A stretch of 64,000 nt of DNA from an uncultured Candidatus Rokubacteria bacterium (lineage in GTDB: Bacteria; Methylomirabilota; Methylomirabilia; Rokubacteriales; CSP1-6): assembly GCA_963747235.1 (NCBI GenBank), contig CAVVEU010000024.1, positions 448,001 to 512,000 of the forward strand, written 5' to 3'. The first letter of the stretch is position 1, and each line of letters starts with the position of its first letter. Below, piece by piece: positions 1 to 64,000 of the stretch. Below the pieces are notes generated by a model. The model did no database searches and was not told the origin of the DNA. It saw nothing but the letters and a program-made list of their open reading frames with translations. The position numbers and the translations under genes were made by a program.

Positions 1-224
1 GCTCGCTCGGCTGGCGCGCCACCGTGGATGGACGGCCGACCACCATCTACCCGGTCAACGAGGCGTTCCAGGGGGTGGTGGTGCCAGCCGGCCGGCACGT
101 AGTGCGCTGGCGGTTCGCTTCACCCGGCTTCTTCGAGGGGTGGGTCTTCACCGGACTCGGGATCGTGCTGGCGGCCCTTGCCATCTGGCGGAGCCGGCGA
201 GTGGGGAGAGTCCGCGGTGCGTGA
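1..224 (+). CDS. YfhO-family membrane protein (GT-C-like), C-terminal fragment
   Basis: GWRATVDGRPTTIYPVNEAFQGVVVPAGRHVVRWRF followed by a final TM helix matches the YfhO C-terminus; truncated by the window edge. Confidence 0.7.
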   Translation, partial: SLGWRATVDGRPTTIYPVNEAFQGVVVPAGRHVVRWRFASPGFFEGWVFTGLGIVLAALAIWRSRRVGRVRGA

Positions 225-1242
225 TTGCCTTCTCGTCGTGGCGCTCCTCTTACTCGCCGCCGGACCGGCGCACGCCGGCCAGGCCTGTACCGGCGACGGT
301 GCTTCGCGGCGCGACATCACCGAGCTGATCGAGCCCGCCCTCACTTTTCCGCTGGGCCTCGCGACGGCGCCCGACGGCGCAATCTGGGCGGCGTCGACCT
401 TCGCGGATCAACTGGTCCGCCTGGAGCTCGACTCCGGTCGGATCAGCGTGGTCCAGTTGCCGCTCCGCTCACACCCGGTGGGGCTGGCCGTCGATGACCA
501 GGGACGCGTGTGGTTCGCCGGGAGTGGGGTCGGTCTGGTCGGCCGCATCACTCCGGGAGTTGCGCGCGCCGCTGAGTTTCCGCCGCCGACCTTGTTCTTC
601 CCGGGGCGCAGCATTCCCTCGCCCACCGGGATCGCGCTCGACAAGCGCAGCGGGCAAGCGTGGTTCACGCTCGGTCCAGGCTCGCTGCTGGGAGCGGTCG
701 CGCTGGCGGCGGAGGCGGTGCGGAAGGGTACGGTCGTCAAGGAGATCGTGCTGGGAAGCGAGGCGGCGCGGCCGGAGTCCATCGCCCCGGATCCCCGGGG
801 CGGTGCCTGGATTGCCGAGCTTGCGGCGGACGCTCTTGTTCACATCGAGCCCAATGGAAGCATCCGGAGGATGGCGCTGCCTGCCGGAAGTCACCCGCGC
901 GGGCTCGCGACGGCCCCGGACGGGGGTGTGTGGGTTGCGCTGTTCGGGACGCATCGACTCCTGCGCGTGGATCCCTGGTCTCTCTCGATCCGGGACTGGC
1001 CGATGCCCTCCGGTCCGCGGTCGAACCCCTACGCGGTCGCGGTGGACGCGGATGGGGGCGTTTGGACCAGCGAATTCACCGCCAATACGATCACCTGTTT
1101 CGACCCGATCCGTGAGCGGTTCATCTCCTGGGATGTGCCGACGCGCCGGGCCGGGGTACGGGCGCTGACGGTCGATCGAACGGGCCGAATCTGGTTTGTG
1201 GGCAGCTATAGCGGCCGGCTGGGCGTGGTGGGGCCTCGATGA
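217..1242 (+). CDS. Secreted Vgb (virginiamycin B lyase)-like beta-propeller protein
   Basis: GTG at 217 after GGAGAG; signal peptide MRDCLLVVALLLLAAGPAHA; repeated P-x-G-[IL]-A-x-x-x-D-G-x-[VI]-W blades. Confidence 0.75.
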   Translation: MRDCLLVVALLLLAAGPAHAGQACTGDGASRRDITELIEPALTFPLGLATAPDGAIWAASTFADQLVRLELDSGRISVVQLPLRSHPVGLAVDDQGRVWFAGSGVGLVGRITPGVARAAEFPPPTLFFPGRSIPSPTGIALDKRSGQAWFTLGPGSLLGAVALAAEAVRKGTVVKEIVLGSEAARPESIAPDPRGGAWIAELAADALVHIEPNGSIRRMALPAGSHPRGLATAPDGGVWVALFGTHRLLRVDPWSLSIRDWPMPSGPRSNPYAVAVDADGGVWTSEFTANTITCFDPIRERFISWDVPTRRAGVRALTVDRTGRIWFVGSYSGRLGVVGPR

Positions 1243-1247
1243 CCCCG

Positions 1248-1256
1248 TGATAGGAT
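1248..1256 (+). promoter_or_regulatory. Extended -10 element (TGa TAGGAT), leaderless-type
   Basis: TGATAGGAT lies 9 nt before ATG 1266; no SD sequence. Confidence 0.4.
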
Positions 1257-1265
1257 GAACGCGCG

Positions 1266-2227
1266 ATGATGCTGTCCATCGTGATTCCGGTGCTCAACGA
1301 GGATCGGAACATTCCCGAGCTCGTGCGCCGACTGCAGCACGTACTCGATCCCGCCGGCATCTCGTTCGAGATCGTCTTCGTCGATGATGGCAGCACCGAC
1401 CGGACTCCCGAGATCCTCCACGCGCTGCACGCGGAGGACGATCGGATCAAGGCGGTGCACCTGGCCCGAAACTTCGGCCACCAGGCGGCCATCGCGGCGG
1501 GGATGCGCGCGGCGGCGGGCGATGCGGTGGCGGTGATGGATGGAGACCTGCAGGATTCCCCCGAAATGATCCCGATCTTCCTCGAGCGATGGCAGGCCGG
1601 TTACGACGTCGTCTACGCGATCCGGGAGCGGCGGGCCGAGTCCTGGCCGAAGCGCCTCGGCTACCGCCTGTTTTACCGCCTGCTTGCTCGCATCAGCCAG
1701 ATCGATATCCCGCTGGACAGCGGCGACTTCTCGCTCATGAGCCGCCGCGTGGTGGACGTCCTCAACGGGATGCCGGAGCGGACGCGCTTCGTGCGCGGGA
1801 TGCGAAGCTGGGCGGGATTCCGCCAGATCGGGGTCGATCACGTTCGGGGCCCGCGTTTCGCGGGAGAGGCGAAGTACACCTACGGGCGGCTCGTGCGTCT
1901 GGCCCTTGACGGGTTCTTCGCGTTCTCGTATCGCCCGCTCCAACTCGCTTCACTCTTCGGGGTCGCGGTGTCTGCCCTCGCGCTTGCGCTGGCGGCGGGT
2001 CTTGTAGCGCTCAAGCTCAGCCACGGGATCCCGCTCGTGGGCTGGACCTCGCTGATGGTCGCGGTGCTGTTCATGGGGGGTGTCCAGCTCATCTGCGTCG
2101 GCATCCTGGGCGAGTACATCGGCCGCATCTACGAGGAGAGCCGGGGGCGCCCGCCCTATCTGGTAGCCCGGGTCATCGGCAAGACGCAGCTCGGGGAGGG
2201 ACCGCGGACGGCCCGCGGACACTGTGA
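1266..2227 (+). CDS. GT2 polyprenol-phosphate glycosyltransferase (GtrB/CsbB-like)
   Basis: LSIVIPVLNE, VDDGSTD, RNFGHQAA, MDGDLQD, two C-terminal TMs, GEYIGRIYEE..RPPY. True stop is probably TGA 2225-2227 (GTGA overlap); the ORF run-on to 2600 is attributed to an indel. Confidence 0.88.
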
Positions 2228-2975
2228 AGGACGAGCCGGAGAAGCAGGCCCGGTACTTCGAGCTCGGGGAGACGTACTTCTGGCTGGCATCCCAGAACGA
2301 GATTGTGGAGCGCGAGCTCGCCCCTCGCCTGGACCGCCTTCGAGGGGGCCTGAAGCGGCCGCTGCGGATCTTCGATCTCGGCTGCGGCCCCGGAAACATG
2401 CTCCGGCGTCTGGATCGACGCGGGCTGGCGTACGGCTCCGACTTCTCGCTCGACGCCCTCGCGTTCGCGCGGAGCAAGGGTCTTCGGCGCCTGCTCTCCA
2501 GCGACTCCACCGCGTTACCCTTTGCGTCCGACTCCTTCGATTGTGTGGTGGCCCTCGACGTCCTAGAGCATATCGAGGACGACGCCGCGGCGTTGCGTGA
2601 GATCTCGCGCGTCATCCGGCCGGGCGGGATCTTCCTCTTCGCGGTCCCCGCGTTCCCGCGCTCTGGCGGCACCACGACGTCATGTACGGGCACTTCCGTC
2701 GCTATCGCCGGCCGGACTTCGTGGCCCGGGTGCGCACGGCAGGCCTGGTCGTGGAGAGCTGCCGCTTCTTCAAGTGCGCCTTCTTCCCGCTGCTCCTGCT
2801 GCTGGCCAAGCTCGAGCGGCTGATGGCGTCGGTAGCAGAGCCGCGCGACAATTTCTACGGGGTGCCGTCCTGGCTCAACGGGATGCTGTCGAGGGAGATC
2901 GTCCTCGAGGAGAGGACCGGGCTCACCCGCTGGATGCCCTTCGGAGTTTCGCTCCTCTGCGTCGGTCGCCGGTAG
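2224..2975 (+). CDS. Class I SAM-dependent methyltransferase (frameshift ~2660)
   Basis: IFDLGCGPG, LPFASDSFD, DVLEHIEDD; continues in ORF 2682..2975 (GHFRRY). Confidence 0.85.
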
Positions 2976-2977
2976 CC

Positions 2978-4160
2978 GTGGCGCCGGCGCGCACGATCGG
3001 CGTCGTGACGGTCGCCCGCTCGGACTACGGCCATCTGGTCCCGCTGCTCGAGGGATCCGCGCGCGCCCCGGGGCTCGCGCTCCAGCTCTTCGTGGCGGGC
3101 GGCGCACCTCTCGCCGCGCTTCGGGCGCACCGTGACGTGATCGAGGCGGACGGCTGGCCCATCACCGACCGGATCGAGACGACCGGGCGCGTCCGACGCG
3201 CCGGCGGACGTGGCCGCGGCGGCGGGGCGCGGGCTCGCGGCTTCGCCCGCGCCTTCGCGCGCCGCCGGCCGGATCTGATCGTGGTGCTCGGCGACCGGCT
3301 CGAGATGCTGGCCGCCGCGGTGGCCGCGCTGCCCGCTCACGATCCCGGTCGCCCACATCCACGGCGGCGAGGTGACCGAAGGGCGCGATCGACGAGCAGA
3401 TCCGCCACGCCATCACCAAGCTCGCCCACCTGCACTTCCCGGCCGCCGAGCCGTACGCGCGCCGCATCCTCCAGATGGGCGAGGAGTCCTGGCGGGTGCA
3501 CTGCTGCGGCGCGCCCGGCCTCGACCGGCTCGCCCGGCTGGCGGTCGTGCCGCGCGAGGAGCTGGCCGCGCGCGTCGGCCTGCCGCTCCGGCGGCCCGAC
3601 CCTCCTGGTCACCTTCCATCCGGTGACGCTCGAGCCGGGGACACCGAGGCGCACGTCGAGGAGCTGGCCGCCGCGCTCGGACGCGATGGAGGGCGACGTG
3701 ATCATCACGTACCCCGGCGCCGACACCGGCTACCGCGACGGTCGATGCGCCGCCTCGAGGCGCTGGCCGCCGCTCGCGCCCGGACACGCGGATGGTCGCG
3801 GCCTCGGCGAGGACACCTACTGCTCGCTGCTGCGCGAGGCCGACGTGATGGTCGGCAACTCCTCGAGCGGGCTCATCGAGGCGCCGTCCTTCGGGCTGCC
3901 CGGTCGTCAATATCGGCAGGCGCCAGCGCGGGCGGCTGCGCGCGGCGAATGTCATCGACGTGGGCCTGCGCGGGACGAGATCCGTGGCCGGCCTGCGCCG
4001 CGCGCTCGATCCCGCCTTCCGCGGCGGGTCTCGCGGGCCTGCGCAACCCCTACGGCGACGGCCACGCCGCGCCGCGCATCGTCCGGGTCCTCGCCGACGG
4101 TCGAGCTGGGCCGGCGGCTCGTCCGGAAGCGTTTCGTGGACGGTCCGGGCCGTCCGATGA
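2978..4160 (+). CDS. neuC: Hydrolysing NDP-sugar 2-epimerase, NeuC/LegG family (several frameshifts)
   Basis: ARSDYG, VLGDRLE, HIHGGE, IRHAITKLAHLHF, TFHPVT, GNSSSGLIEAPS, NPYGDG spread across frames. Confidence 0.88.
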
Positions 4161-5429
4161 CGATCGCCTTTCTCGCCTCGCGCAAGGGCTACCTGAAGGT
4201 CATGGGCTCGCTCATCCAGGCGCGCGCTCGACCGCGGGCACCACGTGGTGCTCCTCCGCGACCCGGCGCAGGAGAAGCCGGGCGAGGCGACGACGGACTC
4301 GGACTTCGCGGCCTGGCCGGCCGCGAGCGTGGTCGACTATCGGTGGGGCGCCCCGCTTCGGCCCCGTGCTCGAGGCGCACGGGTTCGCGCGCTGGTCGGG
4401 CCCTCGCTCCACTGCGTCCTGATGGCGATGGGACGTGCGGACGAAGTCCGGGAGCTGAAGCGTCGCGGCCTTCGCCTGTACTCGGTGGACTACGCGCTTC
4501 GAGACGATCACCAGCGACCCCGACGGCTATCGGCTCATCGACGTGACGTTCTATCAGAGCGAATTCCAGCGGGAGCTCCACTGGCGCCAGCCTCATTACT
4601 CCGCCTGGACCGGCGACTTCGCGGTCCTGCGCGGGGAGATCGACCTGGAGTCGCGCAGCGCGGTCTCCGGCTCGACGATGCTCGACCAGCGGGAGCTCGT
4701 CCGGGATCGCGCGGCGGTGAAGCGAAAGTACGGACTACCGGTGGACCGGCCGATGGTTCTGTTCATGTCCATGAAGATGGACGTGGGGAACGGCACGAGC
4801 GCGGGGGAACGACGTCTGCACTGGGGCGGAGGGCCCGCGCTGTTGCGAGTCGCGAGGGCGTGGTGGGCGGCCGGGCCCAGCTCATCCCCGGGATCCGCAA
4901 GGGCAACCCGCATCGCGCGCTCGCGGCGGCGGTTCGCGAGTTCTGTCGGCGCAACCGGGCCACTCTGGTGGTGAAGTCCCGGGAGAAGAACCGGGATCCC
5001 CGATTCGTGCGTCGCATGGCCGACCGCCTGGTCAAGCGCGACGACGAGGTGTATCCGTATACGTCGATGCAGCTCATGTCGGCAGCCGACCTTTGCGTTC
5101 ATTTCCAGAGCGGGGCGGTCCTCGAGGCCGCCTTCGTGGAGTGCCGTCACTCAGCGTCAAAGTGGCGCCGCCGTTCGATCGGGACAATCCGGCATTCGAA
5201 GAGCTTTGGGACGCGAAACCCGGCAGCTTTCAGAACTGGGCCGGTGTGGTCTGGTCAGCGGATATGCGCGGCGCGTCGGCGCTCCTCGCGGGGCGAGGGC
5301 TGAGCGACTTCGCCCTCGACCCGGAGGCCCAGCGCGACTACATCAGAGCGCTACGTGGGCTTCGGCGACACCCGCAGCAGCGAGCGCGTGCTGGACGTCA
5401 TCGAGCGGGAGGCCGCGCGCGCAGGTTGA
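4157..5429 (+). CDS. Hypothetical GT-B-like protein, candidate ulosonate transferase (frameshifted)
   Basis: ATGA-coupled to neuC; LVVKSREK, SAADLCVHFQSGAVLEAA, ...SSERVLDVIE C-terminus resemble GT-B/TagF-like folds. Confidence 0.5.
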
Positions 5430-6292
5430 TCTGGGATGCGAACACGACGCCCAGCGGGTTGTCGTGCGCCTTCGCGTCGAATTGCTGCTGCAGCTCGCGG
5501 AGGCGCTCGGTCTGCTGGAGCACCTGAGGGGGCAGCGGCCAGAAGTGGTAGTAGTTGACTGCCTCGACCCCGAGGCCGAACAGGCGCTGCAAGCCGCGCG
5601 GCGAACTCCGGGAGAATGACCCGCCGGGTCTTGACGATGTCGCGCTCGCTGGAGATGCGTCCAGCGTACGAGGCTTCGGTGGTCTTCGCGGGCAGGGCCG
5701 CGTTGGTGAGCGAGAGCCCGGAGCCGGTCGGCCTGCTCGCGGGCTTCCGCGTCCGTCTCGGCGAAGGCGGCCGAGCACGTGCCGCTCGTAGAATTCGACG
5801 GTATAGCGGTTCAGGGTGACGAGGTCGGACAGCAGGTTGCCGACGCTGACGCACAGCGAGCCGGTGGGCTTCAGGGCGCGGGCCGCCGCCCGGAAGAAAC
5901 GGTCCTCTTCCTCTTGGGTCAGGTACGCCAGCACGTTCAGGGCTGTCACCACGTCGAGCGAGGCGGGCCGCGACGACTCGAGCGCGGCCACGTCGCCGAC
6001 CGCGATCGCGCCGGGGTCGAGCCCGGCCTCTCGTAGCGCGGTCTTGCCGAGCTCGATCAGGTTCGGCGACGGGTCGACGCCCCTGGATCGAGAAGCCGCG
6101 GCGAGCCAGGGAGATCAGGTTGTCGGCCGAGCCGCAGCCGAAGTCGAACAACGTTCCCGGCGGCGCCGGCAGGAGCAGGTTGAAGGTGCGGAATCGCTGA
6201 TCGTGGTACGCGGCGCGCGTCTGCATGTAGACGGCGGCGTTGCGATCGTAGTACGTGAGGCCGCTCATCGCGTCAGGGCGATCGTCGGACAT
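5398..6292 (-). CDS. Class I SAM-dependent methyltransferase (frameshifted)
   Basis: LFDFGCGSA, GVDPSPNLI, LDVVTALNVLAYL, ALKPTG. Confidence 0.8.
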
Positions 6293-6296
6293 GGAC

Positions 6297-6532
6297 CTAG
6301 TGTCCTGGCGCACCGGGGCCAGGTGGCCGGGCGATGAAGGGGCCTCGACGAAGCGACGCAGGCAGATCAGCAGATCACCGAGGCAGCCGGTGCAGAGTTT
6401 TCCGGTGCGCTCCTTCCCCGGCAGCGGCCAGTGGCCCTGTCGGCATGCAGCTCGGAGCTCGCCGATGGTCAAGGTCGTGCAATAGCAGAGGAGCAGGGGA
6501 TCGAGCTCAGCCGGATCGACGTTGGGGATCAC
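6297..6532 (-). CDS. BFD-like [2Fe-2S]-binding small protein
   Basis: LLCYCTTLTIGELRAAC...TGKLCTGC = C-x-C...C-x2-C BFD pattern; GTG overlaps the upstream TGA. As sequenced it reads in frame into the methyltransferase. Confidence 0.7.
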
Positions 6533-7238
6533 TTGAAGTAGCTGAAGAGGTGATCGAAGAGGAGCAGGTTGTCCGTGGCAATGTGCGGCCGACCACGTAG
6601 GTCGCAAGCTTGAAGAGGGCCTTGACCTCGACCCGCTCCAACGGACGGTTGCCCTGCGTCGAGGCAATACCCACCTGGGCATGAGCCTTGGGCTCGAGAC
6701 CGATATCGGTGACGACTCGCTCGGCGCCATAGTAGGCGAAGAGCTGCGCCTGGGCGGCCGCAAAGCGAGAAAGGTTCCCGAGCAGGATCGAGTACCGCTC
6801 GGCGAACGTCCTTCTGGGAAACAGATAGACCTCGAAGTTGTTGATGCCGGTAGCGCCAATGCGATCCGGGACACCACCCAGCACCGCGTTCACCGCATAG
6901 TAGAGAGGGGCGGTCGATGAACCGCGCCGATGGAGGTAGGCGTAGTGATGCGGTCGGTAGGGGAAGACGCGCTCGTCGTACCGCGCGTCGAAGGTGATCA
7001 TCACCCGGCGACGGCCCGACATCAAGGGACGGGCGAGGGCGCCGAGATCCAGAATCTCTTGGGTCGCGTCCACCGCCTCGCCGCCCAGGCGGTCGCCGCG
7101 GTCGCCGTACACGACGATATCGAGCGCGGCGAGATGGCGGCGGGCTTCGGAATCGCGCTGGTGCACGAGCTCCACGAGGTGATCGTCTCCATCCTCGTAA
7201 AAGGTGGCGGACAGGAGAGCCGAGAGACTACTTGACAT
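6529..7238 (-). CDS. Hypothetical protein (indel near 6575; inferred C-terminus DNLLLFDHLFSYFK)
   Basis: Protein-like 240-aa ORF coupled to both neighbours; no family recognised. Confidence 0.7.
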
Positions 7239-7998
7239 GCATCAGCGACAGCGGCCCCGCGAGGTCCTTGGGCCCCGCGCCGACGAGATACAGGTTGAAC
7301 CAGGCATTGCCCTGCAGGCGTACACGTCTGACCGCCAGCGCTCCCGGATCCGGCCTGGCAAACTCGGCCACGTCGAGCGTTCGCGAACCCATGGGCGGAA
7401 TGGTGAGGAGACGCCGGGCCAGGAGCCGGTCGCTCTCGCTCGCGACGATCCGGACGCGATTGGTGACGTTGGACAGGTTCATCACGAGCAGGTAGGAGCG
7501 ACTGTCGGCCCCCATGTACACATACTGGTCACGGCGGAACGCGGGAATCGTACGGCCACCGAAGGCCAGGAGGCGGCCGAGGACCGCCATGAGCAGCCGC
7601 GTCCGGATGGGGTACAGTTCGATGAACTCGTAGCGCCCGTGGGTCGCGGTGTAGGTATCGCGGTGAGACAGCGTGACGTACAGGTCGGAGTGGAGTTGCG
7701 ACACGTCCACGGTCACGAAGCCACAGCCGGCGGGAGTCGGCTCCATCCGCAGTTCCGCGGTATCGAGGCTGTTCGGGAGGGTGACGTCGTACGAGCGAAC
7801 GAGCGAGCCGTCGGCGTCATACTGCCGCGCCGTGGATGCGAACGGTCCCTGGGTATATCCCTGCTTGAAACGAGCTTCCACGTTGTTGATGAGCACGGCA
7901 CAATCCAGGCCAGGGCGAGTGAGCCAGGGCAGATAGTACGTGGAGACGCGCTCGACGCCGAGCAAGCTCCGGGCTAACGCTCGAAGGGAGAGGGCCAT
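7228..7998 (-). CDS. Hypothetical beta-rich protein
   Basis: Intact 256-aa ORF with natural composition and its own promoter; no family recognised. Confidence 0.75.
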   Translation of the reverse strand: MALSLRALARSLLGVERVSTYYLPWLTRPGLDCAVLINNVEARFKQGYTQGPFASTARQYDADGSLVRSYDVTLPNSLDTAELRMEPTPAGCGFVTVDVSQLHSDLYVTLSHRDTYTATHGRYEFIELYPIRTRLLMAVLGRLLAFGGRTIPAFRRDQYVYMGADSRSYLLVMNLSNVTNRVRIVASESDRLLARRLLTIPPMGSRTLDVAEFARPDPGALAVRRVRLQGNAWFNLYLVGAGPKDLAGPLSLMHVK

Positions 7999-8004
7999 CG
8001 AGAG

Positions 8005-8033
8005 AGCCTAGGCCTCGGGTTTCGAGGTGTCAA
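8005..8033 (-). promoter_or_regulatory. Sigma70-type promoter TTGACA-N17-TAGGCT, leaderless
   Basis: Minus strand: TTGACA (8033-8028), 17-nt spacer, TAGGCT (8010-8005), 6 nt, ATG 7998. Confidence 0.7.
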
Positions 8034-8752
8034 GCGACCCGCCACGAGAGCCGGCCGCCCAAGCCACCCAAGAGCTCCGCAAGGGCAAAGTCCAGCTCCG
8101 AGTCGATGTTGACCGAGGCCTCGCGCGGCATGACGTAGGGCGCGGTGGCTCGCGGATAGAACGTGCGCTGCGCTCGCAGCGCCGGAACGTGGATGGCGTA
8201 GATGCTCCCATTCGGCCGGTAGGCTCGCGGCAGATCCTGGCGGTGATCCACCGCGGCGCCCTCCGGGAAGAGCCAGGACAGCCGCCGGTTCTCGACGGAG
8301 AGCATCCAGTACGGCGGGTAGTCCGGCTCGGTCACCGCCACCACCGCCTCCGCGGCGGGGTCGTCTCGGAGCACGTCGAGGGCGCCCCGGATGTGCTCGG
8401 CCCGTCGGAGCGGCGCCGTCGCGGGCAGCAGCACCACCACGTCGGCGGCGAAGCCCTCGTGCCGGGAGAGCCAGTCCACCGCGTGGAGCGCCACGTCCAC
8501 CGTGGAGCTGCGGTCGCCCGCCAGCTCCGCCGGCCGCACGAAGGGCGCGGGGCATCCCGCCTGCCGTCCCGCGGCGAGGATGTCGGGATCCTCGGTGGAG
8601 AGGACCGTGCGGCTCAGCGCGGAGCAGGCGAGCGCGGCCTCGATGGTGTGCGCGACGAGGGGCTTGCCGGCCAGGGGCAGAAGATTCTTGCCGGGCAGCC
8701 CCTTCGAGCCGCCGCGCGCCACGATCACGCCCAGCACCGTGAGGCCCGTCAT
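8030..8752 (-). CDS. neuA: Acylneuraminate cytidylyltransferase (CMP-ulosonate synthetase) 1
   Basis: ARGGSKGLPGKN, PFVRPAELAGD, YRPNGSIY, SVNIDSELD. Confidence 0.92.
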   Translation of the reverse strand: MTGLTVLGVIVARGGSKGLPGKNLLPLAGKPLVAHTIEAALACSALSRTVLSTEDPDILAAGRQAGCPAPFVRPAELAGDRSSTVDVALHAVDWLSRHEGFAADVVVLLPATAPLRRAEHIRGALDVLRDDPAAEAVVAVTEPDYPPYWMLSVENRRLSWLFPEGAAVDHRQDLPRAYRPNGSIYAIHVPALRAQRTFYPRATAPYVMPREASVNIDSELDFALAELLGGLGGRLSWRVA

Positions 8753-9886
8753 CGCGCGAACCCGGCGCGGGCCAGGCCTGCCTCCGCCAGCGCGGTGGTG
8801 ATCAGGTCGAGCCGCGCCTCGCGCGGGAGCCGGCGGCTGGCCTCGTGGAATCGCCCGCGCTCCGCCGGCGCGAGCGCGCGGGCGAGCAGCGGCTCGACGT
8901 CCTCCGGCCGCTCGGCGACCAGGCCGAGGCCGGCGTCGACGCCGTCGGGACTGCTCTTGCCGGTGTACTCCCGCAGGAAGCGCCGGATCTCCTCGGTGGT
9001 GAGCAGGAACAGCGTCGCGCCGAGGGGATCCCGGCTCCACGCGCCCAGGAATGCGTAGTCCATGCTGCAGTGGGAGAAGGGGGTGGCCACGACGTCGCAG
9101 GCGCAGAGCCAGGGCTCCACGTCGCCCTCGGCGGCATCCCATACGCCGGACCCCGGCGCGGCGGAGCACGGCGGCGTGAAGGGCGAACGCTTCCCGGAAC
9201 TTCGGGTGCTCGCGAAGGAGGACGAGAGGCTTGACCGCTCGCCGGGTGAGGGTGTCCGCGAGGTGGCCGAACGCGGCCTCATGGCCGGGGATCTCGGCGG
9301 GCTGGGCGAAGAACCCGAGCACCGGCTGTCCCGTCGCGGCGCCGATGCGCTCGCGGGTGCGGGCGCGGAGCCGCGCCACGTCCAGGCCCGCGTAGGCGGC
9401 GTGGCGGAGCGAGCCCACCGCGACCGCGGCCACGCCGAAGCGCTCGCGGGTGAGGCGCGCCGCCGCCTCGTCCCGGACGAAGTAGGTGCCGGCATACGCG
9501 CGGCCGACCGCATTGGCGTCACCCGGATAGTCCTGGAGCGCGAAGGTGGGCCGCCCGGCGGCCCGGGCCAGCAGGGCTTCGTCGAGGCCCACGCCGAGCG
9601 AGGAGACGCCGACCAGCAGCACGTCGGGGTCCACGTCCCGGATCAGATCCCGGGCGGCGTCGAGGATCGGCGTGGGATCACCGTCTGCCGGTACGTGGGT
9701 GGAATCGCCGGCCGGGGAGAATCGAATCGGTCGCTCGCCGGCCGCCTCCAGCAGATCGAAGGCCGGTCCGCTCGCGGCGACCCGCACCTCGAGGCGCGCG
9801 TCGGCGCGCAGGGTGGGACAGAGCGCCCGGATCTGGGCGGCGCCGCCGGGATCGCGCGCGGAGACGAGGACGCGAACCGCCCTCAC
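8749..9886 (-). CDS. Hypothetical GT-B-like protein between the two neuA genes (frameshift ~9150)
   Basis: VSARDPGGA, FALQDYPG, LREHPK, LCACDVVATPFS; coupled on both sides. Confidence 0.55.
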
Positions 9887-10596
9887 GGCTTGGCCAGGCC
9901 CGCCGCCACGACGGCTTCGGCCAGCGCCCAGTCCTCCGGCGTGTCGATGTCGATCCCCTCGATCGTGTCGGTGGGCAGCGGGCGCAGCCGGGGCGGGAAG
10001 AGTCGCCGGTGCGTGGTGAGCGCCGCGCGGGTCACCAGGTAGAGCGTGCCGTTCGGGGTGAGGAGCGGCCGCGCGTCCTGGCGGCGCGTCACGTCGTCCC
10101 ACGCGGCGAGGGGCTCGAGGCGCCCGCCCGCGTCCGCGCGATACATCACCGAGAGGCTCCGCTCGATGCGGCGGACCCCGATCACGCCTTCGGTGTCGGG
10201 CTGCGCCAGCAGCTCCAGGGCCTGACGCAGCCGCTCCGGCCGCCGGAAGGGACAGGTCGGCTGCAGCAGCATCACCGCGCTGGCGGTCCACCCCGCGTTG
10301 GCCTCGAGCCAGCCGATCGCGTGGTCCACGACCTCCAGCATGCCGGCCGCGTCGGTGGCGAGCTCGGGCGGGCGCAGGAACGGCGCGTCGAGCCCGTGGG
10401 CGCGGCCGACCTCCGCGATGGCCGGCGCGTCGGTGCTGAGGACGGCGCGGCCGGGCAACCCGGCCGCCGCGATCGCGCGCGCCGTCCATGCGAGAAGGGG
10501 CAGGCCGCCCAGGGGCCGCACGTTCTTGCCGGGGAGCCCCTTCGAGCCGGCCCGGGCCGGCACGAGGATCAGGAGACCTGGTGCCGGAGCGCCCAC
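9883..10596 (-). CDS. neuA: Acylneuraminate cytidylyltransferase 2
   Basis: PARAGSKGLPGKN, FLRPPELATD, LLQPTCPFR, IDIDTPED. Confidence 0.92.
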   Translation of the reverse strand: MGAPAPGLLILVPARAGSKGLPGKNVRPLGGLPLLAWTARAIAAAGLPGRAVLSTDAPAIAEVGRAHGLDAPFLRPPELATDAAGMLEVVDHAIGWLEANAGWTASAVMLLQPTCPFRRPERLRQALELLAQPDTEGVIGVRRIERSLSVMYRADAGGRLEPLAAWDDVTRRQDARPLLTPNGTLYLVTRAALTTHRRLFPPRLRPLPTDTIEGIDIDTPEDWALAEAVVAAGLAKP

Positions 10597-11786
10597 GCGG
10601 CGCCTTCGCGCTTCCAGAGGTGCGGAGAGCGGAACTGGTCCACCACCTCCCAGAAGCGCGCCTCGCTGATGCCCATGTAGTCGAGGTTCTCCTGGAACCA
10701 CTTCCGGGGGAATTCGCCGTCGAAGCGGCGCACCAGGGCGACGCCCTCGTCCCGGGTGAGGTGGCCGTTGCGGATCTCCTGGGCCGCGTCGTAGGAGGCC
10801 CGGCCGATGCCGAACTTCACGTAGGTGGTGAAGTAGTGGAGGCCGTCCATGCGGTCGTCGATGCTGTTGTACTTGGAGTACGTGCCCTCGGTGCGCTCGG
10901 TGTTGGCCTCGAAGCCGGCGTGCTCGACCGCGTAGTAGTAGCACTCCTGCGGCACCCACCGGAGGTAGTACCCCAGGTAGTGCACCTCCACCCGCTTCTC
11001 GGCCAGCAGCGCGGGATCGGCGGCCAGGTAGGGATCGAGGTCGCGCGGGGTGATCCCGTGCTCGGCGAGGGCGGGCACGCTCACCCCGCCCAGGTGCAGA
11101 TCCTCGAGCCGGGCCTCGCGCGTGAAGTAGCGGGCCTCGCGCTGCGCGGTGGCGGCTTCCCCGAGCGGGTTGCCGTACTCCACCTCGTTCTCCCCGTAGA
11201 CCACGAGCGGGATGTCGTGGAGCGCCGCGAAGCGAGGCGGCAGGCTCTTCTGGCCGAAGATGAAGGGCTGGAACGGGTGCAGGAGGTTCTCGAAGGCGAG
11301 CCGGGTGAGGGTCCGGTGCACCCGTCCGTTGGGCGTGCAGAGGTAGTTGTCGAAGCCCGCGTGCAGCCACGACTGGAAGTTGCGCCAGCCCACCTCCGTG
11401 TAGATGTGCGGCGCCCACGTCACGGTGAGCGGATTCATGCCGTACTTGTACTTGAGCAGGTGCGAGGCGTAGATGGAGTCCTTGCCCCCGCTGCCCGGTA
11501 CCAGGACGTCGTACCGGCCGTCGGTGCGACGGTGGCGCGCCAGCAGGTCGAGCAGCTCGCGCTCGCGCGCGGCCCAGTCGAGGCGCTCCTTCTCCTCCGC
11601 GAAGCGACAGGCCGCGCACACGCCGGCCGCGTCGAAAAGAATCGTTTCCTTCTTCGATTCGCGGGTGTGCGCGTATTCGACGGTGGACGAGGGACGCTGG
11701 TTGGAGATCACGCAGCGCGCGCAGAAGCGCACGTCCGTGGGCAGGCCGAACTTGGCCTCGAGCGGCGCGGGGACTTGATCGGGCAC
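10569..11786 (-). CDS. wbuX: N-acetyl sugar amidotransferase (WbuX/PseA/PtmG-like)
   Basis: FCARCV...CAAC, PP-loop SGGKDS, KFGIGRA, adjacent to hisH/hisF paralogs. Confidence 0.9.
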   Translation of the reverse strand: MPDQVPAPLEAKFGLPTDVRFCARCVISNQRPSSTVEYAHTRESKKETILFDAAGVCAACRFAEEKERLDWAARERELLDLLARHRRTDGRYDVLVPGSGGKDSIYASHLLKYKYGMNPLTVTWAPHIYTEVGWRNFQSWLHAGFDNYLCTPNGRVHRTLTRLAFENLLHPFQPFIFGQKSLPPRFAALHDIPLVVYGENEVEYGNPLGEAATAQREARYFTREARLEDLHLGGVSVPALAEHGITPRDLDPYLAADPALLAEKRVEVHYLGYYLRWVPQECYYYAVEHAGFEANTERTEGTYSKYNSIDDRMDGLHYFTTYVKFGIGRASYDAAQEIRNGHLTRDEGVALVRRFDGEFPRKWFQENLDYMGISEARFWEVVDQFRSPHLWKREGAAWALRHQVS

Positions 11787-11796
11787 GCGGATCGCC

Positions 11797-12462
11797 TCAG
11801 CTCCGGGCCACGAAGACGCGGAGAATGGCCAGCCCCACCTCGCCGCTCTTCTCCGGGTGGAACTGGCACCCGGTGATCGGGCCGGCGGTGATCGCGGCCG
11901 AGACCGGCACGCCGCCCAGGTCGATGTCGGCCAGCCGGTGGCGCGGGTCGACGGGATGCGCGCCATAGGAGTGGACGAAGTAGGCGAAGTCGCCCGGCTT
12001 GACCGCGGCGAAGAGGCTCTCCGCCCACGGTACGCCGCCGGCGGCCGGCTCGAGACGGCACCAGCCGACATTTGGAATCTTGTAGGAGCGGAGCGTGCCG
12101 CGCGCGCCCGCGGCGGGCGCGGGCAGTCGGTCCACCCGTCCCGCGATGAGACCGAGCCCTGGATGATGGCCGAACTCGGTCGAGGCCTCGAGCAGGAGCT
12201 GCATGCCGAGGCAGACGCCGAGCAGGGGGCGGCCGGTCGCGGCGAAGGCCAGCACCGCCTCGTCGAGGCCGCGGGCCCGGAGGCCCTCCATGGCGTCGCC
12301 GAAGGCGCCCACGCCGGGGAGGATGAGCTGCTCGGCGGCGCGCACGGTAGCCGGCTCGGTGGAAAGCCGCGGCTCGCCGCCGACCGCGGCCACCGCCTGG
12401 GAGACGCTCCACAGGTTGCCGCGGCCGTAGTCCACGATCACCACGGGACGCGCCGCGCTCAC
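11797..12462 (-). CDS. hisH: Glutamine amidotransferase, HisH-like (WbuY-type)
   Basis: DYGRGNL, LPGVGAF, GVCLGMQ, YFVHSY, QFHPEKS. Confidence 0.92.
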   Translation of the reverse strand: MSAARPVVIVDYGRGNLWSVSQAVAAVGGEPRLSTEPATVRAAEQLILPGVGAFGDAMEGLRARGLDEAVLAFAATGRPLLGVCLGMQLLLEASTEFGHHPGLGLIAGRVDRLPAPAAGARGTLRSYKIPNVGWCRLEPAAGGVPWAESLFAAVKPGDFAYFVHSYGAHPVDPRHRLADIDLGGVPVSAAITAGPITGCQFHPEKSGEVGLAILRVFVARS

Positions 12463-13223
12463 GCCGAGCTCCGCACCGGCACGTGGGCCTGGGCCAGCCT
12501 CGCCTTGATCTCGCCCACCGTGTACTTGCCGTAGTGGAGCATCGAGGCCACCGCCACCGCGTCGGCGCCCGCCTCGGTGATGGCGCGGCAGGCGTGCTCG
12601 GGGGTGCCCGCGCCGCCGCCCGCGATCACCGGCACGTCCACCAGCGCGGTGATCCGGGCGAGGAAATCGAGGTCCATGCCCTTCTGGGTGCCCTCGCGAT
12701 CCACCGAGGTGATGAGCAGCTCGCCGGCGCCCAGCTCCACGCCACGCCGAGCCCAGTCGAGCGCGTCGAGGCCGCTCCGCTCGCGGCCGTTGTCGGTGTA
12801 GGCCTCCCAGCGGTCGGGAGCGATCTTCTTGGTCTGGATCGAGAGCACCATGCACTGGCTGCCGAAGGCCAGGGAGACCTCGCGGATCAGCTCGGGCCGC
12901 GCGACCGCCGCGGTGTTGATCGCCACCTTGTCCGCGCCGCTGCGCAGGGCGTCGCGCACGTCCTCGAGGCGGCGAAGGCCCCCCGCCACCGTCATGGGCA
13001 CGAAGACCGCGGCCGCGGTGCGCCGGACGACCTCCAGGATATTGTTCCGGCCATAGAGGCTCGCCACGATGTCCACGTAGAGGATCTCGTCGGCGCCCTC
13101 CGCGTAGTAGCGCTGAGCGAACTGCTGGGGATCGCCCATGACCCGCAGGCCCTCGAGGTGGATGCCCTTGACGAGGTTCGGGCCCTTCACGTCGAGGCGG
13201 GCGATGACCCGGGCGGCCGGCAT
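12459..13223 (-). CDS. hisF: HisF-like cyclase subunit (WbuZ-type)
   Basis: RVIARLDVKGPNLVKG, GADKVAINTAA, GAGELLITSVDREGT. Confidence 0.92.
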   Translation of the reverse strand: MPAARVIARLDVKGPNLVKGIHLEGLRVMGDPQQFAQRYYAEGADEILYVDIVASLYGRNNILEVVRRTAAAVFVPMTVAGGLRRLEDVRDALRSGADKVAINTAAVARPELIREVSLAFGSQCMVLSIQTKKIAPDRWEAYTDNGRERSGLDALDWARRGVELGAGELLITSVDREGTQKGMDLDFLARITALVDVPVIAGGGAGTPEHACRAITEAGADAVAVASMLHYGKYTVGEIKARLAQAHVPVRSSA

Positions 13224-13237
13224 GCCTGGATCGCGCC

Positions 13238-14232
13238 TCAGTCGAGATCGACGAAGCGCCCGGATGCGCTCGAGCGCGCGCAGGCGTCGATGATGCGCTG
13301 CACGCGATAGCCCGCCCGCAGGTCCACCAGGGGCGGCCGGCCGTTCTCGACGCAGGCGAAGAAGTGCTCGATCTCGTCCACGTACATGCGGTCGTAGGCG
13401 GGCTCGAAGCTCCAGCTCTCCCACTTGCGCGCCTTGTGGTCGTAGCAGCGCACGGTGTGGCCCTCGAGGTCCACCAGCACCGTGCTCTCGGTGCCGATCA
13501 GCTCCACCTCGCTCCGCGCCGACCGGTCCACCATGTCGAGGTGGATCGAGCCGACCGACGCGAGCGCCGAAGCGGACGAGCGCCTCGCACACGTCGTCGG
13601 TCTCGACCTCCAGATCGCTGAAGGTGCCGACCACCGCGGAGACCGCGGTGATCGGGCCGCAGAGCCACTGCATCCAGTCGAAGGCGTGGCATTCGTCCAG
13701 GAGCACGCCGCCGCCCTGGTCCTTCTTGGCCATGTAGAAGGAGCGATAGTCCTCGTAGGGGTGCCAGTCGGGCAGGTAGACCCCGGTGAAGCTCCGCGCG
13801 GTGACGAGGCGGCCCGCGCGGCCGGCCGTCGAGCAGCTCCTTGGCCTTCTGGAGCGGCTGGAAGAAGCGCATGCAGAAGCCGGTCATCGCGGTGAGCTTC
13901 TTCTGCTCCATCAGGTCGAGCAGCTCCGGGATGCGGTCGAGGGTGTGCGAGACCGGCTTCTCCACGAAGAGGTGCAGGCCCCGGCGGGCCAGCGCGAGCG
14001 CGGGATCCATGTGATAGGCCGTGGGCAGGCAGATGAAGCCCACCTGGTACCGCTCGGCGGCGAGCGCGGCCTCGAGTGACGGGTGGAGCGGGACGCCCGG
14101 GTGCTTGGCCGCGATCTCGGCGCGCCGGTCCTCCCGCGTCTCGACGACCGCGGCGGTGCGCCCGGTGGCGAGGAGGTTGCGCAGGTGCCGCTTGCCGATG
14201 GAGCCGCCGCCGACGACGAGAGCGGTGATCAT
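13238..14232 (-). CDS. Gfo/Idh/MocA oxidoreductase (frameshifted)
   Basis: VGGGSIGKRH, LFVEKPV, YLPDWHPYEDYR, GGGVLLDECH. Confidence 0.85.
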
Positions 14233-15245
14233 GACAGGAGCATATCCTCGGTGATGGGCGTGTGATGGGAGATGGCCCGGGCGGTCCGCCGGCCGAGCAC
14301 GGCGGGCAGCGCCGCGGGCGAGAGGCCGGTCCCCGGGCGGAGCACGTCCAGATCCTCGCGGGTGAGGATCGCGCCGCCGGGCAGGTCGCGCGCGGCGACC
14401 AGGCTCTTGCGGGCCACGTCGCGGACCGGGAGCTCGCTCGGGGCCGGCCGCTTGACGCCGTCGCCCAGCGCGGCCTCGACGTCGCGGATGGCCGCCACCA
14501 GCGCCCGCAGCTCGTCCGGCAGCAGCGAGGCCTGATGATCCGGGCCGGGCAAGCTCCGATCGAGCGTGAAGTGCTTCTCGATGTAGGCGGCCCCGCGCGC
14601 GACGGCCGCGATCGACATGGCGAGGCCCGTCGAGTGGTCCGACAGCCCCACGGGAGCGCCGAAGGCGCGCGCGAAGGTGTCCATCACCTTCAGATTCGTG
14701 AGCGCAGGATCGGCCGGATAGTTGCTGACGCACTGGAGGATGGCCAGGTCGGTGGCGCCGGCCCCACGGAGCGTCGCCACCGCCGCCTCGACCTCGGCCA
14801 TGTCGGCCATGCCGGTGGAGAGCACGACCGGGAGTCCGAGGGCGCCGACCACTTCGAGCATCGGCAGGTTGGTGACGTCCCCCGAGGAGATCTTGATGCG
14901 CCGGACGCCGAGCCGCTTCAGATAGCGGGCGCTCTCCGGATCGAACGGGGTGGACATGAACTCGATGCCGACCTTCGCGCAGTGGGCGAAGAGCATCTCG
15001 TGGTCCGCCGGGGAGAGCTCGAGGCGCGCCAGCATCTCGTACTGGCTCTGCTCGCTCCCGGTGGCGCGCTGCTGGTACTCGGCCTTCGCCGCGCGGCGGG
15101 TCAGCAGCCGATCCACCGCGAAGGTCTGGAACTTGACCGCGTCGGCCCCCGCCGCCCCCGCGACGTCCACGAGGGCGCGCGCGAGTGCGGGATCACCGTT
15201 GTGGTTGACGCCGGCCTCGGCAATCACGAACGTCCGGGAATTCAC
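14229..15245 (-). CDS. neuB: N-acetylneuraminate/legionaminate synthase with SAF domain
   Basis: IAEAGVNHNGD, ADAVKFQ, STPFD, LSTGM, GLSDHS, IEKHFT, RPGTG. Start is GTG 15245 or ATG 15254. Confidence 0.95.
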   Translation of the reverse strand: MNSRTFVIAEAGVNHNGDPALARALVDVAGAAGADAVKFQTFAVDRLLTRRAAKAEYQQRATGSEQSQYEMLARLELSPADHEMLFAHCAKVGIEFMSTPFDPESARYLKRLGVRRIKISSGDVTNLPMLEVVGALGLPVVLSTGMADMAEVEAAVATLRGAGATDLAILQCVSNYPADPALTNLKVMDTFARAFGAPVGLSDHSTGLAMSIAAVARGAAYIEKHFTLDRSLPGPDHQASLLPDELRALVAAIRDVEAALGDGVKRPAPSELPVRDVARKSLVAARDLPGGAILTREDLDVLRPGTGLSPAALPAVLGRRTARAISHHTPITEDMLLS

Positions 15246-15252
15246 TTGACGC

Positions 15253-15281
15253 ATGTTACACCAACGTGTTCAACTTGTGAA
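15253..15281 (-). promoter_or_regulatory. Promoter for the neuB operon, TTCACA-N17-TAACAT
   Basis: -35 at 15281-15276, -10 at 15258-15253, 7 nt before GTG 15245. Confidence 0.55.
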
Positions 15282-15283
15282 CA
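15267..15283. promoter_or_regulatory. Palindromic operator TGTTCA-N5-TGAACA
   Basis: Perfect 6-bp AT-rich inverted repeat in the short divergent gap between neuB and the wHTH regulator. Confidence 0.65.
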
Positions 15284-15289
15284 TTCTCC

Positions 15290-15928
15290 ATGCAGCGCCA
15301 GAACGAGCGGAACCTCGAGATCCTGACCGCCCTCGGCGAGGGGGCGCCGGTCACCCAGCGCGCCCTGGCCGAGCAGCTCGGCGTGGCCCTGGGCCTGGCC
15401 AACCTCTGCCTCAAGCGCCTGGCCGGCAAGGGCCTGATCAAGATGATGGAGTTTCCGGCCAAGCCGGCGGCCCGCAAGCGCCTGCGCTACGTCCTCACCC
15501 CGAAGGGGGTGGCCGAGAAGACGCGTCTCTCGTACGAGTACATGGCGTATTCCCTGCGGCTCTTCCGGCGCACCCGTGGCAATCTCCGGGAGACGATGGG
15601 GCGGCTGCACGCCGACGGCGTGAAGCGCTTCGCGCTCTGTGGGGTCGGGGAGGCGGCCGAGCTGGCCTATCTGACGCTGCGCGAGTTCGGGCTGGAGCCG
15701 GTGGGCATCTTCGATGGGGCGGCGGGGGGTCAGTTCCTGGGATTCCCGGTCCGGCCGCTCCGGGAGCTGGCCGGAGAAGAGATCGATGGGGTGATCGTGG
15801 CCACGTTCGACCGGCCCGAGCAACGGGTGGCGGAGCTGGGCCGGCTGGGGGTCCCCGCCGGGAAATGTCTCACCCTGCGACGGCTGGCCGATCCGGTCGC
15901 CCAGGCCGAGGAAAGGACACGGGGATGA
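15290..15928 (+). CDS. MarR-like winged-helix regulator (EPS-associated) with C-terminal Rossmann-like domain
   Basis: TQRALAEQLGVALGLANLCLKRLAGKGLI...YVLTPKGVAEK; then LCGVGEAAELA. Confidence 0.88.
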   Translation: MQRQNERNLEILTALGEGAPVTQRALAEQLGVALGLANLCLKRLAGKGLIKMMEFPAKPAARKRLRYVLTPKGVAEKTRLSYEYMAYSLRLFRRTRGNLRETMGRLHADGVKRFALCGVGEAAELAYLTLREFGLEPVGIFDGAAGGQFLGFPVRPLRELAGEEIDGVIVATFDRPEQRVAELGRLGVPAGKCLTLRRLADPVAQAEERTRG

Positions 15929-16143
15929 AGGAATTCCTGAAAGGCAATTACAAGGTCGACACCGAGATCAAGGAGACCGTGGACGATGAGCGCTCCCAGC
16001 TCGAGACCGAGTTCGAGCGGAAGGCGCTCTCTCGCCTCGGCGGCAGCATCTGCTTCGTGAGCAAGAAGGGCTTCATCTGGAACGGAGACCAGGAAGGCGA
16101 GGCGAAGAGTGGAGCTGGGAAAGAAGATCGCAAGGAGGCTTGA
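15925..16143 (+). CDS. Small hypothetical protein (72 aa)
   Basis: SD GAAAGGA, ATGA overlap with the regulator, coding-like codon use (MKEFLKGNYKVDTEIKETVDDE...). Confidence 0.6.
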   Translation: MKEFLKGNYKVDTEIKETVDDERSQLETEFERKALSRLGGSICFVSKKGFIWNGDQEGEAKSGAGKEDRKEA

Positions 16144-17116
16144 AGGCGCGACCTTCGAGCGAATCGCCGCCGCCGGCCTCGCGAACGCCGAGTTGAACCA
16201 GCCGAGCATCCGCCGCTCCGTGCTGGACCTCGGCAGAGAGCCGCTGGGCGAGGGTGACGCCGCGGTGGTGGTCGCAGCCGGCCCGAGCCTGCGGCGGCGG
16301 GGAAGCCTCGAGCGCCTTCGCGCCTCCGGCTTCCGCGGCGCCATCGTGGCCGCCGACGGCGCCCTCGGCGCCTGCCTTCGCGCGGGCATCGTCCCTCACG
16401 TGGTGGTCAGCGTGGATCCGCACCGCGGCCGCATCGTGCGCTGGTTCGGCGACCCGGCGCTGACCGCCGCGCCCACCGACGACTACTTCCGGCGGCAGGA
16501 GATGGACGCGGCCCACTCGCGCGACGAGCTCGGCGCCAACCGGGTCCTGGTGGAGCTGGTGAACCGCCACGGGCCCGCGATCCGCGCCGCGGTCGCGACC
16601 TCGGCGGCGCCCGAGGTCACGGCGCGCTGCGCGCAGGCGGGCATGGCGCTCTACTGGTGGAATCCGATGTACGACGACCACGACGCGGCGGAGAGCCTCT
16701 CGCGCCGGCTCCATCGGATGAACGGGCTGCCCTGCATCAACGGCGGCGGCAACGTGGGCACCGCGGCGTGGGTGCTGGCCCACGCGGTGCTCGGCAAGCG
16801 GCGGGTAGGCATCGTGGGCATGGATCTCTCCTACACGCCCGACACGCCGTACGAGAAGACGCAGTACTACCCCGAGCTGGTGGAGCTCTTCGGCGACGGG
16901 TTCAAGGACGCCTTCATCCACATGGAGAACCCAGCCCTGGGCGAGACTTGGTTCACCGACCCCGCCTACTACTGGTACCGGGAAGTCTTCCTTCAGATGG
17001 CCGGAGAAGCCGGGTGCGAGACCTATAATTGCACGGAGGGGGGCCTGCTCTTCGGCCCCGGCATCCACTCGGTTCCGCTGGAGGATTTCGTGCAAGCCGT
17101 CGGGAAAGGGAGCTGA
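16109..17116 (+). CDS. Maf/DUF115 (MptE-like) protein
   Basis: VVVAAGPSL, IVAADGAL, PHVVVSVDP, GGNVGTAA, IVGMDLSY, YNCTEGG. Confidence 0.85.
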   Translation: MELGKKIARRLEGATFERIAAAGLANAELNQPSIRRSVLDLGREPLGEGDAAVVVAAGPSLRRRGSLERLRASGFRGAIVAADGALGACLRAGIVPHVVVSVDPHRGRIVRWFGDPALTAAPTDDYFRRQEMDAAHSRDELGANRVLVELVNRHGPAIRAAVATSAAPEVTARCAQAGMALYWWNPMYDDHDAAESLSRRLHRMNGLPCINGGGNVGTAAWVLAHAVLGKRRVGIVGMDLSYTPDTPYEKTQYYPELVELFGDGFKDAFIHMENPALGETWFTDPAYYWYREVFLQMAGEAGCETYNCTEGGLLFGPGIHSVPLEDFVQAVGKGS

Positions 17117-17122
17117 TCGGCC

Positions 17123-18645
17123 ATGGCCAAGGTGCTGTTCATCAATCCGATGATTCGCGAGGAGGACGATCCCCGACACGTCCCGTACGGGATCGCCCTG
17201 CTCGCGGCCATCGCCATGCGCGATGGCCACTCGGTCCAGGTCTTCGACGCCAATGCCTGGCGCACGTCCGATGCGGTCGTGGCCCAGGTGCTCCAGGCCG
17301 ACCGCTGGGACGTCATCGGCATGGGCGGCATCACCACCGCGTACCGCTCGATCAAGCACATCACCGCCATGGCCAAGGAGCTGGCGCCCCAGGCGCTCCT
17401 GGTTGTGGGCGGCGGCTTCCTCACCAGCATGCCGAACGACATCATGCGCTTCCTGCCCCACGTGGATCTGGGCGTGGTGGGCGAGGGCTTCATCTCGTTT
17501 CCGGAAGTGCTGCGCCGGGTGGACGCGGGCAACCGCGACTGGGCCGCCGTCAAGGGCCTCATCTGGCGGGAGCCGTCGGGGCGCGCCCGGCTCAACCCCG
17601 AGCAGCCGCTGCTCGAGGATCTCGACAGCCTGCCCTATCCGGCCTGGGAGCTCTTCCCGCTGGAAGAGGTCTACTTCAAGAACAGCATGGCCCTGTTCTC
17701 GGAGGAGGGCATGGTGGCCCGGCGCCGGCTCGACATCAACGCGAGCTACGGCTGCTCGCTCATCTGCCGGTTCTGCTTCCACCTGGGATCTCGGGCGACA
17801 TGAAGATCAACGAGACCAGCGACGGCGATCGTGAGACCAGCTTCACCTACGATCGCAAGATCCGCTGGCACAGCCCGCGCTACATCGTGAACCTCGTGAA
17901 GTACGCGCGCGAGCGCTTCGGGGTGGACTTCATCGGCTTCCTCGACGAGAACCTGATGACCATGCACCAGTTCTCGGGGAAGAAATGGCTCACCGATATC
18001 GCGGACCTCTGGATCTCGGAAGGGCTCCAGCCGCAGTGCGTGCGCGATGGAGTGGACCACGACCCCGACCGCTGCCACGGCGTGCACTGGGGCGGGACGA
18101 GCCACGCCACCCTGGTCAGCCAGCACGTGCTGAAGGTGATCAAGCAGGCCGGTTGCACGCACCTGGTATACGGCTACGAGTCCTTTTCGCCGCGGGTACT
18201 CAAGACGGTCGGCAAGGGGGCGACGCCCGCGACCAACGAGCGATCGCTGCGCTGGACGCTCGAGGCGGGGATCCGGCCGATCCCGAACCAGATGATCGGC
18301 TTCCCGGACGACGACTTCGACTCCATCCGCGACAACATTCATGCTTGGAACCGGCTGGGCCTCAACGTGAAGCCATTCTTTGCGACCCCATATCCGGGGA
18401 CCGAGTGGTACTACACGTACAAGAACCGCATCCTCGAGCAGTACGACGGGGATCTGGAGGCGTTCATTCTCGACGTGGGCGACGCCACCCGGATCACGGG
18501 CAACATCTGCAAGAAGTTCAACGCGGTGGAGCTCTACGGCCTGCGCGAGCTGATGGTTCTCCGCGACCTCAAGCGCATCGCCGCCTACGAGCGGGAGTGG
18601 AATCGCCTCCACGGCGTGGCCGAGCCCGCCACGCCGTCCGCCTGA
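17123..18645 (+). CDS. Cobalamin-binding radical SAM protein, class B methyltransferase-like (frameshift ~17790)
   Basis: PYGIALLAA B12 domain, VVGEG, CSLICRFC, FLDENL, YGYES, TPYPGT. Confidence 0.9.
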
Positions 18646-18649
18646 CCGC

Positions 18650-19296
18650 TTGGCTGGCCGTCTGCTGATCCTGGGCGCGGGAGGCCACGGTCGCGCCGTC
18701 GCCGATCTGGCCCGGGCGTGCGGCTTCACGGTGGCCGGCTTCACCGACCGCTCCTCGTCCGCCGGGACCCCGGGCGCGCCGGTGCTGGGCACCGACGCGG
18801 AGCTGGCCACGCTCATCGGCGCCCAGCAGATCGACGGCGGGGTGGTCGGCGTCGGCAACACCGCGCTGGCCCGCCGGGCCCAGCTCCACGACGTGCTGCG
18901 GGCGGCCGGGGTTCCCCAGCCCGCCCTGGTCCATCCGCGCGCGGTCGCGTCACCCTCCGCCGAGGTCGGCGCGGGCTCGGTCGTGTTCGCGGGCAGCGTG
19001 CTCGGCAGCGGGGTGCGGATCGGGGTCAACGTGGTGCTCTACAGCGGCGTGGTGGTCGAGCACGAGTGCGCGATCGCCGATCACGCCTATCTCTCGCCCG
19101 GCGTGGTCCTCTCCGGTCAGGTGATGGTGGAGGAGGGCGCCTTCATCGGGGTGGGCGCGGTCGTGCTGCCGGGCCTGCGCATCGGGGCGGGGGCGGTGGT
19201 GGCCGCGGGGGCGGTCGTGACCGTGGACGTCTCGCCGGGGCAGACCGTCATGGGCGTGCCGGCCCGCCGCAGCCCGCTCCGGAGAAAGCGGATGAA
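18650..19296 (+). CDS. neuD: NeuD/PglD-family sugar N/O-acetyltransferase
   Basis: ILGAGGHG, LVHPRA, hexapeptide repeats, VEHEC, MGVPAR; 3' end uncertain. Confidence 0.85.
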
Positions 19297-20795
19297 GCCG
19301 ATCGGCGAGATCAGCGCCCAGCGCATAGCGAAGGTTGTCGCCGGTGGCCGGGTGGACGGTGAAGAGGTAGGCCAGGTAGAGGCCGAGCGCCGCGCCCGCC
19401 GCGGGGATCGCGGCCGCCCAGCCCGTGACGCCGATCACACGGCCGCCGGCCAGCAGCGCGTGGAAGGTCCCCAGCATCAGCACGAAGCCACCCAGATAGG
19501 CCCAGACTCGTCCGGAGAGCGGAAGTCCGGCGAGCTCGCGCGCCCATCGAAAGTAGACCCAGCACGGGAAGAGGATCAGGAAGAGGCGGGCCACCGCCGC
19601 GCCCGGGATCGCCGGGCCAGAGGCCATGGATCCCACCGATCACCGGTCCCGGAGGAACCAGGATCACGAGGGCCGCGGCGTAGACGACGATCCGGAGCAC
19701 GTTCACCGGGATGAAGCGTGCGACCTCGTCCATCGCGAAGAGCGCCAGGGTATACGGGTTGACGATGTTGCCGACCAGCGCGGCCAGGACGAGGATCCGG
19801 AGCGGCAGAGCGGCCGGGAGGAAGGCCTCGCCGTAGACGAGCTGGATCCCGAGCTCGGCGAAGGCCCAGAAGCCGAAGGCCAGCGGCACCGTGATGAACA
19901 GGAGCTTGTCGAGCACGTTCAGGAAGAAGTCGCGCGCCTCGCGCTTGCGGTCGGGCGAGCGGCTGACGAAGAGGCTCGACAGCCGGGTGAAGAGGAATGT
20001 CACGGGCCCCGCGACCACCGACGACAGCCCCTCCCACAAGGCCCGCGCGACGTGGTAGTAGCCCGCCGCGGTGAGGCCCGCCCAGCGGCCGACCACCACG
20101 CGATCGATCGAGTCCTGGAACAGGGCCAGGGGGCTGTTCACCAGGAATGGCCGGGCGTAGATCCAGTAGCGCGGACGCTCTCGCGGGTCGGCGGCCGCGG
20201 CGCGAGCCCGTACCGCGCGCGCAGGACGACGGCGGCGGCGAGCCCGCTCAGCAGGCCGTCCACCATGAAGGTGGCGGCGACTCCGACCACGCTCGGCATC
20301 ACGACCAGGACCGCCACCGTGCTCGCGGCGCGCGCCAGGCGGGCCGCGAGCAGGATCATCGCGTGCGGCACCACCCACTCGCGCGCGATGAAGACCTTGA
20401 GGAAGATGTCGGAGAAGTTGTTGGCGACCTGACCGGCGAGCAGGAAGAGGAAGACGAGCGCAAGGGCCGGAGAGTGGAAGAGTCCCTCCGCGCTCCAGGC
20501 CGCCAGCACCGGACCGTGAGCAGCCCGTGGAGCGCGAGCTGGATGGCGAGCATGGTCCCCAGGCAGCGACCCGGATCTTCCCCCTCCGCGAGGCGCTTGA
20601 GATGGGCCTGCGCGAAGCCCGGTAGCAGGACCGCCATGAGGACGCCGACGAGCCCGGTGCTGAAGCCGATGGAGCCGAGGGCGGCCGGGCCCAGCGTGCG
20701 GGCCACCAGGATGGAGACGAGCATGCTGAGGAGGCTGCCGCTCCACGTGCCCAGGACAGGAGGAGGGACTTGCGCCCGAGCGTGGCCGGTGACAT
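19260..20795 (-). CDS. wzx: Oligosaccharide flippase (Wzx/MOP), frameshifted
   Basis: VARTLGPAALG, IDRVVVGRWAG..AGYY, LVYGEAFLPAALPLRIL, many TMs; 3' end uncertain. Confidence 0.85.
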
Positions 20796-20803
20796 TGGTG
20801 GGG

Positions 20804-20809
20804 ATTCTA
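20804..20809 (-). promoter_or_regulatory. -10 element TAGAAT, leaderless-type
   Basis: 8 nt upstream of flippase ATG 20795; no SD. Confidence 0.45.
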
Positions 20810-21000
20810 TCCCAGTTGTTCGCGTCCACTCCCATTGGGGCGCCCCGGCTGCAGTCGAGCAAGCCGCAAGGCTTAGGCGTCGCCGATCCTCTTGTGATAG
20901 TGTGGACCGTCGCTATGTGGCCGCTGCGTATGATCTTACAGGCCAAAGGGAGAAGATTAGCCATCCGCGACATCCGGTCTCCCGGTCGAGCAGGCCGGAA

Positions 21001-21723
21001 GTGACGATAGCTCGGCCAGTGAGCATGTCGGTCGTCATCCCCGCGCGCAACGAGGAGGGCAATCTCAAGGCGTGTGTCGAGACGGTGATCGGGGCGCTGA
21101 CCGGGGTCATCGCCGACTACGAGATCATCATCGTGAACGACGGCAGCACCGATGGGACGGCCGCGCTCGCGGAGCGGATCGCCGCCGAGGTGGCGGGCGT
21201 GCGCGTCATTCACAATGTCCGGAGCGAGGGCTTCGCGGGAGCGTACCGTCGCGCCATGCAGGCGGCCACGAAGGCCTATGTCGCGATCGTCCCGGGCGAC
21301 AACGAGATGCGCCCGGACTCGGTCCGGACGATCTTCGAAGCGGTGGGCACCGCCGATATCATCGTCCCCGTCACCGCGAATCAGGAGGATCGTCCCCGGC
21401 TCCGGCGCGTGCTCTCCCGGACCTTCACCGGGAGCGTCAACCTGCTCTTCTCCCTCCGCTTCGGGTACTTTCAGGGGCCGTCGATCTACCCGACGGAGCT
21501 CGTCCGCAGCCTGCCCCGGCCGTCGTCGGGGTTCGTGTTCCTGACCGAGATGCTCGTGCGGTCGGTGTCGGCGGGGTACAAGGCGGTGCAGGTGCCCATG
21601 TTCATCCAGCCGCGCCGCTTCGGCGCCTCGAGCTCCCTGTCCTTCGCGAACGTCGTCGCGGCGCTCCGCACCGTCGGGCGACTGTTCTGGGAGATCAGAA
21701 TTCTCCGCCGGCCGCTGAGATAG
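21001..21723 (+). CDS. GT2 glycosyltransferase (DPM1-like)
   Basis: SVVIPARNEE, VNDGSTD, VPGDNE. Confidence 0.88.
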   Translation: MTIARPVSMSVVIPARNEEGNLKACVETVIGALTGVIADYEIIIVNDGSTDGTAALAERIAAEVAGVRVIHNVRSEGFAGAYRRAMQAATKAYVAIVPGDNEMRPDSVRTIFEAVGTADIIVPVTANQEDRPRLRRVLSRTFTGSVNLLFSLRFGYFQGPSIYPTELVRSLPRPSSGFVFLTEMLVRSVSAGYKAVQVPMFIQPRRFGASSSLSFANVVAALRTVGRLFWEIRILRRPLR

Positions 21724-21766
21724 CGCCGGTGGTGCCGCGGTGTGCTATCGTTCTACGACGATTGTC

Positions 21767-22804
21767 ATGATCGCGAAGAGTCGCGCGCACTCAGGAGGTT
21801 CCGGCCGCTCCGGCCGGAGGGCCTCTCGCCCCGCCGGTCCCGGCCTCCGGGATAGTACCCGCCTGCGGTTGCATTACGAGCTGCTCCGGATCCGCCGGAT
21901 CGAGGAAGCGCTGGCCGAGCTCTACAAGGAGCAGGAGATGCGCACGCCGGTGCACTTCTCCGTGGGTCAGGAGGCGGTGGCGGTCGGCGTCTGCGCGGCC
22001 TTGACCCCCCAGGATGTCGTGTACAGCGGGCACCGCTGCCACGCGCACTACCTCGCGAAGGGCGGCAACCTGGCGGGCCTGGTGGCGGAGCTCTATGGTC
22101 GTGAGACCGGGTGCGCCAAGGGACGCGGCGGATCCGTCCATCTCACCGACATGTCGGTCGGCATGGTGGCCTCGTCGGCTATCCTGGGCCAGACCATCCC
22201 GGTGGCGGTCGGCTCGGCGCTGGCATTCCAGATGGACGCGAGCCGGCGGGTCGCGGTCAGCTTCTTCGGCGACGGCGCGGCGGACGAGGGCGTCTTTCAC
22301 GAGAGCCTGAACTGGGCGTCGGTCGGAAAGCTGCCCGTCATCTTCATCTGCGAGAACAACCTGTACGCCACCCACTCGCCGCTCTCGGTGAGATTGCCCC
22401 GAGGCACCGAGATCTACCAGCGGGCCCGGGGATACAAGATGGCAGCGGAACGGGTCGATGGCAACGACGTGTGGGCCGTCTATCAGAGCGCGCGGCGCGC
22501 GGTGGCCCGCTGCCGCGAGGGGCGCGGTCCCGTCTTCCTCGAATGCCTGACGTATCGGTGGCTCGAGCACGTCGGGCCCCTGGACGACTCGGATCGAGGG
22601 TATCGCAGCCGGAAGGAGCTCGACGCCTGGAAGCGCCGCGACCCGGTGAAGCGGAGCGCGCGGGCGCTCAAGGGTCTCGGATTGTTGAGCGCCGCGACGA
22701 TCGCTCGGTTCGAGGCGGAGACGGAAGCGGAGCTGGCCAAGGCGGTGGCGCAGGCCCGACAGGCGCCGTGGCCGGACCCGCAAGATCTCTTCCGCAACGC
22801 ATGA
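21767..22804 (+). CDS. ThDP-dependent E1 alpha-like subunit, copy 1
   Basis: HFSVGQEA, HRCHAHYLAKG, GRGGSVH, GDGAADEG...CENN, TYRWLEHVG. Confidence 0.92.
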   Translation: MIAKSRAHSGGSGRSGRRASRPAGPGLRDSTRLRLHYELLRIRRIEEALAELYKEQEMRTPVHFSVGQEAVAVGVCAALTPQDVVYSGHRCHAHYLAKGGNLAGLVAELYGRETGCAKGRGGSVHLTDMSVGMVASSAILGQTIPVAVGSALAFQMDASRRVAVSFFGDGAADEGVFHESLNWASVGKLPVIFICENNLYATHSPLSVRLPRGTEIYQRARGYKMAAERVDGNDVWAVYQSARRAVARCREGRGPVFLECLTYRWLEHVGPLDDSDRGYRSRKELDAWKRRDPVKRSARALKGLGLLSAATIARFEAETEAELAKAVAQARQAPWPDPQDLFRNA

Positions 22805-23835
22805 GGACGCTGACGTACTGGCAGGCACTCGCGGAGGGCCTCGTGCAGGGGATGGAGCGAGACCCGAGCGTGTTCGTCTTCGGGATCGGCGTCGACGATC
22901 ACAAGGGAGTCTTCGGCACCACGCGGGCGGCCTTCGAGCGCTTCGGGGCCAAGCGGGTCTTCGACGTGCCGATCGCCGAGCAGGCGATGACCGGGATCGC
23001 GATCGGCGCGGCGGCCATGGGGAAGCGGCCCGTCCTGGTCCATCCGCGAAACGACTTCATGTTCCTGGCCGCGGACCAGATGATCAATCTGGCCGCCAAG
23101 TGGCGCTACATGTACGGCGGGGCGTCCGAGGTGCCGATCGTGGTGCGGGCCATCGTCGGCAAGGGCTGGGGGCAGGGGGCGACGCACTCGCAGAGTCTTC
23201 ACGCCACGTTCGGGCATTTCCCCGGCATGCAGGTGGTGATGCCGGCGCTGCCTCGGGACGCCAAGGGGCTCACGCTCGCGGCCTTGCAGGCTCGCGGCCC
23301 CGTCGTGATCCTCGAGCACCGCTCGCTCTACGAGACGAAGGGGCCGGTCCCCGAGGCGCCGGAGGTCACGCCGATCGGCTCCGCCGCGGTCGTGCGGGAC
23401 GGGCGGGACGTCACGGTGGTGGCCGCGTCGCTGATGGTGATCGAGGCGCTGGCCGCCGCGGAGATCCTGGCGCCGCTCGACGTGGACGTCGAGGTGGTCG
23501 ATTGCCGGAGCATCCGGCCGCTGGATCACCAGACGATCCTGGCCTCGCTGGCCAAGACGGGGCGGGTCGTCGTGGCCGACACGAGCTGGCTGCACTGCGG
23601 ACTGTCGGCGGAGGTGGCGGCGATCTGCGCCGAGCGCGGCTTCGCTTCCCTCAAGGCGCCGGTTCGTCGCGTGGGCCTCGCCGATTGCCCGGCCCCCGTG
23701 TCGGTCACCCTCGAGCGGGCGTTTTACCCGGATCGGACGACGATCGCGCGGGAGTGCCTGAGCGCCGTGGATCGCAGCCCCGCCGAGCTGGAAGCGCCCG
23801 CGGCGGTGGAGTCGTCCTTCAAGGGGCCCTACTGA
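22801..23835 (+). CDS. ThDP-dependent E1 beta-like subunit, copy 1
   Basis: FDVPIAEQ, DQMINLAAK, GWGQGATHSQ, LEHRSLY, RSIRPLD. Confidence 0.92.
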   Translation: MRTLTYWQALAEGLVQGMERDPSVFVFGIGVDDHKGVFGTTRAAFERFGAKRVFDVPIAEQAMTGIAIGAAAMGKRPVLVHPRNDFMFLAADQMINLAAKWRYMYGGASEVPIVVRAIVGKGWGQGATHSQSLHATFGHFPGMQVVMPALPRDAKGLTLAALQARGPVVILEHRSLYETKGPVPEAPEVTPIGSAAVVRDGRDVTVVAASLMVIEALAAAEILAPLDVDVEVVDCRSIRPLDHQTILASLAKTGRVVVADTSWLHCGLSAEVAAICAERGFASLKAPVRRVGLADCPAPVSVTLERAFYPDRTTIARECLSAVDRSPAELEAPAAVESSFKGPY

Positions 23836-24833
23836 TGAGCCGGATCCTCGTCACCGGCGGCGCGGGCTACGTGGGCTCGGTGCTCGTGCCGCGCCTGCTC
23901 GAAGCCGGCCACGCGGTGTCCGTTCTCGATCTGTTCCTCTTCGGAGACCATCTGCCCGCGGCGTCGCCCACGCTCGCCCGGATCAAGGGGGATATCCGGG
24001 ACCGGGCCCTCCTGGACCGGGCCCTTCCCGGGCACGACATCGTCATCCACCTGGCGTGCATCTCGAACGACCCGAGCTTCGCGCTCGATCCCGAGCTGAG
24101 CCGCTCCATCAACTTCGAGTGCTTCGAGCCGCTCGTGGTGGCGGCCCGGACCGCGGGAGTGCGCCGCTTCATCTACGCCTCGACCTCGAGCGTCTACGGG
24201 GTCAGCGACGCGCCGGAGGTCACCGAGGAGCATCCGCTCGTCCCGCTCACCGACTACAACAAGTACAAGGGCCTCTGCGAGCCGCTGCTCTTCAAGCATC
24301 AGGCGCCCGATTTCACCACCGTGACCATCCGCCCCGCGACCGTGTGCGGGTACTCGCCGCGCCTGCGGCTGGATCTCACCGTCAACATCCTGACCATGGC
24401 GGCGGTGGCGCGCGGCCGGATCACCGTGTTCGGGGGCAGCCAGAAGCGGCCCAACATCCACATCGACGACGTCTGCGACCTCTACCAGTCGCTGCTCGAC
24501 CTGCCCGCCGAGCTCATCGCGGGGAAGACCTACAACGCGGGCTACCAGAACCACACGGTCGCCGAGATCGCGGAGATCGTTCGATCCGTGGTGGCGCGGG
24601 AGGTTCCGGGTCGCGAGCGGATCGAGGTCGTGACCACTCCGTCGAACGACCTGCGCTCGTACCACATCTCCTCCGAGAAGATCCGCCGGGAGCTGGGCTT
24701 CGTGCCCAAGCGCACCATCGAGGACGCGGTCCGTGACCTGTGCCGCGCCTTCACGGACGGGCGGATCCCCGAGCCGATCGACGGGCTCCGCTACCACAAC
24801 GTCAAGGCGATCCAGGCGGCCGGGCTCCGGTAG
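23835..24833 (+). CDS. Extended SDR NDP-sugar epimerase/dehydratase
   Basis: TGGAGYVG, LACISNDPS, YNKYK, RPATVCGYSPRLRLDL. Confidence 0.9.
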   Translation: MSRILVTGGAGYVGSVLVPRLLEAGHAVSVLDLFLFGDHLPAASPTLARIKGDIRDRALLDRALPGHDIVIHLACISNDPSFALDPELSRSINFECFEPLVVAARTAGVRRFIYASTSSVYGVSDAPEVTEEHPLVPLTDYNKYKGLCEPLLFKHQAPDFTTVTIRPATVCGYSPRLRLDLTVNILTMAAVARGRITVFGGSQKRPNIHIDDVCDLYQSLLDLPAELIAGKTYNAGYQNHTVAEIAEIVRSVVAREVPGRERIEVVTTPSNDLRSYHISSEKIRRELGFVPKRTIEDAVRDLCRAFTDGRIPEPIDGLRYHNVKAIQAAGLR

Positions 24834-24834
24834 C

Positions 24835-25828
24835 GTGGCGCGACCCAAGAGCGCGGTGACCGGCGGCTGCGGCTTCATCGGCAGCCACGTGGTCGATCAC
24901 CTGGTGGCCGCGGGCCACGACGTGGTCGTGATCGACAACTTCAGCACCGGCCGGCCCGAGAATCTGGCTCACCACCGCGGCACCCCGCACGTGCGGGTGG
25001 TCCAGGCGGACGTGGCCGACACCGCGCGGGTGGCGCCCGAGCTCGCGGGCGTGCGGTGGATGTTCCACATCGCGGCGCTCGCCGACATCGTGCCGTCCAT
25101 CCAGCACCCGGAAGCCTACGTGCGGGCCAACGTGATGGGCACCCTCGGCGCCCTGGAGGCGGCGCGGGCGGTCGGAGTCGAGCGCTTCGTGTACTCCGCC
25201 TCCTCGTCCTGCTACGGCATCCCCGACGTCTATCCCACTCCCGAGACCGCGCCGTTCCGGACGGAGTATCCCTACGCGCTCAGCAAGGTGCTCGGCGAGG
25301 AGCTGACGCTGCACTGGGGCCGCGTCTACCGGCTGCCGGTCGTGTCGCTGCGCTACTTCAACGTCTACGGCCCACGGTCGCGGACGTCCGGCACCTACGG
25401 CGCGGTGTTCGGGGTGTTCCTGGCCCAGAAGCTCCACGGGCAGCCGTTCACGGTGGTCGGCGACGGGACCCAGACGCGGGACTTCGTGTTCGTCACCGAC
25501 GTGGCCCGGGCCAACCTCGCGGCCGCCGAGGCCGAGTGCACCGGGCGAGATCTTCAACGTGGGCACCGGCCGTCCCCAGAGCGTGAACCGGCTGGTGGAG
25601 CTGCTCGGCGGATCGGTGGTCCGCGTCCCGAAGCGCCCGGGCGAGCCGGACTCGACCCACGCGGACATCGCAAAGATCCGGCGTGTGCTCGGCTGGGAGC
25701 CCAAGGTGTCCTTCGAGGAAGGGGTCGCCACGATCCTGAAGCAGATCGACTACTGGCGCGAGGCGCCGGTCTGGACGGTGGAGTCGATTTCCGAGGCCAC
25801 CCGCGACTGGTTCCGGTATCTGGGATAG
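24835..25828 (+). CDS. Extended SDR NDP-sugar epimerase (frameshift ~25545)
   Basis: TGGCGFIGSH, AALADIVPSI, YALSK, FNVYGPR, GDGTQTRDF. Confidence 0.9.
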
Positions 25829-25834
25829 GCGGCC

Positions 25835-27367
25835 GTGTACCAGAAATTCGCGCACAAGATCAAGACTCGCGAGGAGCTCCGGGCGCTCATCGGCCCGCGA
25901 CCCCGGGTGCTCAAGGTCATCATGTGCCACGGGACCTTCGACATCGTCCATCCCGGGCACGTGCGCCACCTCATGTACGCGAAGGAGAAGGCCGACATCC
26001 TGATCGCGAGCGTGACCGCGGACGCGCACATCTCCAAGGGAGCCCACCGGCCCTACGTGCCCCAGGAGCTGCGCGCGGCAAATCTCGCCGCGTTCGAGTT
26101 CGTGGACCACGTCATCATCGATCAGAACGAGACGCCGATCGAGAACATCCGGGCGCTCGAGCCGGATTTTTTCGCGAAGGGTTTCGAGTACCAGAGCGAG
26201 CCCCTGCCCCCGAAGACCCGGGAGGAGGTCGGCGCGCTCGAGTCCTACGGGGGCGAGATGGTGTTCACGCCCGGGGACATCATCTATTCGTCGAGCGCGC
26301 TCATCACCGAGCACGAGCCCCAGCTCCGGGTGGACAAGCTCATCACCCTCCTGGCGTCGGAGAGCGTGACGGTCGACGATCTCCGGGCCACGCTGCACGA
26401 CCTCGGCCGCATCCGGGTGCACGTGGTGGGCGACACCATCGTGGACCGATACTCGCACTGCTCCCTTCTCGGCCAGAGCGCCAAGTCGCCCAGCTTCAGC
26501 GTGCGGCTCGAGCACGCCGACGCCTTCGTGGGCGGCGCGGCCGTGGTGGCGAAGCACGTGCGGAGCCTCGGCGCCCAGGTGACGCTGACCACCGTGCTGG
26601 GCCAGGACGAGTCGCGCCGCTTCGTGACCGACGACCTGGCCGCCGCCGGGGTGGGCGTGCGCGCGCTGGTGGATCCGAGTCGCCCCACCACCGTCAAGGA
26701 GCGCTTCATCGCGGATGGGCATCGCATGCTCCAGGTGGATCGGGTGGACAACCGCATCGTCTCCGACCGGGTGCGACGGGAGATCACCGAAGCCATCGCG
26801 GGTGAGCCCGCCGACGTGGTGATCTTCAGCGACTTCCGCCACGGCATCTTTCATCGCACGACGATCCCCGAGTACATCGCGGCAGTGCGCCCCGGCGTCC
26901 TGCGGGCCGCGGACAGCCAGGTGTCGAACCGGTGGGGCAATATCCTCGATTTCCACGGCTTCGACCTCATCACCCCCAACGAGCGGGAAGCCCGCTTCGC
27001 GCTGGCCGATCAGGATTCGGGGGTGCGGCCGCTTGCCCAGGCCCTCTTCCAGCGCGCGGGCTGCCGCTACCTGATCCTCAAGATGGGCGAGCGCGGCATC
27101 CTCACGTACCGGAGCCCGGGCCGGCTGCCGCGCGAGTTCTTCGTGGTGGACAGCTTCGTGGGGCGGCTCCTCGATCCGATCGGGGCCGGCGACGCCCTCC
27201 TGGCCCTGGCGACGCTCTCGCTCGTGCAGTCCGGCAGCATCGTGATCGCCAGCATCCTCGGGAGCCTGGCCGCGGCGACCGCGTGCGAGCGCGAAGGCAA
27301 CGTGCCGGTGCTGATCCCCGAAGTCGAGGACAAGCTCGACGCCCTCAAGCGCGCCGCCGGGTACTGA
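25835..27367 (+). CDS. Bifunctional nucleotidyltransferase / PfkB kinase (HldE-like, reversed domain order), copy 1
   Basis: N-terminal GTFDIVHPGH; C-terminal TPNEREA, DPIGAGDA. Confidence 0.9.
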   Translation: MYQKFAHKIKTREELRALIGPRPRVLKVIMCHGTFDIVHPGHVRHLMYAKEKADILIASVTADAHISKGAHRPYVPQELRAANLAAFEFVDHVIIDQNETPIENIRALEPDFFAKGFEYQSEPLPPKTREEVGALESYGGEMVFTPGDIIYSSSALITEHEPQLRVDKLITLLASESVTVDDLRATLHDLGRIRVHVVGDTIVDRYSHCSLLGQSAKSPSFSVRLEHADAFVGGAAVVAKHVRSLGAQVTLTTVLGQDESRRFVTDDLAAAGVGVRALVDPSRPTTVKERFIADGHRMLQVDRVDNRIVSDRVRREITEAIAGEPADVVIFSDFRHGIFHRTTIPEYIAAVRPGVLRAADSQVSNRWGNILDFHGFDLITPNEREARFALADQDSGVRPLAQALFQRAGCRYLILKMGERGILTYRSPGRLPREFFVVDSFVGRLLDPIGAGDALLALATLSLVQSGSIVIASILGSLAAATACEREGNVPVLIPEVEDKLDALKRAAGY

Positions 27368-27374
27368 GGGCGGC

Positions 27375-28304
27375 GTGCGGTACGTCGTCGTGGGCTACGG
27401 CAATATCGGCCGGCGCCGGGCGCGCCTGCTCGGCGCGCGATGCGTGGCCACCGTGGATCCGGTCGCGCCCGACGCGGCCCGCCGCGGCATGGACGATGTG
27501 CCTCCATCGAGCTATGACGCCGTCGTGCTCGCCGTCCCGAACGCGGCCAAGCTCGACTATCTGAGGCGCTTCCTGGCCGCGGGCAAGCCGGTGCTCGTGG
27601 AGAAGCCGGTCCTCTTCGCGGGCCGCGCCGAGGCCGATCAGCTCCAGCGGTCGGCCCGGACCGGCGCGGTCTGGTACACGTCCTATAACCACCGCTTCGA
27701 GCCGCTGATCGCGCGGCTCAAGCACATGCTGGATGAGGGTGCCGTCGGCAAGCTCGACCGGGTGCGGATGCTCTACGGCAACGGCACGGTGCGGGACTGG
27801 GTGGGCGGCTGGCGCGAGGCGGGCGGCGGCGTGCTCGAGGATCTCGGCTGCCACCTCCTGGATCTCTGCGGCTTCCTGCTCGGCCACGAGCACGAGGCCT
27901 ACCGGCTGTGGGAGCTGCGCTCGGTCGAGTCCGCCACCTGGGACCATGCGCTCTTCGCCTCCGCCGACCGTCGGGTCGTCTGCGAGGTGGGCAACGTGTT
28001 CTGGAAGAACTGCTTCCAGATCGACGTGTTCGGGAGCGCGGGCTCCGTGCACGTGGACGGGCTCGGCAAGTGGGGCGGGGGCACGCTCACGCGCCGGACC
28101 CGGGTGCTCCCGAGCGGCCCGCCGCCCGAGGTGAGCGAGGCCGGGCCGGCGGGCGACTCCACGTGGGAGGCCGATCTGGCCGAGTTCGAGCGCCGCGTCG
28201 CGGCCGGAGAGAGCTCGCTCGAGAACGACTGGCGCATCTCCGCGGCGCTGTCCGATCTGCTGGCGCAGGCTCCGGGGCTCGGCGGGCGCGGGCGGGACGC
28301 ATGA
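27375..28304 (+). CDS. Gfo/Idh/MocA oxidoreductase
   Basis: VGYGNIGRRR, LVEKPV, YNHRFEP, GGVLEDLGCH. Confidence 0.88.
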   Translation: MRYVVVGYGNIGRRRARLLGARCVATVDPVAPDAARRGMDDVPPSSYDAVVLAVPNAAKLDYLRRFLAAGKPVLVEKPVLFAGRAEADQLQRSARTGAVWYTSYNHRFEPLIARLKHMLDEGAVGKLDRVRMLYGNGTVRDWVGGWREAGGGVLEDLGCHLLDLCGFLLGHEHEAYRLWELRSVESATWDHALFASADRRVVCEVGNVFWKNCFQIDVFGSAGSVHVDGLGKWGGGTLTRRTRVLPSGPPPEVSEAGPAGDSTWEADLAEFERRVAAGESSLENDWRISAALSDLLAQAPGLGGRGRDA

Positions 28305-29572
28305 CGGCGGCGATCGGCGTCGTGGGGCTGTCCCATCTCGGCACGGTGGTGAGCGCCGGGCTGGCTTCGCTGGGCCTGCCGGTGACCGCGGTCGACCGGG
28401 CCGATCGAGTGGCCGACTTCGCGCCGGGGCGGCTGCCGTTTCCCGAGCCGGGGCTCGCCGAGCTCCTGGCCGGCCCGCGGCCCACGTTCACCGCGGACTA
28501 CGCGGCCCTCGCGGGCGCCTCGCTGGTCATTCTCGCGGTGGACACGATGACCGACGACCGGAATCGCTCGGACGTCTCCGTGCTGGAGGCGCACGTCGAG
28601 GGTCTGCTGCCGTGGCTCCGCCGGGACGCGGTGGTGGTACTGATGAGCCAGGTGCCGGTGGGCTACACCCGCGCGCTGGCCGCCCGCGTCCGTGCCCACC
28701 GCCCCGAGCTGGCCGCGCGCGTCTACTACTGGGTGGAGACCCTCGTGATCGGCGACGCGGTGGCGCGCTACCTGAGACCCGAGCGCATCATCCTGGGGGG
28801 CGTCGCGGGCCAGCCGGAGCCCGCGCTGGACGCGCTGCTCGAGCGCTTCGGCTGTCCGGTGCACCGGATGGACTACGAGAGCGCCGAGCTCTGCAAGGCC
28901 GCGATCAACCTGTACCTCGCGACCTCGGTGACGTTCGCCAATGCCCTGGCGGACCTGTGCGAGGCCACCGGCGCCAGCATGCGCGCCATCATCCCGGCCC
29001 TCCGCGCCGACCGCCGCATCGGGCCCGCCGCGTACATCCGGCCGGGACTCGGGCTGGCCGGGGGTAATCTGGAGCGCGACCTCGTCCACCTCAAGGAGCT
29101 GGCCGAGCGGACCGGGGTGCGGGCAGATCTCTTCGACGTCATCCTGGAGCGGAGCGCGGCCCGCTACGGCTGGCTGCTCGCCGCGATCGAGCGGTGGATC
29201 CTCAAGGCGGCGCCACGGCCGCGGCTGGCCCTCTGGGGCCTCGCCTACAAGAAGAACACGGACTCCACGAAGAACGCGGTCAGCCTTCGGCTGGCGGCCG
29301 ATCTGCGCTCACGGGCGCTCCTGGTCGCGTATGATCCGCGGGTGACGGCTTCCATTCCCGGCGTCGAGCGGGTGGCCTCTGCGCTCGACGCCGCCCGGGG
29401 CGCAGACGGCCTGGTGATCCTGACCGACTGGGACGAGTTCGCCTCGGCCGATCCGGCGCTGCTGCGCGCGGCCCTCGGCCGGCCCGTGGTGGTGGACGCG
29501 GCGGGGGTGCTCGACCCTGGGCGCGCCCGGGCCGCGGGGCTGACCCACGTCGCCATCGGGGAGCCGGCGTGA
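28301..29572 (+). CDS. UDP-glucose/GDP-mannose dehydrogenase-family protein lacking the catalytic Cys
   Basis: PFPEPGL, SAELCKAAIN, GLAGGNLERD, WGLAYKKNT, LTDWDEF. Confidence 0.85.
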   Translation: MTAAIGVVGLSHLGTVVSAGLASLGLPVTAVDRADRVADFAPGRLPFPEPGLAELLAGPRPTFTADYAALAGASLVILAVDTMTDDRNRSDVSVLEAHVEGLLPWLRRDAVVVLMSQVPVGYTRALAARVRAHRPELAARVYYWVETLVIGDAVARYLRPERIILGGVAGQPEPALDALLERFGCPVHRMDYESAELCKAAINLYLATSVTFANALADLCEATGASMRAIIPALRADRRIGPAAYIRPGLGLAGGNLERDLVHLKELAERTGVRADLFDVILERSAARYGWLLAAIERWILKAAPRPRLALWGLAYKKNTDSTKNAVSLRLAADLRSRALLVAYDPRVTASIPGVERVASALDAARGADGLVILTDWDEFASADPALLRAALGRPVVVDAAGVLDPGRARAAGLTHVAIGEPA

Positions 29573-30442
29573 CGGCGCCGGGCGAGGAGCGCCGGCGTAT
29601 CCTGATCGCGGGGGCCAGCGCGGGTATCGGGGCGGCGCTGGTGCGCGCCCTCGCGGCCGACGGGCACGAGGTCTTCGCGTGCGCGCGCCGGGCGGACGCG
29701 CTCCGGGCCGTGACCGACCGCGACACGCTCGCCCGCTCGCGGGTCTGCGACGTCGGGGACGAGGAGCAGGTGCGGGCGCTCTACGCCTGGGTCGTCGGCG
29801 ACCGCGCCGGCGCTGGACGGCCTGATCGTCGCGGCGGGCGCCTTCGGGGCCATCGGCGCCTTCGAGCAGACCGAGAGCGCGCTCTGGTGGGGGACGCTTC
29901 GCGCCAACGTGTTCGGGCTCTACGCGCTCGCCAAGCACGGGCTCCCGCTGCTCGAGCGGGGGACCCGGCCCCGGATCATCACCTTCTCGGGGGGCGGCGC
30001 TTTCGGCACGTTTCCGCGCTACAGCGCATATGCTACGTCCAAGGCCGCGGTGGTCCGGCTGACCGAGTGCCTGGCCGACGAGCTGCGCCCGCGGGGGATC
30101 GCGGTCAACGCGGTCGCGCCGGGGATGGTGGCGACCGAGATCCACAAGGCCACGCTCGAGGCGGGGCCGGATCGGGCCGGCGTCGAGCACTTCGAGCGGA
30201 CGCGGGCCGTCGTGAGCGCGGGAAGCGTGCCCATGGAGGTGCCGGTGGATTGTGTGCGGTTCCTGCTGTCGCGCGACGCCGACGGTCTCACCGGCAAGAC
30301 CGTCGCGGCCAATTTCGACCCGTGGCGCGGCGCCGGGTTCCGCGCCCACATCGCGGACATCACGGCCTCCGATGTGTACACGATGCGGCGCATCAATCCG
30401 GGGCACCTGCCTGACGGCCCGCTGAAGGAGCGTCTGTCGTGA
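29569..30442 (+). CDS. Classical SDR oxidoreductase (frameshift ~29810)
   Basis: AGASAGIG, FSGGGA, YATSK, VNAVAPG. Confidence 0.88.
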
Positions 30443-31053
30443 GCAACGGGGCATACATCGACCGGTTCCTGCAGGGGGTGGAGGAGATCGTGCGGAAGAT
30501 CTCCCGCCCCGACGTGGATCGCGCCATCGAGGTCCTGTACGCGGCCTGGCGCGACGGGCGCACCGTCTTCACCGCCGGCAATGGAGGGTCGGCCGGCACC
30601 GCGACCCATTTCGCGGCGGACCTGTGCAAGATGACCGCGATGCCGGGCCGGCCGCGCCTGCGGGCGCTGAGCCTGGTCGACAATATCCCGCTGGTGAGCG
30701 CGCTGGTGAACGACGACGGCTGGGACAACGTGTATACCGAGCAGCTCGAAACCCACTACCGGCCCGGCGACGTCCTCATCACGATCAGCGTGCACGGAGG
30801 CCGCGGCGCGGACCGGGCGGGCGTCTGGTCGCAGAATCTCATGAAGGCCATCGACTACGTCAAGCGCCGCGGCGGCACCACCATCGGCCTCGCCGGGTTC
30901 GACGGGGGCGCGATGCGGGAAGTGTGCGACGTGTGCGTGGTGGTGCCCTACGACACGACGCCCCACGTGGAGGGGTTCCACGTCGTCCTGCATCACCTGA
31001 TGGCGTTCTGCCTGGCCGAGCGGATCGCGGGCGGCGCCCCGATGAGGCGATGA
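30439..31053 (+). CDS. gmhA: SIS-domain phosphosugar isomerase (GmhA-like), copy 1
   Basis: GNGGSAGTATHFAADL, ALVNDDG, LAGFDGG, HVEGFH. Confidence 0.88.
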   Translation: MSNGAYIDRFLQGVEEIVRKISRPDVDRAIEVLYAAWRDGRTVFTAGNGGSAGTATHFAADLCKMTAMPGRPRLRALSLVDNIPLVSALVNDDGWDNVYTEQLETHYRPGDVLITISVHGGRGADRAGVWSQNLMKAIDYVKRRGGTTIGLAGFDGGAMREVCDVCVVVPYDTTPHVEGFHVVLHHLMAFCLAERIAGGAPMRR

Positions 31054-31583
31054 AGCGCGCGGTCTTCCTGGACCGGGACGGGGTGCTCAACCCGATGGTG
31101 GAGCGGAACGGTCGCTGGGGCGCCCCGCTGACCGCGGACGCGTTCGCCCTCTACCCGTGGACGGCCGAGTCGGTGACCCGCCTGAAGGCGGCCGGGCTTC
31201 TCTGCCTGGTCGCCACCAACCAGCCCGAGATCGCCACCGGGGAGCTGGACGTGGAGGCGCTGGAGGCCATGCACCGGCGTCTGGTCCGGGAAGCCGCGAT
31301 CGACGGCGTCTACGTGTGCCCGCACCGCGACGCCGACGGCTGCGCCTGTCGCAAGCCGCGGCCGGGCCTGCTCGAGCAGGCGGCCCGGGAGTGGGGAGTC
31401 GAGCTCGGCCGGTCCTTCCTGGTCGGCGACCGCTGGCGGGATATCGAGGCGGCCCACGCCGCCGGCTGCACCGCGATCCTGGTGGACGGTCCCGAGCCGG
31501 GGCGCGCCCGGCCGGACCACCGCGCCCGGGACCTGCGCGAAGCGACGACGACGATCCTCACCCTGATGGAGGGGTCATCATGA
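31050..31583 (+). CDS. gmhB: HAD-IIIA sugar bisphosphate phosphatase (GmhB-like)
   Basis: FLDRDGVLN, TNQP, CPH...CACRKPRPG, VGDRWRDI. Confidence 0.92.
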   Translation: MKRAVFLDRDGVLNPMVERNGRWGAPLTADAFALYPWTAESVTRLKAAGLLCLVATNQPEIATGELDVEALEAMHRRLVREAAIDGVYVCPHRDADGCACRKPRPGLLEQAAREWGVELGRSFLVGDRWRDIEAAHAAGCTAILVDGPEPGRARPDHRARDLREATTTILTLMEGSS

Positions 31584-32254
31584 AGCTGTTCGTGGACTCG
31601 GCGAACCTGGGAGAGATCGAGGAGGCGCTGGCCCGGGGCTTCGTGGCCGGCATCACCACCAACCCCTCGATCATGGCGCGGGAGGAGCGGGTGGACTTCA
31701 CCGAGCACGTGCACCGGATCATCGGGTTGATCCGGCGGTACGGCAAGGATGTGCCGCTCTCGGTCGAGGTGTCGGTGGAGGATCCGGATGAGATGCTCGA
31801 TCAGGCGCTGAAGTTCGTCGCGGCCTTCCGGTATCCCCAGCTCAGCGTCAAGGTCCCGATCGGCTGGAACGAGCTCCGGGTGATCGCGGAGCTGCGCCGG
31901 CGCGACATCCGCGTCAACTGCACGTGCTGCATGTCGTTCAACCAGGCGTACATGGCCGCGCTGGCCGGGGCCAACTACGTGAGTCTCTTCTACAACCGCA
32001 TCCGCGACACCGGCTACGACGCGCGCCTGGTGGTGGCGGAGACGGTGCGCGCCTTCCGGGAGGGCGGGGTCGAGGCGGAGGTCATCGTGGGGAGCATCCG
32101 GCATCTCTACGACGTGAACGAAGCGTTCTCCGCGGGAGCGCACATCGTCACGGTCCCGTCCAAGTTTCTGCCCCAGCTCACCCAGCATCCCAAGACCACC
32201 GAGGCGGTCAACCAGTTCCTGTCCGACTTCCGCCGCTGGAGCGACCCGGCCTAG
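31580..32254 (+). CDS. Transaldolase (short TalC/FSA family)
   Basis: LFVDSA, GITTNPS, SVEV, VKVP (Schiff-base Lys), SLFYNR, GSIR. Confidence 0.92.
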   Translation: MKLFVDSANLGEIEEALARGFVAGITTNPSIMAREERVDFTEHVHRIIGLIRRYGKDVPLSVEVSVEDPDEMLDQALKFVAAFRYPQLSVKVPIGWNELRVIAELRRRDIRVNCTCCMSFNQAYMAALAGANYVSLFYNRIRDTGYDARLVVAETVRAFREGGVEAEVIVGSIRHLYDVNEAFSAGAHIVTVPSKFLPQLTQHPKTTEAVNQFLSDFRRWSDPA

Positions 32255-32270
32255 GCTCGTCGCCGCCCGC

Positions 32271-32810
32271 GTGAAGGGACTTCTCCTCGCCCTCGCGTGC
32301 TCCGCCGCCACCGCGCTCGGGGTCACGCTGCTGTTCGCGTGCCGGGACGTCGCGCGGCGGGCGGCCGCGATGTGCGGCGTGTTCCTCGTCACCGCCCTCG
32401 TCTACCCGGTGGCGTACGGCCTGACTCCGCCCGACCTCGGCGTCCTGCCGGCGTGGCTCGTCGAGCCACGGACCTGGCTCGATGGCGCGTTCGGCCTGAC
32501 TGTGCACGCGGCGCTGTTCTTCGGCGGTTGGCTGCAGGTCTACAACCTGGCCGAGCGCGGCTTCTCGCTGCGCATCCTGATCGATATCACGGAAGCGCCG
32601 GCGCCCGTGCTCACCGGCGATGAGGTGGCGGCGCGCTACGGGGGCGGCCGCGGCGCGGCCTGGATGCGAGAGAAGCGGATCGATGGGCTGGTGGAGACCG
32701 GCCTGGCTGCGTGGCGCGACGGTCGGCTCCGGGCCACTCCCAAGGGCCGGCGCACCGCGCGGTTTTTCGGCCGGCTCAGGGCCGCGCTGCGAATCGACAC
32801 CCGCCAGTGA
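32271..32810 (+). CDS. Hypothetical membrane protein with C-terminal wHTH-like domain
   Basis: 3 hydrophobic segments, then RGFSLRILIDI...RIDGLVETGL...ATPKGR. Confidence 0.7.
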   Translation: MKGLLLALACSAATALGVTLLFACRDVARRAAAMCGVFLVTALVYPVAYGLTPPDLGVLPAWLVEPRTWLDGAFGLTVHAALFFGGWLQVYNLAERGFSLRILIDITEAPAPVLTGDEVAARYGGGRGAAWMREKRIDGLVETGLAAWRDGRLRATPKGRRTARFFGRLRAALRIDTRQ

Positions 32811-33304
32811 TGCGCGATCCGCTCACGCTGGCGCTGGGGTCCGCCCTCGCGTGGATCACGGCCGCGCTCATCGCCCACCTCGTGGTGTTCCGCCTCGTCC
32901 GGATCGAGCGGCGCGCGCGGACCCTGGTCGCTCTGTTCGGCGCGGCGGCGGTCGGGCATCTGGCGACGGTCCTCGGCTCGCTGGACGGCTGGCGGGCGGG
33001 CTACGGGCTGCTGCTGATCGGCTGCGCGTTCATCTGCTACATGCCATTCTTCTACACGGTCGCGGCTTCTCAGTCGGTGCAGATGCTCATCGCGCTGGAG
33101 GCGGCCCACGACGGGCTTTCCGTGGACGAATTGCGCCGGATGTACGCGGTCGAGGCGGTGTTCGCGGGCCGTCTCGAGACGCTCGTGGGCGCGGGCTACC
33201 TCCAGAGGACGGTGGGGGGGTACGCGCTGGCCCCCAAGGGGCGTCTGGTCGCCCGGTGCTTCCAAGTGGTGAAAACCGTGTGGAATTTGGGCCCGGGCGG
33301 GTAG
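32810..33304 (+). CDS. Hypothetical membrane protein with C-terminal wHTH-like domain (paralog-like)
   Basis: 3 TMs, then SQSVQMLIAL...RLETLVGAGYL...LAPKGR; TGATG coupling. Confidence 0.7.
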   Translation: MRDPLTLALGSALAWITAALIAHLVVFRLVRIERRARTLVALFGAAAVGHLATVLGSLDGWRAGYGLLLIGCAFICYMPFFYTVAASQSVQMLIALEAAHDGLSVDELRRMYAVEAVFAGRLETLVGAGYLQRTVGGYALAPKGRLVARCFQVVKTVWNLGPGG

Positions 33305-33328
33305 GAGAATCAGTAGGTGGCAATTTTT

Positions 33329-33348
33329 TCACCGTGGTGAGTTAAGCT
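33329..33348 (+). promoter_or_regulatory. -10 element TAAGCT with upstream TCACC-GT-GGTGA palindrome
   Basis: AT-rich gap; TAAGCT is 6 nt before ATG 33355. Confidence 0.45.
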
Positions 33349-33354
33349 TTTTTC

Positions 33355-34890
33355 ATGCCCCCGCGGACCTTCGAAGACAAGATCAAGACGCTCCCCGAGC
33401 TGGTCGCGATCTGCGACGAGCTGCGCGCGGCGGGCCAGAAAGTCGCGCAGTGCCACGGCGTCTTCGACCTGGTCCACCCGGGGCACGTCCGCCACTTCGA
33501 GGCGGCGCGGGCGGAGGGCGACCTGCTGGTCGTGACCATCACGCCCGACCGCTTCGTGAACAAGGGGCCTGGGCGCCCGGTCTTCAACCAGCGCCTGCGC
33601 GCGGAGACGGTGGCGGCCCTCGGCTGCGTGCGGTACGTGGCGGTCACCGAATCACCCTCCGCGGAGGACGTGATCCGCCAGATCCGCCCCGCGGTGTACG
33701 TGAAGGGGAGCGACTACCTCGACGCGAAGGACGACCTCACCGGCAAGATCCTCGACGAGCGTCGCGCCGTCGAGGACGGGGGCGGCCGCATCCATTTCAC
33801 CACCGAGATCGCGTTCAGCTCGAGCAACCTGCTCAACCTGCACTTCGACGTGTACCCGGAGGAGGCCCAGGACTTCCTCCGCGATTTCCGCCAGCGACAC
33901 TCCGCGGACGAGGTGATCGGCCTCCTGAAGAACCTGAAGGATCTGAAGGTCCTGGTCGTCGGCGAGGCGATCATCGACGAGTACCACTACGTGCAGTCGA
34001 TGCAGAAGTCCCCCAAGGAGCTGCTGGTCGCCACCCGCCACCTGCGGGAGGAGCACTTCGCGGGCGGCATCCTCGCCTGCGCCAACCACGTGGCCGGGTT
34101 CTGCGGGCAGGTGGACGTGGTGTCGGTGCTCGGGGCCAAGGATTCGCGCGAGAGCTTCATCCGGCGGAGCCTGAAGCCGAACGTGACCCCGCAGTTCTTC
34201 TATCACCCGGACGCGGGCACGATCGTCAAGCGCCGGTACGTCGAGCAGGCGTTCCTGAACAAGATGTTCGAGGTGTCGTTCCTGGACGACGGCGAGCTGC
34301 CGACCGAGGTGTCACGGCAGGTCGAGCGCTATCTGGCCCGGATGCTCGCCGACTACGACGTGGTCATCGTCGCCGACTACGGCCACGGCTTCCTCGGTCG
34401 CGATCTGATCCAGCTCCTGTGCTCCGAGTCGCGCTTCCTGGCCTTGAACGTCCAGACCAACAGCGCCAACCTCGGCTACAACCTCGTCACCAAGTATCCG
34501 CGCGCCCACTACGTGTGCATCGACGAGCCGGAGGTCCGGCTGGCCGCCCACGATCGCCGGAGCAACCTCGAGGAGATCATCCGGCGGCTCGCCAAGGACA
34601 TGTCGTGCCCTCGCGTGTCGATCACCCGCGGCCACAAGGGGAGCGTGGTGTACGCGGAGGGCGAGGGGTTCTCGCACGCCCCGGTGCTCTCCCGCGAGAT
34701 CGTGGACCGCATCGGCGCGGGTGACGCGTACCTGTCGATCACCGCCCCGTGCACCGCCGCGGGCTACTCGCCGGAGGTCGTTGGATTCATCGGGAACGTC
34801 GCGGGGGCGCTCGCGGTGCGCATCGTCGGCAACCGCACGCCCGTCGAGCCGGTGCCGCTCTACAAGTTCGTCTCCGCCCTCCTGCAATGA
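33355..34890 (+). CDS. Bifunctional nucleotidyltransferase / PfkB kinase, copy 2
   Basis: GVFDLVHPGH, NKGPGRP, VKGSDY, DRIGAGDAY. Confidence 0.9.
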   Translation: MPPRTFEDKIKTLPELVAICDELRAAGQKVAQCHGVFDLVHPGHVRHFEAARAEGDLLVVTITPDRFVNKGPGRPVFNQRLRAETVAALGCVRYVAVTESPSAEDVIRQIRPAVYVKGSDYLDAKDDLTGKILDERRAVEDGGGRIHFTTEIAFSSSNLLNLHFDVYPEEAQDFLRDFRQRHSADEVIGLLKNLKDLKVLVVGEAIIDEYHYVQSMQKSPKELLVATRHLREEHFAGGILACANHVAGFCGQVDVVSVLGAKDSRESFIRRSLKPNVTPQFFYHPDAGTIVKRRYVEQAFLNKMFEVSFLDDGELPTEVSRQVERYLARMLADYDVVIVADYGHGFLGRDLIQLLCSESRFLALNVQTNSANLGYNLVTKYPRAHYVCIDEPEVRLAAHDRRSNLEEIIRRLAKDMSCPRVSITRGHKGSVVYAEGEGFSHAPVLSREIVDRIGAGDAYLSITAPCTAAGYSPEVVGFIGNVAGALAVRIVGNRTPVEPVPLYKFVSALLQ

Positions 34891-35453
34891 CCCCCAAGTT
34901 CCTCGTCGAGCTCGGCGAGATGCAGTCGCGGATCGAGGCGTCCGATCACGCGGGCACCGTCCTCTCCTGCTCGGACGCGATGGACCGCGCGGTCGCGCTG
35001 GTGCGGGGCCAGACCGCGGCGGGCCGGAAGGTCATCTTCGTCGGCAACGGCGGGAGCGCGGCGATCGCGAGCCACCAGGCGGTGGACTACTGGAAGAACG
35101 GCGGCATGCGCGCGGTGTCCTTCAACGACGGCGCGCTCCTGACCTGCGTGGGCAACGACTTCGGCTACGCCCACGTGTTCGAGAAGCCGATCGAGATGTT
35201 CGCCGATCCCGGCGACGTGCTGATCGCGATCTCGAGCTCCGGCCGGTCCGAGAACATCCTGCGAGCCGCGGCCGCCGGCGCGCGGGCCCGCTGCCGCGTC
35301 ATCACGCTCTCCGGCTTCGGGGTCGACAACCCGCTCCGCCGCCTGGGCGAGCTGAACTTCTACCTGCCTTCGGACTCCTACGGGTACGTGGAGATCACCC
35401 ACCTGGCGATCTGCCACTGCATCCTCGACACGATCATCGCCGCTCGCGGTTGA
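34887..35453 (+). CDS. SIS-domain phosphosugar isomerase (GmhA-like), copy 2
   Basis: GNGGSAAIASH, TCVGNDFGY, ISSSGRSEN, YGYVEITH. Confidence 0.9.
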   Translation: MTPKFLVELGEMQSRIEASDHAGTVLSCSDAMDRAVALVRGQTAAGRKVIFVGNGGSAAIASHQAVDYWKNGGMRAVSFNDGALLTCVGNDFGYAHVFEKPIEMFADPGDVLIAISSSGRSENILRAAAAGARARCRVITLSGFGVDNPLRRLGELNFYLPSDSYGYVEITHLAICHCILDTIIAARG

Positions 35454-35463
35454 ACCCGGTGTT

Positions 35464-35558
35464 CCGGGGCTGGGCCTGCCTCTTGCATGCATGTTCTGCG
35501 CTGGAAGTGCGTCTGTCCGATCTCCGGGTCGGATCCGGGGGCTCAGGCCCGGCGCCGG
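35464..35558 (+). other. Predicted structured intergenic element (multi-stem)
   Basis: 15-nt imperfect inverted repeat enclosing a 7-bp stem with a c(UCCG)g tetraloop. Confidence 0.35.
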
Positions 35559-35592
35559 GGGCGGCGGCTAACTCAATAAAGGACTGATACTT

Positions 35593-36591
35593 ATGAGCAA
35601 ATTGCATGTCCTGGTGACGGGTGGGGCCGGCTACGTCGGGGCCGTGCTGGTGCCCAAGCTGCTGGCCCAGGGCCATCGGGTCACGGTCCTCGATCTCTAC
35701 ATTTTCGGCGACCAGGTGCTCAAGGCTGTCAGTGGGCACCCGGGCCTCCGGGAGGTCAAGGGAGACATCCGCGATCGGCGGCTCCTCGAGCGCGAGCTCA
35801 CCGGCGTCGATGCGGTCATCCACCTCGCCTGCATCTCGAACGATCCGAGCTTCGAGCTGAACCCGGAGCTGGGCAAGTCGATCAACTACGACGCGTTCCT
35901 GCCCCTCGTGGAGATCGCGAAGGACAAGGGCGTGCGGCGGTTCATCTACGCCTCGTCGTCGAGCGTGTACGGCATCAAGGACGAGGAGAACGTCACCGAG
36001 GATCTGCCGCTCCAGCCGCTGACCGACTACTCGAAGTACAAGGCCCTCTGCGAGGAGGTGCTCCTGAAGGCGCAGGCTCCGGGGTTCACGAGCCTGATCC
36101 TGCGGCCGGCCACCGTGTGCGGGTACTCCCCGCGGCTGCGGCTCGACCTGGCGGTCAACATCCTCACCAATCTCGCGGTGAACACCGGGCGCATCACCGT
36201 GTTCGGGGGCGCCCAGAAGCGGCCCAACATCCACATCGAGGACGTGACCGATCTCTACGTGCGGTCGCTCGAGTGGCCCGAGGAGAGCATCGACGGCCAG
36301 ATCTTCAACGCGGGCTACGAGAACCACACCGTGTCCCAGCTCGCCGACATGGTGGCCGGGAGTCGTGGGCCGCGAGAAGGTGGACATCGTGACCACGCCC
36401 ACCGACGACCACCGCTCGTACCACATCTCGTCGGAGCGCATCAAGCGGATGCTGGGATTCGAGCCGAGCCACAGCGTCGAGGAAGCGGTGCGCGACCTCT
36501 CGCGCCGCCTACGGCCAGGGATGCGATCCCCAATTCGATGACCGACAAGCGGTACTACAACATCAAGACCATGTTGGAGGTGAAGCTCTAG
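35593..36591 (+). CDS. Extended SDR NDP-sugar epimerase/dehydratase, paralog of 23835 (compensating frameshifts ~36360/36500)
   Basis: TGGAGYVG, LACISNDPSF, YSKYK, RPATVCGYSPRLRLDL. Confidence 0.9.
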   Translation: MSKLHVLVTGGAGYVGAVLVPKLLAQGHRVTVLDLYIFGDQVLKAVSGHPGLREVKGDIRDRRLLERELTGVDAVIHLACISNDPSFELNPELGKSINYDAFLPLVEIAKDKGVRRFIYASSSSVYGIKDEENVTEDLPLQPLTDYSKYKALCEEVLLKAQAPGFTSLILRPATVCGYSPRLRLDLAVNILTNLAVNTGRITVFGGAQKRPNIHIEDVTDLYVRSLEWPEESIDGQIFNAGYENHTVSQLADMVAGSRGPREGGHRDHAHRRPPLVPHLVGAHQADAGIRAEPQRRGSGARPLAPPTARDAIPNSMTDKRYYNIKTMLEVKL

Positions 36592-36592
36592 C

Positions 36593-37717
36593 ATGCACGT
36601 TCCCTATTCGTACCTGCGCGACCAGTTCGCCGACTCCGAGCCCATCCTCCGCGACATCAAGGGGCTGCTCGAATCCACCCAGTTCACGCTGGGTCCGCCG
36701 GTGGCCGAGTTCGAGGGGCGCTTCGCGCGCCTCTGCGGGGCGCGGCACGCGATCGGGGTGGGCACCGGCACCGACGCGCTCTCGCTCTCGCTCAAGGCGC
36801 TCGGAGTCGGGCCGGGCGACGAGGTGATCACCGCCGCGAACACCTTCATCGCCACCGCGGGCGCCATCGTCCAGGCGGGCGCCCGGCCGGTGTTCGTGGA
36901 CGTGCTCGACGACTTCAACCTCGATCCGGGGAAGATCGAGGCGGCCATCACCCCCCGGACGCGGGCGCTGCTGCCCGTGCACTACGCAGGCCAGCCCGCC
37001 AAGATGGGTCCGATCCTCGAGATCGCGCAGCGCCGCGGGCTGCCGGTGGTCGAGGACGCCTGCCAGGCCATCAGCGCGGCCATCGACGGTCGGCTCGTGA
37101 GCAACTTCGGCGTGGCGGCCGGCTTCAGCCTGCACCCGCTCAAGAACCTCAACGTCTGGGGTGACGGAGGGGTGATCGTCACCAACTCCGCCGAGCTGGA
37201 CGCGAAGCTCCGGCTCCTGCGCAACCACGGCCTCGTGAATCGCGACGAGGTGGAGATCTTCGGGCACAACTGCCGGCTCGACACGCTGCAGGCGATCGTG
37301 GGCAACCACCTGATCGGCGACACCGAGGCGATCACCGCCGCCCGCATCAAGAACGCCCTCGCGCTCGACGCGGGGCTTCGGCCGCTGGCGCCGCGGGTGC
37401 GGGTGCCCGCGCGGCTGCCCAGCGAGCGGCACGTCTTCCACCTCTACATGTTCGAGGCGGACGATCGCGACGGGCTCCTCGCCTGGCTGCAGCAGAAGGA
37501 GATCGAGGCGAAGATCCACTATCCGGTCCCGCTCCACCTGCAGCCGGCGAGCCGGCGCCTCGGCTACAAGGAGGGCGACTTCCCGGTGGCGGAGCGGCAG
37601 GCCAAGCGGATCATCACGCTCCCGGTCCACCAGCACCTCCGCGCCGACCAGGTGAAACACATGATCGATTCCATCGCCGAGTTCTACGCCGATGAGCGCT
37701 TGCGCGAAGAGCCTTAG
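36593..37717 (+). CDS. DegT/DnrJ/EryC1/StrS aminotransferase
   Basis: GTGTDAL, EDACQA, SLHPLKNL, GDGG. Confidence 0.93.
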   Translation: MHVPYSYLRDQFADSEPILRDIKGLLESTQFTLGPPVAEFEGRFARLCGARHAIGVGTGTDALSLSLKALGVGPGDEVITAANTFIATAGAIVQAGARPVFVDVLDDFNLDPGKIEAAITPRTRALLPVHYAGQPAKMGPILEIAQRRGLPVVEDACQAISAAIDGRLVSNFGVAAGFSLHPLKNLNVWGDGGVIVTNSAELDAKLRLLRNHGLVNRDEVEIFGHNCRLDTLQAIVGNHLIGDTEAITAARIKNALALDAGLRPLAPRVRVPARLPSERHVFHLYMFEADDRDGLLAWLQQKEIEAKIHYPVPLHLQPASRRLGYKEGDFPVAERQAKRIITLPVHQHLRADQVKHMIDSIAEFYADERLREEP

Positions 37718-38830
37718 ATGAAACACGCCATGCACGTGAAGTACATGGATCTGCCGCGCCAGTTCGAGGACGGAACGATCGTCGCGCGGGTGGTGGACGA
37801 GTTCAAGCGGTGCCAGTTCGTCCTCGGGCCCCAGGTGGCCGAGTTCGAGCGGCGGTTCGCCCGGGTGTGCGGGGCGGCGCACGCGCTCGGCCTGAACTCG
37901 GGAACCGACGCGCTGTTCCTCGCCCTCCGGGCCCTCGGCGTGGGGGCCGGCGACGAGGTGATCACCGCGCCCAACAGCTTCGTGGCGACCGCGGGCGCCA
38001 TCGTGATGACCGGCGCGACACCGGTCTTCGTGGACGTCAATGCCGAGTACCTCATGGATCCCGCTCGTCTCGAGGACGCGATCACCCCGCGCACGCGCGC
38101 GGTGATCCCGGTGCATCTCAACGGCAACCCGGTCGACATGCGTGCGCTCGGCGTGGTCGCGACGCGGCACGGGCTGCACGTCATCGAGGACTGCGCCCAG
38201 GCGGTGGGGGCGCTGGTGGACGGCAAGGTGACGGGCTCCATCGGCGTCGCGGGAGCGTTCAGCCTGTTCCCGCTGAAGAATCTCGGGGTGGCCGGGGACG
38301 GGGGCATGCTCACCACCAATTCGGCCGAGCTCGCCGAGCGCGTGCGCCTGCTGCGCCACCACGGCCTGCGCAACCGGGACGAGTGCGAGACCTGGGGCTA
38401 TAACAGCCGACTCGACACGATCCAGGCCATCGTGGGCGACGCGGTGCTCGACACGCTCGAGCGCCTGACCGACGCGCGGATCAAGCACGCCGCGTTCTAC
38501 GACGCGGCGCTGGCCGATCTGGCCCCGGACGTGGTCGTGCCGCCCCGCCGCGACGGAGTGCGGCAGGTCTTCCACCTCTACGTGGTGCAGGCGGAGTCGC
38601 GCGACCGGCTGCGCGAGTTCCTCGAGGCGCGCGGGGTGGAGACCAAGATCCACTACCCGATCCCGATCCATCTCCAGAAGGCGGCTCGGGGCCTCGGCTA
38701 CAAGCGCGGCGCGTTCCCGGTCTGCGAGGCGCAGAGCGAGCGGATCGTCTCGCTGCCGGTGCACGAGTACCTGACCGAGGACGAGCAGGGGTACGTGGTC
38801 GAGCGTATCCGGGAGTTCTACGGGCGATGA
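37718..38830 (+). CDS. DegT/DnrJ/EryC1/StrS aminotransferase (tandem paralog)
   Basis: NSGTDAL, EDCAQA, SLFPLKNL, GYNSRLD. Confidence 0.93.
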   Translation: MKHAMHVKYMDLPRQFEDGTIVARVVDEFKRCQFVLGPQVAEFERRFARVCGAAHALGLNSGTDALFLALRALGVGAGDEVITAPNSFVATAGAIVMTGATPVFVDVNAEYLMDPARLEDAITPRTRAVIPVHLNGNPVDMRALGVVATRHGLHVIEDCAQAVGALVDGKVTGSIGVAGAFSLFPLKNLGVAGDGGMLTTNSAELAERVRLLRHHGLRNRDECETWGYNSRLDTIQAIVGDAVLDTLERLTDARIKHAAFYDAALADLAPDVVVPPRRDGVRQVFHLYVVQAESRDRLREFLEARGVETKIHYPIPIHLQKAARGLGYKRGAFPVCEAQSERIVSLPVHEYLTEDEQGYVVERIREFYGR

Positions 38831-39868
38831 GCCGCGCGACGACGACGAAGCGAGCCGCGCGCCGGCGCCCCGCGGCACCGCGCAAGATCGACGCCGGGCT
38901 CCGCGGCCTGGCTCCCGCGCTCCTGGTGGACCTCTACGTGACGATGCGGCGCATCCGGCGGGCCGAGGAGACGATCGCGGCCCTCTATCCCGAGCAGGAG
39001 ATCCGCTGCCCGACCCATCTCTCGATCGGCCAGGAAGCGGGCGCGACCGGTGTCTGCCTCGCCCTGCGCCTGGCCGACACCGCGGTGAGCACGCATCGCT
39101 GCCACGCCCACTACATCGCCAAGGGCGGCGAGCTGCGCGCCATGTTCGCCGAGCTGTACGGGCGCGCCACCGGGTGCTGCGGGGGCAAGGGCGGCTCCAT
39201 GCATCTCACCGCTCCCGAGGTGGGCATGCTGGGGGCGTCCGCGATCGTGGCGGGATCGGTGCCGCTCGCGCTCGGCATCGCGCTGGCCGCGCGGATGGCG
39301 GGCACCGACGAGGTGGCGGTCGCCTTCTTCGGCGACGCCGCGATGGAGCAGGGGGTGACGCACGAGAGCCTGGCGCTGGCGGCCCTGCGGCGCCTTCCGG
39401 TCCTCTTCGTGTGCGAGAACAATCTCTACGCGACCAGCACCCCGCTCCGGACGCGGCAGGCGGGCAGCGACTTGGCCGTCCGCGCGGCGGGCCACTGGCT
39501 GCCGGGCAGTCACGGTGGACGGCAATGACGTGGTCGCGGTATACCGGGCGGCCCGGACCGCGGTGGAACGGGCGCGGCGCGGGCAGGGCCCCACCCTGAT
39601 CGAGGTGAAGACCTATCGGTTCCGCGAGCACGTGGGCCCGAACTACGATATCGATCAGGGCTACCGCACCCAGGCCGAGCTGGACCGCTGGATGGCGCGG
39701 GATCCGGTGGGCGGCCTGGCGCGACGCCTCGAGCGCGCGGGGCTGCTTCCGGCCGCGCGGCGGGCCGTGCTCGACGCCCAGATCGAGGCCGAGGTCGCGG
39801 ACGCGGTCGCCTTCGCCAAGTCGAGCCCATTCCCCGAGCCGGCCGCGCTGTTCGCGGACGTGGACTAG
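38827..39868 (+). CDS. ThDP-dependent E1 alpha-like subunit, copy 2 (frameshift ~39500)
   Basis: HLSIGQEA, GKGGSMH, GDAAMEQG...CENN, TYRFREHVG. Confidence 0.9.
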
Positions 39869-39882
39869 GGAGAGTCATCCGC

Positions 39883-40923
39883 ATGCGCCAGCTCAAGTAC
39901 CGCGAAGCGATCGACGAAGCGACGCGCCAGGCCATGGCCAAGGACGAGCGGATCTTCGTCATGGGTGTGGGCGTGGACGACCCGAAGGGCATCTTCGGCA
40001 CCACGCGCGGGGCGTTCGAGCAGTTCGGGCCGACCCGCGTGTTCGACACCCCGCTGTCGGAGGCGGCGCTGACCGGCATGGGGGTCGGGGCGGCGATGCG
40101 CGGGTTCCACCCGCTCCTCGTCCACGCCCGCAACGACTTCCTGCTGCTGACGATGGACCAGATCGTGAACAACGCGGCCAAGTGGCGCTACATGTCCGGC
40201 GGCAAGCTCAAGGTGCCGCTCACCATCCGCGCCATCATCGGCCGGGGCTGGGGCCAGGCGGCGCAGCACTCGCAGAGCCTGCAGGCCATGTTCGCGCACG
40301 TGCCCGGCCTGACCGTGATCATGCCCACGACGCCCGCGGACGCCAAGGGACTGCTCATGACCGCGCTCAGCAGCGACAGCCCGGTCATCTGTCTCGAGCA
40401 CCGGTGGCTCTACGACAAGAGCGGCCCGGTGCCGGAGGATCCGTACTACACCCCGTTCGGGGTGGGCTCGGTGGTGCGGCCGGGGCGGGACGTCACGATC
40501 GTGGCCGTCTCGCACATGGTGCTGGAGGCGCTGCAGGCGGCCGAGGCGCTCGCCGCCGAGGGTATCGAGGCCGAGGTGATCGACCCCCGGACCCTCCGGC
40601 CGCTGGACTCCGGGCTGATCTGCCGCTCCGCGGCCAGGACCGGGCGCCTGGTCATCGCGGACACCGGCTGGCGCAGCTACGGGGTCAGCGCGGAGATCGC
40701 GGCGCGTGCGGCCGAGGAGCTGTGGGGGGTGCTGAAGGCGCCCATCAAGCGGGTCGCGCTCCCCGACGTGCCCACGCCGGGCAGCTCGGTCCTCGAGGCG
40801 GCGTACTATCCGGGAACCCGCGAGATCGTCGCCGCGGTGAAGCAGTGCCTGCAGGCCCCGGCGGGCGCCAGCGCGGACGGAGCCATGCCGAGCAGCCGGA
40901 AAGAATTCGAGGGGCCATTCTGA
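39883..40923 (+). CDS. ThDP-dependent E1 beta-like subunit, copy 2
   Basis: FDTPLSE, DQIVNNAAK, GWGQAAQHSQ, LEHRWLY. Confidence 0.92.
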   Translation: MRQLKYREAIDEATRQAMAKDERIFVMGVGVDDPKGIFGTTRGAFEQFGPTRVFDTPLSEAALTGMGVGAAMRGFHPLLVHARNDFLLLTMDQIVNNAAKWRYMSGGKLKVPLTIRAIIGRGWGQAAQHSQSLQAMFAHVPGLTVIMPTTPADAKGLLMTALSSDSPVICLEHRWLYDKSGPVPEDPYYTPFGVGSVVRPGRDVTIVAVSHMVLEALQAAEALAAEGIEAEVIDPRTLRPLDSGLICRSAARTGRLVIADTGWRSYGVSAEIAARAAEELWGVLKAPIKRVALPDVPTPGSSVLEAAYYPGTREIVAAVKQCLQAPAGASADGAMPSSRKEFEGPF

Positions 40924-40924
40924 C

Positions 40925-42094
40925 ATGACGATCTCCGCGAACGTGGTCGACTACGAGCAGGTCACCGGGAGCTACGAGAGCACGCTGAACACGCAGCTCC
41001 GGGGCTTCCGGGGCGGGGCGCGCTTCCTGGAGCACTGGGTCCACGATCCGGACCCGGTCAAGAGTGTCATCAACATGATCGAGGCGGCGGCCACCGACGG
41101 GCTGGCCGACGTCACCGTCCTCCTGGGAGCCCGGAGCCAGGCGGCCCTCGACCTGGGGCGGCTCGATGAGCTGGCCGGCGCCCTCGGCGAGGTGACGACG
41201 GAGGCACAGGAGGGCGGGCTCGCCCTCACGGTCCGCTTCACCAGCGCGGCGGCTGCCGCGCCCGGGCTCGGAGCGGAGGCGCGCGACCGCGCGCGGCGGG
41301 CCCGCGAGGCCCGTGACGCGCGCCTGCGCGCGCAGGCCGGGCCGGCGCCGGCGCCGGCCCGCGACGGGCTCCATCCGGTTTACCGCGAGGCGGTGCGCCA
41401 GATCCTCTCGGGCGCGCTGACGCACGAGGGCCTGGTGGCCACCATGCCGGGCGTGGAGCGGCTCTCGATCGCGCGCGACGGCTGGGTCCTCGAGGCCTTC
41501 GTGGACAGCGCGACGCACCGGGTCCGGGTGGCCCGCCATCGCGGCGCGCGGAAAGAGACGCGCGCCCTCCTCGAGGGGCTGTGCGCGATGATGGAGGACA
41601 AGCCGCTGATCGAATGCGCCGACCACGCGGTGATTCGCCTGGAGTACCGGCTGCGCGATCGTCTCCAGGAGCGTCCGGTGGCCGGCCTCGTCACGCCCGA
41701 GAGTGTCGAGCCGGCCTTCGGGCCGCTCGGCGTCGCGGTGCGCGGGTTGCTGGCCGAATACCGGCGCCGAACCGGCTACGACGTGATCGAGAACCGGTTC
41801 GATCCCGAGCCCTCGGCGGGCTGGAAGGCGCTCACCGCGGAGCAGCGAATGGCTCAAGTGCAGGCCGCGCTGGACGTTCTCGTGGCGCAGCATGGGCTTC
41901 GACCGGGCGACGTGGTCTGCACGCACGTGGATCGCAGCACCCGGACCACGGTCGAGGTGCGCGCCGAGCTTCCCGCGCGGTCGAAGGCCGCCTTGATGAT
42001 GGACCTCGAGCGAGGCCTCAAGGCCCGCGTCGAGTCGATGCTGCACCTGTATCAGGCAGAGATGCACGACAAGAACAAGATTCGGCGGCTCTGA
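40925..42094 (+). CDS. Hypothetical protein with apparent degenerate IscU/NifU-N-like and NifU-C-like domains
   Basis: LEAFVDSATHRVRVARHRG...LLEGLCAMMEDKPLIECA resembles IscU; C-terminal GDVVCTHVD...MDLERGLKARV resembles NifU-C. Confidence 0.55.
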   Translation: MTISANVVDYEQVTGSYESTLNTQLRGFRGGARFLEHWVHDPDPVKSVINMIEAAATDGLADVTVLLGARSQAALDLGRLDELAGALGEVTTEAQEGGLALTVRFTSAAAAAPGLGAEARDRARRAREARDARLRAQAGPAPAPARDGLHPVYREAVRQILSGALTHEGLVATMPGVERLSIARDGWVLEAFVDSATHRVRVARHRGARKETRALLEGLCAMMEDKPLIECADHAVIRLEYRLRDRLQERPVAGLVTPESVEPAFGPLGVAVRGLLAEYRRRTGYDVIENRFDPEPSAGWKALTAEQRMAQVQAALDVLVAQHGLRPGDVVCTHVDRSTRTTVEVRAELPARSKAALMMDLERGLKARVESMLHLYQAEMHDKNKIRRL

Positions 42095-42113
42095 AAGAGG
42101 AGTACCCCACACC

Positions 42114-43238
42114 ATGACGCAGGCACTGACCGACCACACCGACCTCATCCTGGACGGCACCAAGATCCAGTGGCATCTCGACCGGGTGCGCGCCTGGGAG
42201 CGGGGCGAGCGCATCGCGCCGATCACCATCGACATGGCGCTGACCCGAGCCTGCAACTTCGCGTGCCACTTCTGCTACGCCATGCTCCAGGAGAACGACC
42301 GCCAGACGATCACCAAGGAAGTGATCACCGACTTCCTCGACGACTGCGCGGAGATCGGGGTCAAGGGCATCAGCCTGGTCTCGGACGGGGAGAGCACGAT
42401 CTCCCCGGTCTTCGTCCACGCGGTGGTCCACGGCAGCGAGGTGGGCCTCTCCATGGCCTGCGGCACCAACGGCTTCATCTTCAACCGCCGCAAGCTGGAG
42501 GAGGTGCTGCCGCACCTGACCTACCTGCGCATCAACATCTCGGCGGGCGAGCGCAAGCGGTACTCGGAGATCATGGGCGTCAAGGAGGAATGGTTCGATC
42601 GGGTGGTCCAGAACATCCGCGACATGGTGGACATCAAGAAGCGGGAGCACCTGCCGGTGACGATCGGCCTGCAGATGGTGCTGGACCCGCGCTACGGAGA
42701 CCAGATCATGCCGCTGGCCCGCCTGGGCAAGGAGCTGCGGCCGGACTACCTGGTCATCAAGCACTGCAGCGACGACGAGGACGGCACCCTCGGGGTGGAC
42801 TACCAGGCCTATGACCAGCTCTACGACACCCTCAAGGAAGCGGAGGCGCTTTCCGACTCCGAGTACTCGGTGAAGGTGAAGTGGTCGAAGATCGAGGCCA
42901 AGGGCAAGCGCAACTACCAGCGCTGCTACGGGCCCCCGTTCATGCTGCAGATCTCCGGCTCGGGCCTGATCGCGCCCTGCGGGATGCTCTTCAACGAGCG
43001 CTACAAGAAGATGCACATCGGCAACATCTGCGAGCAGCGGTTCAAGGACATCTGGAAGTCCGACCGCTACTGGGAGGTCGTCAACTACCTGGCCTCGCCG
43101 GAGTTCAACGCCCAGAAGATGTGCGGCACCCTCTGCCTGCAGCACAAGGTCAACGAGTATCTCGACGGCTACAAGAAGGGCCTGCACATCCTCCAGGAGC
43201 CCACCGGGCGTCCGCCGCAGCACCTCGACTTCGTCTAG
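42114..43238 (+). CDS. Radical SAM protein with SPASM/twitch domain
   Basis: CNFACHFC, DGES, GTNG; CYGP...GLIAPC...GNI...CGTLC; SD GAGGAG. Confidence 0.92.
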   Translation: MTQALTDHTDLILDGTKIQWHLDRVRAWERGERIAPITIDMALTRACNFACHFCYAMLQENDRQTITKEVITDFLDDCAEIGVKGISLVSDGESTISPVFVHAVVHGSEVGLSMACGTNGFIFNRRKLEEVLPHLTYLRINISAGERKRYSEIMGVKEEWFDRVVQNIRDMVDIKKREHLPVTIGLQMVLDPRYGDQIMPLARLGKELRPDYLVIKHCSDDEDGTLGVDYQAYDQLYDTLKEAEALSDSEYSVKVKWSKIEAKGKRNYQRCYGPPFMLQISGSGLIAPCGMLFNERYKKMHIGNICEQRFKDIWKSDRYWEVVNYLASPEFNAQKMCGTLCLQHKVNEYLDGYKKGLHILQEPTGRPPQHLDFV

Positions 43239-43251
43239 GAAAGGCGCCGCC

Positions 43252-43974
43252 ATCAAGCCGACCATCTCCTTCGTCATCCCGGCGCTCAACGAGGAAGCCA
43301 ACATCGCGGACGCGGTGCGCGAGGCGGCGGCCGCGATGGGCGATCGCTTCCGGGACTACGAGCTGCTGCTGTTCGACGACGGCTCCACCGATCGGACCGG
43401 CGCGATCATGGACCGGCTGGCCGCCGCCGACCCCGGCCATATCCGGGTGACCCACAACCCCACCCCGAGAAACCTGGGCGGGGTGTACAAGCAGGGGATC
43501 GCGCTGGCCCGCATGGACTACATCCTGATGGTCCCCGGGGACAACGAGAACCCGGGGCACGCCCTCCAGGCCCCCTTCGACGCCATCGGCGGCGCCGACA
43601 TCGTGCTGCCGTACCCCGTCAACTCGGCCGTACGCGGCTTCGCCCGCCACACGGTGTCCCGCGTCTATGTCGGGCTGCTGAACCGCCTGTTCGGCCTCCG
43701 GGTTCGCTATTACAACGGCACGGTCATCCACCGCACCGCCAACCTCAAGACGCTCCCCATCAAGACCTCGAGCTTCGCCTACCAGGCCGAGATCCTGATC
43801 AAGCTCCTGTGCGCCGGGAAGACCTTCGTCGAGGTCCCCATCCGGATCGACCCGCCCAAGGAGGGCCGGCGCTCCCGGGCCTTCCGCTGGAAGAACATGA
43901 TGCAGGTCGGCCGCACGCTGGGGGACCTGTTCCTGGATATCCGCGTCCGCCGCCGCCTCCACGCCGCCCGCTGA
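43252..43974 (+). CDS. GT2 glycosyltransferase (paralog-like to 21001)
   Basis: ISFVIPALNEE, FDDGSTD, VPGDNE; the conserved N-terminus begins at ATC 43252. Confidence 0.88.
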   Translation: MKPTISFVIPALNEEANIADAVREAAAAMGDRFRDYELLLFDDGSTDRTGAIMDRLAAADPGHIRVTHNPTPRNLGGVYKQGIALARMDYILMVPGDNENPGHALQAPFDAIGGADIVLPYPVNSAVRGFARHTVSRVYVGLLNRLFGLRVRYYNGTVIHRTANLKTLPIKTSSFAYQAEILIKLLCAGKTFVEVPIRIDPPKEGRRSRAFRWKNMMQVGRTLGDLFLDIRVRRRLHAAR

Positions 43975-44010
43975 CCGCTTCCCCGGCCCCCGGGCCGGCT
44001 TCCCGGGAGT

Positions 44011-44039
44011 TTGAGGATTCCGGGGCCTTTGTCTATCAT
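44011..44039 (+). promoter_or_regulatory. Sigma70-type promoter TTGAGG-N17-TATCAT
   Basis: Canonical spacing; -10 is 14 nt before ATG 44054. Confidence 0.5.
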
Positions 44040-44053
44040 GCGTTCAGGCCCTC

Positions 44054-45109
44054 ATGACGAGCATCCCCCAGAATCTCTGTGTGCCGCCCGGCACCACCAT
44101 CCGAGCGACCCTCGAGGCCATCACCAAGAACGGCCGCCAGGTGGCGCTCGTGACGGACGCGGACGACCGCCTCCTCGGCATCGCGACCGACGGCGATGTC
44201 CGCAAGGCGCTCCTTCGCGGCGCGCCCCTGGACGCGCCGATCGGGGAGAACATGAACGCCACCCCCCTGACCGGGCGCGCCGGGCTCGGACGGACCGAAG
44301 CGGCGGAGCTGATGCGGGCCCGGGCCATGCGGCACCTGCCCCTCGTGGACGGCGCGGGCCGGCTGGTGGACATGGTCTTCCTCGACGATCTGCTCGCGCG
44401 CCGGCCGCTACCCGCCTCCGCGGTGATCATGGCGGGCGGCATGGGCACGCGGCTCCGGCCCCTCACCGAGGAGACGCCGAAGCCGCTGCTGCGCGTGGGG
44501 GGGCGACCGCTCGTCGAGATCCTCATCGAGCGGCTGGCGCACTGCGGGGTGGACGACGTGGTGGTCGCGGTGCACCACAAGTCGGACATGATCCGGGCCC
44601 AGCTCGGCGACGGCGCGCGCTTCGGCGTGCGCCTCTCGTACGTGGACGAGCCCGAGCGCCTCGGCACCATCGGCGCCCTGACCCTCCTGCGCCCGCGGCC
44701 GGTCGATCCGTTCTTCGTCATCAACGGGGACATCCTCACCAAGTGCGACTTCCGGGCGATGTGGGAGTTCCATCGCGCGCAGCGGGCCCGCATGACGGTG
44801 GGCGTCTCGCTCCACCAGGTGGATATCCCGTACGGGGAATTCACCCTGCACGGGACCCGGATCAGCCGGGTGGAGGAGAAGCCGAGGAAGGAGTTCCCGA
44901 TCAACGCCGGGATCTATCTGGTCGATCCCTCGCTCATCGACCTGATCCCGCCCGGGCAGTACTGCGACGCCACCGATCTGATCCGCGCGTGCCTCGAGCG
45001 CGACCATCCGGTCTCCGCGCACCTGATCCGCGAGTACTGGCTCGACGTGGGCCGGCACGACGACCTGCGCAAGGCCGACCGCGACATCGCCGAAGGGCTC
45101 CTGGACTAG
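44054..45109 (+). CDS. CBS-domain sugar-1-phosphate nucleotidyltransferase (PtmE-like)
   Basis: N-terminal CBS pair (TDGDVRKALL), MAGGMGTRLRPLT..PKPLL, INGDIL, YWLDVG. Confidence 0.92.
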   Translation: MTSIPQNLCVPPGTTIRATLEAITKNGRQVALVTDADDRLLGIATDGDVRKALLRGAPLDAPIGENMNATPLTGRAGLGRTEAAELMRARAMRHLPLVDGAGRLVDMVFLDDLLARRPLPASAVIMAGGMGTRLRPLTEETPKPLLRVGGRPLVEILIERLAHCGVDDVVVAVHHKSDMIRAQLGDGARFGVRLSYVDEPERLGTIGALTLLRPRPVDPFFVINGDILTKCDFRAMWEFHRAQRARMTVGVSLHQVDIPYGEFTLHGTRISRVEEKPRKEFPINAGIYLVDPSLIDLIPPGQYCDATDLIRACLERDHPVSAHLIREYWLDVGRHDDLRKADRDIAEGLLD

Positions 45110-45113
45110 GCGC

Positions 45114-46409
45114 GTGAACACCATCGGCGTGGTGGGCATGGGCTATGTCGGCCTCACCATGGCGGTGGCCCTGGCCCGCAAGGGCTTCACCGTGCACGGG
45201 GTGGACGCCTCGCCTACCGTGCTCGCCGCGCTCTCGGAGGGCCGCGCGCATCTCTTCGAGCCCGGCGTCGAGGAAGGGCTCGCCGCATTTCGAGGCGAGC
45301 GCCTGCACGTCGGCCGTGAGCTGCCGGCCGGTGGCGTCGACGCGGTCATGATCTGCGTCTCGACGCCCACGAATCCGGCCACCCACGCGCCCGAGCTGGA
45401 GAACCTCCGCGCGGCGGCGCGTCACGTGGCCGAGCGCTGCGCGCCCGACACGCTCGTGATCGTCCGCTCCACCGTGCCGGTGGGGGCGAGCCGCAAAGTG
45501 GTGCTGCCGGAGCTGACCGGCCGATGGGGCGCAAGCGTCCGCCTGGCGTTCGCCCCGGAGCGGACCATCCAGGGCCAGGCCCTGCGGGAGCTGGACGAGC
45601 TGCCCCAGGTGGTCGGCGGCGTGGATGCGGCGAGCCGCGACGCGGCGGCCGCGCTGTTCTCCCGCGTCACGCGCCGGATCGTGCCCGTCGGGTCGCTCGA
45701 GGCCGCGGAGCTCGTGAAGCTGGTCAACAACTGCCACACCGACCTGATCTACTCCTACGGCAACGAGGTCGCGCTGATGGCCGAGCAGTGGCGCCTCGAT
45801 CCTCTGGAAATCATCCGCGCCGCCAACCTCGACTACCCGCGGCCGGATGTGGCCAAGCCCGGCTACGTCGGCGGCGGCTGCCTCTCGAAGGATCCCTATA
45901 TCCTGATGAGCGCCGCGCGCGCCGCCGGGTACACGCCCTGGCTGGTCGGCCAGGCGCGTGCGCTCAACGAGCACCTGCCGCTCCGGGTGGCCGAGCGGAT
46001 GGTGGCCCTGATCCGCGAGACGCGCGGCAGCGCGGAGGGCGCCCGGCTCGCGGTGCTGGGCTGGGCCTACAAGGGCTGGCCGCCCACCGACGACATGCGC
46101 GGGGCGCCCATCCACGCGATGCTGCCGATCTTCCGCGCGGCCGGATTCGACCTGCGCGGGCACGACTACCTGGTGGCGCCGGACGTCATCCGCGGGCTGG
46201 GCGCCACGCCGGTGAGCGCGGAAGCGGCCTGGGACGGGGCGGACGCGGTGCTGGTCATCACGAACCATCCGGAATATGCCAAGCTCGACCTGCCCGCGCG
46301 GCTTGCCGTGATGCGCCGCCCGGCGGTGCTCTTTGACTCCTGGCGCATCCTGGACGAGGACGCGGCGCGGCGGGCGGGCGTGCGCTACGCGGGCATCGGG
46401 TATGGCTAG
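45114..46409 (+). CDS. Nucleotide-sugar 6-dehydrogenase (WecC/WbpA-like)
   Basis: GMGYVG, RSTVPVG, APER, ELVKLVNN, VGGGCLSKD (catalytic Cys present). Confidence 0.92.
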   Translation: MNTIGVVGMGYVGLTMAVALARKGFTVHGVDASPTVLAALSEGRAHLFEPGVEEGLAAFRGERLHVGRELPAGGVDAVMICVSTPTNPATHAPELENLRAAARHVAERCAPDTLVIVRSTVPVGASRKVVLPELTGRWGASVRLAFAPERTIQGQALRELDELPQVVGGVDAASRDAAAALFSRVTRRIVPVGSLEAAELVKLVNNCHTDLIYSYGNEVALMAEQWRLDPLEIIRAANLDYPRPDVAKPGYVGGGCLSKDPYILMSAARAAGYTPWLVGQARALNEHLPLRVAERMVALIRETRGSAEGARLAVLGWAYKGWPPTDDMRGAPIHAMLPIFRAAGFDLRGHDYLVAPDVIRGLGATPVSAEAAWDGADAVLVITNHPEYAKLDLPARLAVMRRPAVLFDSWRILDEDAARRAGVRYAGIGYG

Positions 46410-47385
46410 AATCCTCGTACTGGGCGGCGCGGGCTTCATCGGCGGCCACCTGGCCGCGCGCCTGGCCGCCGAAGGTCATGCGCTCACCCTGGTGGACGAT
46501 CTCTCGCGCGGCCGCCGCGACGCGGCGCTCGAGGCGCTCACCGCGCGGCCCAATGTCCGCTTCGTCGAGGCGGATCTCACGCGGGCCGGCGCCCTCGACG
46601 CGCTCCCGAGGGACTGGGACCAGGTGTACATGCTGGCCGCCGTGGTCGGGGTGCGCAACGTCGAGACGGATCCCGCGCGGGTGGTGCGGGTGAATACTCT
46701 GTCGCTGCTCCACCTCCTCGACTGGATGCCGGGTCGCGGCGAGGTCCTCTTCTTCGCGTCCACCAGCGAGACCTATGCCGGCGGCGTCGCCGCGGGGCAC
46801 GTGCCGGTGCCGACGCCCGGAGGCGGTGCCGCTCGGCGTGCCGGACGTGGCCGCGCCGCGCTTCGCCTACGCGGCGAGCAAGCTGCTGGGGGAGGCGGCG
46901 GTGATCCACACCGCCCGCGCCCGCGGGCTCCGCGCGGTGATCGGCCGCTTCCACAATGTCTACGGCCCGCGCATGGGCGCCGACCACGTCATTCCCGAGC
47001 TGTCGCTGCGCGCGCTCCGTCGCGAGGATCCGTTCCGGGTCTTCGGGGCCGAGCAGCGCCGCGCCTTCTGCCACGTGGCCGACGCGCTCGAGGCGATGAC
47101 GCGGCTGCTCGCCACCGAGGCGGCGTGGGGGCAGGTGGTGAACATCGGCAACGACGCGGAGGAGACCCAGATCGGCGAGCTGGTGGACCTGATCCTCCGC
47201 ACCGCGCGCTTTGCGCCGCGGGTGGACAACCGGCCCGCGCCCGCGGGCTCGGTGGCGCGCCGCTGCCCGGACATCGGCCGCCTCCGCTCGCTGACCGGCT
47301 TCGCTCCCAAGGTCTCGCTCGAGGCGGGGGTCGCCGAGACCTTCGCGTGGTACCGCGAGTGGTCTGCGCACGAGGGAGCCGGCCG

Positions 47386-47389
<4 letters not shown>
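46402..47389 (+). CDS. Extended SDR, NDP-uronate decarboxylase/epimerase-like (frameshift ~46820)
   Basis: GGAGFIG, ASTSETY, PRFAYAASK, RFHNVYGPRMG, RRCPDI. Confidence 0.85.
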
Positions 47390-48545
<1,156 letters not shown>

Positions 48546-48549
<4 letters not shown>

Positions 48550-49325
48550 GCCGCGCCGTCGAGCTGCGCGACCGTCTCCGGCGCTACTACACCACCTACT
48601 ACCGCGATGTCCTGGGCATCCCCGACTGGTCGGTGCTGGTCGGGCTCCGGGAAGACGAGGAGCGGCAGGAGCGCGGGCGGCTCGATCGGTTGCAGCGGCT
48701 GCTGGGCGGCGACGCCGCCTTGCGCGGGCGAATCCTGAACGTCGGCTGCGGCACCGGCGGGTTCAACCTGGTCGCGGAAGGAGCCGGCGCCCGAGTGGTC
48801 GGGGTGGACGCCGACGCGGAGGCCATCGCGATCTGCGCGCTCAAGCGCGAGAAGGGCGGGAGCGCGTTCGTCCGCGCCGCCGCCGAGCGATTGCCGTTCC
48901 CGGACGGCACCTTCGACGTCGTCTACTGCTTCTCCGCGATCGAGCACGTGGAATCGGTGGAGGAATCGGTGGCCGAGATGGCGCGGGTGACCCGTCGCGG
49001 TGGCCTCATCTACGTGCACACCCCCAATGCCTGGTCCTGGTACGAGGGCCACTACAAGCTGCTCTGGGCGCCGTTCCTGCCCGCTTCTCTGGGACGGCTC
49101 TACCTGAGAGCGCGGGGCCGCCCGAGCGAGTACCTCGCGACATTGCGTCGGCTCACTCCCGGAGCGATGCGCCGGGCCTTCGCGCGTGCGGGCGTGAGCG
49201 ATCTCCGCTTTCACGACGATGAGCCGCCCCGCGAGTCGCTGGGGCCGCTGCGCCTGCCGATCGGGCTCTACTACCGTCTCTCCGGCATCTCTCCGTTCAT
49301 CGAGCTGGTGGCGCGCAAGCCATGA
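48546..49325 (+). CDS. Class I SAM-dependent methyltransferase
   Basis: LNVGCGTG, LPFPDGTFD, AIEHV, YEGHY. Confidence 0.88.
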
Positions 49326-50605
49326 CGTCGATCCTGTTCGCCTCGGAGTACTATCCGCCCTTTGCCCCCGGCGGCGCCGAGTGGAGCACCGCCGCCTGGG
49401 CGGCCGCGCTCGTCCGGCGCGGTCATCGCGTGACGGTGGTGACGCCCAACTACGGGGCGGCGGCCCGGGAAGAGCGCGACGGGGCCACGATCGTCCGCGT
49501 GCCGTTTCCGGTGAAGCTCCGTCCCGGACAGGGTGAGGCGCGCTTCCTCGTGCACCGCAATCCGCTGTTCCATCTCTACTTCGCCTGGCAGGTGCGGCGC
49601 GCGGCGCGCGAGGCAGGAGCCGAGATCATCCACGCCCAGGGCAAGGCGGCCCTGGTGAGCTGCTGGCTGGCCGGCCGAAGCCTCGGCCGTCCCGTGCTGG
49701 CAACGATCCGTGATCTGGGCCTGCTGTGTCCGCTCGGCCACTGCACCGTGTTCGAGCCGTGGGAGCGGTTCGACTGCGCGACCACGCAGTATCTCGGCAA
49801 GTGCCTGCCCTATCACCTGACGCACTACGCCGCCCGCCTCGGCGGGCTCGGGCGCGCGCGGGTGCGCGTCGCCGCGGTTGCCGCCTGGGTGGACACCCGG
49901 ATCCGTCAGCAGGCGATGAAGCGGGTGGCCCGCCTGATCGGCGTGAGCCAGGGCATCCTCGACGTCTACCCGACGCGGCTGCTGGGGCTGCGCGCTCGCG
50001 TGGTGCCCAATCTGCCACCGCCGGTGCCGGTGCCGTCGGATGCGGACGCCCGGGCCGTGCGCGATCGCCTCGGCGTCGGGGGCGCGCCCCTGGTGCTCTA
50101 CGCGGGCAAGCTCTCGATCGGGAAGGGGACGTTGGTGTTGCTGGAGGCGCTCGACCGCATCGCCGCCGCGGTGGCGGGCGTCCGCTTCGCGCTCGCGGGG
50201 AAGGGGGACATGGCGATTCCGTCGCGCCCGGATCTGCGCGTGCTTGGCGTGCTGCCGCAGGTCGAGCTGTTCGCGCTCTACCGCGCCGCCGACGTGGTCG
50301 TGGTGCCCTCGGTGTGGCCCGAGCCGCTGAGCCGCGTGCTGCTGGAGGTCATGCGGATCGGCCGGCCGGTGGTGGCGACCGCGGTCGGCGGGACGCCGGA
50401 GGCGGTCGAGCACGGTGTCACCGGCCTGCTGGTGCCGCGGCAGGACCCGGAGGCGCTCGCCAAGGCGGTGATCGAGCTGCTGCTCGACCCCGAGCGTCGG
50501 GCCCGCATGGGCCGGGCGGCCGTCGAGCGCGCCCGCACCGCCTTCGACGAGGAGCGCCTGGTGACCGCGCTGCTGGAGATCTATCGCGAGGCCGCCGCCG
50601 GGTGA
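49322..50605 (+). CDS. GT4 glycosyltransferase
   Basis: YYPPFAPGGAE, PSVWPEPLSRVLLE, VGGTPE. Confidence 0.92.
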   Translation: MTSILFASEYYPPFAPGGAEWSTAAWAAALVRRGHRVTVVTPNYGAAAREERDGATIVRVPFPVKLRPGQGEARFLVHRNPLFHLYFAWQVRRAAREAGAEIIHAQGKAALVSCWLAGRSLGRPVLATIRDLGLLCPLGHCTVFEPWERFDCATTQYLGKCLPYHLTHYAARLGGLGRARVRVAAVAAWVDTRIRQQAMKRVARLIGVSQGILDVYPTRLLGLRARVVPNLPPPVPVPSDADARAVRDRLGVGGAPLVLYAGKLSIGKGTLVLLEALDRIAAAVAGVRFALAGKGDMAIPSRPDLRVLGVLPQVELFALYRAADVVVVPSVWPEPLSRVLLEVMRIGRPVVATAVGGTPEAVEHGVTGLLVPRQDPEALAKAVIELLLDPERRARMGRAAVERARTAFDEERLVTALLEIYREAAAG

Positions 50606-51267
50606 GCCGGGGACTCGCGTACTACCTGGGCGTGTCCTACCGGCGCAAGCGCGTGGATGCCGATCTCGCGGCCGCGTCCGGCCACTTCACCGGACGGGTG
50701 CTGGACGTGGGCGGAGCCCGCCGGCGCGGCGCCTTCCGCCCCCCGCCCGCGGCCCGCTGGGTCGTGGCCGACATCGATCACGCGAACCGGCCCCACGTGG
50801 GGGCCGACGTGCAGGCGCTCCCGTTCCGCGACGGCGCCTTCGACGCGATCAAGGCCACCGAGCTGCTCGAGCACGTGCCGGATGTGGCCCGCGCGCTCGG
50901 CGAGTGCCGGCGCGTGCTGCGTCCCGGCGGGCACCTGGTGATCACCGTGCCTTTCCTGGAGCGCCTGCACGGGGATCCGGGCGACTACTCCCGCTACACG
51001 CGCAGCATGTGGGAGCGCTTGCTCGCCGACGCGGACCTCAAGCCGGTGAGCATCATCGAGCAGGGCGGCTACTTCACGCATCTGGCGGGGATGCTGCGCT
51101 TCCTGGTGCAGCGCGCCCCGCGCCCGCTGCGCTGGGCCGGTTACTGTAGCTTCCCGCTGCTCGATCTTCTGGCGCGTCTCGATGCCTCACCGCGCGCCCG
51201 AGCGTCCGACTTCGCGGCGTTCGTGGGCGGCTATCTCATCGTGGCCGAGCGGCCGCCCGCCTCGTGA
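50602..51267 (+). CDS. Class I SAM-dependent methyltransferase
   Basis: LDVGG, LPFRDGAFD, LLEHV, HGDPGDYSRYT. Confidence 0.88.
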   Translation: MSRGLAYYLGVSYRRKRVDADLAAASGHFTGRVLDVGGARRRGAFRPPPAARWVVADIDHANRPHVGADVQALPFRDGAFDAIKATELLEHVPDVARALGECRRVLRPGGHLVITVPFLERLHGDPGDYSRYTRSMWERLLADADLKPVSIIEQGGYFTHLAGMLRFLVQRAPRPLRWAGYCSFPLLDLLARLDASPRARASDFAAFVGGYLIVAERPPAS

Positions 51268-51274
51268 GACGCGC

Positions 51275-52427
51275 GTGAGGATCTGCTCGCCCCACTGCGG
51301 TATCGCCCCGGAGACCACCTCGGGCGGCGAGACCTACGAGCGGGAGCTGCTGGAACGGCTCGGCCGGGCCGGCGTGCGCCTCGAGATCATCCTGGCCCGC
51401 GGGAAGCCCCACCCGCCGGACGTGCCGAACTGGACCGTTCACCGATTCGGTATCGGCCGGGGCCTGCGCTGGTACGTCGCCCCGTTCGTGGTGCCCGCGG
51501 CCATCCGGCGCGTCCACGAGACGGTAGGCTTCGACTTGCTGCGCGTGCATTCCCTGCGCTACATCGGGCCCTCGGCGCTCGCCGCCCGCCGATGGTACGG
51601 CCTGGACGTCCCCATCGTCTCCCATCACCATCACCTCGATCCGAGCCCGCTCAACCGGCTGATCGAGAAGCGGGTGGTGGACGCGTCCGATCGCGTGGTG
51701 GTGGGCAGCGAGTTCGCGCGACGGCAGCTCCGCGAGGAGCTGGAGGCGCGCACCGACCACGTCTCGGTGGTGTACTACGGCGTGGATCGCGCGCTTCACC
51801 CCGCGGCCGCCGAGCGCGGCGCTGCGCGCCCGCTACGGGCTGACGGGCCGCCGGGTCGTGCTCTTCTTCGGTGGGCTCAAGCCGCGAAAGAACCTGGGAC
51901 TGCTCCTCGAAACCTGGCAGGCTCTCGCGCCCCGGCATCCCGACGCGACCTTGCTCGTCGCGGGCGGCGGCTCGCTGCTGCCCGAGCTCCGGGCCCTCAC
52001 GAGCCGGCTCGGGCTGGACGGCCGGGTGGTGTTCACCGGCTACGTCGCGGAAGCCGAGAAGCCCGAGCACTTCAACCTGGGCGACGTGTTCTTCTTCCCC
52101 TCCGCGATGGAAGGCTTCGGGCTCACGGTGGCGGAGGCCATGTCCTCGGGCCTGCCGGTGGTCGCCTCCAACCGCGGATCCATTCCCGAGCTGGTGGTGG
52201 ACGGCGAGGGCGGCTTCGTCTGCGACCCGGCCGGCCCCGGCCCCTTCGTGGAGAAGCTGTCGCGGATCCTGGGAGACCAGTCCCTCGGGGAGAAGCTCGG
52301 CGGGGCCAACCGCGAGCGGGTCGAGCGGATGTTCCGCTGGGAGCGCTGCGTGGACGGCACGCGCCGGGTCTACGAGACCGCGCTCGAGGAATGGCGTCGA
52401 CGCGGAGCGGGGAAGGGTGTCCGATGA
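51275..52427 (+). CDS. GT4 glycosyltransferase (frameshift ~51800)
   Basis: SGGETYE, KPRKNL, PSAMEGFGLTVAEAM. Confidence 0.9.
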
Positions 52428-53212
52428 ACGGCCTGCAGCGCTTGCTGGTCCGCGGCGTGGACCTGGTCAACCGGCGCGGCAAGTCGGTGGGCGTGCGGCT
52501 GGTGAAGCTGACCGGCAAACGGCCGTACGCGATCCATCCCAAGCACCTGGTCGAACAGCCGTGGCACGACTGGTACCTGCCGCACCTCGATCGGGGAGAC
52601 TTCGTGCTGGACGTGGGCTGCAGCAACGGCGCACATCTGGTGCGCGCGGCCACCGCGTGCCGCTCCATCGTCGGCTTCGACTACGATCTGCCCCAGCTCG
52701 CGATCGCGGGCCGGACTATTCGAGAGACGGCACTCCCTCGGGCCCGCGTGCTCGCCTGGGACATCACGGGCGCGTTCCCGTTTCCCGACCGCACCTTCGA
52801 GAAGGCGCTCTTCCTCGACGTGATCGAGCACCTGGTTCCGCGGGTCGCGGTCCTGCGGGAGATCCGCCGGGTGCTGAAGGACGACGGGCGCCTGCTCGTC
52901 TCCGGCCCGAACCGGGAGAACTCCTGGCGCCGCACCCTGCGGGCGGCCGGGCTCTTCTCGTACTCCGACCCCGACCACAAGATCGAGTACACCCGTGAGG
53001 AATTCCTCGCCGAGCTCCGCGAGGCGGGCTTTGAGCCGGAAGGCGGGGTGATGCCGGTGGTGCTCGACACCCCCTGGGCCGGCGTCATCGACGCGGTGGG
53101 CGGCGTCTCGCTCTCCCTCTACGATCGCCTCAGCCGCTGGAAGCGGGAGGCCGCGCTCCGGCGTCCCGAGGAGAGCACGGGCTTCCGCGTCGTGGCCAGG
53201 AAGCGGTCCTGA
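52424..53212 (+). CDS. Class I SAM-dependent methyltransferase
   Basis: LDVGCSNG, FPFPDRTFE, DVIEHL, DPDHKIEY. Confidence 0.88.
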   Translation: MNGLQRLLVRGVDLVNRRGKSVGVRLVKLTGKRPYAIHPKHLVEQPWHDWYLPHLDRGDFVLDVGCSNGAHLVRAATACRSIVGFDYDLPQLAIAGRTIRETALPRARVLAWDITGAFPFPDRTFEKALFLDVIEHLVPRVAVLREIRRVLKDDGRLLVSGPNRENSWRRTLRAAGLFSYSDPDHKIEYTREEFLAELREAGFEPEGGVMPVVLDTPWAGVIDAVGGVSLSLYDRLSRWKREAALRRPEESTGFRVVARKRS

Positions 53213-54321
53213 TGCGGGTGGGCCTGCTGCCGGCCCTGGGCGGCGGCATCCGCGCGCTGGCCCAGAGCGGACAGCAGTCGCGCCTCCTCGACGGCTACTT
53301 CCGCCCGTACCTGCGCGCGTTCGACGGGCTCGACTACTTCAGCTACCTGCCGGAGTCCCTCGCGGAGTTCACCGACGACCCGATGCTGCGGGAGCGCGTG
53401 CGGGTTCTTGCTCCACCGGGTCCGGCGGCTCGCGGCTGCCGGGCGGTGCAGATCCCGTTCGCGCACGCGGCCGAGATGCGGCAGTGCGCCGCGCTGCGGG
53501 TGTTCCAGATCACCGGCGTCATTCCGGCGTTGATCGCACGGCGCCGCTTCGGCATCCCGTACGTGACGACGTACGGCTTCTGGTACGCGGAGCTCTCCCA
53601 GCCCGGGCCGAAACGGGCGTTGAAGGGCCTCGTGGAGCGCCTGGGCCTCAAGCACGCGGCGGCGGTCATCGTCACCACACCCGACCTGGCCGCGCGGGCC
53701 TCGCGGCTGGCCAGGCGGGTGGAGCTGATCCCGAACGGGGTGGACACCACCCTGTTCCGGCCGGCGGCGAGCCCATCCCTCGACAAGCCGAAGCGCATCC
53801 TCTACGTGGGCCGGCTCTCCGCGGAGAAGAATCTCCGGGCCGTCGTCACGGCAACCAGCTACGTGGGCGATGATGTCAAGACGGTGATGGTGGGTTCCGG
53901 CGTACTCAAGGACGAACTGGAAGCCCAGGCGCGAGAGACGGGCGTCGCGGTCGAGTTTCCCGGGGTGGTGGACCAGCGCCAGCTCCCCGACGTGTACGCC
54001 ACCGCCGACATCTTCGTTCTCGCGTCCTTCACCGAAGGGCATCCCAAGGTGCTGCTGGAGGCGATGGCCTGCGGGGTGCCCTGCGTTGCCTCCAACTGCG
54101 CGGGTAACCGCTCTCTCGTCACGCACGAGCGCACCGGCCTCCTCTTCGATCCGCACGAGCCGAGGGATCTGGCGCGATGTCTGGAGCGCATCCTCAAGGA
54201 TCCGGCCCTCGGCCGGCGGCTCGCCGATACCGCGCGCGCCGAGGTCGTCGCCCGCTACGACCTGCGCGCGCTGGTCGAGCGCGAGATCGCCCTGGTCCGG
54301 CAGGTGGCGACGGGGAGCTGA
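53212..54321 (+). CDS. GT4 glycosyltransferase
   Basis: IPNGVD, VGRLSAEKN, SFTEGHPKVLLEAM. Confidence 0.92.
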   Translation: MRVGLLPALGGGIRALAQSGQQSRLLDGYFRPYLRAFDGLDYFSYLPESLAEFTDDPMLRERVRVLAPPGPAARGCRAVQIPFAHAAEMRQCAALRVFQITGVIPALIARRRFGIPYVTTYGFWYAELSQPGPKRALKGLVERLGLKHAAAVIVTTPDLAARASRLARRVELIPNGVDTTLFRPAASPSLDKPKRILYVGRLSAEKNLRAVVTATSYVGDDVKTVMVGSGVLKDELEAQARETGVAVEFPGVVDQRQLPDVYATADIFVLASFTEGHPKVLLEAMACGVPCVASNCAGNRSLVTHERTGLLFDPHEPRDLARCLERILKDPALGRRLADTARAEVVARYDLRALVEREIALVRQVATGS

Positions 54322-54324
54322 GCC

Positions 54325-55140
54325 ATCCCGCTCGCGTACTACTCGCGCTCGGCCACGACCGAGTTCTGGACCGAGCACTGGGGCGGTCACACCGTGGAGG
54401 AGCTGCTCCGGATCGCGCGCGAGTCGCCGCTGACCGAGCTGATCGAGCGGCACCTTCCCGCGACGGGCCGGGTGCTCGAGGCGGGCTGCGGTCTTGGCCA
54501 GTACGTGCTGCTGCTCCGTGAGCGGGGCCGCGCCGCCCTGGGCGCCGACTGGAGCCTCGAAGCCCTGCGGGCCGGCGCGCGCGCCGGCGCCCCGGTCTCG
54601 GTCATGGACCTGCGCGCCCTGGCCGTCGCCACCGGCGCCATCGCGGCGTATCTGTCCCTGGGCGTTGTCGAGCACGACCCCGACGGCCCCGACGCGATCC
54701 TGATGGAGGCCGCGCGCGTGGTGCCCCCGGGCGGGTGGCTGCTGCTCTCGGTGCCCTACTGGAACGGGCTGCGCCGGCTCGGCGCGCCGTATCTGCGCCG
54801 CCAGGCCCGGCTCACTCGCGCGGCCGGCGGCCAGTTCTACCAGTACGCGTTCACCCGGCGCGAGCTGGGGCAGCGCCTGGCCGCCCATGGCTTCACGGTT
54901 CGATCGTTCCATCCCTACGATCCGGCGCGAGTCCTTCGCAAGGCGCTCCGAGGTCTCCGCGGCGGCGGGCCGCGTCCCTCGCGCGCGGCGCCGGGGGCCG
55001 GCGGCGCTCCCGGGTCGGCCTCCACCGCTCGGCGCGCCCCGCGTCCGGCGTGGCGGCGCGCCGCGCGCGCGCTGCTGTACTCCGGGCCCGCGCTCCGGCT
55101 CTTCGGCCACATGCTCCTCGCGGTCGCGGTGCGGCGGTAG
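54325..55140 (+). CDS. Class I SAM-dependent methyltransferase
   Basis: LEAGCGLG, SLGVVEH, FYQYAF; start is ATC 54325 or GTG 54394. Confidence 0.85.
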   Translation: MPLAYYSRSATTEFWTEHWGGHTVEELLRIARESPLTELIERHLPATGRVLEAGCGLGQYVLLLRERGRAALGADWSLEALRAGARAGAPVSVMDLRALAVATGAIAAYLSLGVVEHDPDGPDAILMEAARVVPPGGWLLLSVPYWNGLRRLGAPYLRRQARLTRAAGGQFYQYAFTRRELGQRLAAHGFTVRSFHPYDPARVLRKALRGLRGGGPRPSRAAPGAGGAPGSASTARRAPRPAWRRAARALLYSGPALRLFGHMLLAVAVRR

Positions 55141-55145
55141 CCGGT

Positions 55146-55154
55146 TGCTATACT
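55146..55154 (+). promoter_or_regulatory. Extended -10 element TGc TATACT, leaderless-type
   Basis: 7 nt before ATG 55162; no SD. Confidence 0.6.
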
Positions 55155-55161
55155 GCTCGCG

Positions 55162-56104
55162 ATGAGCGAGCCGTCCTTCCATCTGGCGGACCTCGGGGAC
55201 CGGCGCGTGCTCACGGTGGACGGGCGGGCGCACGAGACCCGCTACAGCGCGCGCGTGGTCCGGCTGCTGGTCGAGCGCAAGGGGGCCCGCCGCGCCCCGC
55301 TCTACTTCCCGTTCAAGGAGGAGCGCGCCCGGCTCTTCCTGGATCCGCTCCTGCGCTACCTGCGCGGACGTGGCGCGCGCGATCTCTCGGTCCTCGAGGT
55401 CGGCGCCTCCTTCGGCCACATGACCGAGTACCTGGCCGAGCAGCCCGAGATCGCGGAGATCCATTGCTTCGACACGGATCCGGCGTTCGTGGACATCGTG
55501 CGCGCCAAGGTCGAGGAGCAGGATCTCCGGACGGTCAAGGAGGTCCGGCTCTTCGGCAACGACGAGACGCGGCGGCTACCGTGGCCCGACGGCCGTTTCG
55601 ATCTCGTTCTGGTCGTCGGGGTAGTGGAGCACCTGCCGCCGCGCAACCGCCGTGCCCAGGTGGACGAGTACTACCGGGTGCTCGCGCCCGGCGGCCACAT
55701 CGCCATCCTCGACACGCCCAATCGCCTGTTCCCGCTCGAGACGCATTCGATCGGCCTGCCGCTCGTGCAGTGGCTACCGCCCCGGCTCGCCTACGCCTAC
55801 GCGCGCCTGGCCCGCCCGCGGAAGTTCGGCGCGGTCGAGCTACGAGAGCTTCGTCGCCGACGGCACCGGGTGGCGCAACGCCACGCTGGCCGACTGCCTG
55901 CCCTCCGGTGGCCCGAAGGGGCTGGTCGATGTCACCGAGGCGGCGGGCTACGGCTGGCGCTTCTTCCGCGACACCCCTGGGACCCGCCCCCGCCGGCGCG
56001 CCCTGCTGAGGCTCCTGGCCGGGCCCGCGGCGGTGCTCCGGCTGGCCGGCCGCTCGCCCTCGCTCTGCTTGCCCTACTTCAACCTGCTGTTCCAGAAGCT
56101 GTGA
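55162..56104 (+). CDS. Class I SAM-dependent methyltransferase (frameshift ~55845)
   Basis: LEVGASFG, LPWPDGRFD, VVEHL, TPNRLFPLETH. Confidence 0.85.
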
Positions 56105-56979
56105 TCCGCATCGAGATCGGGCGGCGCAACTATCTCCTGTACCTGCTGCTGCCGCACCGGCTCAAGTCGCGCCTGCTCACGCCCGCCTCGCGCGCCAAGC
56201 TCGACCGCATCAATCGCGCGTTCAACGAGACGATCTACTCCGGCGCCGGGGCGAGCGCCTACGACCAGATCCACCGCTATGCGGAGGACGAGCAGCACGA
56301 GTATCCGGCGCGCCCGCTCGTATCGGAGATCTGGCCCGAGGGCGGCTACGGCCGCGCGCTCGAGGTGGGGGCGGGGAGCGGCTACTTCACGACCCTGATC
56401 GCCCGACACGCCCGCAGCGTGATCGCGCTCGAGCCGGTGGCCGACATGCAGGAGGTGCTGAAGGCGCGCTGCCGGGCCGAAGGCGTGGACAACGTCGAGG
56501 TGCTGGGCGTCCCCGCGGCCGAGCTGCCCGCGGTCGTGCCCGCGGCGTCGGTGGACACCGCCTTCATCATCCAGAGCCTGCACCACCTGCACGATCGGGA
56601 CCGGGTCTTCGAGGCCCTCGGGCGGATCGTGCGGCCGGGCGGCCGCCTCCTGATGGTCGAGCCCCACCACAATCTGCGGCGCGCGGCCCGTCTCTTCCGG
56701 AAATACCTCGACGAGTACCGCGCGCGCGCGTGGTGGTCCAACGAGGGGAACTGGGCGACGCACGATTTCCTGACGCGGGGCGAGCTCCGCGCGCTGTGCC
56801 GGATCGGCGGCTTCGAGACGCCGCGCTTCTCCGGCTACTGGATTCCGTACTCGCGGCGGCTGATCCGGGATCCCGAGCGGCGCTTCCTCTTCGAACGACG
56901 GATCGGGCGCTGGCCCGTCGTCCGTCACTGGGCGGCGGTGCTCGCCGTCGAGGCGCGCCGCGGGTCCGTGGAGCGATAG
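56101..56979 (+). CDS. Class I SAM-dependent methyltransferase
   Basis: LEVGAGSG, SLHHL, RPGGRLLMVEP. Confidence 0.85.
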   Translation: MIRIEIGRRNYLLYLLLPHRLKSRLLTPASRAKLDRINRAFNETIYSGAGASAYDQIHRYAEDEQHEYPARPLVSEIWPEGGYGRALEVGAGSGYFTTLIARHARSVIALEPVADMQEVLKARCRAEGVDNVEVLGVPAAELPAVVPAASVDTAFIIQSLHHLHDRDRVFEALGRIVRPGGRLLMVEPHHNLRRAARLFRKYLDEYRARAWWSNEGNWATHDFLTRGELRALCRIGGFETPRFSGYWIPYSRRLIRDPERRFLFERRIGRWPVVRHWAAVLAVEARRGSVER

Positions 56980-57774
56980 TGGCCGCGCCCGCGGTGTCCG
57001 TCCTGATGGGCGTCCGCGACGGGGCCGCCTGGATCTCCCGGGCGATCGCGAGCGTGCTGACCCAGACGCTCACGGATCTCGAGCTCATCGTGGTGGACGA
57101 CGGCTCCACCGACGCCACGGCCGCGCTCCTGTCCGGCGTGCGCGATCCCCGGCTCGTGGTGGAGCGACAGGCCCCGGCCGGGCTCACCGTCGCGCTCAAC
57201 CGGGCGCTCGGGCGCGCGCGAGCTCCGCTCATCGCCCGTCTCGACGCCGACGACGTGGCGTTGCCCGCCCGGCTCGAGCGGCAGCGCGCCTTCCTCCAGG
57301 GGCACCCGGAGGTGGGCCTGCTGGGCACCGCCGCGCGGGTGGTGGACGCAGTCCGAGCGCGACGTGGAGATCACCCGGCCCCCCGAGGGCGACCTCGCCA
57401 TCCGCCGCGCGCTGATTCGCCGCAATCCTTTCGTGCACTCCTCGGTGATGGCGCGGCGGGCGCTCGTCGCGTCGGTCGGTGGCTACGACGTGTCCTTCGC
57501 GGTGGCGCAGGACTACGACCTCTGGCTACGGCTGAGCGCGATCACCCGCATGGCGAATCTGGCTGAGCCGCTCGTCGTCCGCCATCTGGTCGCGGGGCGG
57601 GTGACCGCGGCGCGCGACGACGAGCGGCTCCGCGCCGAGGCCCGGGCGCGATGGCACGCGGTGCGCGCGGGCGCGTATCCGCCGTGGGGCGCGCTCTTCG
57701 CGCTGCGCCCGCTGCTGGCCCTGGCCGTGCCCGGCGCGCTGCGCGGGCCCCTGCGCCGCGCCCTCGGCCGCTGA
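56979..57774 (+). CDS. GT2 glycosyltransferase (frameshift ~57350)
   Basis: VSVLM, VDDGSTD, ARLDADD, HSSVM, AQDYDLW. Confidence 0.9.
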
Positions 57775-57775
57775 C

Positions 57776-58919
57776 GTGGCCGAGCCCGTACGGGTGCTCG
57801 AGCTGCTGGTCTCGACCGACCTGGGCGGCGGCCCCGCGCACGTCCGCGATCTGATCGCGGGACTGGCCGGGCCGGAATTCCGGTTCACCGTCGGCGGGCC
57901 CGCGGGCGGCGCGCTCCTCCCCGCGCTCACCGCTGCTGGCGCCGACTTCGAGCCGATCGCGGCCGACCGCCTCTCCCCGGGCGCGCTGCGCGACACGATC
58001 CGGCTCGCGCGGGCACGCCGGATCCAGGTCATCCACTCCCACGGCAAGGGCGCCGGGCTCTACGGCCGCATCGCGGCCCGCCTGACCGGCGCGGCCTCCA
58101 TCCATACGTTCCACGGGATCCATCTGGCGGCCTACGGCGGCCTGTACCTCCGGCTGGAGCGCGCGCTCGCGCGATCGAGCTTCGCGGTGGTCCACGTATC
58201 CGAGAGCCAGGCCGCCGAGGCCCGCGCGCTCGGGCTGGCGCCGGCCGGCCGGACGCGCGTCATCGTGAACGGGATCGACGCCGGCTCCGTCCGGGCCACC
58301 GCGGTACGGGCTCCGATGTCCCGGGCGGAGCTGGGGCTCGAGCCCGACGCGCTCGTGCTCGCCACCATCGCCCGCTTCGACCCGGTCAAGCGTCTCGAGG
58401 TGCTTCTGCGCGCGCTGCCGCTCCTCGTGGCGCGAGTGCCCGAGGCGCAGCTCCTGATCGTGGGCGACGGCCCGGAGCGGAACGCGCTCCAGGCGCTCGC
58501 CCGGACGCTCGGGGTGGGGGACCGCGTCGTGTTCGCGGGCGCCATCCCGGACGCGTCGCGCGTGCTCCCGATCGTCGATCTCTACGTCACCGCGTCGCGC
58601 CGTGAGGGTCTGCCCCTGGCGGTGCTCGAGGCCATGGCGTGCGGACTGCCGGTGCTGGCGACCGAGGCGCCGGGCCACGTGGACGCCGTCGAGGCCGGAG
58701 GTGACGGGCCGGCTCGTGCCGCTCGACGACGCGCCGGGTCTGGCCACGGAGGCGGGGCGGCTCCTTCGCGATCCGGCGCTCCGAGCGCGCATGGGGCGGG
58801 CGGGGCGCGACCGGGTGGAGCAGCGCTTCTCGCGCGCCCGCATGGTCGAGGAGATCGCGGCTCTCTACCGCGAGGCGGTGGGTTTTCCTTCGGGGGGCCC
58901 ATCGACCCGTAGCGTATAA
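57776..58919 (+). CDS. GT4 glycosyltransferase (frameshift ~58695)
   Basis: LGGGPAH, IVNGID, SRREGLPLAVLEAM; C-terminus in ORF 58602..58919. Confidence 0.9.
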
Positions 58920-58920
58920 T
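58915..58920 (+). promoter_or_regulatory. Consensus -10 element TATAAT, leaderless-type
   Basis: 7 nt before ATG 58928. Confidence 0.55.
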
Positions 58921-58927
58921 CGCGGAA

Positions 58928-59896
58928 ATGCAGCTCTTGATCACCGGCATCACCGGCTTCGTGGGCAGCTACATGGCGGAGCACGCCCTGGCCCAGGGGG
59001 CCGAGGTGTTCGGATCCATCCGCTGGCGCAGCAAGACCGACAACATCGACCATCTCCGGTCCAAGGTCACGCTCATCGAGTCCGATCTTCGCGACCTTTC
59101 CTCGGTGCGCAACCTGCTCGAGACCGCCAACCCCACGCACGTGATCCACCTGGCCGCCCAGAGCTTCGTCCACGCGTCGTGGAAGACGCCGGCCGAGACC
59201 CTCACCACGAATATCCTGTCGCAGGTGAACCTCCTGGAAGGCCTGCGCGGCCTCAAGATGTCGCCGCGCTTCCTCGTCGTCGGCAGCAGCGAGGAGTACG
59301 GGCTGGTTGCGGACGACGAGCTGCCCATCAAGGAGACGAATCCGCTGCGGCCGCTCAGCCCTTACGCGGTGAGCAAGGTCGGCCAGGACCTGATGGGCTA
59401 CCAGTACTGGAAGAGCTACGGCATGCCGATCGTCCGGACCCGCGCCTTCAACCACGAGGGGCCCCGCCGCGGCGACGTGTTCGTCACGTCGAACTTCGCG
59501 CGGCAGGTCGCCGAGATCGAGGCCGGGCTGCGCGATCCGGTGATCTTCGTGGGCGACCTCACGCCCCGGCGCGACTACTCCGACGTCCGCGACATCGTGC
59601 GCGGCTACTGGACGCTCCTCGAGCGGGGCGAGCCGGGCGAGGTGTACAACCTTTGCTCCGGGCGGTCGTGGGCGATCCAGCAGGTGCTCGATTTCCTGCT
59701 CGAGCAGTCCCGCGTCAAGGACATCAAGGTCCAGGTGGATCCCGCCGTCTGCGCCCCTCCGACGTCATGGTGCTCGAAGGGCGATCCCTCGAAGATCGAG
59801 AAGGCGACCGGCTGGAAGGTGGAGATTCCATTCGAGCGCACGCTGAAGGACCTGCTCGCCTACTGGCGGCAGCGGACCTGGTCGTCCTCGCGCTGA
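58928..59896 (+). CDS. GDP-mannose 4,6-dehydratase / GDP-4-keto-6-deoxyhexose reductase (Gmd/Rmd-like)
   Basis: TGITGFVG, HLAAQSFV, GSSEEYG, SPYAVSK, RAFNHEGPRR. Confidence 0.88.
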   Translation: MQLLITGITGFVGSYMAEHALAQGAEVFGSIRWRSKTDNIDHLRSKVTLIESDLRDLSSVRNLLETANPTHVIHLAAQSFVHASWKTPAETLTTNILSQVNLLEGLRGLKMSPRFLVVGSSEEYGLVADDELPIKETNPLRPLSPYAVSKVGQDLMGYQYWKSYGMPIVRTRAFNHEGPRRGDVFVTSNFARQVAEIEAGLRDPVIFVGDLTPRRDYSDVRDIVRGYWTLLERGEPGEVYNLCSGRSWAIQQVLDFLLEQSRVKDIKVQVDPAVCAPPTSWCSKGDPSKIEKATGWKVEIPFERTLKDLLAYWRQRTWSSSR

Positions 59897-59918
59897 CGAG
59901 GTCGGGAAGGGCTGCTCG

Positions 59919-61073
59919 ATGGCCGCGGCAGGATCCGTGCCGGAGCTAGCGAAGGCGAAGGTCGCGCTCGTCCACGACTGGCTCACCGGCATGCGCGGCG
60001 GCGAGCGCTGCCTCGAGGTCTTCTGCGAGCTGTTCCCCGCCGCCGACCTCTACACGCTCCTCCACGTGCCCGGCTCCGTCTCCCCCGCGATCGAGAACCG
60101 CCGGATCGTCACCTCGTTCATCCAGCGGCTGCCCCAGGCCGAGCGGCGCTACCGGCACTACCTGCCGCTCTTCCCGGCCGCGGTGCGCGCCTTCGACCTG
60201 CGCGGCTACGACCTCGTGCTCTCGTCCAGCCACGCGGTGGCCAAGAGCGTGCGTGTTCCCGCGGCGGCGCTCCACGTCTGCTACTGCTTCACCCCGATGC
60301 GCTACGTGTGGGACCTCTACGACGACTACTTCGGGCCGCGATCCGGCCTGGCCGCGCGCGTCCTGATGCCGCCGGTGGCGGCGTGGCTGCGGCGCTGGGA
60401 CCGGCGGACGGCGGCGGGCGTCGACCAGTTCGTGGCGATCTCGCGCTTCGTGGCCGACCGCATCCGCCGTGTCTACGGCCGCGACGCGGACGTCATCTAC
60501 CCGCCGGTGGACGTCTCGCGCTTCCGCGTGGACGAGGCGCCGGGGGAGTTCTATCTGGTCGTCTCGGCCCTGACCCCGTACAAGCGGGTGGACCTGGCGG
60601 TGGAGGCGTGCAACCGGCTCGGGCGGCGCCTGGTGGTCGTGGGGACCGGGCCCGAGGACCGCCGGCTGCGGGCCCTGGCCGGGCCCACCGTGGAGCTCCT
60701 GGGCTGGCGCGACGACGCGCAGACCGCGGAGCTCTACGCGCGCTGCCGGGCCCTGCTCTTCCCGCCCCTCGAGGACTTCGGCATCACGCCGCTCGAGGCG
60801 ATGGCGGCGGGGCGGCCGGTCATCGCCTTCGGCGAGGGGGGCGCCCGCGAGACGGTGGTGCCGCCCGGGGAAGGGGAGCCGCCGACCGGGCTCTTCTTCG
60901 AGCGCCAGACGGTCGAGGATCTCGTCGACGCCATCCGGCGCTTCGAGGCCTCCGCGCAGCAGTTCGAGCCCAAGGCCCTGCGCCGGCGCGCCGAGGCCTT
61001 CGACCGCCCGATCTTCCGCGAGCGGATGCACGCGTACCTGCGGGCGCGGGTGGAGGCGTCGACCCGATGCTGA
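59919..61073 (+). CDS. GT4 glycosyltransferase
   Basis: VHDWLTGMRGGE, CFTPMRYVWD, EDFGITPLEAMA. Confidence 0.92.
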   Translation: MAAAGSVPELAKAKVALVHDWLTGMRGGERCLEVFCELFPAADLYTLLHVPGSVSPAIENRRIVTSFIQRLPQAERRYRHYLPLFPAAVRAFDLRGYDLVLSSSHAVAKSVRVPAAALHVCYCFTPMRYVWDLYDDYFGPRSGLAARVLMPPVAAWLRRWDRRTAAGVDQFVAISRFVADRIRRVYGRDADVIYPPVDVSRFRVDEAPGEFYLVVSALTPYKRVDLAVEACNRLGRRLVVVGTGPEDRRLRALAGPTVELLGWRDDAQTAELYARCRALLFPPLEDFGITPLEAMAAGRPVIAFGEGGARETVVPPGEGEPPTGLFFERQTVEDLVDAIRRFEASAQQFEPKALRRRAEAFDRPIFRERMHAYLRARVEASTRC

Positions 61074-62465
61074 GGGCCTACTCCCGCCTGTTCGAGCAGC
61101 TCATCCTGGTGGGCGACCTGGTGCTGGTCGGGCTCTGCTGGCTCCTGGCCTACTGGCTGCGCTTCCACGTGGCGGGCCCGCCCTTGCCCTACGGCGACGT
61201 GCCGCTGCTCGCCGACTACCTGCTGATGCTGCTGCCGATCCTGCTGGTGTGGAGCGTGTCCTTCCGCGCCTTCGGGCTCTACCGTCCGCGCCGCATCGGC
61301 TCTCACCTGTCCGAGGCCATCGACATCGCGAAGGCCTCGACCATCGGGGTACTCGTCCTGGTCGCGGTGATGACGTTCTTCTTCCGCGGCTACGACTACT
61401 CGCGCGTGGTCATCGTCTACTTCTGGCTCCTCTCGATCGCCGCCGTCTGGTTTTCCCGCGCCGCCTTCCGCGAGGGCCTCCGCTTCGCCCGGCGCCGCGG
61501 CTACAATCAGCGCTTCGCGGTGGTGGTTGGGGACGGTGAGCTCGCCGCCACCGTGGTGCAGCGCATGCAGGGCCGGCGTGACGTGGGCATCCAGGTGCTC
61601 GGGGTGGTGGGCGACGACAAGGACGACACCGGCGGGGCACGCCGGCTCGGCGGCTACGCCGACCTGCGCGCGGTGCTCGACGCCCACACGGTGGACCACG
61701 TGGTCCTGGCCCTCGCCCACGAGGACTACGGGCGGCTCCCCGGGCTGCTCGACGCGGTCGGCGACGAGCCGGTGACCATCCACGTGGTGCCCGATCTGCT
61801 GCGCTTCGCCTCGCTGCGCGGGGGCATCGAGCAGTTCGAGGGCATGCCGTTCATCCACCTGCGGGAGTCGCCGCTCTACGGCTGGAACCGGCTGGCCAAG
61901 CGCGTGTTCGACTTCGTCTTCTCGGCCGCGGTGCTCGTCGTCCTCTGGCCGGCACTGCTCATGCTCGCCGCGGTGGTCAAGCTGAGCTCCCGCGGGCCGG
62001 TCTTCTACCGCCAGGAGCGCATGGGCCTGGACGGCCGGCGCTTCGAGATGCTGAAGTTCCGGACGATGCGACCCGGACGCGGAAGCGCGGACCGGGCCGG
62101 TGTGGGCGGGCCCCTCCGACCAGCGGCGCACCGGGTTCGGCGCCTTCCTGCGGCGGTTGAGCCTCGACGAGCTGCCGCAGTTCTGGAACGTGCTGCGGGG
62201 TGACATGAGCGTGGTGGGCCCGCGGCCGGAGCGGCCGGTGTTCGTGGAGCGGTTCCGCCAGACCGTGCCCGGCTACATGCTCCGGCACAAGGTGAAGGCC
62301 GGCATCACCGGCTGGGCGCAGGTGAACGGGCTGCGCGGCAACACGTCGCTCGAGAAGCGCATCCAGTACGACATCGAGTACATCGAGCGCTGGTCGGTGT
62401 GGTTCGACGTCAAGATCATCGCGATGACGGTCGTGCGGGTGCTGGTGGACCGGAACGCCTATTGA
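61067..62465 (+). CDS. wcaJ: Undecaprenyl-phosphate glucose phosphotransferase, priming GT (frameshift ~62070)
   Basis: 4 N-terminal TMs, KRVFD, YRQERMG, KFRTM, SLDELPQ, VGPRPE, GITGWAQV. Confidence 0.92.
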
Positions 62466-63677
62466 GCGTCCGGGGCGTTCTCCTGGGCGCCTTCGTCGCC
62501 GGCCTCGGCGTGTCCATCACGCTCGCCGAGACCGCGCTGGCCCTCCTCACGCTGCACCTGCTCTGGCGCCTGCGCGATCCGGCCGAGCGCGCGGACGCCC
62601 GCTGGCCGCTCTGGCCGCCCGTGCTCGCCTTCAGCGCGGCGACCATCCTGTCCGCGCTGCTCTCCGGCGATCCGGCGGCGAGTCTCGAGTCGGCCAAGGG
62701 ACTCCTGCTCGTCGCCGCCCTGTACGTCACCGCCGACGCGGTGCGGAATCCGGACGCCGCGGGGCGCTTCCTCTTCGGCCTGACGCTCGCCGCCACCGTG
62801 GCCGCGGTGGTCGGGCTGCTCCAGGTGAGCGTCTGTCCCGGTCTGGGCGTACCCGTGGCGGGGCCGCGCTGGCTCTATCACCGCTGCGACCGCGCGCACG
62901 GCTTCTTCAGCATCTACATGACGCTGGCCGGAGTCCTCTCGCTCGTGCTGCTCGCGACCCTTCCGCGCCTCCTGCCGGGTCGGCGGCGGGCTGCGCCGGT
63001 TCGGGGCGCCGTGGCTCGTGATGCTGGGCGGGCTCATCGCCACCTACACGCGGGGAGCGTGGATCGGCTTCGCGGCGGGTGTGCTGACGGTGGCGGCCAC
63101 CGTGCGGCGTGGACGCTGGCTCCTGCTGGCGGGCCTGGTCCTCCTGGCGGGAGGCGCGCTCCTGGCGCCCCACGAGCTGCGCCACCGGTTCCTCAGCATG
63201 GCCGATCCCGAGGAGGCGGGGGTGCGGGAGCGCGTCTACATGTGGCGGAGCGGCCTCGCGATGTGGCGGGAGCGGCCGGTGCTCGGGATCGGGCCCGGCG
63301 GCGTCAAGCGGGAGTACCCGTCCTACGCGCTGCCGGAAGCGGTCAAGAAGCGAACGAGCCACGTGCACAGCACGCCGCTGCAGATCCTGGTCGAGCGCGG
63401 GGTGCTGGGCCTGGCCGCGTGGCTGGCGATCTGGGCCACCTTCTTCACCCGATGCGTCGGCCTGCTGCGACGGCGATCGGGAGAAGCCACCGCCGAGCGC
63501 ACGCTCGTGGTGGGCAGCCTCGCCGCGATCGTGGCGTTCCTGGTGGGTGGCCTCTCGGAATACAACTTCGGCGACTCCGAGGTGGTGATGGTCGCCTGGG
63601 CGCTGATGGCCCTGCCCTGGGCTAGTAGATCGCGTACGGCTCCGTCGACGACCGCACCTTCACGAAGTACTGCTTGA
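62462..63677 (+). CDS. O-antigen ligase/polymerase family protein (frameshift ~62990)
   Basis: RAHGFFS, TYTRGAWIG, ERVYMW, LGIGPG, HVHSTPLQILVERGVLG. Confidence 0.88.
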
Positions 63678-64000
63678 AGCGCGAGAGGTCGTCGTCGGAG
63701 ACGAGGTCGGAGACCATCACGCAGAGCATGCTCTGCTGGCGCCACAGGATCAGGCTGAAGCCGTTTTCCTTCTTCACCACGGGTCGCCAGCGATCGATCT
63801 GCACCCGCCCGCGGTCGGTGGGCAGCGTCACGCTGCCGCCCGGCACGATGATGTAGGTCACGGTGTGGCCGGCCACGTCCTGGTAGGTCAGCTCGATGCC
63901 GCGCCGGCCTTCGAGGTACGTGGGCTTGGCGTTGATGAGCTGGATGTCCTCGTCGCCCGTGAAGACCCAGCTCAGCGCGATGCCGCTCTCCTCCATCGCC
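63622..64000 (-). CDS. Probable anti-sigma factor, C-terminal (extracytoplasmic) fragment
   Basis: ...GIELTYQD...TVTYIIVP...GFSLILWRQQSMLCVMVSD pattern; truncated by the window edge. Confidence 0.55.
   Translation of the reverse strand, partial: AMEESGIALSWVFTGDEDIQLINAKPTYLEGRRGIELTYQDVAGHTVTYIIVPGGSVTLPTDRGRVQIDRWRPVVKKENGFSLILWRQQSMLCVMVSDLVSDDDLSRFKQYFVKVRSSTEPYAIY

Follow-up and report, generated by a model that had tools for sequence, protein, structure and literature searches.

The 64,000-nucleotide stretch of soil-bacterium DNA analyzed here (the window) carries, within a surface-polysaccharide locus, eight co-directional genes (24835-32254, + strand) that form one operon-like cassette ending in a transaldolase gene. 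The first encodes an extended SDR epimerase/dehydratase in an LmbM-like position (24835-25828; frame 1 matches Pfam Epimerase at 4e-56, and the C-terminal end lies in frame 2). Next come an HldE-like fusion of reversed domain order (25835-27367; Pfam CTP_transf_like and PfkB), a Gfo/Idh/MocA oxidoreductase (GFO) of a divergent clade that we call type A (27375-28304; Pfam GFO/IDH/MocA), and a UDP-glucose/GDP-mannose-dehydrogenase-like (UGDH-like) protein that has the three Pfam UDPG_MGDP_dh domains and lacks the catalytic Cys (28301-29572). A short-chain SDR, a putative ketoreductase, follows (29569-30442; Pfam adh_short, with its N- and C-terminal parts in different frames), and the cassette is completed by a SIS isomerase, SIS1 (30439-31053; Pfam SIS_2), a HAD-IIIA phosphatase of the GmhB/LmbK type whose translation has FLDRDGVLN at its start (31050-31583; Pfam HAD), and a short-type transaldolase (31580-32254; Pfam TAL_FSA, 6.7e-42). 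From GFO through UGDH-like, SDR, SIS, and HAD to the transaldolase, each of the last six genes overlaps the next by 4 bp (ATGA or GTGA). These eight families, and two DegT aminotransferases downstream, are all found by Pfam where an earlier note on this DNA had placed them.

Three genes of the locus have a length of 3n+1, each with one extra base: the SDR epimerase, the short SDR, and an E1 alpha gene farther downstream (38827-39868). Comparison with intact L006/L009 homologues (tblastn and blastn) puts the extra base of the SDR epimerase near 25540. The one at 29793, in the short SDR, is absent from a 660-nt contig of run X2 that has one other letter different, and the one at 39507/8, in E1 alpha, is missing in contigs of all four runs. 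Core genes in other parts of this genome are broken by frameshifts too (a GT9, a second transaldolase, and HldE, which lies in three frames), so the three single-base frameshifts are probably sequencing errors. It is very improbable that the cassette is instead decaying in this strain, with real insertions in the SDR epimerase and short SDR and no finished sugar made. The three 3n+1 lengths would fit decay, as would the closest relative, L005, from which the genes between the SDR epimerase and the short SDR, both included, are missing, and run X1, in which no contig lacks the base at 29793 (0 of 33.7 depth); however, X1 may be the source sample and is then not independent, and GC at third codon positions remains high before and after every shift.

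Distribution of the cassette in other genomes

A search with the transaldolase gave 80 loci, in which nearby genes encode HAD (66 loci), SIS (65), GFO (41), UGDH-like (28), and HldE-like (15) proteins. Since these five families recur near the transaldolase in other loci, the grouping of the cassette genes is not due to chance. Surveying neighborhoods for the same gene set, as the earlier note had proposed, showed the full cassette order in five Methylomirabilota-type MAG loci (L006-L010; 62 to 87% identity). The wider transaldolase cassette is found across bacterial and archaeal phyla, and its cultured carriers include the Gemmata strains of L068 and L150. A widespread variant, type B, is made up of the same families but uses a GHMP kinase and an NTP transferase for activation; a transaldolase lies in the flank of 53 of the 80 loci found with the type-B UGDH-like protein, and type-B cassettes also contain a short-SDR homologue. 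Among 41 related genomes, 38 have a transaldolase-family gene, mostly of the ∼200-bit housekeeping type. Full-text searches, which covered the main text of openly accessible articles, turned up no description of a cassette of this kind.

Relationship to lincosamide sugar proteins

The earlier note likened the cassette to the lincosamide sugar pathway, of which LmbP is the kinase. Functions of the LmbR transaldolase, LmbN isomerase, LmbK phosphatase, and LmbO guanylyltransferase, and the roles of LmbM, LmbL, CcbZ, and CcbS in this pathway, are given in PMC4351081 and PMC12945683. Our references were celesticetin-type and lmbK-R-ordered Streptomyces gene sets, which stand in for the assayed S. 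lincolnensis and S. caelestis proteins; a short transaldolase occurs in 6 of 401 Streptomyces genomes. In the celesticetin-type loci (L302 and L314), a GFO with a PP-binding tail adjoins SIS, and PmbA_TldD, GT, MDMPI, AMP-binding, chorismate-binding, and O-methyltransferase genes follow, a content that agrees with the ccb gene table of PMC4351081. Loci L304-L307 have the order HAD, UGDH-like, SDR, SIS, GFO, GHMP, NTP, DegT, transaldolase, which is that of lmbK-L-M-N-Z-P-O-S-R. When this genome is searched with the ccb-type SIS, HAD, UGDH-like (146 versus 134 bits), and DegT proteins, each finds its top match in a window gene.

SIS1 and the ccb-type SIS share 47% identity and are reciprocal best hits in this genome; SIS1 reaches 94.3 bits against the gmhA model, whose cut-off is 209.45. 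Two trees bring SIS1, transaldolase-linked SIS, and Streptomyces SIS together in a single clade, which spans 42 of 57 rows in the first (support 97/91) and 32 of 52 in the second (support 91/90), and an additional tree joins SIS1 to the lincosamide-type clade with support of 96. The lincosamide-type SIS nest inside the transaldolase-linked SIS, while GmhA-like rows, five transaldolase-less SIS of relatives, and the clade of a second window SIS (SIS2, below) fall outside. Support for the SIS1 clade is moderate, and the transaldolase-less sample comprises few sequences from one phylum; in an AU test, moving SIS1 alone to the transaldolase-less side was not rejected (p 0.069). As judged by sequence against Streptomyces stand-ins, then, SIS1 appears to be of the LmbN/CcbN type rather than the GmhA type, in agreement with the earlier note.

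In the UGDH-like protein, GGN-LERD replaces the GGSCFPKD of UGDH, with Asn on the catalytic Cys (alignment to 4a7p and 3gg2). This column holds Thr in 99, Asn in 15, and Cys in 4 of 118 proteins, and Thr in the Streptomyces L-type proteins; the Cys-less clade has support of 97, against three canonical proteins only. The GFO encoded beside it has a five-row clade of its own (support 100), which a branch of 3.4 sets off from the type-B GFO and Streptomyces Z proteins; the latter two group together (support 85). Of the matches that this genome offers to the ccb-type Z protein, the window GFO ranks fifth, and its best solved relative is 9m37 (9e-15); type-A GFO genes always adjoin an Asn-type UGDH-like gene. 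Thus, of the earlier pairing of 27375 and 28301 with LmbZ and LmbL, the LmbL half is consistent with the missing Cys and the top match to ccb L, but the GFO lies outside the CcbZ type. The extended SDR epimerase shares 35% identity with the lmbK-R-like M protein. For the short SDR, no counterpart was detected among the nine mapped Streptomyces sugar genes, where no short-SDR query matched.

Pfam and NCBIfam place the HldE-like fusion where the lincosamide pathway has LmbP and LmbO, as the earlier note suggested. Its nucleotidyltransferase (residues 24 to 158) precedes its PfkB kinase (residues 189 to 500), the reverse of HldE order; it scores 92.9 bits against rfaE_dom_II, 147.6 against rfaE_dom_I, and 161.6 against the HldE model (cut-off, 521). 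The window fusions gave no match to the Streptomyces P and O proteins, and a GHMP kinase with NTP_transferase was not found in their place. The HAD protein, which scores 120.6 against the GmhB model (cut-off, 178), is 41 to 44% identical to Streptomyces K-type proteins; its tree did not resolve and was uninformative.

The transaldolase carries SVEV at residue 61 and SLFYNR at residue 135. Its Lys91, Glu63, and Phe137 align with the Schiff-base Lys, Glu, and Phe of the solved transaldolases 3r8r, 1vpx, and 3s0c, and all 16 of the aligned relatives have these three residues; FSA-type enzymes have Gln and Tyr at the Glu and Phe positions. The earlier description of this Glu and Phe as transaldolase-type is borne out. 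Likewise, the best solved match is 3r8r (1e-38), FSA entries score weaker, and the protein reaches 149.9 bits against the fsa_talC model (cut-off, 245.95); it differs from solved transaldolases in having SLFY(G/N)R in place of SPFVGR. The genome's housekeeping transaldolase is on C40, the window copy being a second, lower-scoring one. The window copy shares 35% identity with the ccb-type R protein and 37% with its housekeeping counterpart; in this genome, the C40 copy is the best match for ccb-type R and the window copy for lmbK-R-like R. In a tree whose backbone did not resolve, cassette copies fall in several clades, and that of the window is separate from the housekeeping, second-cassette, and Streptomyces clades. 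These comparisons show no special affinity of 31580 to R proteins and leave a grouping with LmbR, which the earlier note proposed to check, unsupported.

Taken family by family, these comparisons support a correspondence between the cassette and the lincosamide sugar set at the level of sequence. Both have a private transaldolase whose neighbors are a SIS isomerase and HAD phosphatase (joined by 4-bp overlaps in the window), an extended SDR epimerase, and a Cys-less UGDH-like dehydrogenase paired with a GFO, and their SIS proteins share a clade. They differ in that the window has a PfkB/cytidylyltransferase fusion rather than GHMP and NTP_transferase proteins, Asn rather than Thr at the Cys position, a GFO of a separate, very divergent clade, a transaldolase not specifically akin to R, and an extra short SDR, has no aminotransferase fixed to the cassette, and sets it in a surface-glycan locus, not an antibiotic cluster.

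Module B and the heptose pathways

Downstream of the cassette, on the + strand, lies module B. It consists of a second reversed HldE-like fusion (HldE2, 33355-34890) and SIS2 (34887-35453), both assigned with Pfam and NCBIfam, an SDR epimerase (35593-36591), two DegT genes (36593-37717 and, for DegT2, 37718-38830), the frameshifted E1 alpha gene, E1 beta (39883-40923), an ORF without a named family (40925-42094), and a radical SAM/SPASM gene (42114-43238), the named ones from the epimerase onward being assigned with Pfam. HldE2, SIS2, and two E1 alpha/beta pairs had been missed in the earlier note. The thiamine-diphosphate E1 pairs sit among the window's sugar-nucleotide genes, one in module B and one upstream, and the locus also holds NeuB. 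A related system is the attachment of two-carbon branches by the AviB1/AviB2 pair, in avilamycin and paulomycin-type branched octoses. AviB1 and AviB2 are E1-like proteins; the window's pairs are a neighbor feature, outside the transaldolase cassette. The AviB1/AviB2 complex is proposed, according to PMC4753412, to install a C-4 acetyl branch from pyruvate.

Module B occurs without a transaldolase in L385, L423, L425, L426, and L427, and its gene order is the same in relatives without one; SIS2 lies within a transaldolase-less clade (support 100/100). We propose that module B (both DegT genes, HldE2, SIS2, E1 alpha/beta, and radical SAM) is a second, transaldolase-independent module of heptose type. 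The two DegT genes are present as the earlier note described, and among the proteins of this genome it is DegT2 that the ccb S protein matches best. However, they are not clearly LmbS analogues, because they travel with the transaldolase-free module (HldE2, SIS2, E1 alpha/beta) in four relatives, fully in L423, L425, and L426 and in part in L424. The flanks of L006, L007, L009, and L010 contain no DegT.

The cassette itself shares with the ADP-L-glycero-beta-D-manno-heptose pathway (GmhA, HldE, GmhB, HldD, and GT9) the families for isomerization, C1 phosphorylation, dephosphorylation, and nucleotidyl transfer, and HldE domain models are the best named matches of its fusion. It differs in the reversed order of the fusion, in its attached transaldolase, and in falling below the equivalog cut-offs (94/209, 162/521, and 121/178 in rounded bits). 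No GT9 heptosyltransferase was found in the window, all five GT9 matches of the genome being on C20 or C11; C20 carries GT9 genes together with a canonical-order HldE and a GmhB-like gene. Enzymes of the GDP-D-glycero-alpha-D-manno-heptose pathway are GmhA, the GHMP kinase HddA, GmhB, and HddC. Type-B cassettes likewise use a GHMP kinase and NTP transferase, whereas the window uses the HldE-type module. Transaldolase-less clusters of this GHMP kinase and NTP transferase make-up exist in relatives (L384, L422, and L428), consistent with the earlier statement that ordinary heptose pathways need no private transaldolase, and their SIS are apart from the transaldolase-linked SIS clade.

These comparisons bear on an alternative in which the product would be a modified NDP-heptose: the transaldolase would boost sedoheptulose-7-phosphate from fructose-6-phosphate and erythrose-4-phosphate, SIS1 would be a divergent GmhA, and the UGDH-like protein, GFO, and SDR would tailor the heptose side chain or ring. 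The five core enzymes do match heptose-pathway models best (gmhA, GmhB, and rfaE domains I and II), although every equivalog model (gmhA, HldE, and GmhB) stays far below its cut-off. The transaldolase is as near to the housekeeping copy as to ccb-type R, the GFO is not of Z type, and the AU test did not reject a SIS1 outside the lincosamide-type clade; moreover, no further GmhA-like gene was found in this genome for the heptose genes of C20, so that the cassette SIS could act on sedoheptulose-7-phosphate. On the other hand, that sugar phosphate is an ordinary pentose-phosphate intermediate, and nearly all related genomes already have a transaldolase-family gene; L384, L422, L428, and module B manage without a transaldolase, with SIS proteins outside the transaldolase-linked clade; and the lincosamide-type SIS nest within that clade. 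We consider the heptose product unlikely, though well ahead of the other alternatives.

Candidate route and product

The product of the cassette is probably an activated sugar with seven or, more likely, eight carbons that is destined for the cell surface. By analogy with the lincosamide set, we lean toward a nucleotide-activated higher-carbon sugar, most likely an octose, that would serve the surrounding surface-polysaccharide locus. The private transaldolase would transfer a C3 unit from fructose-6-phosphate or sedoheptulose-7-phosphate to ribose-5-phosphate, giving octulose-8-phosphate, which SIS1 would convert to the aldose 8-phosphate. The PfkB half of the fusion would phosphorylate C1, the HAD phosphatase would remove the distal phosphate, and the cytidylyltransferase-like half would form the NDP-sugar; by analogy with HldE, this may be ADP-beta-linked, in contrast to the GDP-alpha sugar of LmbP/LmbO. 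The Cys-less UGDH-like protein and adjacent GFO may then carry out side-chain oxidation and dehydration like LmbL and LmbZ, with the short SDR reducing a keto group and the extended SDR acting as epimerase. We infer all of these steps from family and context, and also the carbon number and any amino group of the product; as proposed, the route would lead to a deoxy-octose nucleotide, the likely product, rather than to lincosamine itself.

If the transaldolase extended another acceptor, such as a hexose phosphate or the phosphate of a deoxy or amino aldose, the activated sugar would have at least nine carbons or would be an unusual C7/C8 isomer with no relation to the lincosamide intermediate. 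The distinct transaldolase clade, its SLFY(G/N)R motif, the very divergent type-A GFO, and a locus with C2- and C3-adding enzymes (E1 alpha/beta and NeuB) would be compatible with this, but nothing points positively to such an acceptor, and SIS1 groups with lincosamide-type isomerases; we judge it improbable.

An octose product would mean that the cell-surface glycans of soil and sediment microbes widely contain, so far unseen, a class of sugar familiar chiefly from lincosamide antibiotics, and it would show where the lincosamide sugar genes came from in evolution. Among the new enzymes, which could be used for chemoenzymatic synthesis of higher sugars, would be a transaldolase that forms octulose-8-phosphate, a fusion of octose kinase and nucleotidyltransferase, and a dehydratase pair made up of a Cys-less dehydrogenase and a GFO. 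Tentatively, and with slightly less confidence than in the octose itself, we put forward a broader reading: eight-carbon aldoses may be common on microbial surfaces, made by a transaldolase-primed NDP-octose pathway that spans many bacterial phyla, CPR bacteria, and archaea and combines two interchangeable activation modules (GHMP plus NTP-transferase, or the reversed HldE fusion) with side-chain dehydration by a Cys-less dehydrogenase and GFO. The Streptomyces lincosamide sugar pathway would then be a late offshoot, and the organism studied here would make an ADP-linked deoxy-octose beside an amino or branched sugar derived from ADP-heptose. The window provides an internal contrast of its own, a transaldolase-linked SIS/HldE pair lying beside a transaldolase-free one.

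Gene content of the cassette and the surrounding island

The window (70% G+C) lies in a genome assembly of 5.57 Mb in 42 contigs that is 88% complete. Its closest public loci are from Candidatus Methylomirabilota/Rokubacteria MAGs, and 17 studies contributed soil and sediment metagenome runs that contain near-identical DNA. Third-position GC and Pfam delimited a long + strand gene run. All eight families that the earlier note had read from the sequence were found in place on the + strand: an extended SDR (24835-25828), a reversed HldE-like fusion (25835-27367), a Gfo/Idh/MocA oxidoreductase (GFO; 27375-28304), a UDP-glucose-dehydrogenase-like (UGDH-like) protein (28301-29572), a short SDR (29569-30442), a SIS protein (SIS1; 30439-31053), a HAD protein (31050-31583), and a transaldolase (31580-32254). 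Start and stop codons overlap by 4 bp at five junctions of this cassette. The earlier note lacked a second reversed fusion (HldE2; 33355-34890), a second SIS (SIS2; 34887-35453), and two E1 alpha/beta pairs.

The surface-glycan setting was also borne out: NeuB, GT2/GT4, Wzy_C, and other polysaccharide genes confirm that the cassette sits in a surface-polysaccharide island of >45 kb, which also encodes HisF-like, Maf/MptE-like, and PglD-like proteins, methyltransferases, a third DegT, and a Bac_transf fragment. The Bac_transf gene (62100-62465) covers profile positions 68 to 178 only and is truncated or frameshifted. Because genes for a NeuB synthase, HisF-like, Maf/MptE-like, and B12-binding-domain proteins, and a PglD-like acetyltransferase are grouped at 12459-19300, we suggest that the same island carries a nonulosonic-acid (pseudaminic/legionaminic-type) pathway.

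Distribution of the cassette and its Streptomyces counterparts

The gene set recurs in the neighborhood survey that had been proposed as a check. Around 80 loci retrieved with the transaldolase, many on contigs that broke off early, tblastn located a nearby HAD in 66, SIS in 65, NTP-transferase in 43, GFO in 41, short SDR in 30, UGDH-like protein in 28, and HldE-like protein and DegT in 15 each; window gene order is preserved in L006 to L010. In a second form, type B, a GHMP kinase and an NTP transferase replace the fusion. A transaldolase flanks 53 of 80 loci retrieved with the type-B UGDH-like protein, whose hosts include archaea, CPR bacteria, and the cultured Gemmata algarum; Streptomyces was not reached by the collection scan with these proteins. 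Plasmids searched with the transaldolase gave only matches of <40% identity, and H8 had no cassette context. We read the cassette as a divergent version, activated through its HldE-like fusion, of a transaldolase-primed pathway that is widespread.

Among 41 related genomes, 38 have a transaldolase and about 10, counting the source genome, have a second, lower-scoring one of cassette type. The source genome's second transaldolase cassette (contig C24, 200244-207278, about 240 kb upstream of the window) encodes HldE-like, UGDH-like, HAD, SIS, and transaldolase proteins, several split over frames. In the nearest relative locus, L005, the transaldolase is 94% identical to that of the window; SIS-HAD-transaldolase is retained immediately 5' of module B (below), but the genes from SDR epimerase through short SDR are missing (about 6230-6546), either by deletion or by assembly collapse between paralogous SDR genes.

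No lincosamide sugar enzyme was among the PDB matches, and Streptomyces genomes were therefore reached via a published 16S primer. A transaldolase profile search of 401 of these found a short transaldolase in 6. A scan with one Streptomyces transaldolase returned only 6 close relatives, none of them from a record of S. lincolnensis or S. caelestis; all our lincosamide comparisons, including those with the LmbL and LmbZ families, thus use Streptomyces stand-ins in place of the assayed proteins of those two species. Two of the six genomes have a celesticetin-type cluster (L302/L314 and L303/L315), which has a GFO bearing a PP-binding tail, adjoining SIS, and F/D/C-like genes, followed by R, Q (PmbA_TldD), T (GT), and V (MDMPI) and, after these, genes for an acyl-CoA ligase, a salicylate-synthase-like protein, and an O-methyltransferase. 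This content agrees with the celesticetin (ccb) genes as far as the gene table and accompanying text of PMC4351081 describe them. In four genomes (L304 to L307), HAD, UGDH-like, SDR, SIS, GFO, GHMP, NTP, DegT, and transaldolase genes follow the order lmbK-L-M-N-Z-P-O-S-R in a different context. The lincosamide sugar genes evidently derive from the GHMP form of the transaldolase-primed pathway.

The nine-gene set of L304 to L313 lies in a non-lincomycin context, beside class II aminoacyl-tRNA-synthetase-like, GT1, and aminoglycoside-2''-adenylyltransferase-family genes; it may specify an undescribed lincosamide-like amino-octose natural product.

Phylogeny and the predicted product

Before tree building, near-duplicate rows were removed above 80% (transaldolase), 75% (SIS), 62% (UGDH-like and HAD), and 60% (GFO) identity, together with loci of unpublished genomes (L362, L376, L405, and L409); the rows came from complete ORFs alone, within set length limits. 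For the first SIS tree (IQ-TREE; 57 rows), the long-branched window SIS2 and L049_2667 were dropped and 20 rows were retained of the large SIS clade; the second (IQ-TREE; 52 rows) was thinned by 14 more and omits L420, L426, and L430. Window SIS1, the transaldolase-linked SIS, and five Streptomyces SIS group in a single clade (42 of 57 rows, support 97/91; 32 of 52 rows, 91/90), as expected if SIS1 is LmbN-type rather than GmhA-type. The GmhA-like rows (100/100) lie outside it, as do five SIS from relatives that are not linked to a transaldolase and a clade containing window SIS2 (100/100). None of 26 GmhA-like loci from published genomes has a transaldolase within flanks of about 1.5 kb. Likewise, the proposed grouping of the UGDH-like protein with LmbL was recovered: the catalytic column of 118 proteins holds Thr (99), Asn (15), or Cys (4), the window protein has Asn aligned on the Cys of solved UGDHs, and it shares the Cys-less side of a 97* branch with the Streptomyces L-type stand-ins, opposite only 3 canonical rows. 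The GFO did not group with the LmbZ-type stand-ins; window-type GFOs form a separate long-branch clade, and the Streptomyces Z-type proteins cluster with type-B GFOs.

Reciprocal comparison with ccb-type stand-ins gave a mixed outcome. Ccb-type SIS, HAD, UGDH-like, and DegT queries have the window gene as first match in the source genome (47%, 41%, 33%, and, for the second DegT, 34% identity; the window UGDH-like protein is 29% identical to the window's canonical UGDH), while the GFO query ranks the window gene fifth (28%) and the transaldolase query prefers a housekeeping gene on contig C40.

By analogy with the lincosamide enzymes, with functions as described in PMC4351081 and PMC12945683, we lean toward an eight-carbon cassette product: the enzymes would form an NDP-octose, which would be oxidized or dehydrated and then reduced and epimerized. 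The main rival, a modified heptose, seems less likely. It would accord with a window transaldolase about as close to housekeeping (37%) as to ccb-type (35%) proteins, with the separate GFO clade, and with an AU test in which moving SIS1 alone out of its clade was not rejected (P = 0.069); against it, the Streptomyces SIS stand-ins share the transaldolase-linked clade, and heptose-type clusters exist that have no transaldolase (module B, and SIS/GHMP/HAD/NTP clusters of classical makeup in L384, L422, and L428).

The transaldolase tree has no backbone resolution: cassette transaldolases are split among three or more clades, and those of Streptomyces occupy a long branch. In the HAD tree, the window protein is in no starred clade and the housekeeping GmhB-like rows do not cluster together. 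Transaldolase residues 135 to 140 read SLFY(G/N)R in the window's clade versus SPFVGR in solved short transaldolases; the Tyr beside the active-site Phe might bear on acceptor choice.

Module B, heptose genes, and frameshifts

Module B (33355-43238) comprises HldE2, SIS2, an SDR, two DegT genes (36593-37717 and 37718-38830; + strand), E1 alpha/beta genes, a 389-amino-acid ORF of no assigned family, and a radical SAM/SPASM gene. All or some of these genes also occur together in relatives (L385, L423, L425, L426, and L427), with no transaldolase alongside; therefore, the DegT genes, which do lie just downstream of the cassette as first described, belong to a separable, heptose-type module rather than to the cassette. 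Module B probably encodes a pathway to an ADP-heptose-derived amino and C-branched sugar. The two E1 alpha/beta thiamine-diphosphate pairs (21740-23835 and 38827-40923) within this sugar locus bring to mind the AviB1/AviB2 pair (avilamycin), for which addition of a two-carbon branch onto a keto-sugar has been proposed (a C-4 acetyl branch from pyruvate in PMC4753412).

Canonical LPS-core heptose genes lie on contig C20 (28984-38608): a kinase-first HldE over three frames, a GmhB-like gene, and GT9 heptosyltransferases, one over two frames. In the window's family, a GmhB-like gene is present in 54 of 59 genomes but a TIGR00441-like SIS at E ≤ 1e-10 in only 26 of 59, with few near the cutoff. 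Counted in these tallies are the unpublished genomes G469 and G496 (phylum-sample tallies overall, also G485), none of whose sequences entered the trees.

Three genes in the stretch, each of length 3n+1, read in two frames (24835-25828, 29569-30442, and 38827-39868), probably through sequencing errors. Strain-specific decay of the cassette would fit run X1, which may be the source sample and shows no deletion at 29793 (0 of 33.7 depth); we consider it very improbable, since a near-identical contig from run X2 (660 nt, 1 other letter different) has one base fewer at 29793 and contigs from all four public runs have one base fewer at 39507/8. The latter contigs differ at 35 to 46 other letters and are therefore from relatives; the public-contig matches listed include no row for the break near 25540. 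Core genes elsewhere (HldE, a GT9, and another transaldolase) are likewise frame-split, and the state of the C20 HldE and GT9 argues for assembly-wide indel errors. Read joints with sides of 20 to 44 letters at 90% likeness were read as cross-matches of paralogues rather than as rearrangements.

A further SDR epimerase gene in the window (46333-47389) also spans two frames, with a break near 46800.

Follow-up and report, generated by a model that had tools for sequence, protein, structure and literature searches.

A large unnamed protein family with predicted IscU- and Nfu-like folds but without conserved cysteines is linked to a radical SAM enzyme in a sugar cassette

The X389 protein is encoded directly upstream of a radical SAM enzyme in the window, that is, the 64,000-nucleotide stretch of an uncultured Candidatus Rokubacteria contig analyzed here. 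Its predicted structure features an IscU-type domain followed by an Nfu-like domain, the cluster-binding cysteines of both folds are missing, and its gene is tied to that of the radical SAM enzyme across many phyla. We hold it somewhat better than an even bet that X389 assists the adjacent enzyme of a heptose-tailoring cassette as an accessory or adaptor subunit, noncatalytic and without a cluster of its own; the binding of the two proteins, and the role of each X389 module, are what we infer from these observations.

The gene and its neighborhood

The X389 reading frame is intact, begins with ATG 1 nt past the end of the E1 beta gene and ends 19 nt upstream of the radical SAM reading frame (Table 1). 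The preliminary description had placed and measured the gene and both gaps correctly, as judged by the list of reading frames and the translation. Shine–Dalgarno-like sequences are found at both gaps, and no terminator-like site occurs on the plus strand between 32000 and 46500. The codon-position GC content of X389 (0.77/0.49/0.91) is typical for genes of this 70% GC genome. The reading frame is conserved over its full length in 74 database proteins, which identifies X389 as a genuine gene rather than a chance open reading frame. The family is large and unnamed, with 980 clusters at 50% identity. In its own genome, X389 is single-copy, and so is the adjacent type of radical SAM enzyme. In metatranscriptome data, one contig (X15; 3119 nt, ~94% identical) extends from the C-terminal part of X389 through the gap and over the enzyme gene; assembly from an RNA library is, however, no proof of transcription, and a region that lacks cover in a given run carries no weight as evidence.

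Table 1. Features of the cassette and of X389, with positions in the window
Feature	Position	Strand	Basis or remark
Reversed-order HldE-like bifunctional enzyme	33355..34890	+	Pfam CTP_transf_like at residues 34-124, PfkB at 198-496
NAD-dependent sugar epimerase/dehydratase (SDR)	35593..36591	+	Pfam Epimerase, 134.8 bits; in 61/100 contigs
Two tandem DegT/PseC-like aminotransferase genes	36593-37717, 37718-38830	+	Pfam DegT_DnrJ_EryC1, 345 and 362 bits
E1 alpha-like subunit, frameshifted in the assembly	38827..39868	+	E1_dh positions 2-189 of 300 only in frame 1
TPP-dependent E1 beta-like subunit	39883..40923	+	Pfam Transket_pyr and Transketolase_C; NCBIfam PDH E1 beta subfamily, 324 bits
X389 gene, 389 aa	40925..42094, stop codon included	+	List of reading frames and translation; ATG start
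X389 N-terminal alpha/beta domain, residues 1-107	40925..41245	+	R26, W38 and V39 invariant
X389 Ala/Arg/Pro-rich linker, residues 108-150	41246..41374	+	pLDDT <60; length variable
X389 IscU/NifU-N-fold domain without cluster ligands, residues about 151-291	41375..41797	+	Predicted model
X389 Nfu-like alpha/beta domain without CxxC, residues about 298-378	41816..42058	+	Predicted model
X389 conserved C-terminal tail, motif [KR]-D-x-N-[KR]-[IL]-R-R-L	42059..42091	+	Predicted disordered in the monomer
Radical SAM enzyme (P0002), 374 aa, SPASM/twitch-type C-terminal domain	42114..43238	+	Pfam Radical_SAM (PF04055), 50.3 bits against a cut-off of 29.5; SPASM (PF13186), 31.4 bits

The neighboring genes indicate a cassette for the tailoring of a nucleotide-heptose that is widespread across phyla. 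Its front end consists of a SIS isomerase, an SDR, and a kinase/nucleotidyltransferase with reversed domain order. The latter is the HldE-like enzyme, which carries the cytidylyltransferase-like half N-terminally and the PfkB kinase half C-terminally and whose gene occurs in 60 of 100 contigs. The tandem DegT genes have PseC as their top NCBIfam match, under the cut-off of that model. The E1 alpha gene carries a 1-nt insertion at about 39507 compared with three relatives (L001–L003), and the rest of it reads in the next frame; the extra base is present in the contig of run X1 and absent in those of runs X2, X3, and X15. The neighbors named before, which are the tandem DegT enzymes, E1 alpha, E1 beta, and the radical SAM/SPASM enzyme, are all identified by Pfam, with the correction that E1 alpha is frameshifted in this assembly. 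The sugar-modifying context assumed at that stage holds in that the neighbors are sugar-nucleotide genes, and these narrow the substrate class to nucleotide-heptose.

The position of X389 also allows for a reading in which X389 works mainly with the TPP-dependent E1 rather than with the radical SAM enzyme: the gene sits where an E2 gene would be, 1 nt after E1 beta, and the N-terminal domain would be an E1-binding module. This domain is present in 58 of 61 contigs with an E1 pair and in 2 of 10 with a split transketolase, a contrast in which phylogeny is a confounder, most of the transketolase contigs being from Campylobacterota. A primary E1 partner nevertheless appears improbable. No TPP gene is seen in the stretch covered of 25 contigs with X389, and the X389 of Bdellovibrionota adjoins the radical SAM enzyme in the absence of a neighboring E1. 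X389 has no lipoyl, E3-binding, or 2-oxoacid acyltransferase domain (Pfam, E ≤ 0.01)—which also led to the rejection of X389 as the E2 component itself, considered because of its place after E1 beta. Fusions of X389 to other proteins were not found among proteins of 770 to 2195 aa, which is weak evidence. An apparent fusion of the N-terminal domain with a 443-aa reading frame in contig L129 is an artefact, being a stop-to-stop reading in the alternative frame of another gene.

Fold of the X389 protein

X389 belongs to no family with a model in Pfam (E ≤ 0.01) or NCBIfam, and a Pfam search with five distant homologues at E ≤ 1 gave chance matches only. The X389 profile had a single, chance-level match among PDB sequences (E 0.27), and the ESM Atlas returned unnamed clusters only. 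Full-text literature searches, with subscription journals outside their coverage, yielded no paper on the family or on its pairing with the enzyme, in keeping with the initial statement that no system of this form has been described.

The AlphaFold2 model of X389 has a pLDDT of 80.4, rising above 90 across most of residues 151 to 240, and features four parts, including a small α/β N-terminal domain and a variable linker. Residues 34 to 55 of the translation read FLEHWVHDPDPVKSVINMIEAA, and an Ala/Arg-rich stretch spans about 107 to 150. A TusA/SirA-like sulfur carrier, with its two-layer α/β fold and conserved Cys in a CPxP motif, was considered for the N-terminal domain, which was assigned to no family; this does not imply a new fold. 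The linker is gapped out of the alignment in the short homologues P0072 and P0073 and is dispensable. The modules are separable: 62 contigs carry the fused gene, 19 have it divided precisely at the linker, and 6 contain only the C-terminal part.

In a Foldseek search of the model against the PDB, approximately 31 of the 33 matches listed are IscU, ISCU2, SufU, or NifU-N structures, and the best structural match of the C-terminal domain is an Nfu domain. The resemblance to NifU first noticed by eye is therefore borne out for the middle domain of the model, and the C-terminal domain is putatively Nfu-like. No sequence-level signal for either fold was detected with hhalign; the alignment to IscU has a probability of 1.2% (E 0.044), and that to Nfu has one of 0.17% and falls on another region. 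Both assignments are accordingly those of a predicted structure.

Loss of the iron–sulfur ligands

The three scattered cysteines counted at the outset are confirmed by the translation (C220, C231, and C332), and no CxxC is present, the Nfu-like domain included. Across about 95 distinct sequences of the family, there is no invariant cysteine, and the label "degenerate" given to the protein was apt. The best conserved one, C220, is Cys in 84 of 95 sequences and Ser in 6. In the hhalign register, Cys36 and Cys63 of IscU fall on A183 and K210 of X389; these columns are never mostly Cys across the family and carry Ala/Glu/Thr/Ser and Ser/Gly/Thr/Asp. In true IscU proteins of the same phylum, C36, C63, and C106 are invariant, as are C38 and C41 in true Nfu proteins. 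The genome of X389 carries separate, true, and complete IscU and Nfu genes elsewhere, and a scan of it with PF01592 matched three other genes and not X389.

Conservation resides in other positions. The IscU-type domain keeps H234 (93/95), G254 (invariant), and P258 (88/95); the Nfu-like domain keeps W300 (invariant), E362 (94/94), and R340 (87/94); and the tail keeps D382 (94/94), R387 (90/90), N384 (82/94), R388 (70/82), and L389 (66/67).

These residues bear on the possibility that X389 is a genuine iron–sulfur or metal carrier after all, which would load or repair the auxiliary cluster of the enzyme by means of non-Cys ligands (H234, E230, E362, and D382) or of a cluster shared at the interface. 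The near-invariance of H234, E362, and D382, together with the frequent C220, would suit such a role, as would the combination of IscU and Nfu folds in one chain, which is that of NifU. The enzyme has invariant cysteines for at least two clusters. Cluster ligation without any Cys is, to our knowledge, unprecedented for IscU and Nfu folds. The replaced ligand columns, the missing CxxC, and the complete IscU and Nfu genes already at hand in the genome likewise argue against a carrier, and we consider this role distinctly unlikely—even though lipoyl synthase, for example, is a radical SAM enzyme served by NFU-type carriers, according to one report (PMC9585516).

The adjacent radical SAM enzyme

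The radical SAM enzyme passes the Pfam cut-off for its core domain, and no NCBIfam equivalog model reaches its own cut-off. Its identity across phyla is 60 to 95%. Seven cysteines are invariant: C47, C51, and C54, which form the CX3CX2C motif, and C271, C289, C337, and C341; C218 is nearly so. A full SPASM domain features a seven-Cys motif and binds two auxiliary clusters. This motif is not found here, as the invariant cysteines after the core are only the latter four, and these, with C218, fit one auxiliary cluster. The pattern is twitch-like, presumably as in small-molecule enzymes such as BtrN.

The closest solved sequence relatives of the enzyme are SkfB (E 1e-7), DesII (E 1.6e-5), and PqqE (E 3.9e-5). 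DesII (PDB 8hzv/8hzy), one of four such relatives, shares the sugar-nucleotide context with the enzyme; however, the similarity is limited to the core (27 bits). We know of no dedicated IscU-fold partner of either DesII or BtrN.

The SPASM family is rich in peptide-modifying enzymes, SkfB and PqqE among the solved relatives, and the nearly invariant, unstructured D-x-N-x-x-R-R-L tail of X389 could in principle be modified by the enzyme, with X389 as a protein substrate. We judge this very improbable. The enzyme lies among sugar-nucleotide genes in every lineage examined, DesII is equally close, and the four cysteines after the core are of the twitch-like kind. In addition, the tail is devoid of Cys, Tyr, and Trp of the kinds usually cross-linked, and the enzyme occurs without X389 in 7 contigs.

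Conservation of the gene pair

Once duplicates are removed, 100 contigs from many phyla are left, of which 87 carry both X389 and the enzyme, mostly side by side; the supposed tie of X389 homologues to this radical SAM clade was thus found. The enzyme, at an identity of at least 72%, accompanies X389 in 48 of the 53 loci retrieved with X389, within 400 nt in 40 of these 48; X389 precedes it with a gap below 400 nt in 33 of the 53. Conversely, 70 of 78 further loci retrieved with the enzyme also contain X389. Nonpathogenic, cultured bacteria among the carriers retrieved include Azospirillum oryzae, Azospirillum oleiclasticum, and Nisaea denitrificans. X389 was detected in 2 of 101 genomes of the phylum and the enzyme in 3; one of the enzyme copies, the third, is truncated by the contig end.

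The pairing has exceptions. Seven contigs with usable flanks (L103, L112, L125, L127, L128, L130, and L131) carry the enzyme with no X389 within about 4 to 6 kb, and, hence, X389 is not universally required nearby. In L125, the place of X389 directly upstream of the enzyme is taken by a split transketolase. In L034, X389 is followed by an ABC transporter with no enzyme, and in L044, it is paired with a paralogue of the enzyme of only 25% identity.

The two proteins evolve at different rates. The mean identity across contigs is 74% for the enzyme and 28% for X389, and such fast divergence beside a near-frozen enzyme is unusual for a tight obligate pair. The distance matrices of X389 and the enzyme correlate with r 0.66, which is no higher than the values of X389 with other cassette genes (0.54–0.72). 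There is thus no specific co-evolution signal, and the mirror-tree was dropped as evidence for the pairing.

Since X389 goes along with the whole cassette, with correlations in that range for DegT, E1 beta, and HldE-like genes, it could also be a small-molecule binder or a pathway enzyme—one that binds or isomerizes the heptose nucleotide, for example—and the two genes would then be adjacent because their products act in consecutive steps, not because they form a complex. The few invariant polar residues (R26, H234, E362, D382, and R387) and the occurrence of the radical SAM enzyme without X389 are compatible with this. However, no catalytic family matches the sequence, the predicted folds are protein–protein docking modules and not enzymes, and the mean identity is low; the order of the two closely spaced genes, kept in the 33 loci mentioned, speaks against this reading as well. 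A role as binder or pathway enzyme is unlikely in our estimation.

Proposed role and relation to known systems

As an adaptor subunit, X389, which has lost every iron–sulfur ligand, would have descended from, or converged on, the NifU architecture, in which an IscU-fold domain precedes an Nfu-like one. It would present an N-terminal α/β domain on a flexible linker and a strongly conserved basic tail. In true scaffolds, the IscU and Nfu surfaces are where partner and client proteins dock. Those of X389, together with the tail, would bind the radical SAM enzyme, and this binding may stabilize the enzyme, aid its maturation, or shape its substrate site. The tail has a mean pLDDT of 32 (residues 381–389, AlphaFold2), and the combination of invariant D382 and R387 with predicted disorder is as expected for a docking peptide. 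The separable N-terminal domain may tether the TPP-dependent E1 enzyme. An extension of this proposal, to which we give only a small chance, has X389 as the organizer of a three-part machine: with E1 held by the N-terminal domain and the radical SAM enzyme by the IscU/Nfu half and the tail, a TPP-bound two-carbon unit would meet a heptose-nucleotide radical within one complex. If true, this machine would represent a new route to a branched or extended sugar.

X389 differs from the scaffolds that it resembles. Compared with IscU/NifU-N/SufU proteins (PF01592; Archaeoglobus fulgidus IscU, PDB 4eb5 chain C), the identity is 12 to 16%; these scaffolds keep three Cys ligands and are found in a cysteine desulfurase context, whereas X389 has none of the ligands, has no conserved Cys, and is encoded in a sugar cassette. 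Compared with Nfu/NifU-C (PF01106; Arabidopsis CnfU, PDB 2z51), the counterpart domain of X389 lacks the CxxC. Escherichia coli NfuA consists of an Nfu domain and a degenerate, Cys-less A-type domain that targets clients, radical SAM enzymes included. The likeness lies in a ligand-less, scaffold-derived domain retained as a docking module for radical SAM clients, as proposed here for X389. However, NfuA has many clients and a CxxC Nfu domain that is still functional, whereas both scaffold-type domains of X389 are degenerate and its gene is linked to one enzyme clade.

If the adaptor reading is correct, a large family with no Pfam or NCBIfam model has both halves of NifU in cluster-less form and is kept for just one radical SAM enzyme, which ranks among the most conserved genes of a multiphylum surface-sugar cassette. 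X389 would then be a further, clear example of a "pseudo-scaffold." Its absence would also provide a concrete reason for any lack of activity or stability of the enzyme expressed on its own, and the pair would be the starting place for identifying the modified heptose.

The front end of the cassette resembles the O-antigen genes CBU0674–CBU0678 of Coxiella burnetii, which comprise a phosphoheptose isomerase, two SDRs, and the HldE-like CBU0678. No Coxiella records are among the 53 and 80 loci returned with X389 and with the enzyme, respectively. CBU0678, with the same reversed domain order, is required for the full-length, phase I lipopolysaccharide of Coxiella (PMC5843353).

Locus and protein family

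The 389-aa protein is encoded upstream of a 374-aa radical SAM enzyme with a SPASM/twitch-type C-terminal domain, inside a cassette of nucleotide-heptose sugar genes. In the best-supported reading, to which we give a modest preference, it would serve this enzyme as a cluster-less accessory or adaptor subunit without catalytic activity of its own. The ORF, described as intact, was confirmed by ORF listing and translation: it has an ATG start and lies, as reported, 1 nt after the E1 beta-like gene and 19 nt before the radical SAM gene, with Shine–Dalgarno-like sequences ahead of both its own start and that of the radical SAM gene. No terminator-like sites were found on the plus strand between 32000 and 46500 of the window, and the codon-position GC of the ORF (0.77/0.49/0.91) is gene-like for a 70% GC genome. 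As to the neighbours named in the preliminary description, Pfam recovers the two DegT enzymes, the E1 alpha and beta genes and the Radical_SAM/SPASM gene, but E1 alpha reads in two frames because it has, near 39507, one base more than three relatives (loci L001, L002 and L003 of other genomes).

The protein is a member of a real, large family. A word-indexed search finds 74 homologous proteins, none named beyond 'hypothetical protein', and an exhaustive profile search yields 980 clusters at 50% identity with E <= 0.001, 728 of them with E <= 1e-10; the closest named relatives are Methylomirabilota. Pfam and NCBIfam models do not match it, a profile of 21 homologues against PDB sequences gives nothing beyond a single match at E 0.27, and a search of the ESM Atlas returns unnamed clusters only. 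No description of the protein was found in the full-text literature, in keeping with the earlier remark that no described system of this form was known.

Predicted fold and lost cluster ligands

The AlphaFold2 model, based on a 21-sequence alignment, has a mean pLDDT of 80.4 and a pTM of 0.61; the N-terminal motif pointed out before lies at residues 34–55.

Features of the 389-aa protein, of the window and of related loci
Feature	Position	Basis or remark
N-domain	residues 1-107	AlphaFold2 model
Linker, low confidence	residues 108-150	AlphaFold2 model
IscU-like domain	residues about 151-291	AlphaFold2 model
Putative Nfu-like domain	residues about 298-378	AlphaFold2 model
C-terminal tail, disordered		AlphaFold2 model
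Upstream glycan-region genes (E1_dh, cytidylyltransferase-like/PfkB, SIS, transaldolase)	21740-22801, 25835-27364, 30439-31050, 31157-32254	
ORF, 241 aa	32620-33345	
ORF, 288 aa	34721-35587	
E1 alpha	38827-39868	break near 39507
E1 beta-like gene	end 40923	
389-aa ORF	40925-42094 (+)	
Radical SAM gene	42114-43238 (+)	
ORF, 738 aa	46333-48549	Pfam
Paralogous Radical_SAM/SPASM genes, Campylobacterota	L120:1873-2979, L125:2618-3712	
438-aa protein, Bdellovibrionota	L013:6682-7995	

The proposed resemblance to IscU/NifU-N is borne out by Foldseek on the predicted model—about 31 of 33 among the PDB matches listed are IscU, ISCU2, SufU or NifU-N chains, whose E-values start at 1e-3 and whose probabilities and target TM-scores reach 1.00 and 0.66—but not at the sequence level. 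Against reference alignments from genomes of the same phylum (18 true IscU and 15 true Nfu sequences, ligand cysteines invariant in both), hhalign of the family profile gives a probability of 1.2% (E 0.044) for IscU and of 0.17% for Nfu, the latter with the wrong region aligned. These weak scores provide no homology evidence at sequence level; a putative homology to IscU and Nfu rests on the predicted fold.

The register against IscU is as expected, with Cys36 on A183, Asp38 on D185 and Cys63 on K210, and these columns are never mostly Cys among about 95 distinct family sequences. The poverty in Cys noted earlier holds: the protein has three (C220, C231 and C332) and lacks CxxC, and C220 is Cys in only 84/95 sequences and Ser in 6, so that the description as degenerate stands. 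R26, W38, V39, G254, W300, E362, D382 and R387 are invariant across the family, and H234 is conserved in 93/95. With these residues on one side and the ligand columns on the other, a metal or cluster carrier working through non-Cys ligands is rather improbable. Elsewhere in the same genome lie three PF01592 and two PF01106 genes, and housekeeping Fe–S assembly is therefore independent of the 389-aa protein. Since it fails the ligand and profile tests that define IscU and Nfu, the protein is not to be filed under either family. At most, the 389-aa protein would work in the manner of the degenerate targeting domains of Fe–S carriers, such as the A-type domain of NfuA, which lacks cysteines, and the second Nfu copy of CnfU.

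Radical SAM enzyme and its linkage to the 389-aa protein

The enzyme features an invariant CX3CX2C motif (C47, C51 and C54). Past this core only C271, C289, C337 and C341 are invariant, C218 being nearly so, which fits one auxiliary cluster (twitch-like) and not the complete set of a SPASM domain. SkfB, DesII and PqqE, its solved relatives by sequence, all match the core only, and no NCBIfam equivalog reaches its cut-off.

A forward scan with the family alignment against one genome per species gave 53 loci from Methylomirabilota, Myxococcota, Bdellovibrionota, Planctomycetota, Acidobacteriota, Elusimicrobiota, Alpha-, Beta- and Gammaproteobacteria and one Flavobacteriaceae-labelled MAG. A radical SAM homologue at 72–95% identity is present in 48 of them, directly downstream on the same strand in 33 and adjacent in another arrangement in 7; three of the five loci lacking it are contig ends. 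The reverse scan with the enzyme, for which the best 80 of 165 matched stretches were used, gave 78 new loci, 70 of which carry an HMM-detected homologue of the 389-aa protein, usually immediately upstream. Merging loci of identical sequence, those from the best 80 of 165 included, leaves 100 groups. Both genes are present in 87 of them, which upholds the suspected linkage; 5 lack the enzyme and 8 the protein.

The exceptions count against obligate pairing: L034, where an ABC transporter follows the homologue; L044, where the gene paired with the homologue encodes a Radical_SAM/SPASM paralogue that is 25% identical; and seven enzyme-only contigs with several kb of flank, where a threshold of E 100 still brings up no homologue (labelled Arcobacteraceae (two), Sulfurimonas, Helicobacteraceae, Elusimicrobiaceae, Omnitrophota and Rhodospirillaceae). 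On one of these, L125, a split transketolase lies directly upstream of the enzyme. An independent ligand-binding or catalytic step of the 389-aa protein appears unlikely. A mirror-tree test of the two proteins gave no specific signal. The protein occurs in 2 of 101 genomes of the phylum, a set that includes one unpublished genome without a match (G029), and the enzyme in 3, with its third copy cut by a contig end; the genome under study carries a single copy of each gene.

Radical SAM genes of 94–96% identity lie in cassettes of L001, L002 and L123 (and L054 and L056), MAG contigs labelled Nitrosotalea (an archaeon), Deferrimicrobiaceae and Limnocylindria; mis-binning seems a likelier cause here than recent transfer.

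Modularity and divergence

The homologue is a single chain in 62/100 groups. In 19 it is split exactly at the linker into an N-domain ORF of ~100 aa and an IscU/Nfu ORF of ~240 aa; 6 groups, five of them Sulfuricurvum, have only this IscU/Nfu half (the C-part), 8 have none and 5 are cut. Short homologues lack the linker. The N-domain is present in 58/61 contigs with an E1 pair and in only 2/10 with a split transketolase, a contrast that is confounded by phylogeny and hints at a relation of the N-domain to E1. An adaptor centred on E1 is distinctly improbable.

On average, pairs of sequences share 28% identity in the C-part, 74% in the enzyme, 53% in DegT and in E1 beta and 40% in the HldE-like gene. 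The last nine residues, [KR]-D-x-N-[KR]-[IL]-R-R-L, are nearly invariant and disordered in the monomer model, as would be expected of a docking peptide. That the protein is instead a substrate modified at this tail is highly improbable.

Campylobacterota cassettes (L120 and L125) feature a second, paralogous Radical_SAM/SPASM gene, a split transketolase replacing the E1 pair, and a NifU-like protein shortened to the C-part or absent; L125 additionally encodes a pyruvate-kinase-barrel protein. In L013 the gene just before that of the family member encodes a 438-aa protein whose N-terminal domain is homogentisate-dioxygenase-like (cupin), and the one after it an MMPL transporter, with no thiamine enzyme in the stretch examined.

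Cassette and glycan region

Across lineages, the cassette contains a SIS isomerase, sometimes a HAD phosphatase, a reversed-order cytidylyltransferase-like plus PfkB enzyme, an SDR, one or two DegT aminotransferases and, as thiamine enzyme, an E1 pair or a split transketolase. This gene set suggests heptose-nucleotide tailoring and points to a nucleotide-activated heptose that would undergo oxidation and amination, receive or be extended by a two-carbon unit, and serve as a substrate of the radical enzyme. According to PMC5843353, the reversed-domain HldE-like CBU0678, a phosphoheptose isomerase and two SDR genes are required for full-length LPS in Coxiella burnetii; neither the 389-aa protein nor the radical SAM enzyme was found in that organism among the 53 and 80 loci of the two scans.

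A second, intact E1_dh gene lies ~10–20 kb upstream in the same glycan region and could stand in for the frameshifted E1 alpha; this stretch also holds a SIS isomerase, a transaldolase and another gene of the reversed-order cytidylyltransferase-like/PfkB type. The extra E1 alpha base is missing in contigs of the sequencing runs X2, X3 and X15 and retained in run X1, on a contig of 2226 nt with 57 differences to the window, so the frameshift may be genuine, an allele of this lineage and no assembly slip. The 241- and 288-aa ORFs have no Pfam or NCBIfam match; the latter shares ~170 nt with the end of the HldE-like gene, and few loci carry a homologue of it; its start, if not the gene itself, is in doubt. 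GC falls to 0.657 over 42001–44000, despite a GC3 of 0.97 in the radical SAM gene there, because the protein sequence of the enzyme is frozen and rich in Lys/Asn/Ile/Phe/Tyr; the dip is not a mark of foreign DNA. The 738-aa ORF combines half an Epimerase domain (residues 27–150) with a complete DegT domain (368–733) and may represent a gene fusion, two genes that overlap or a further frameshift.
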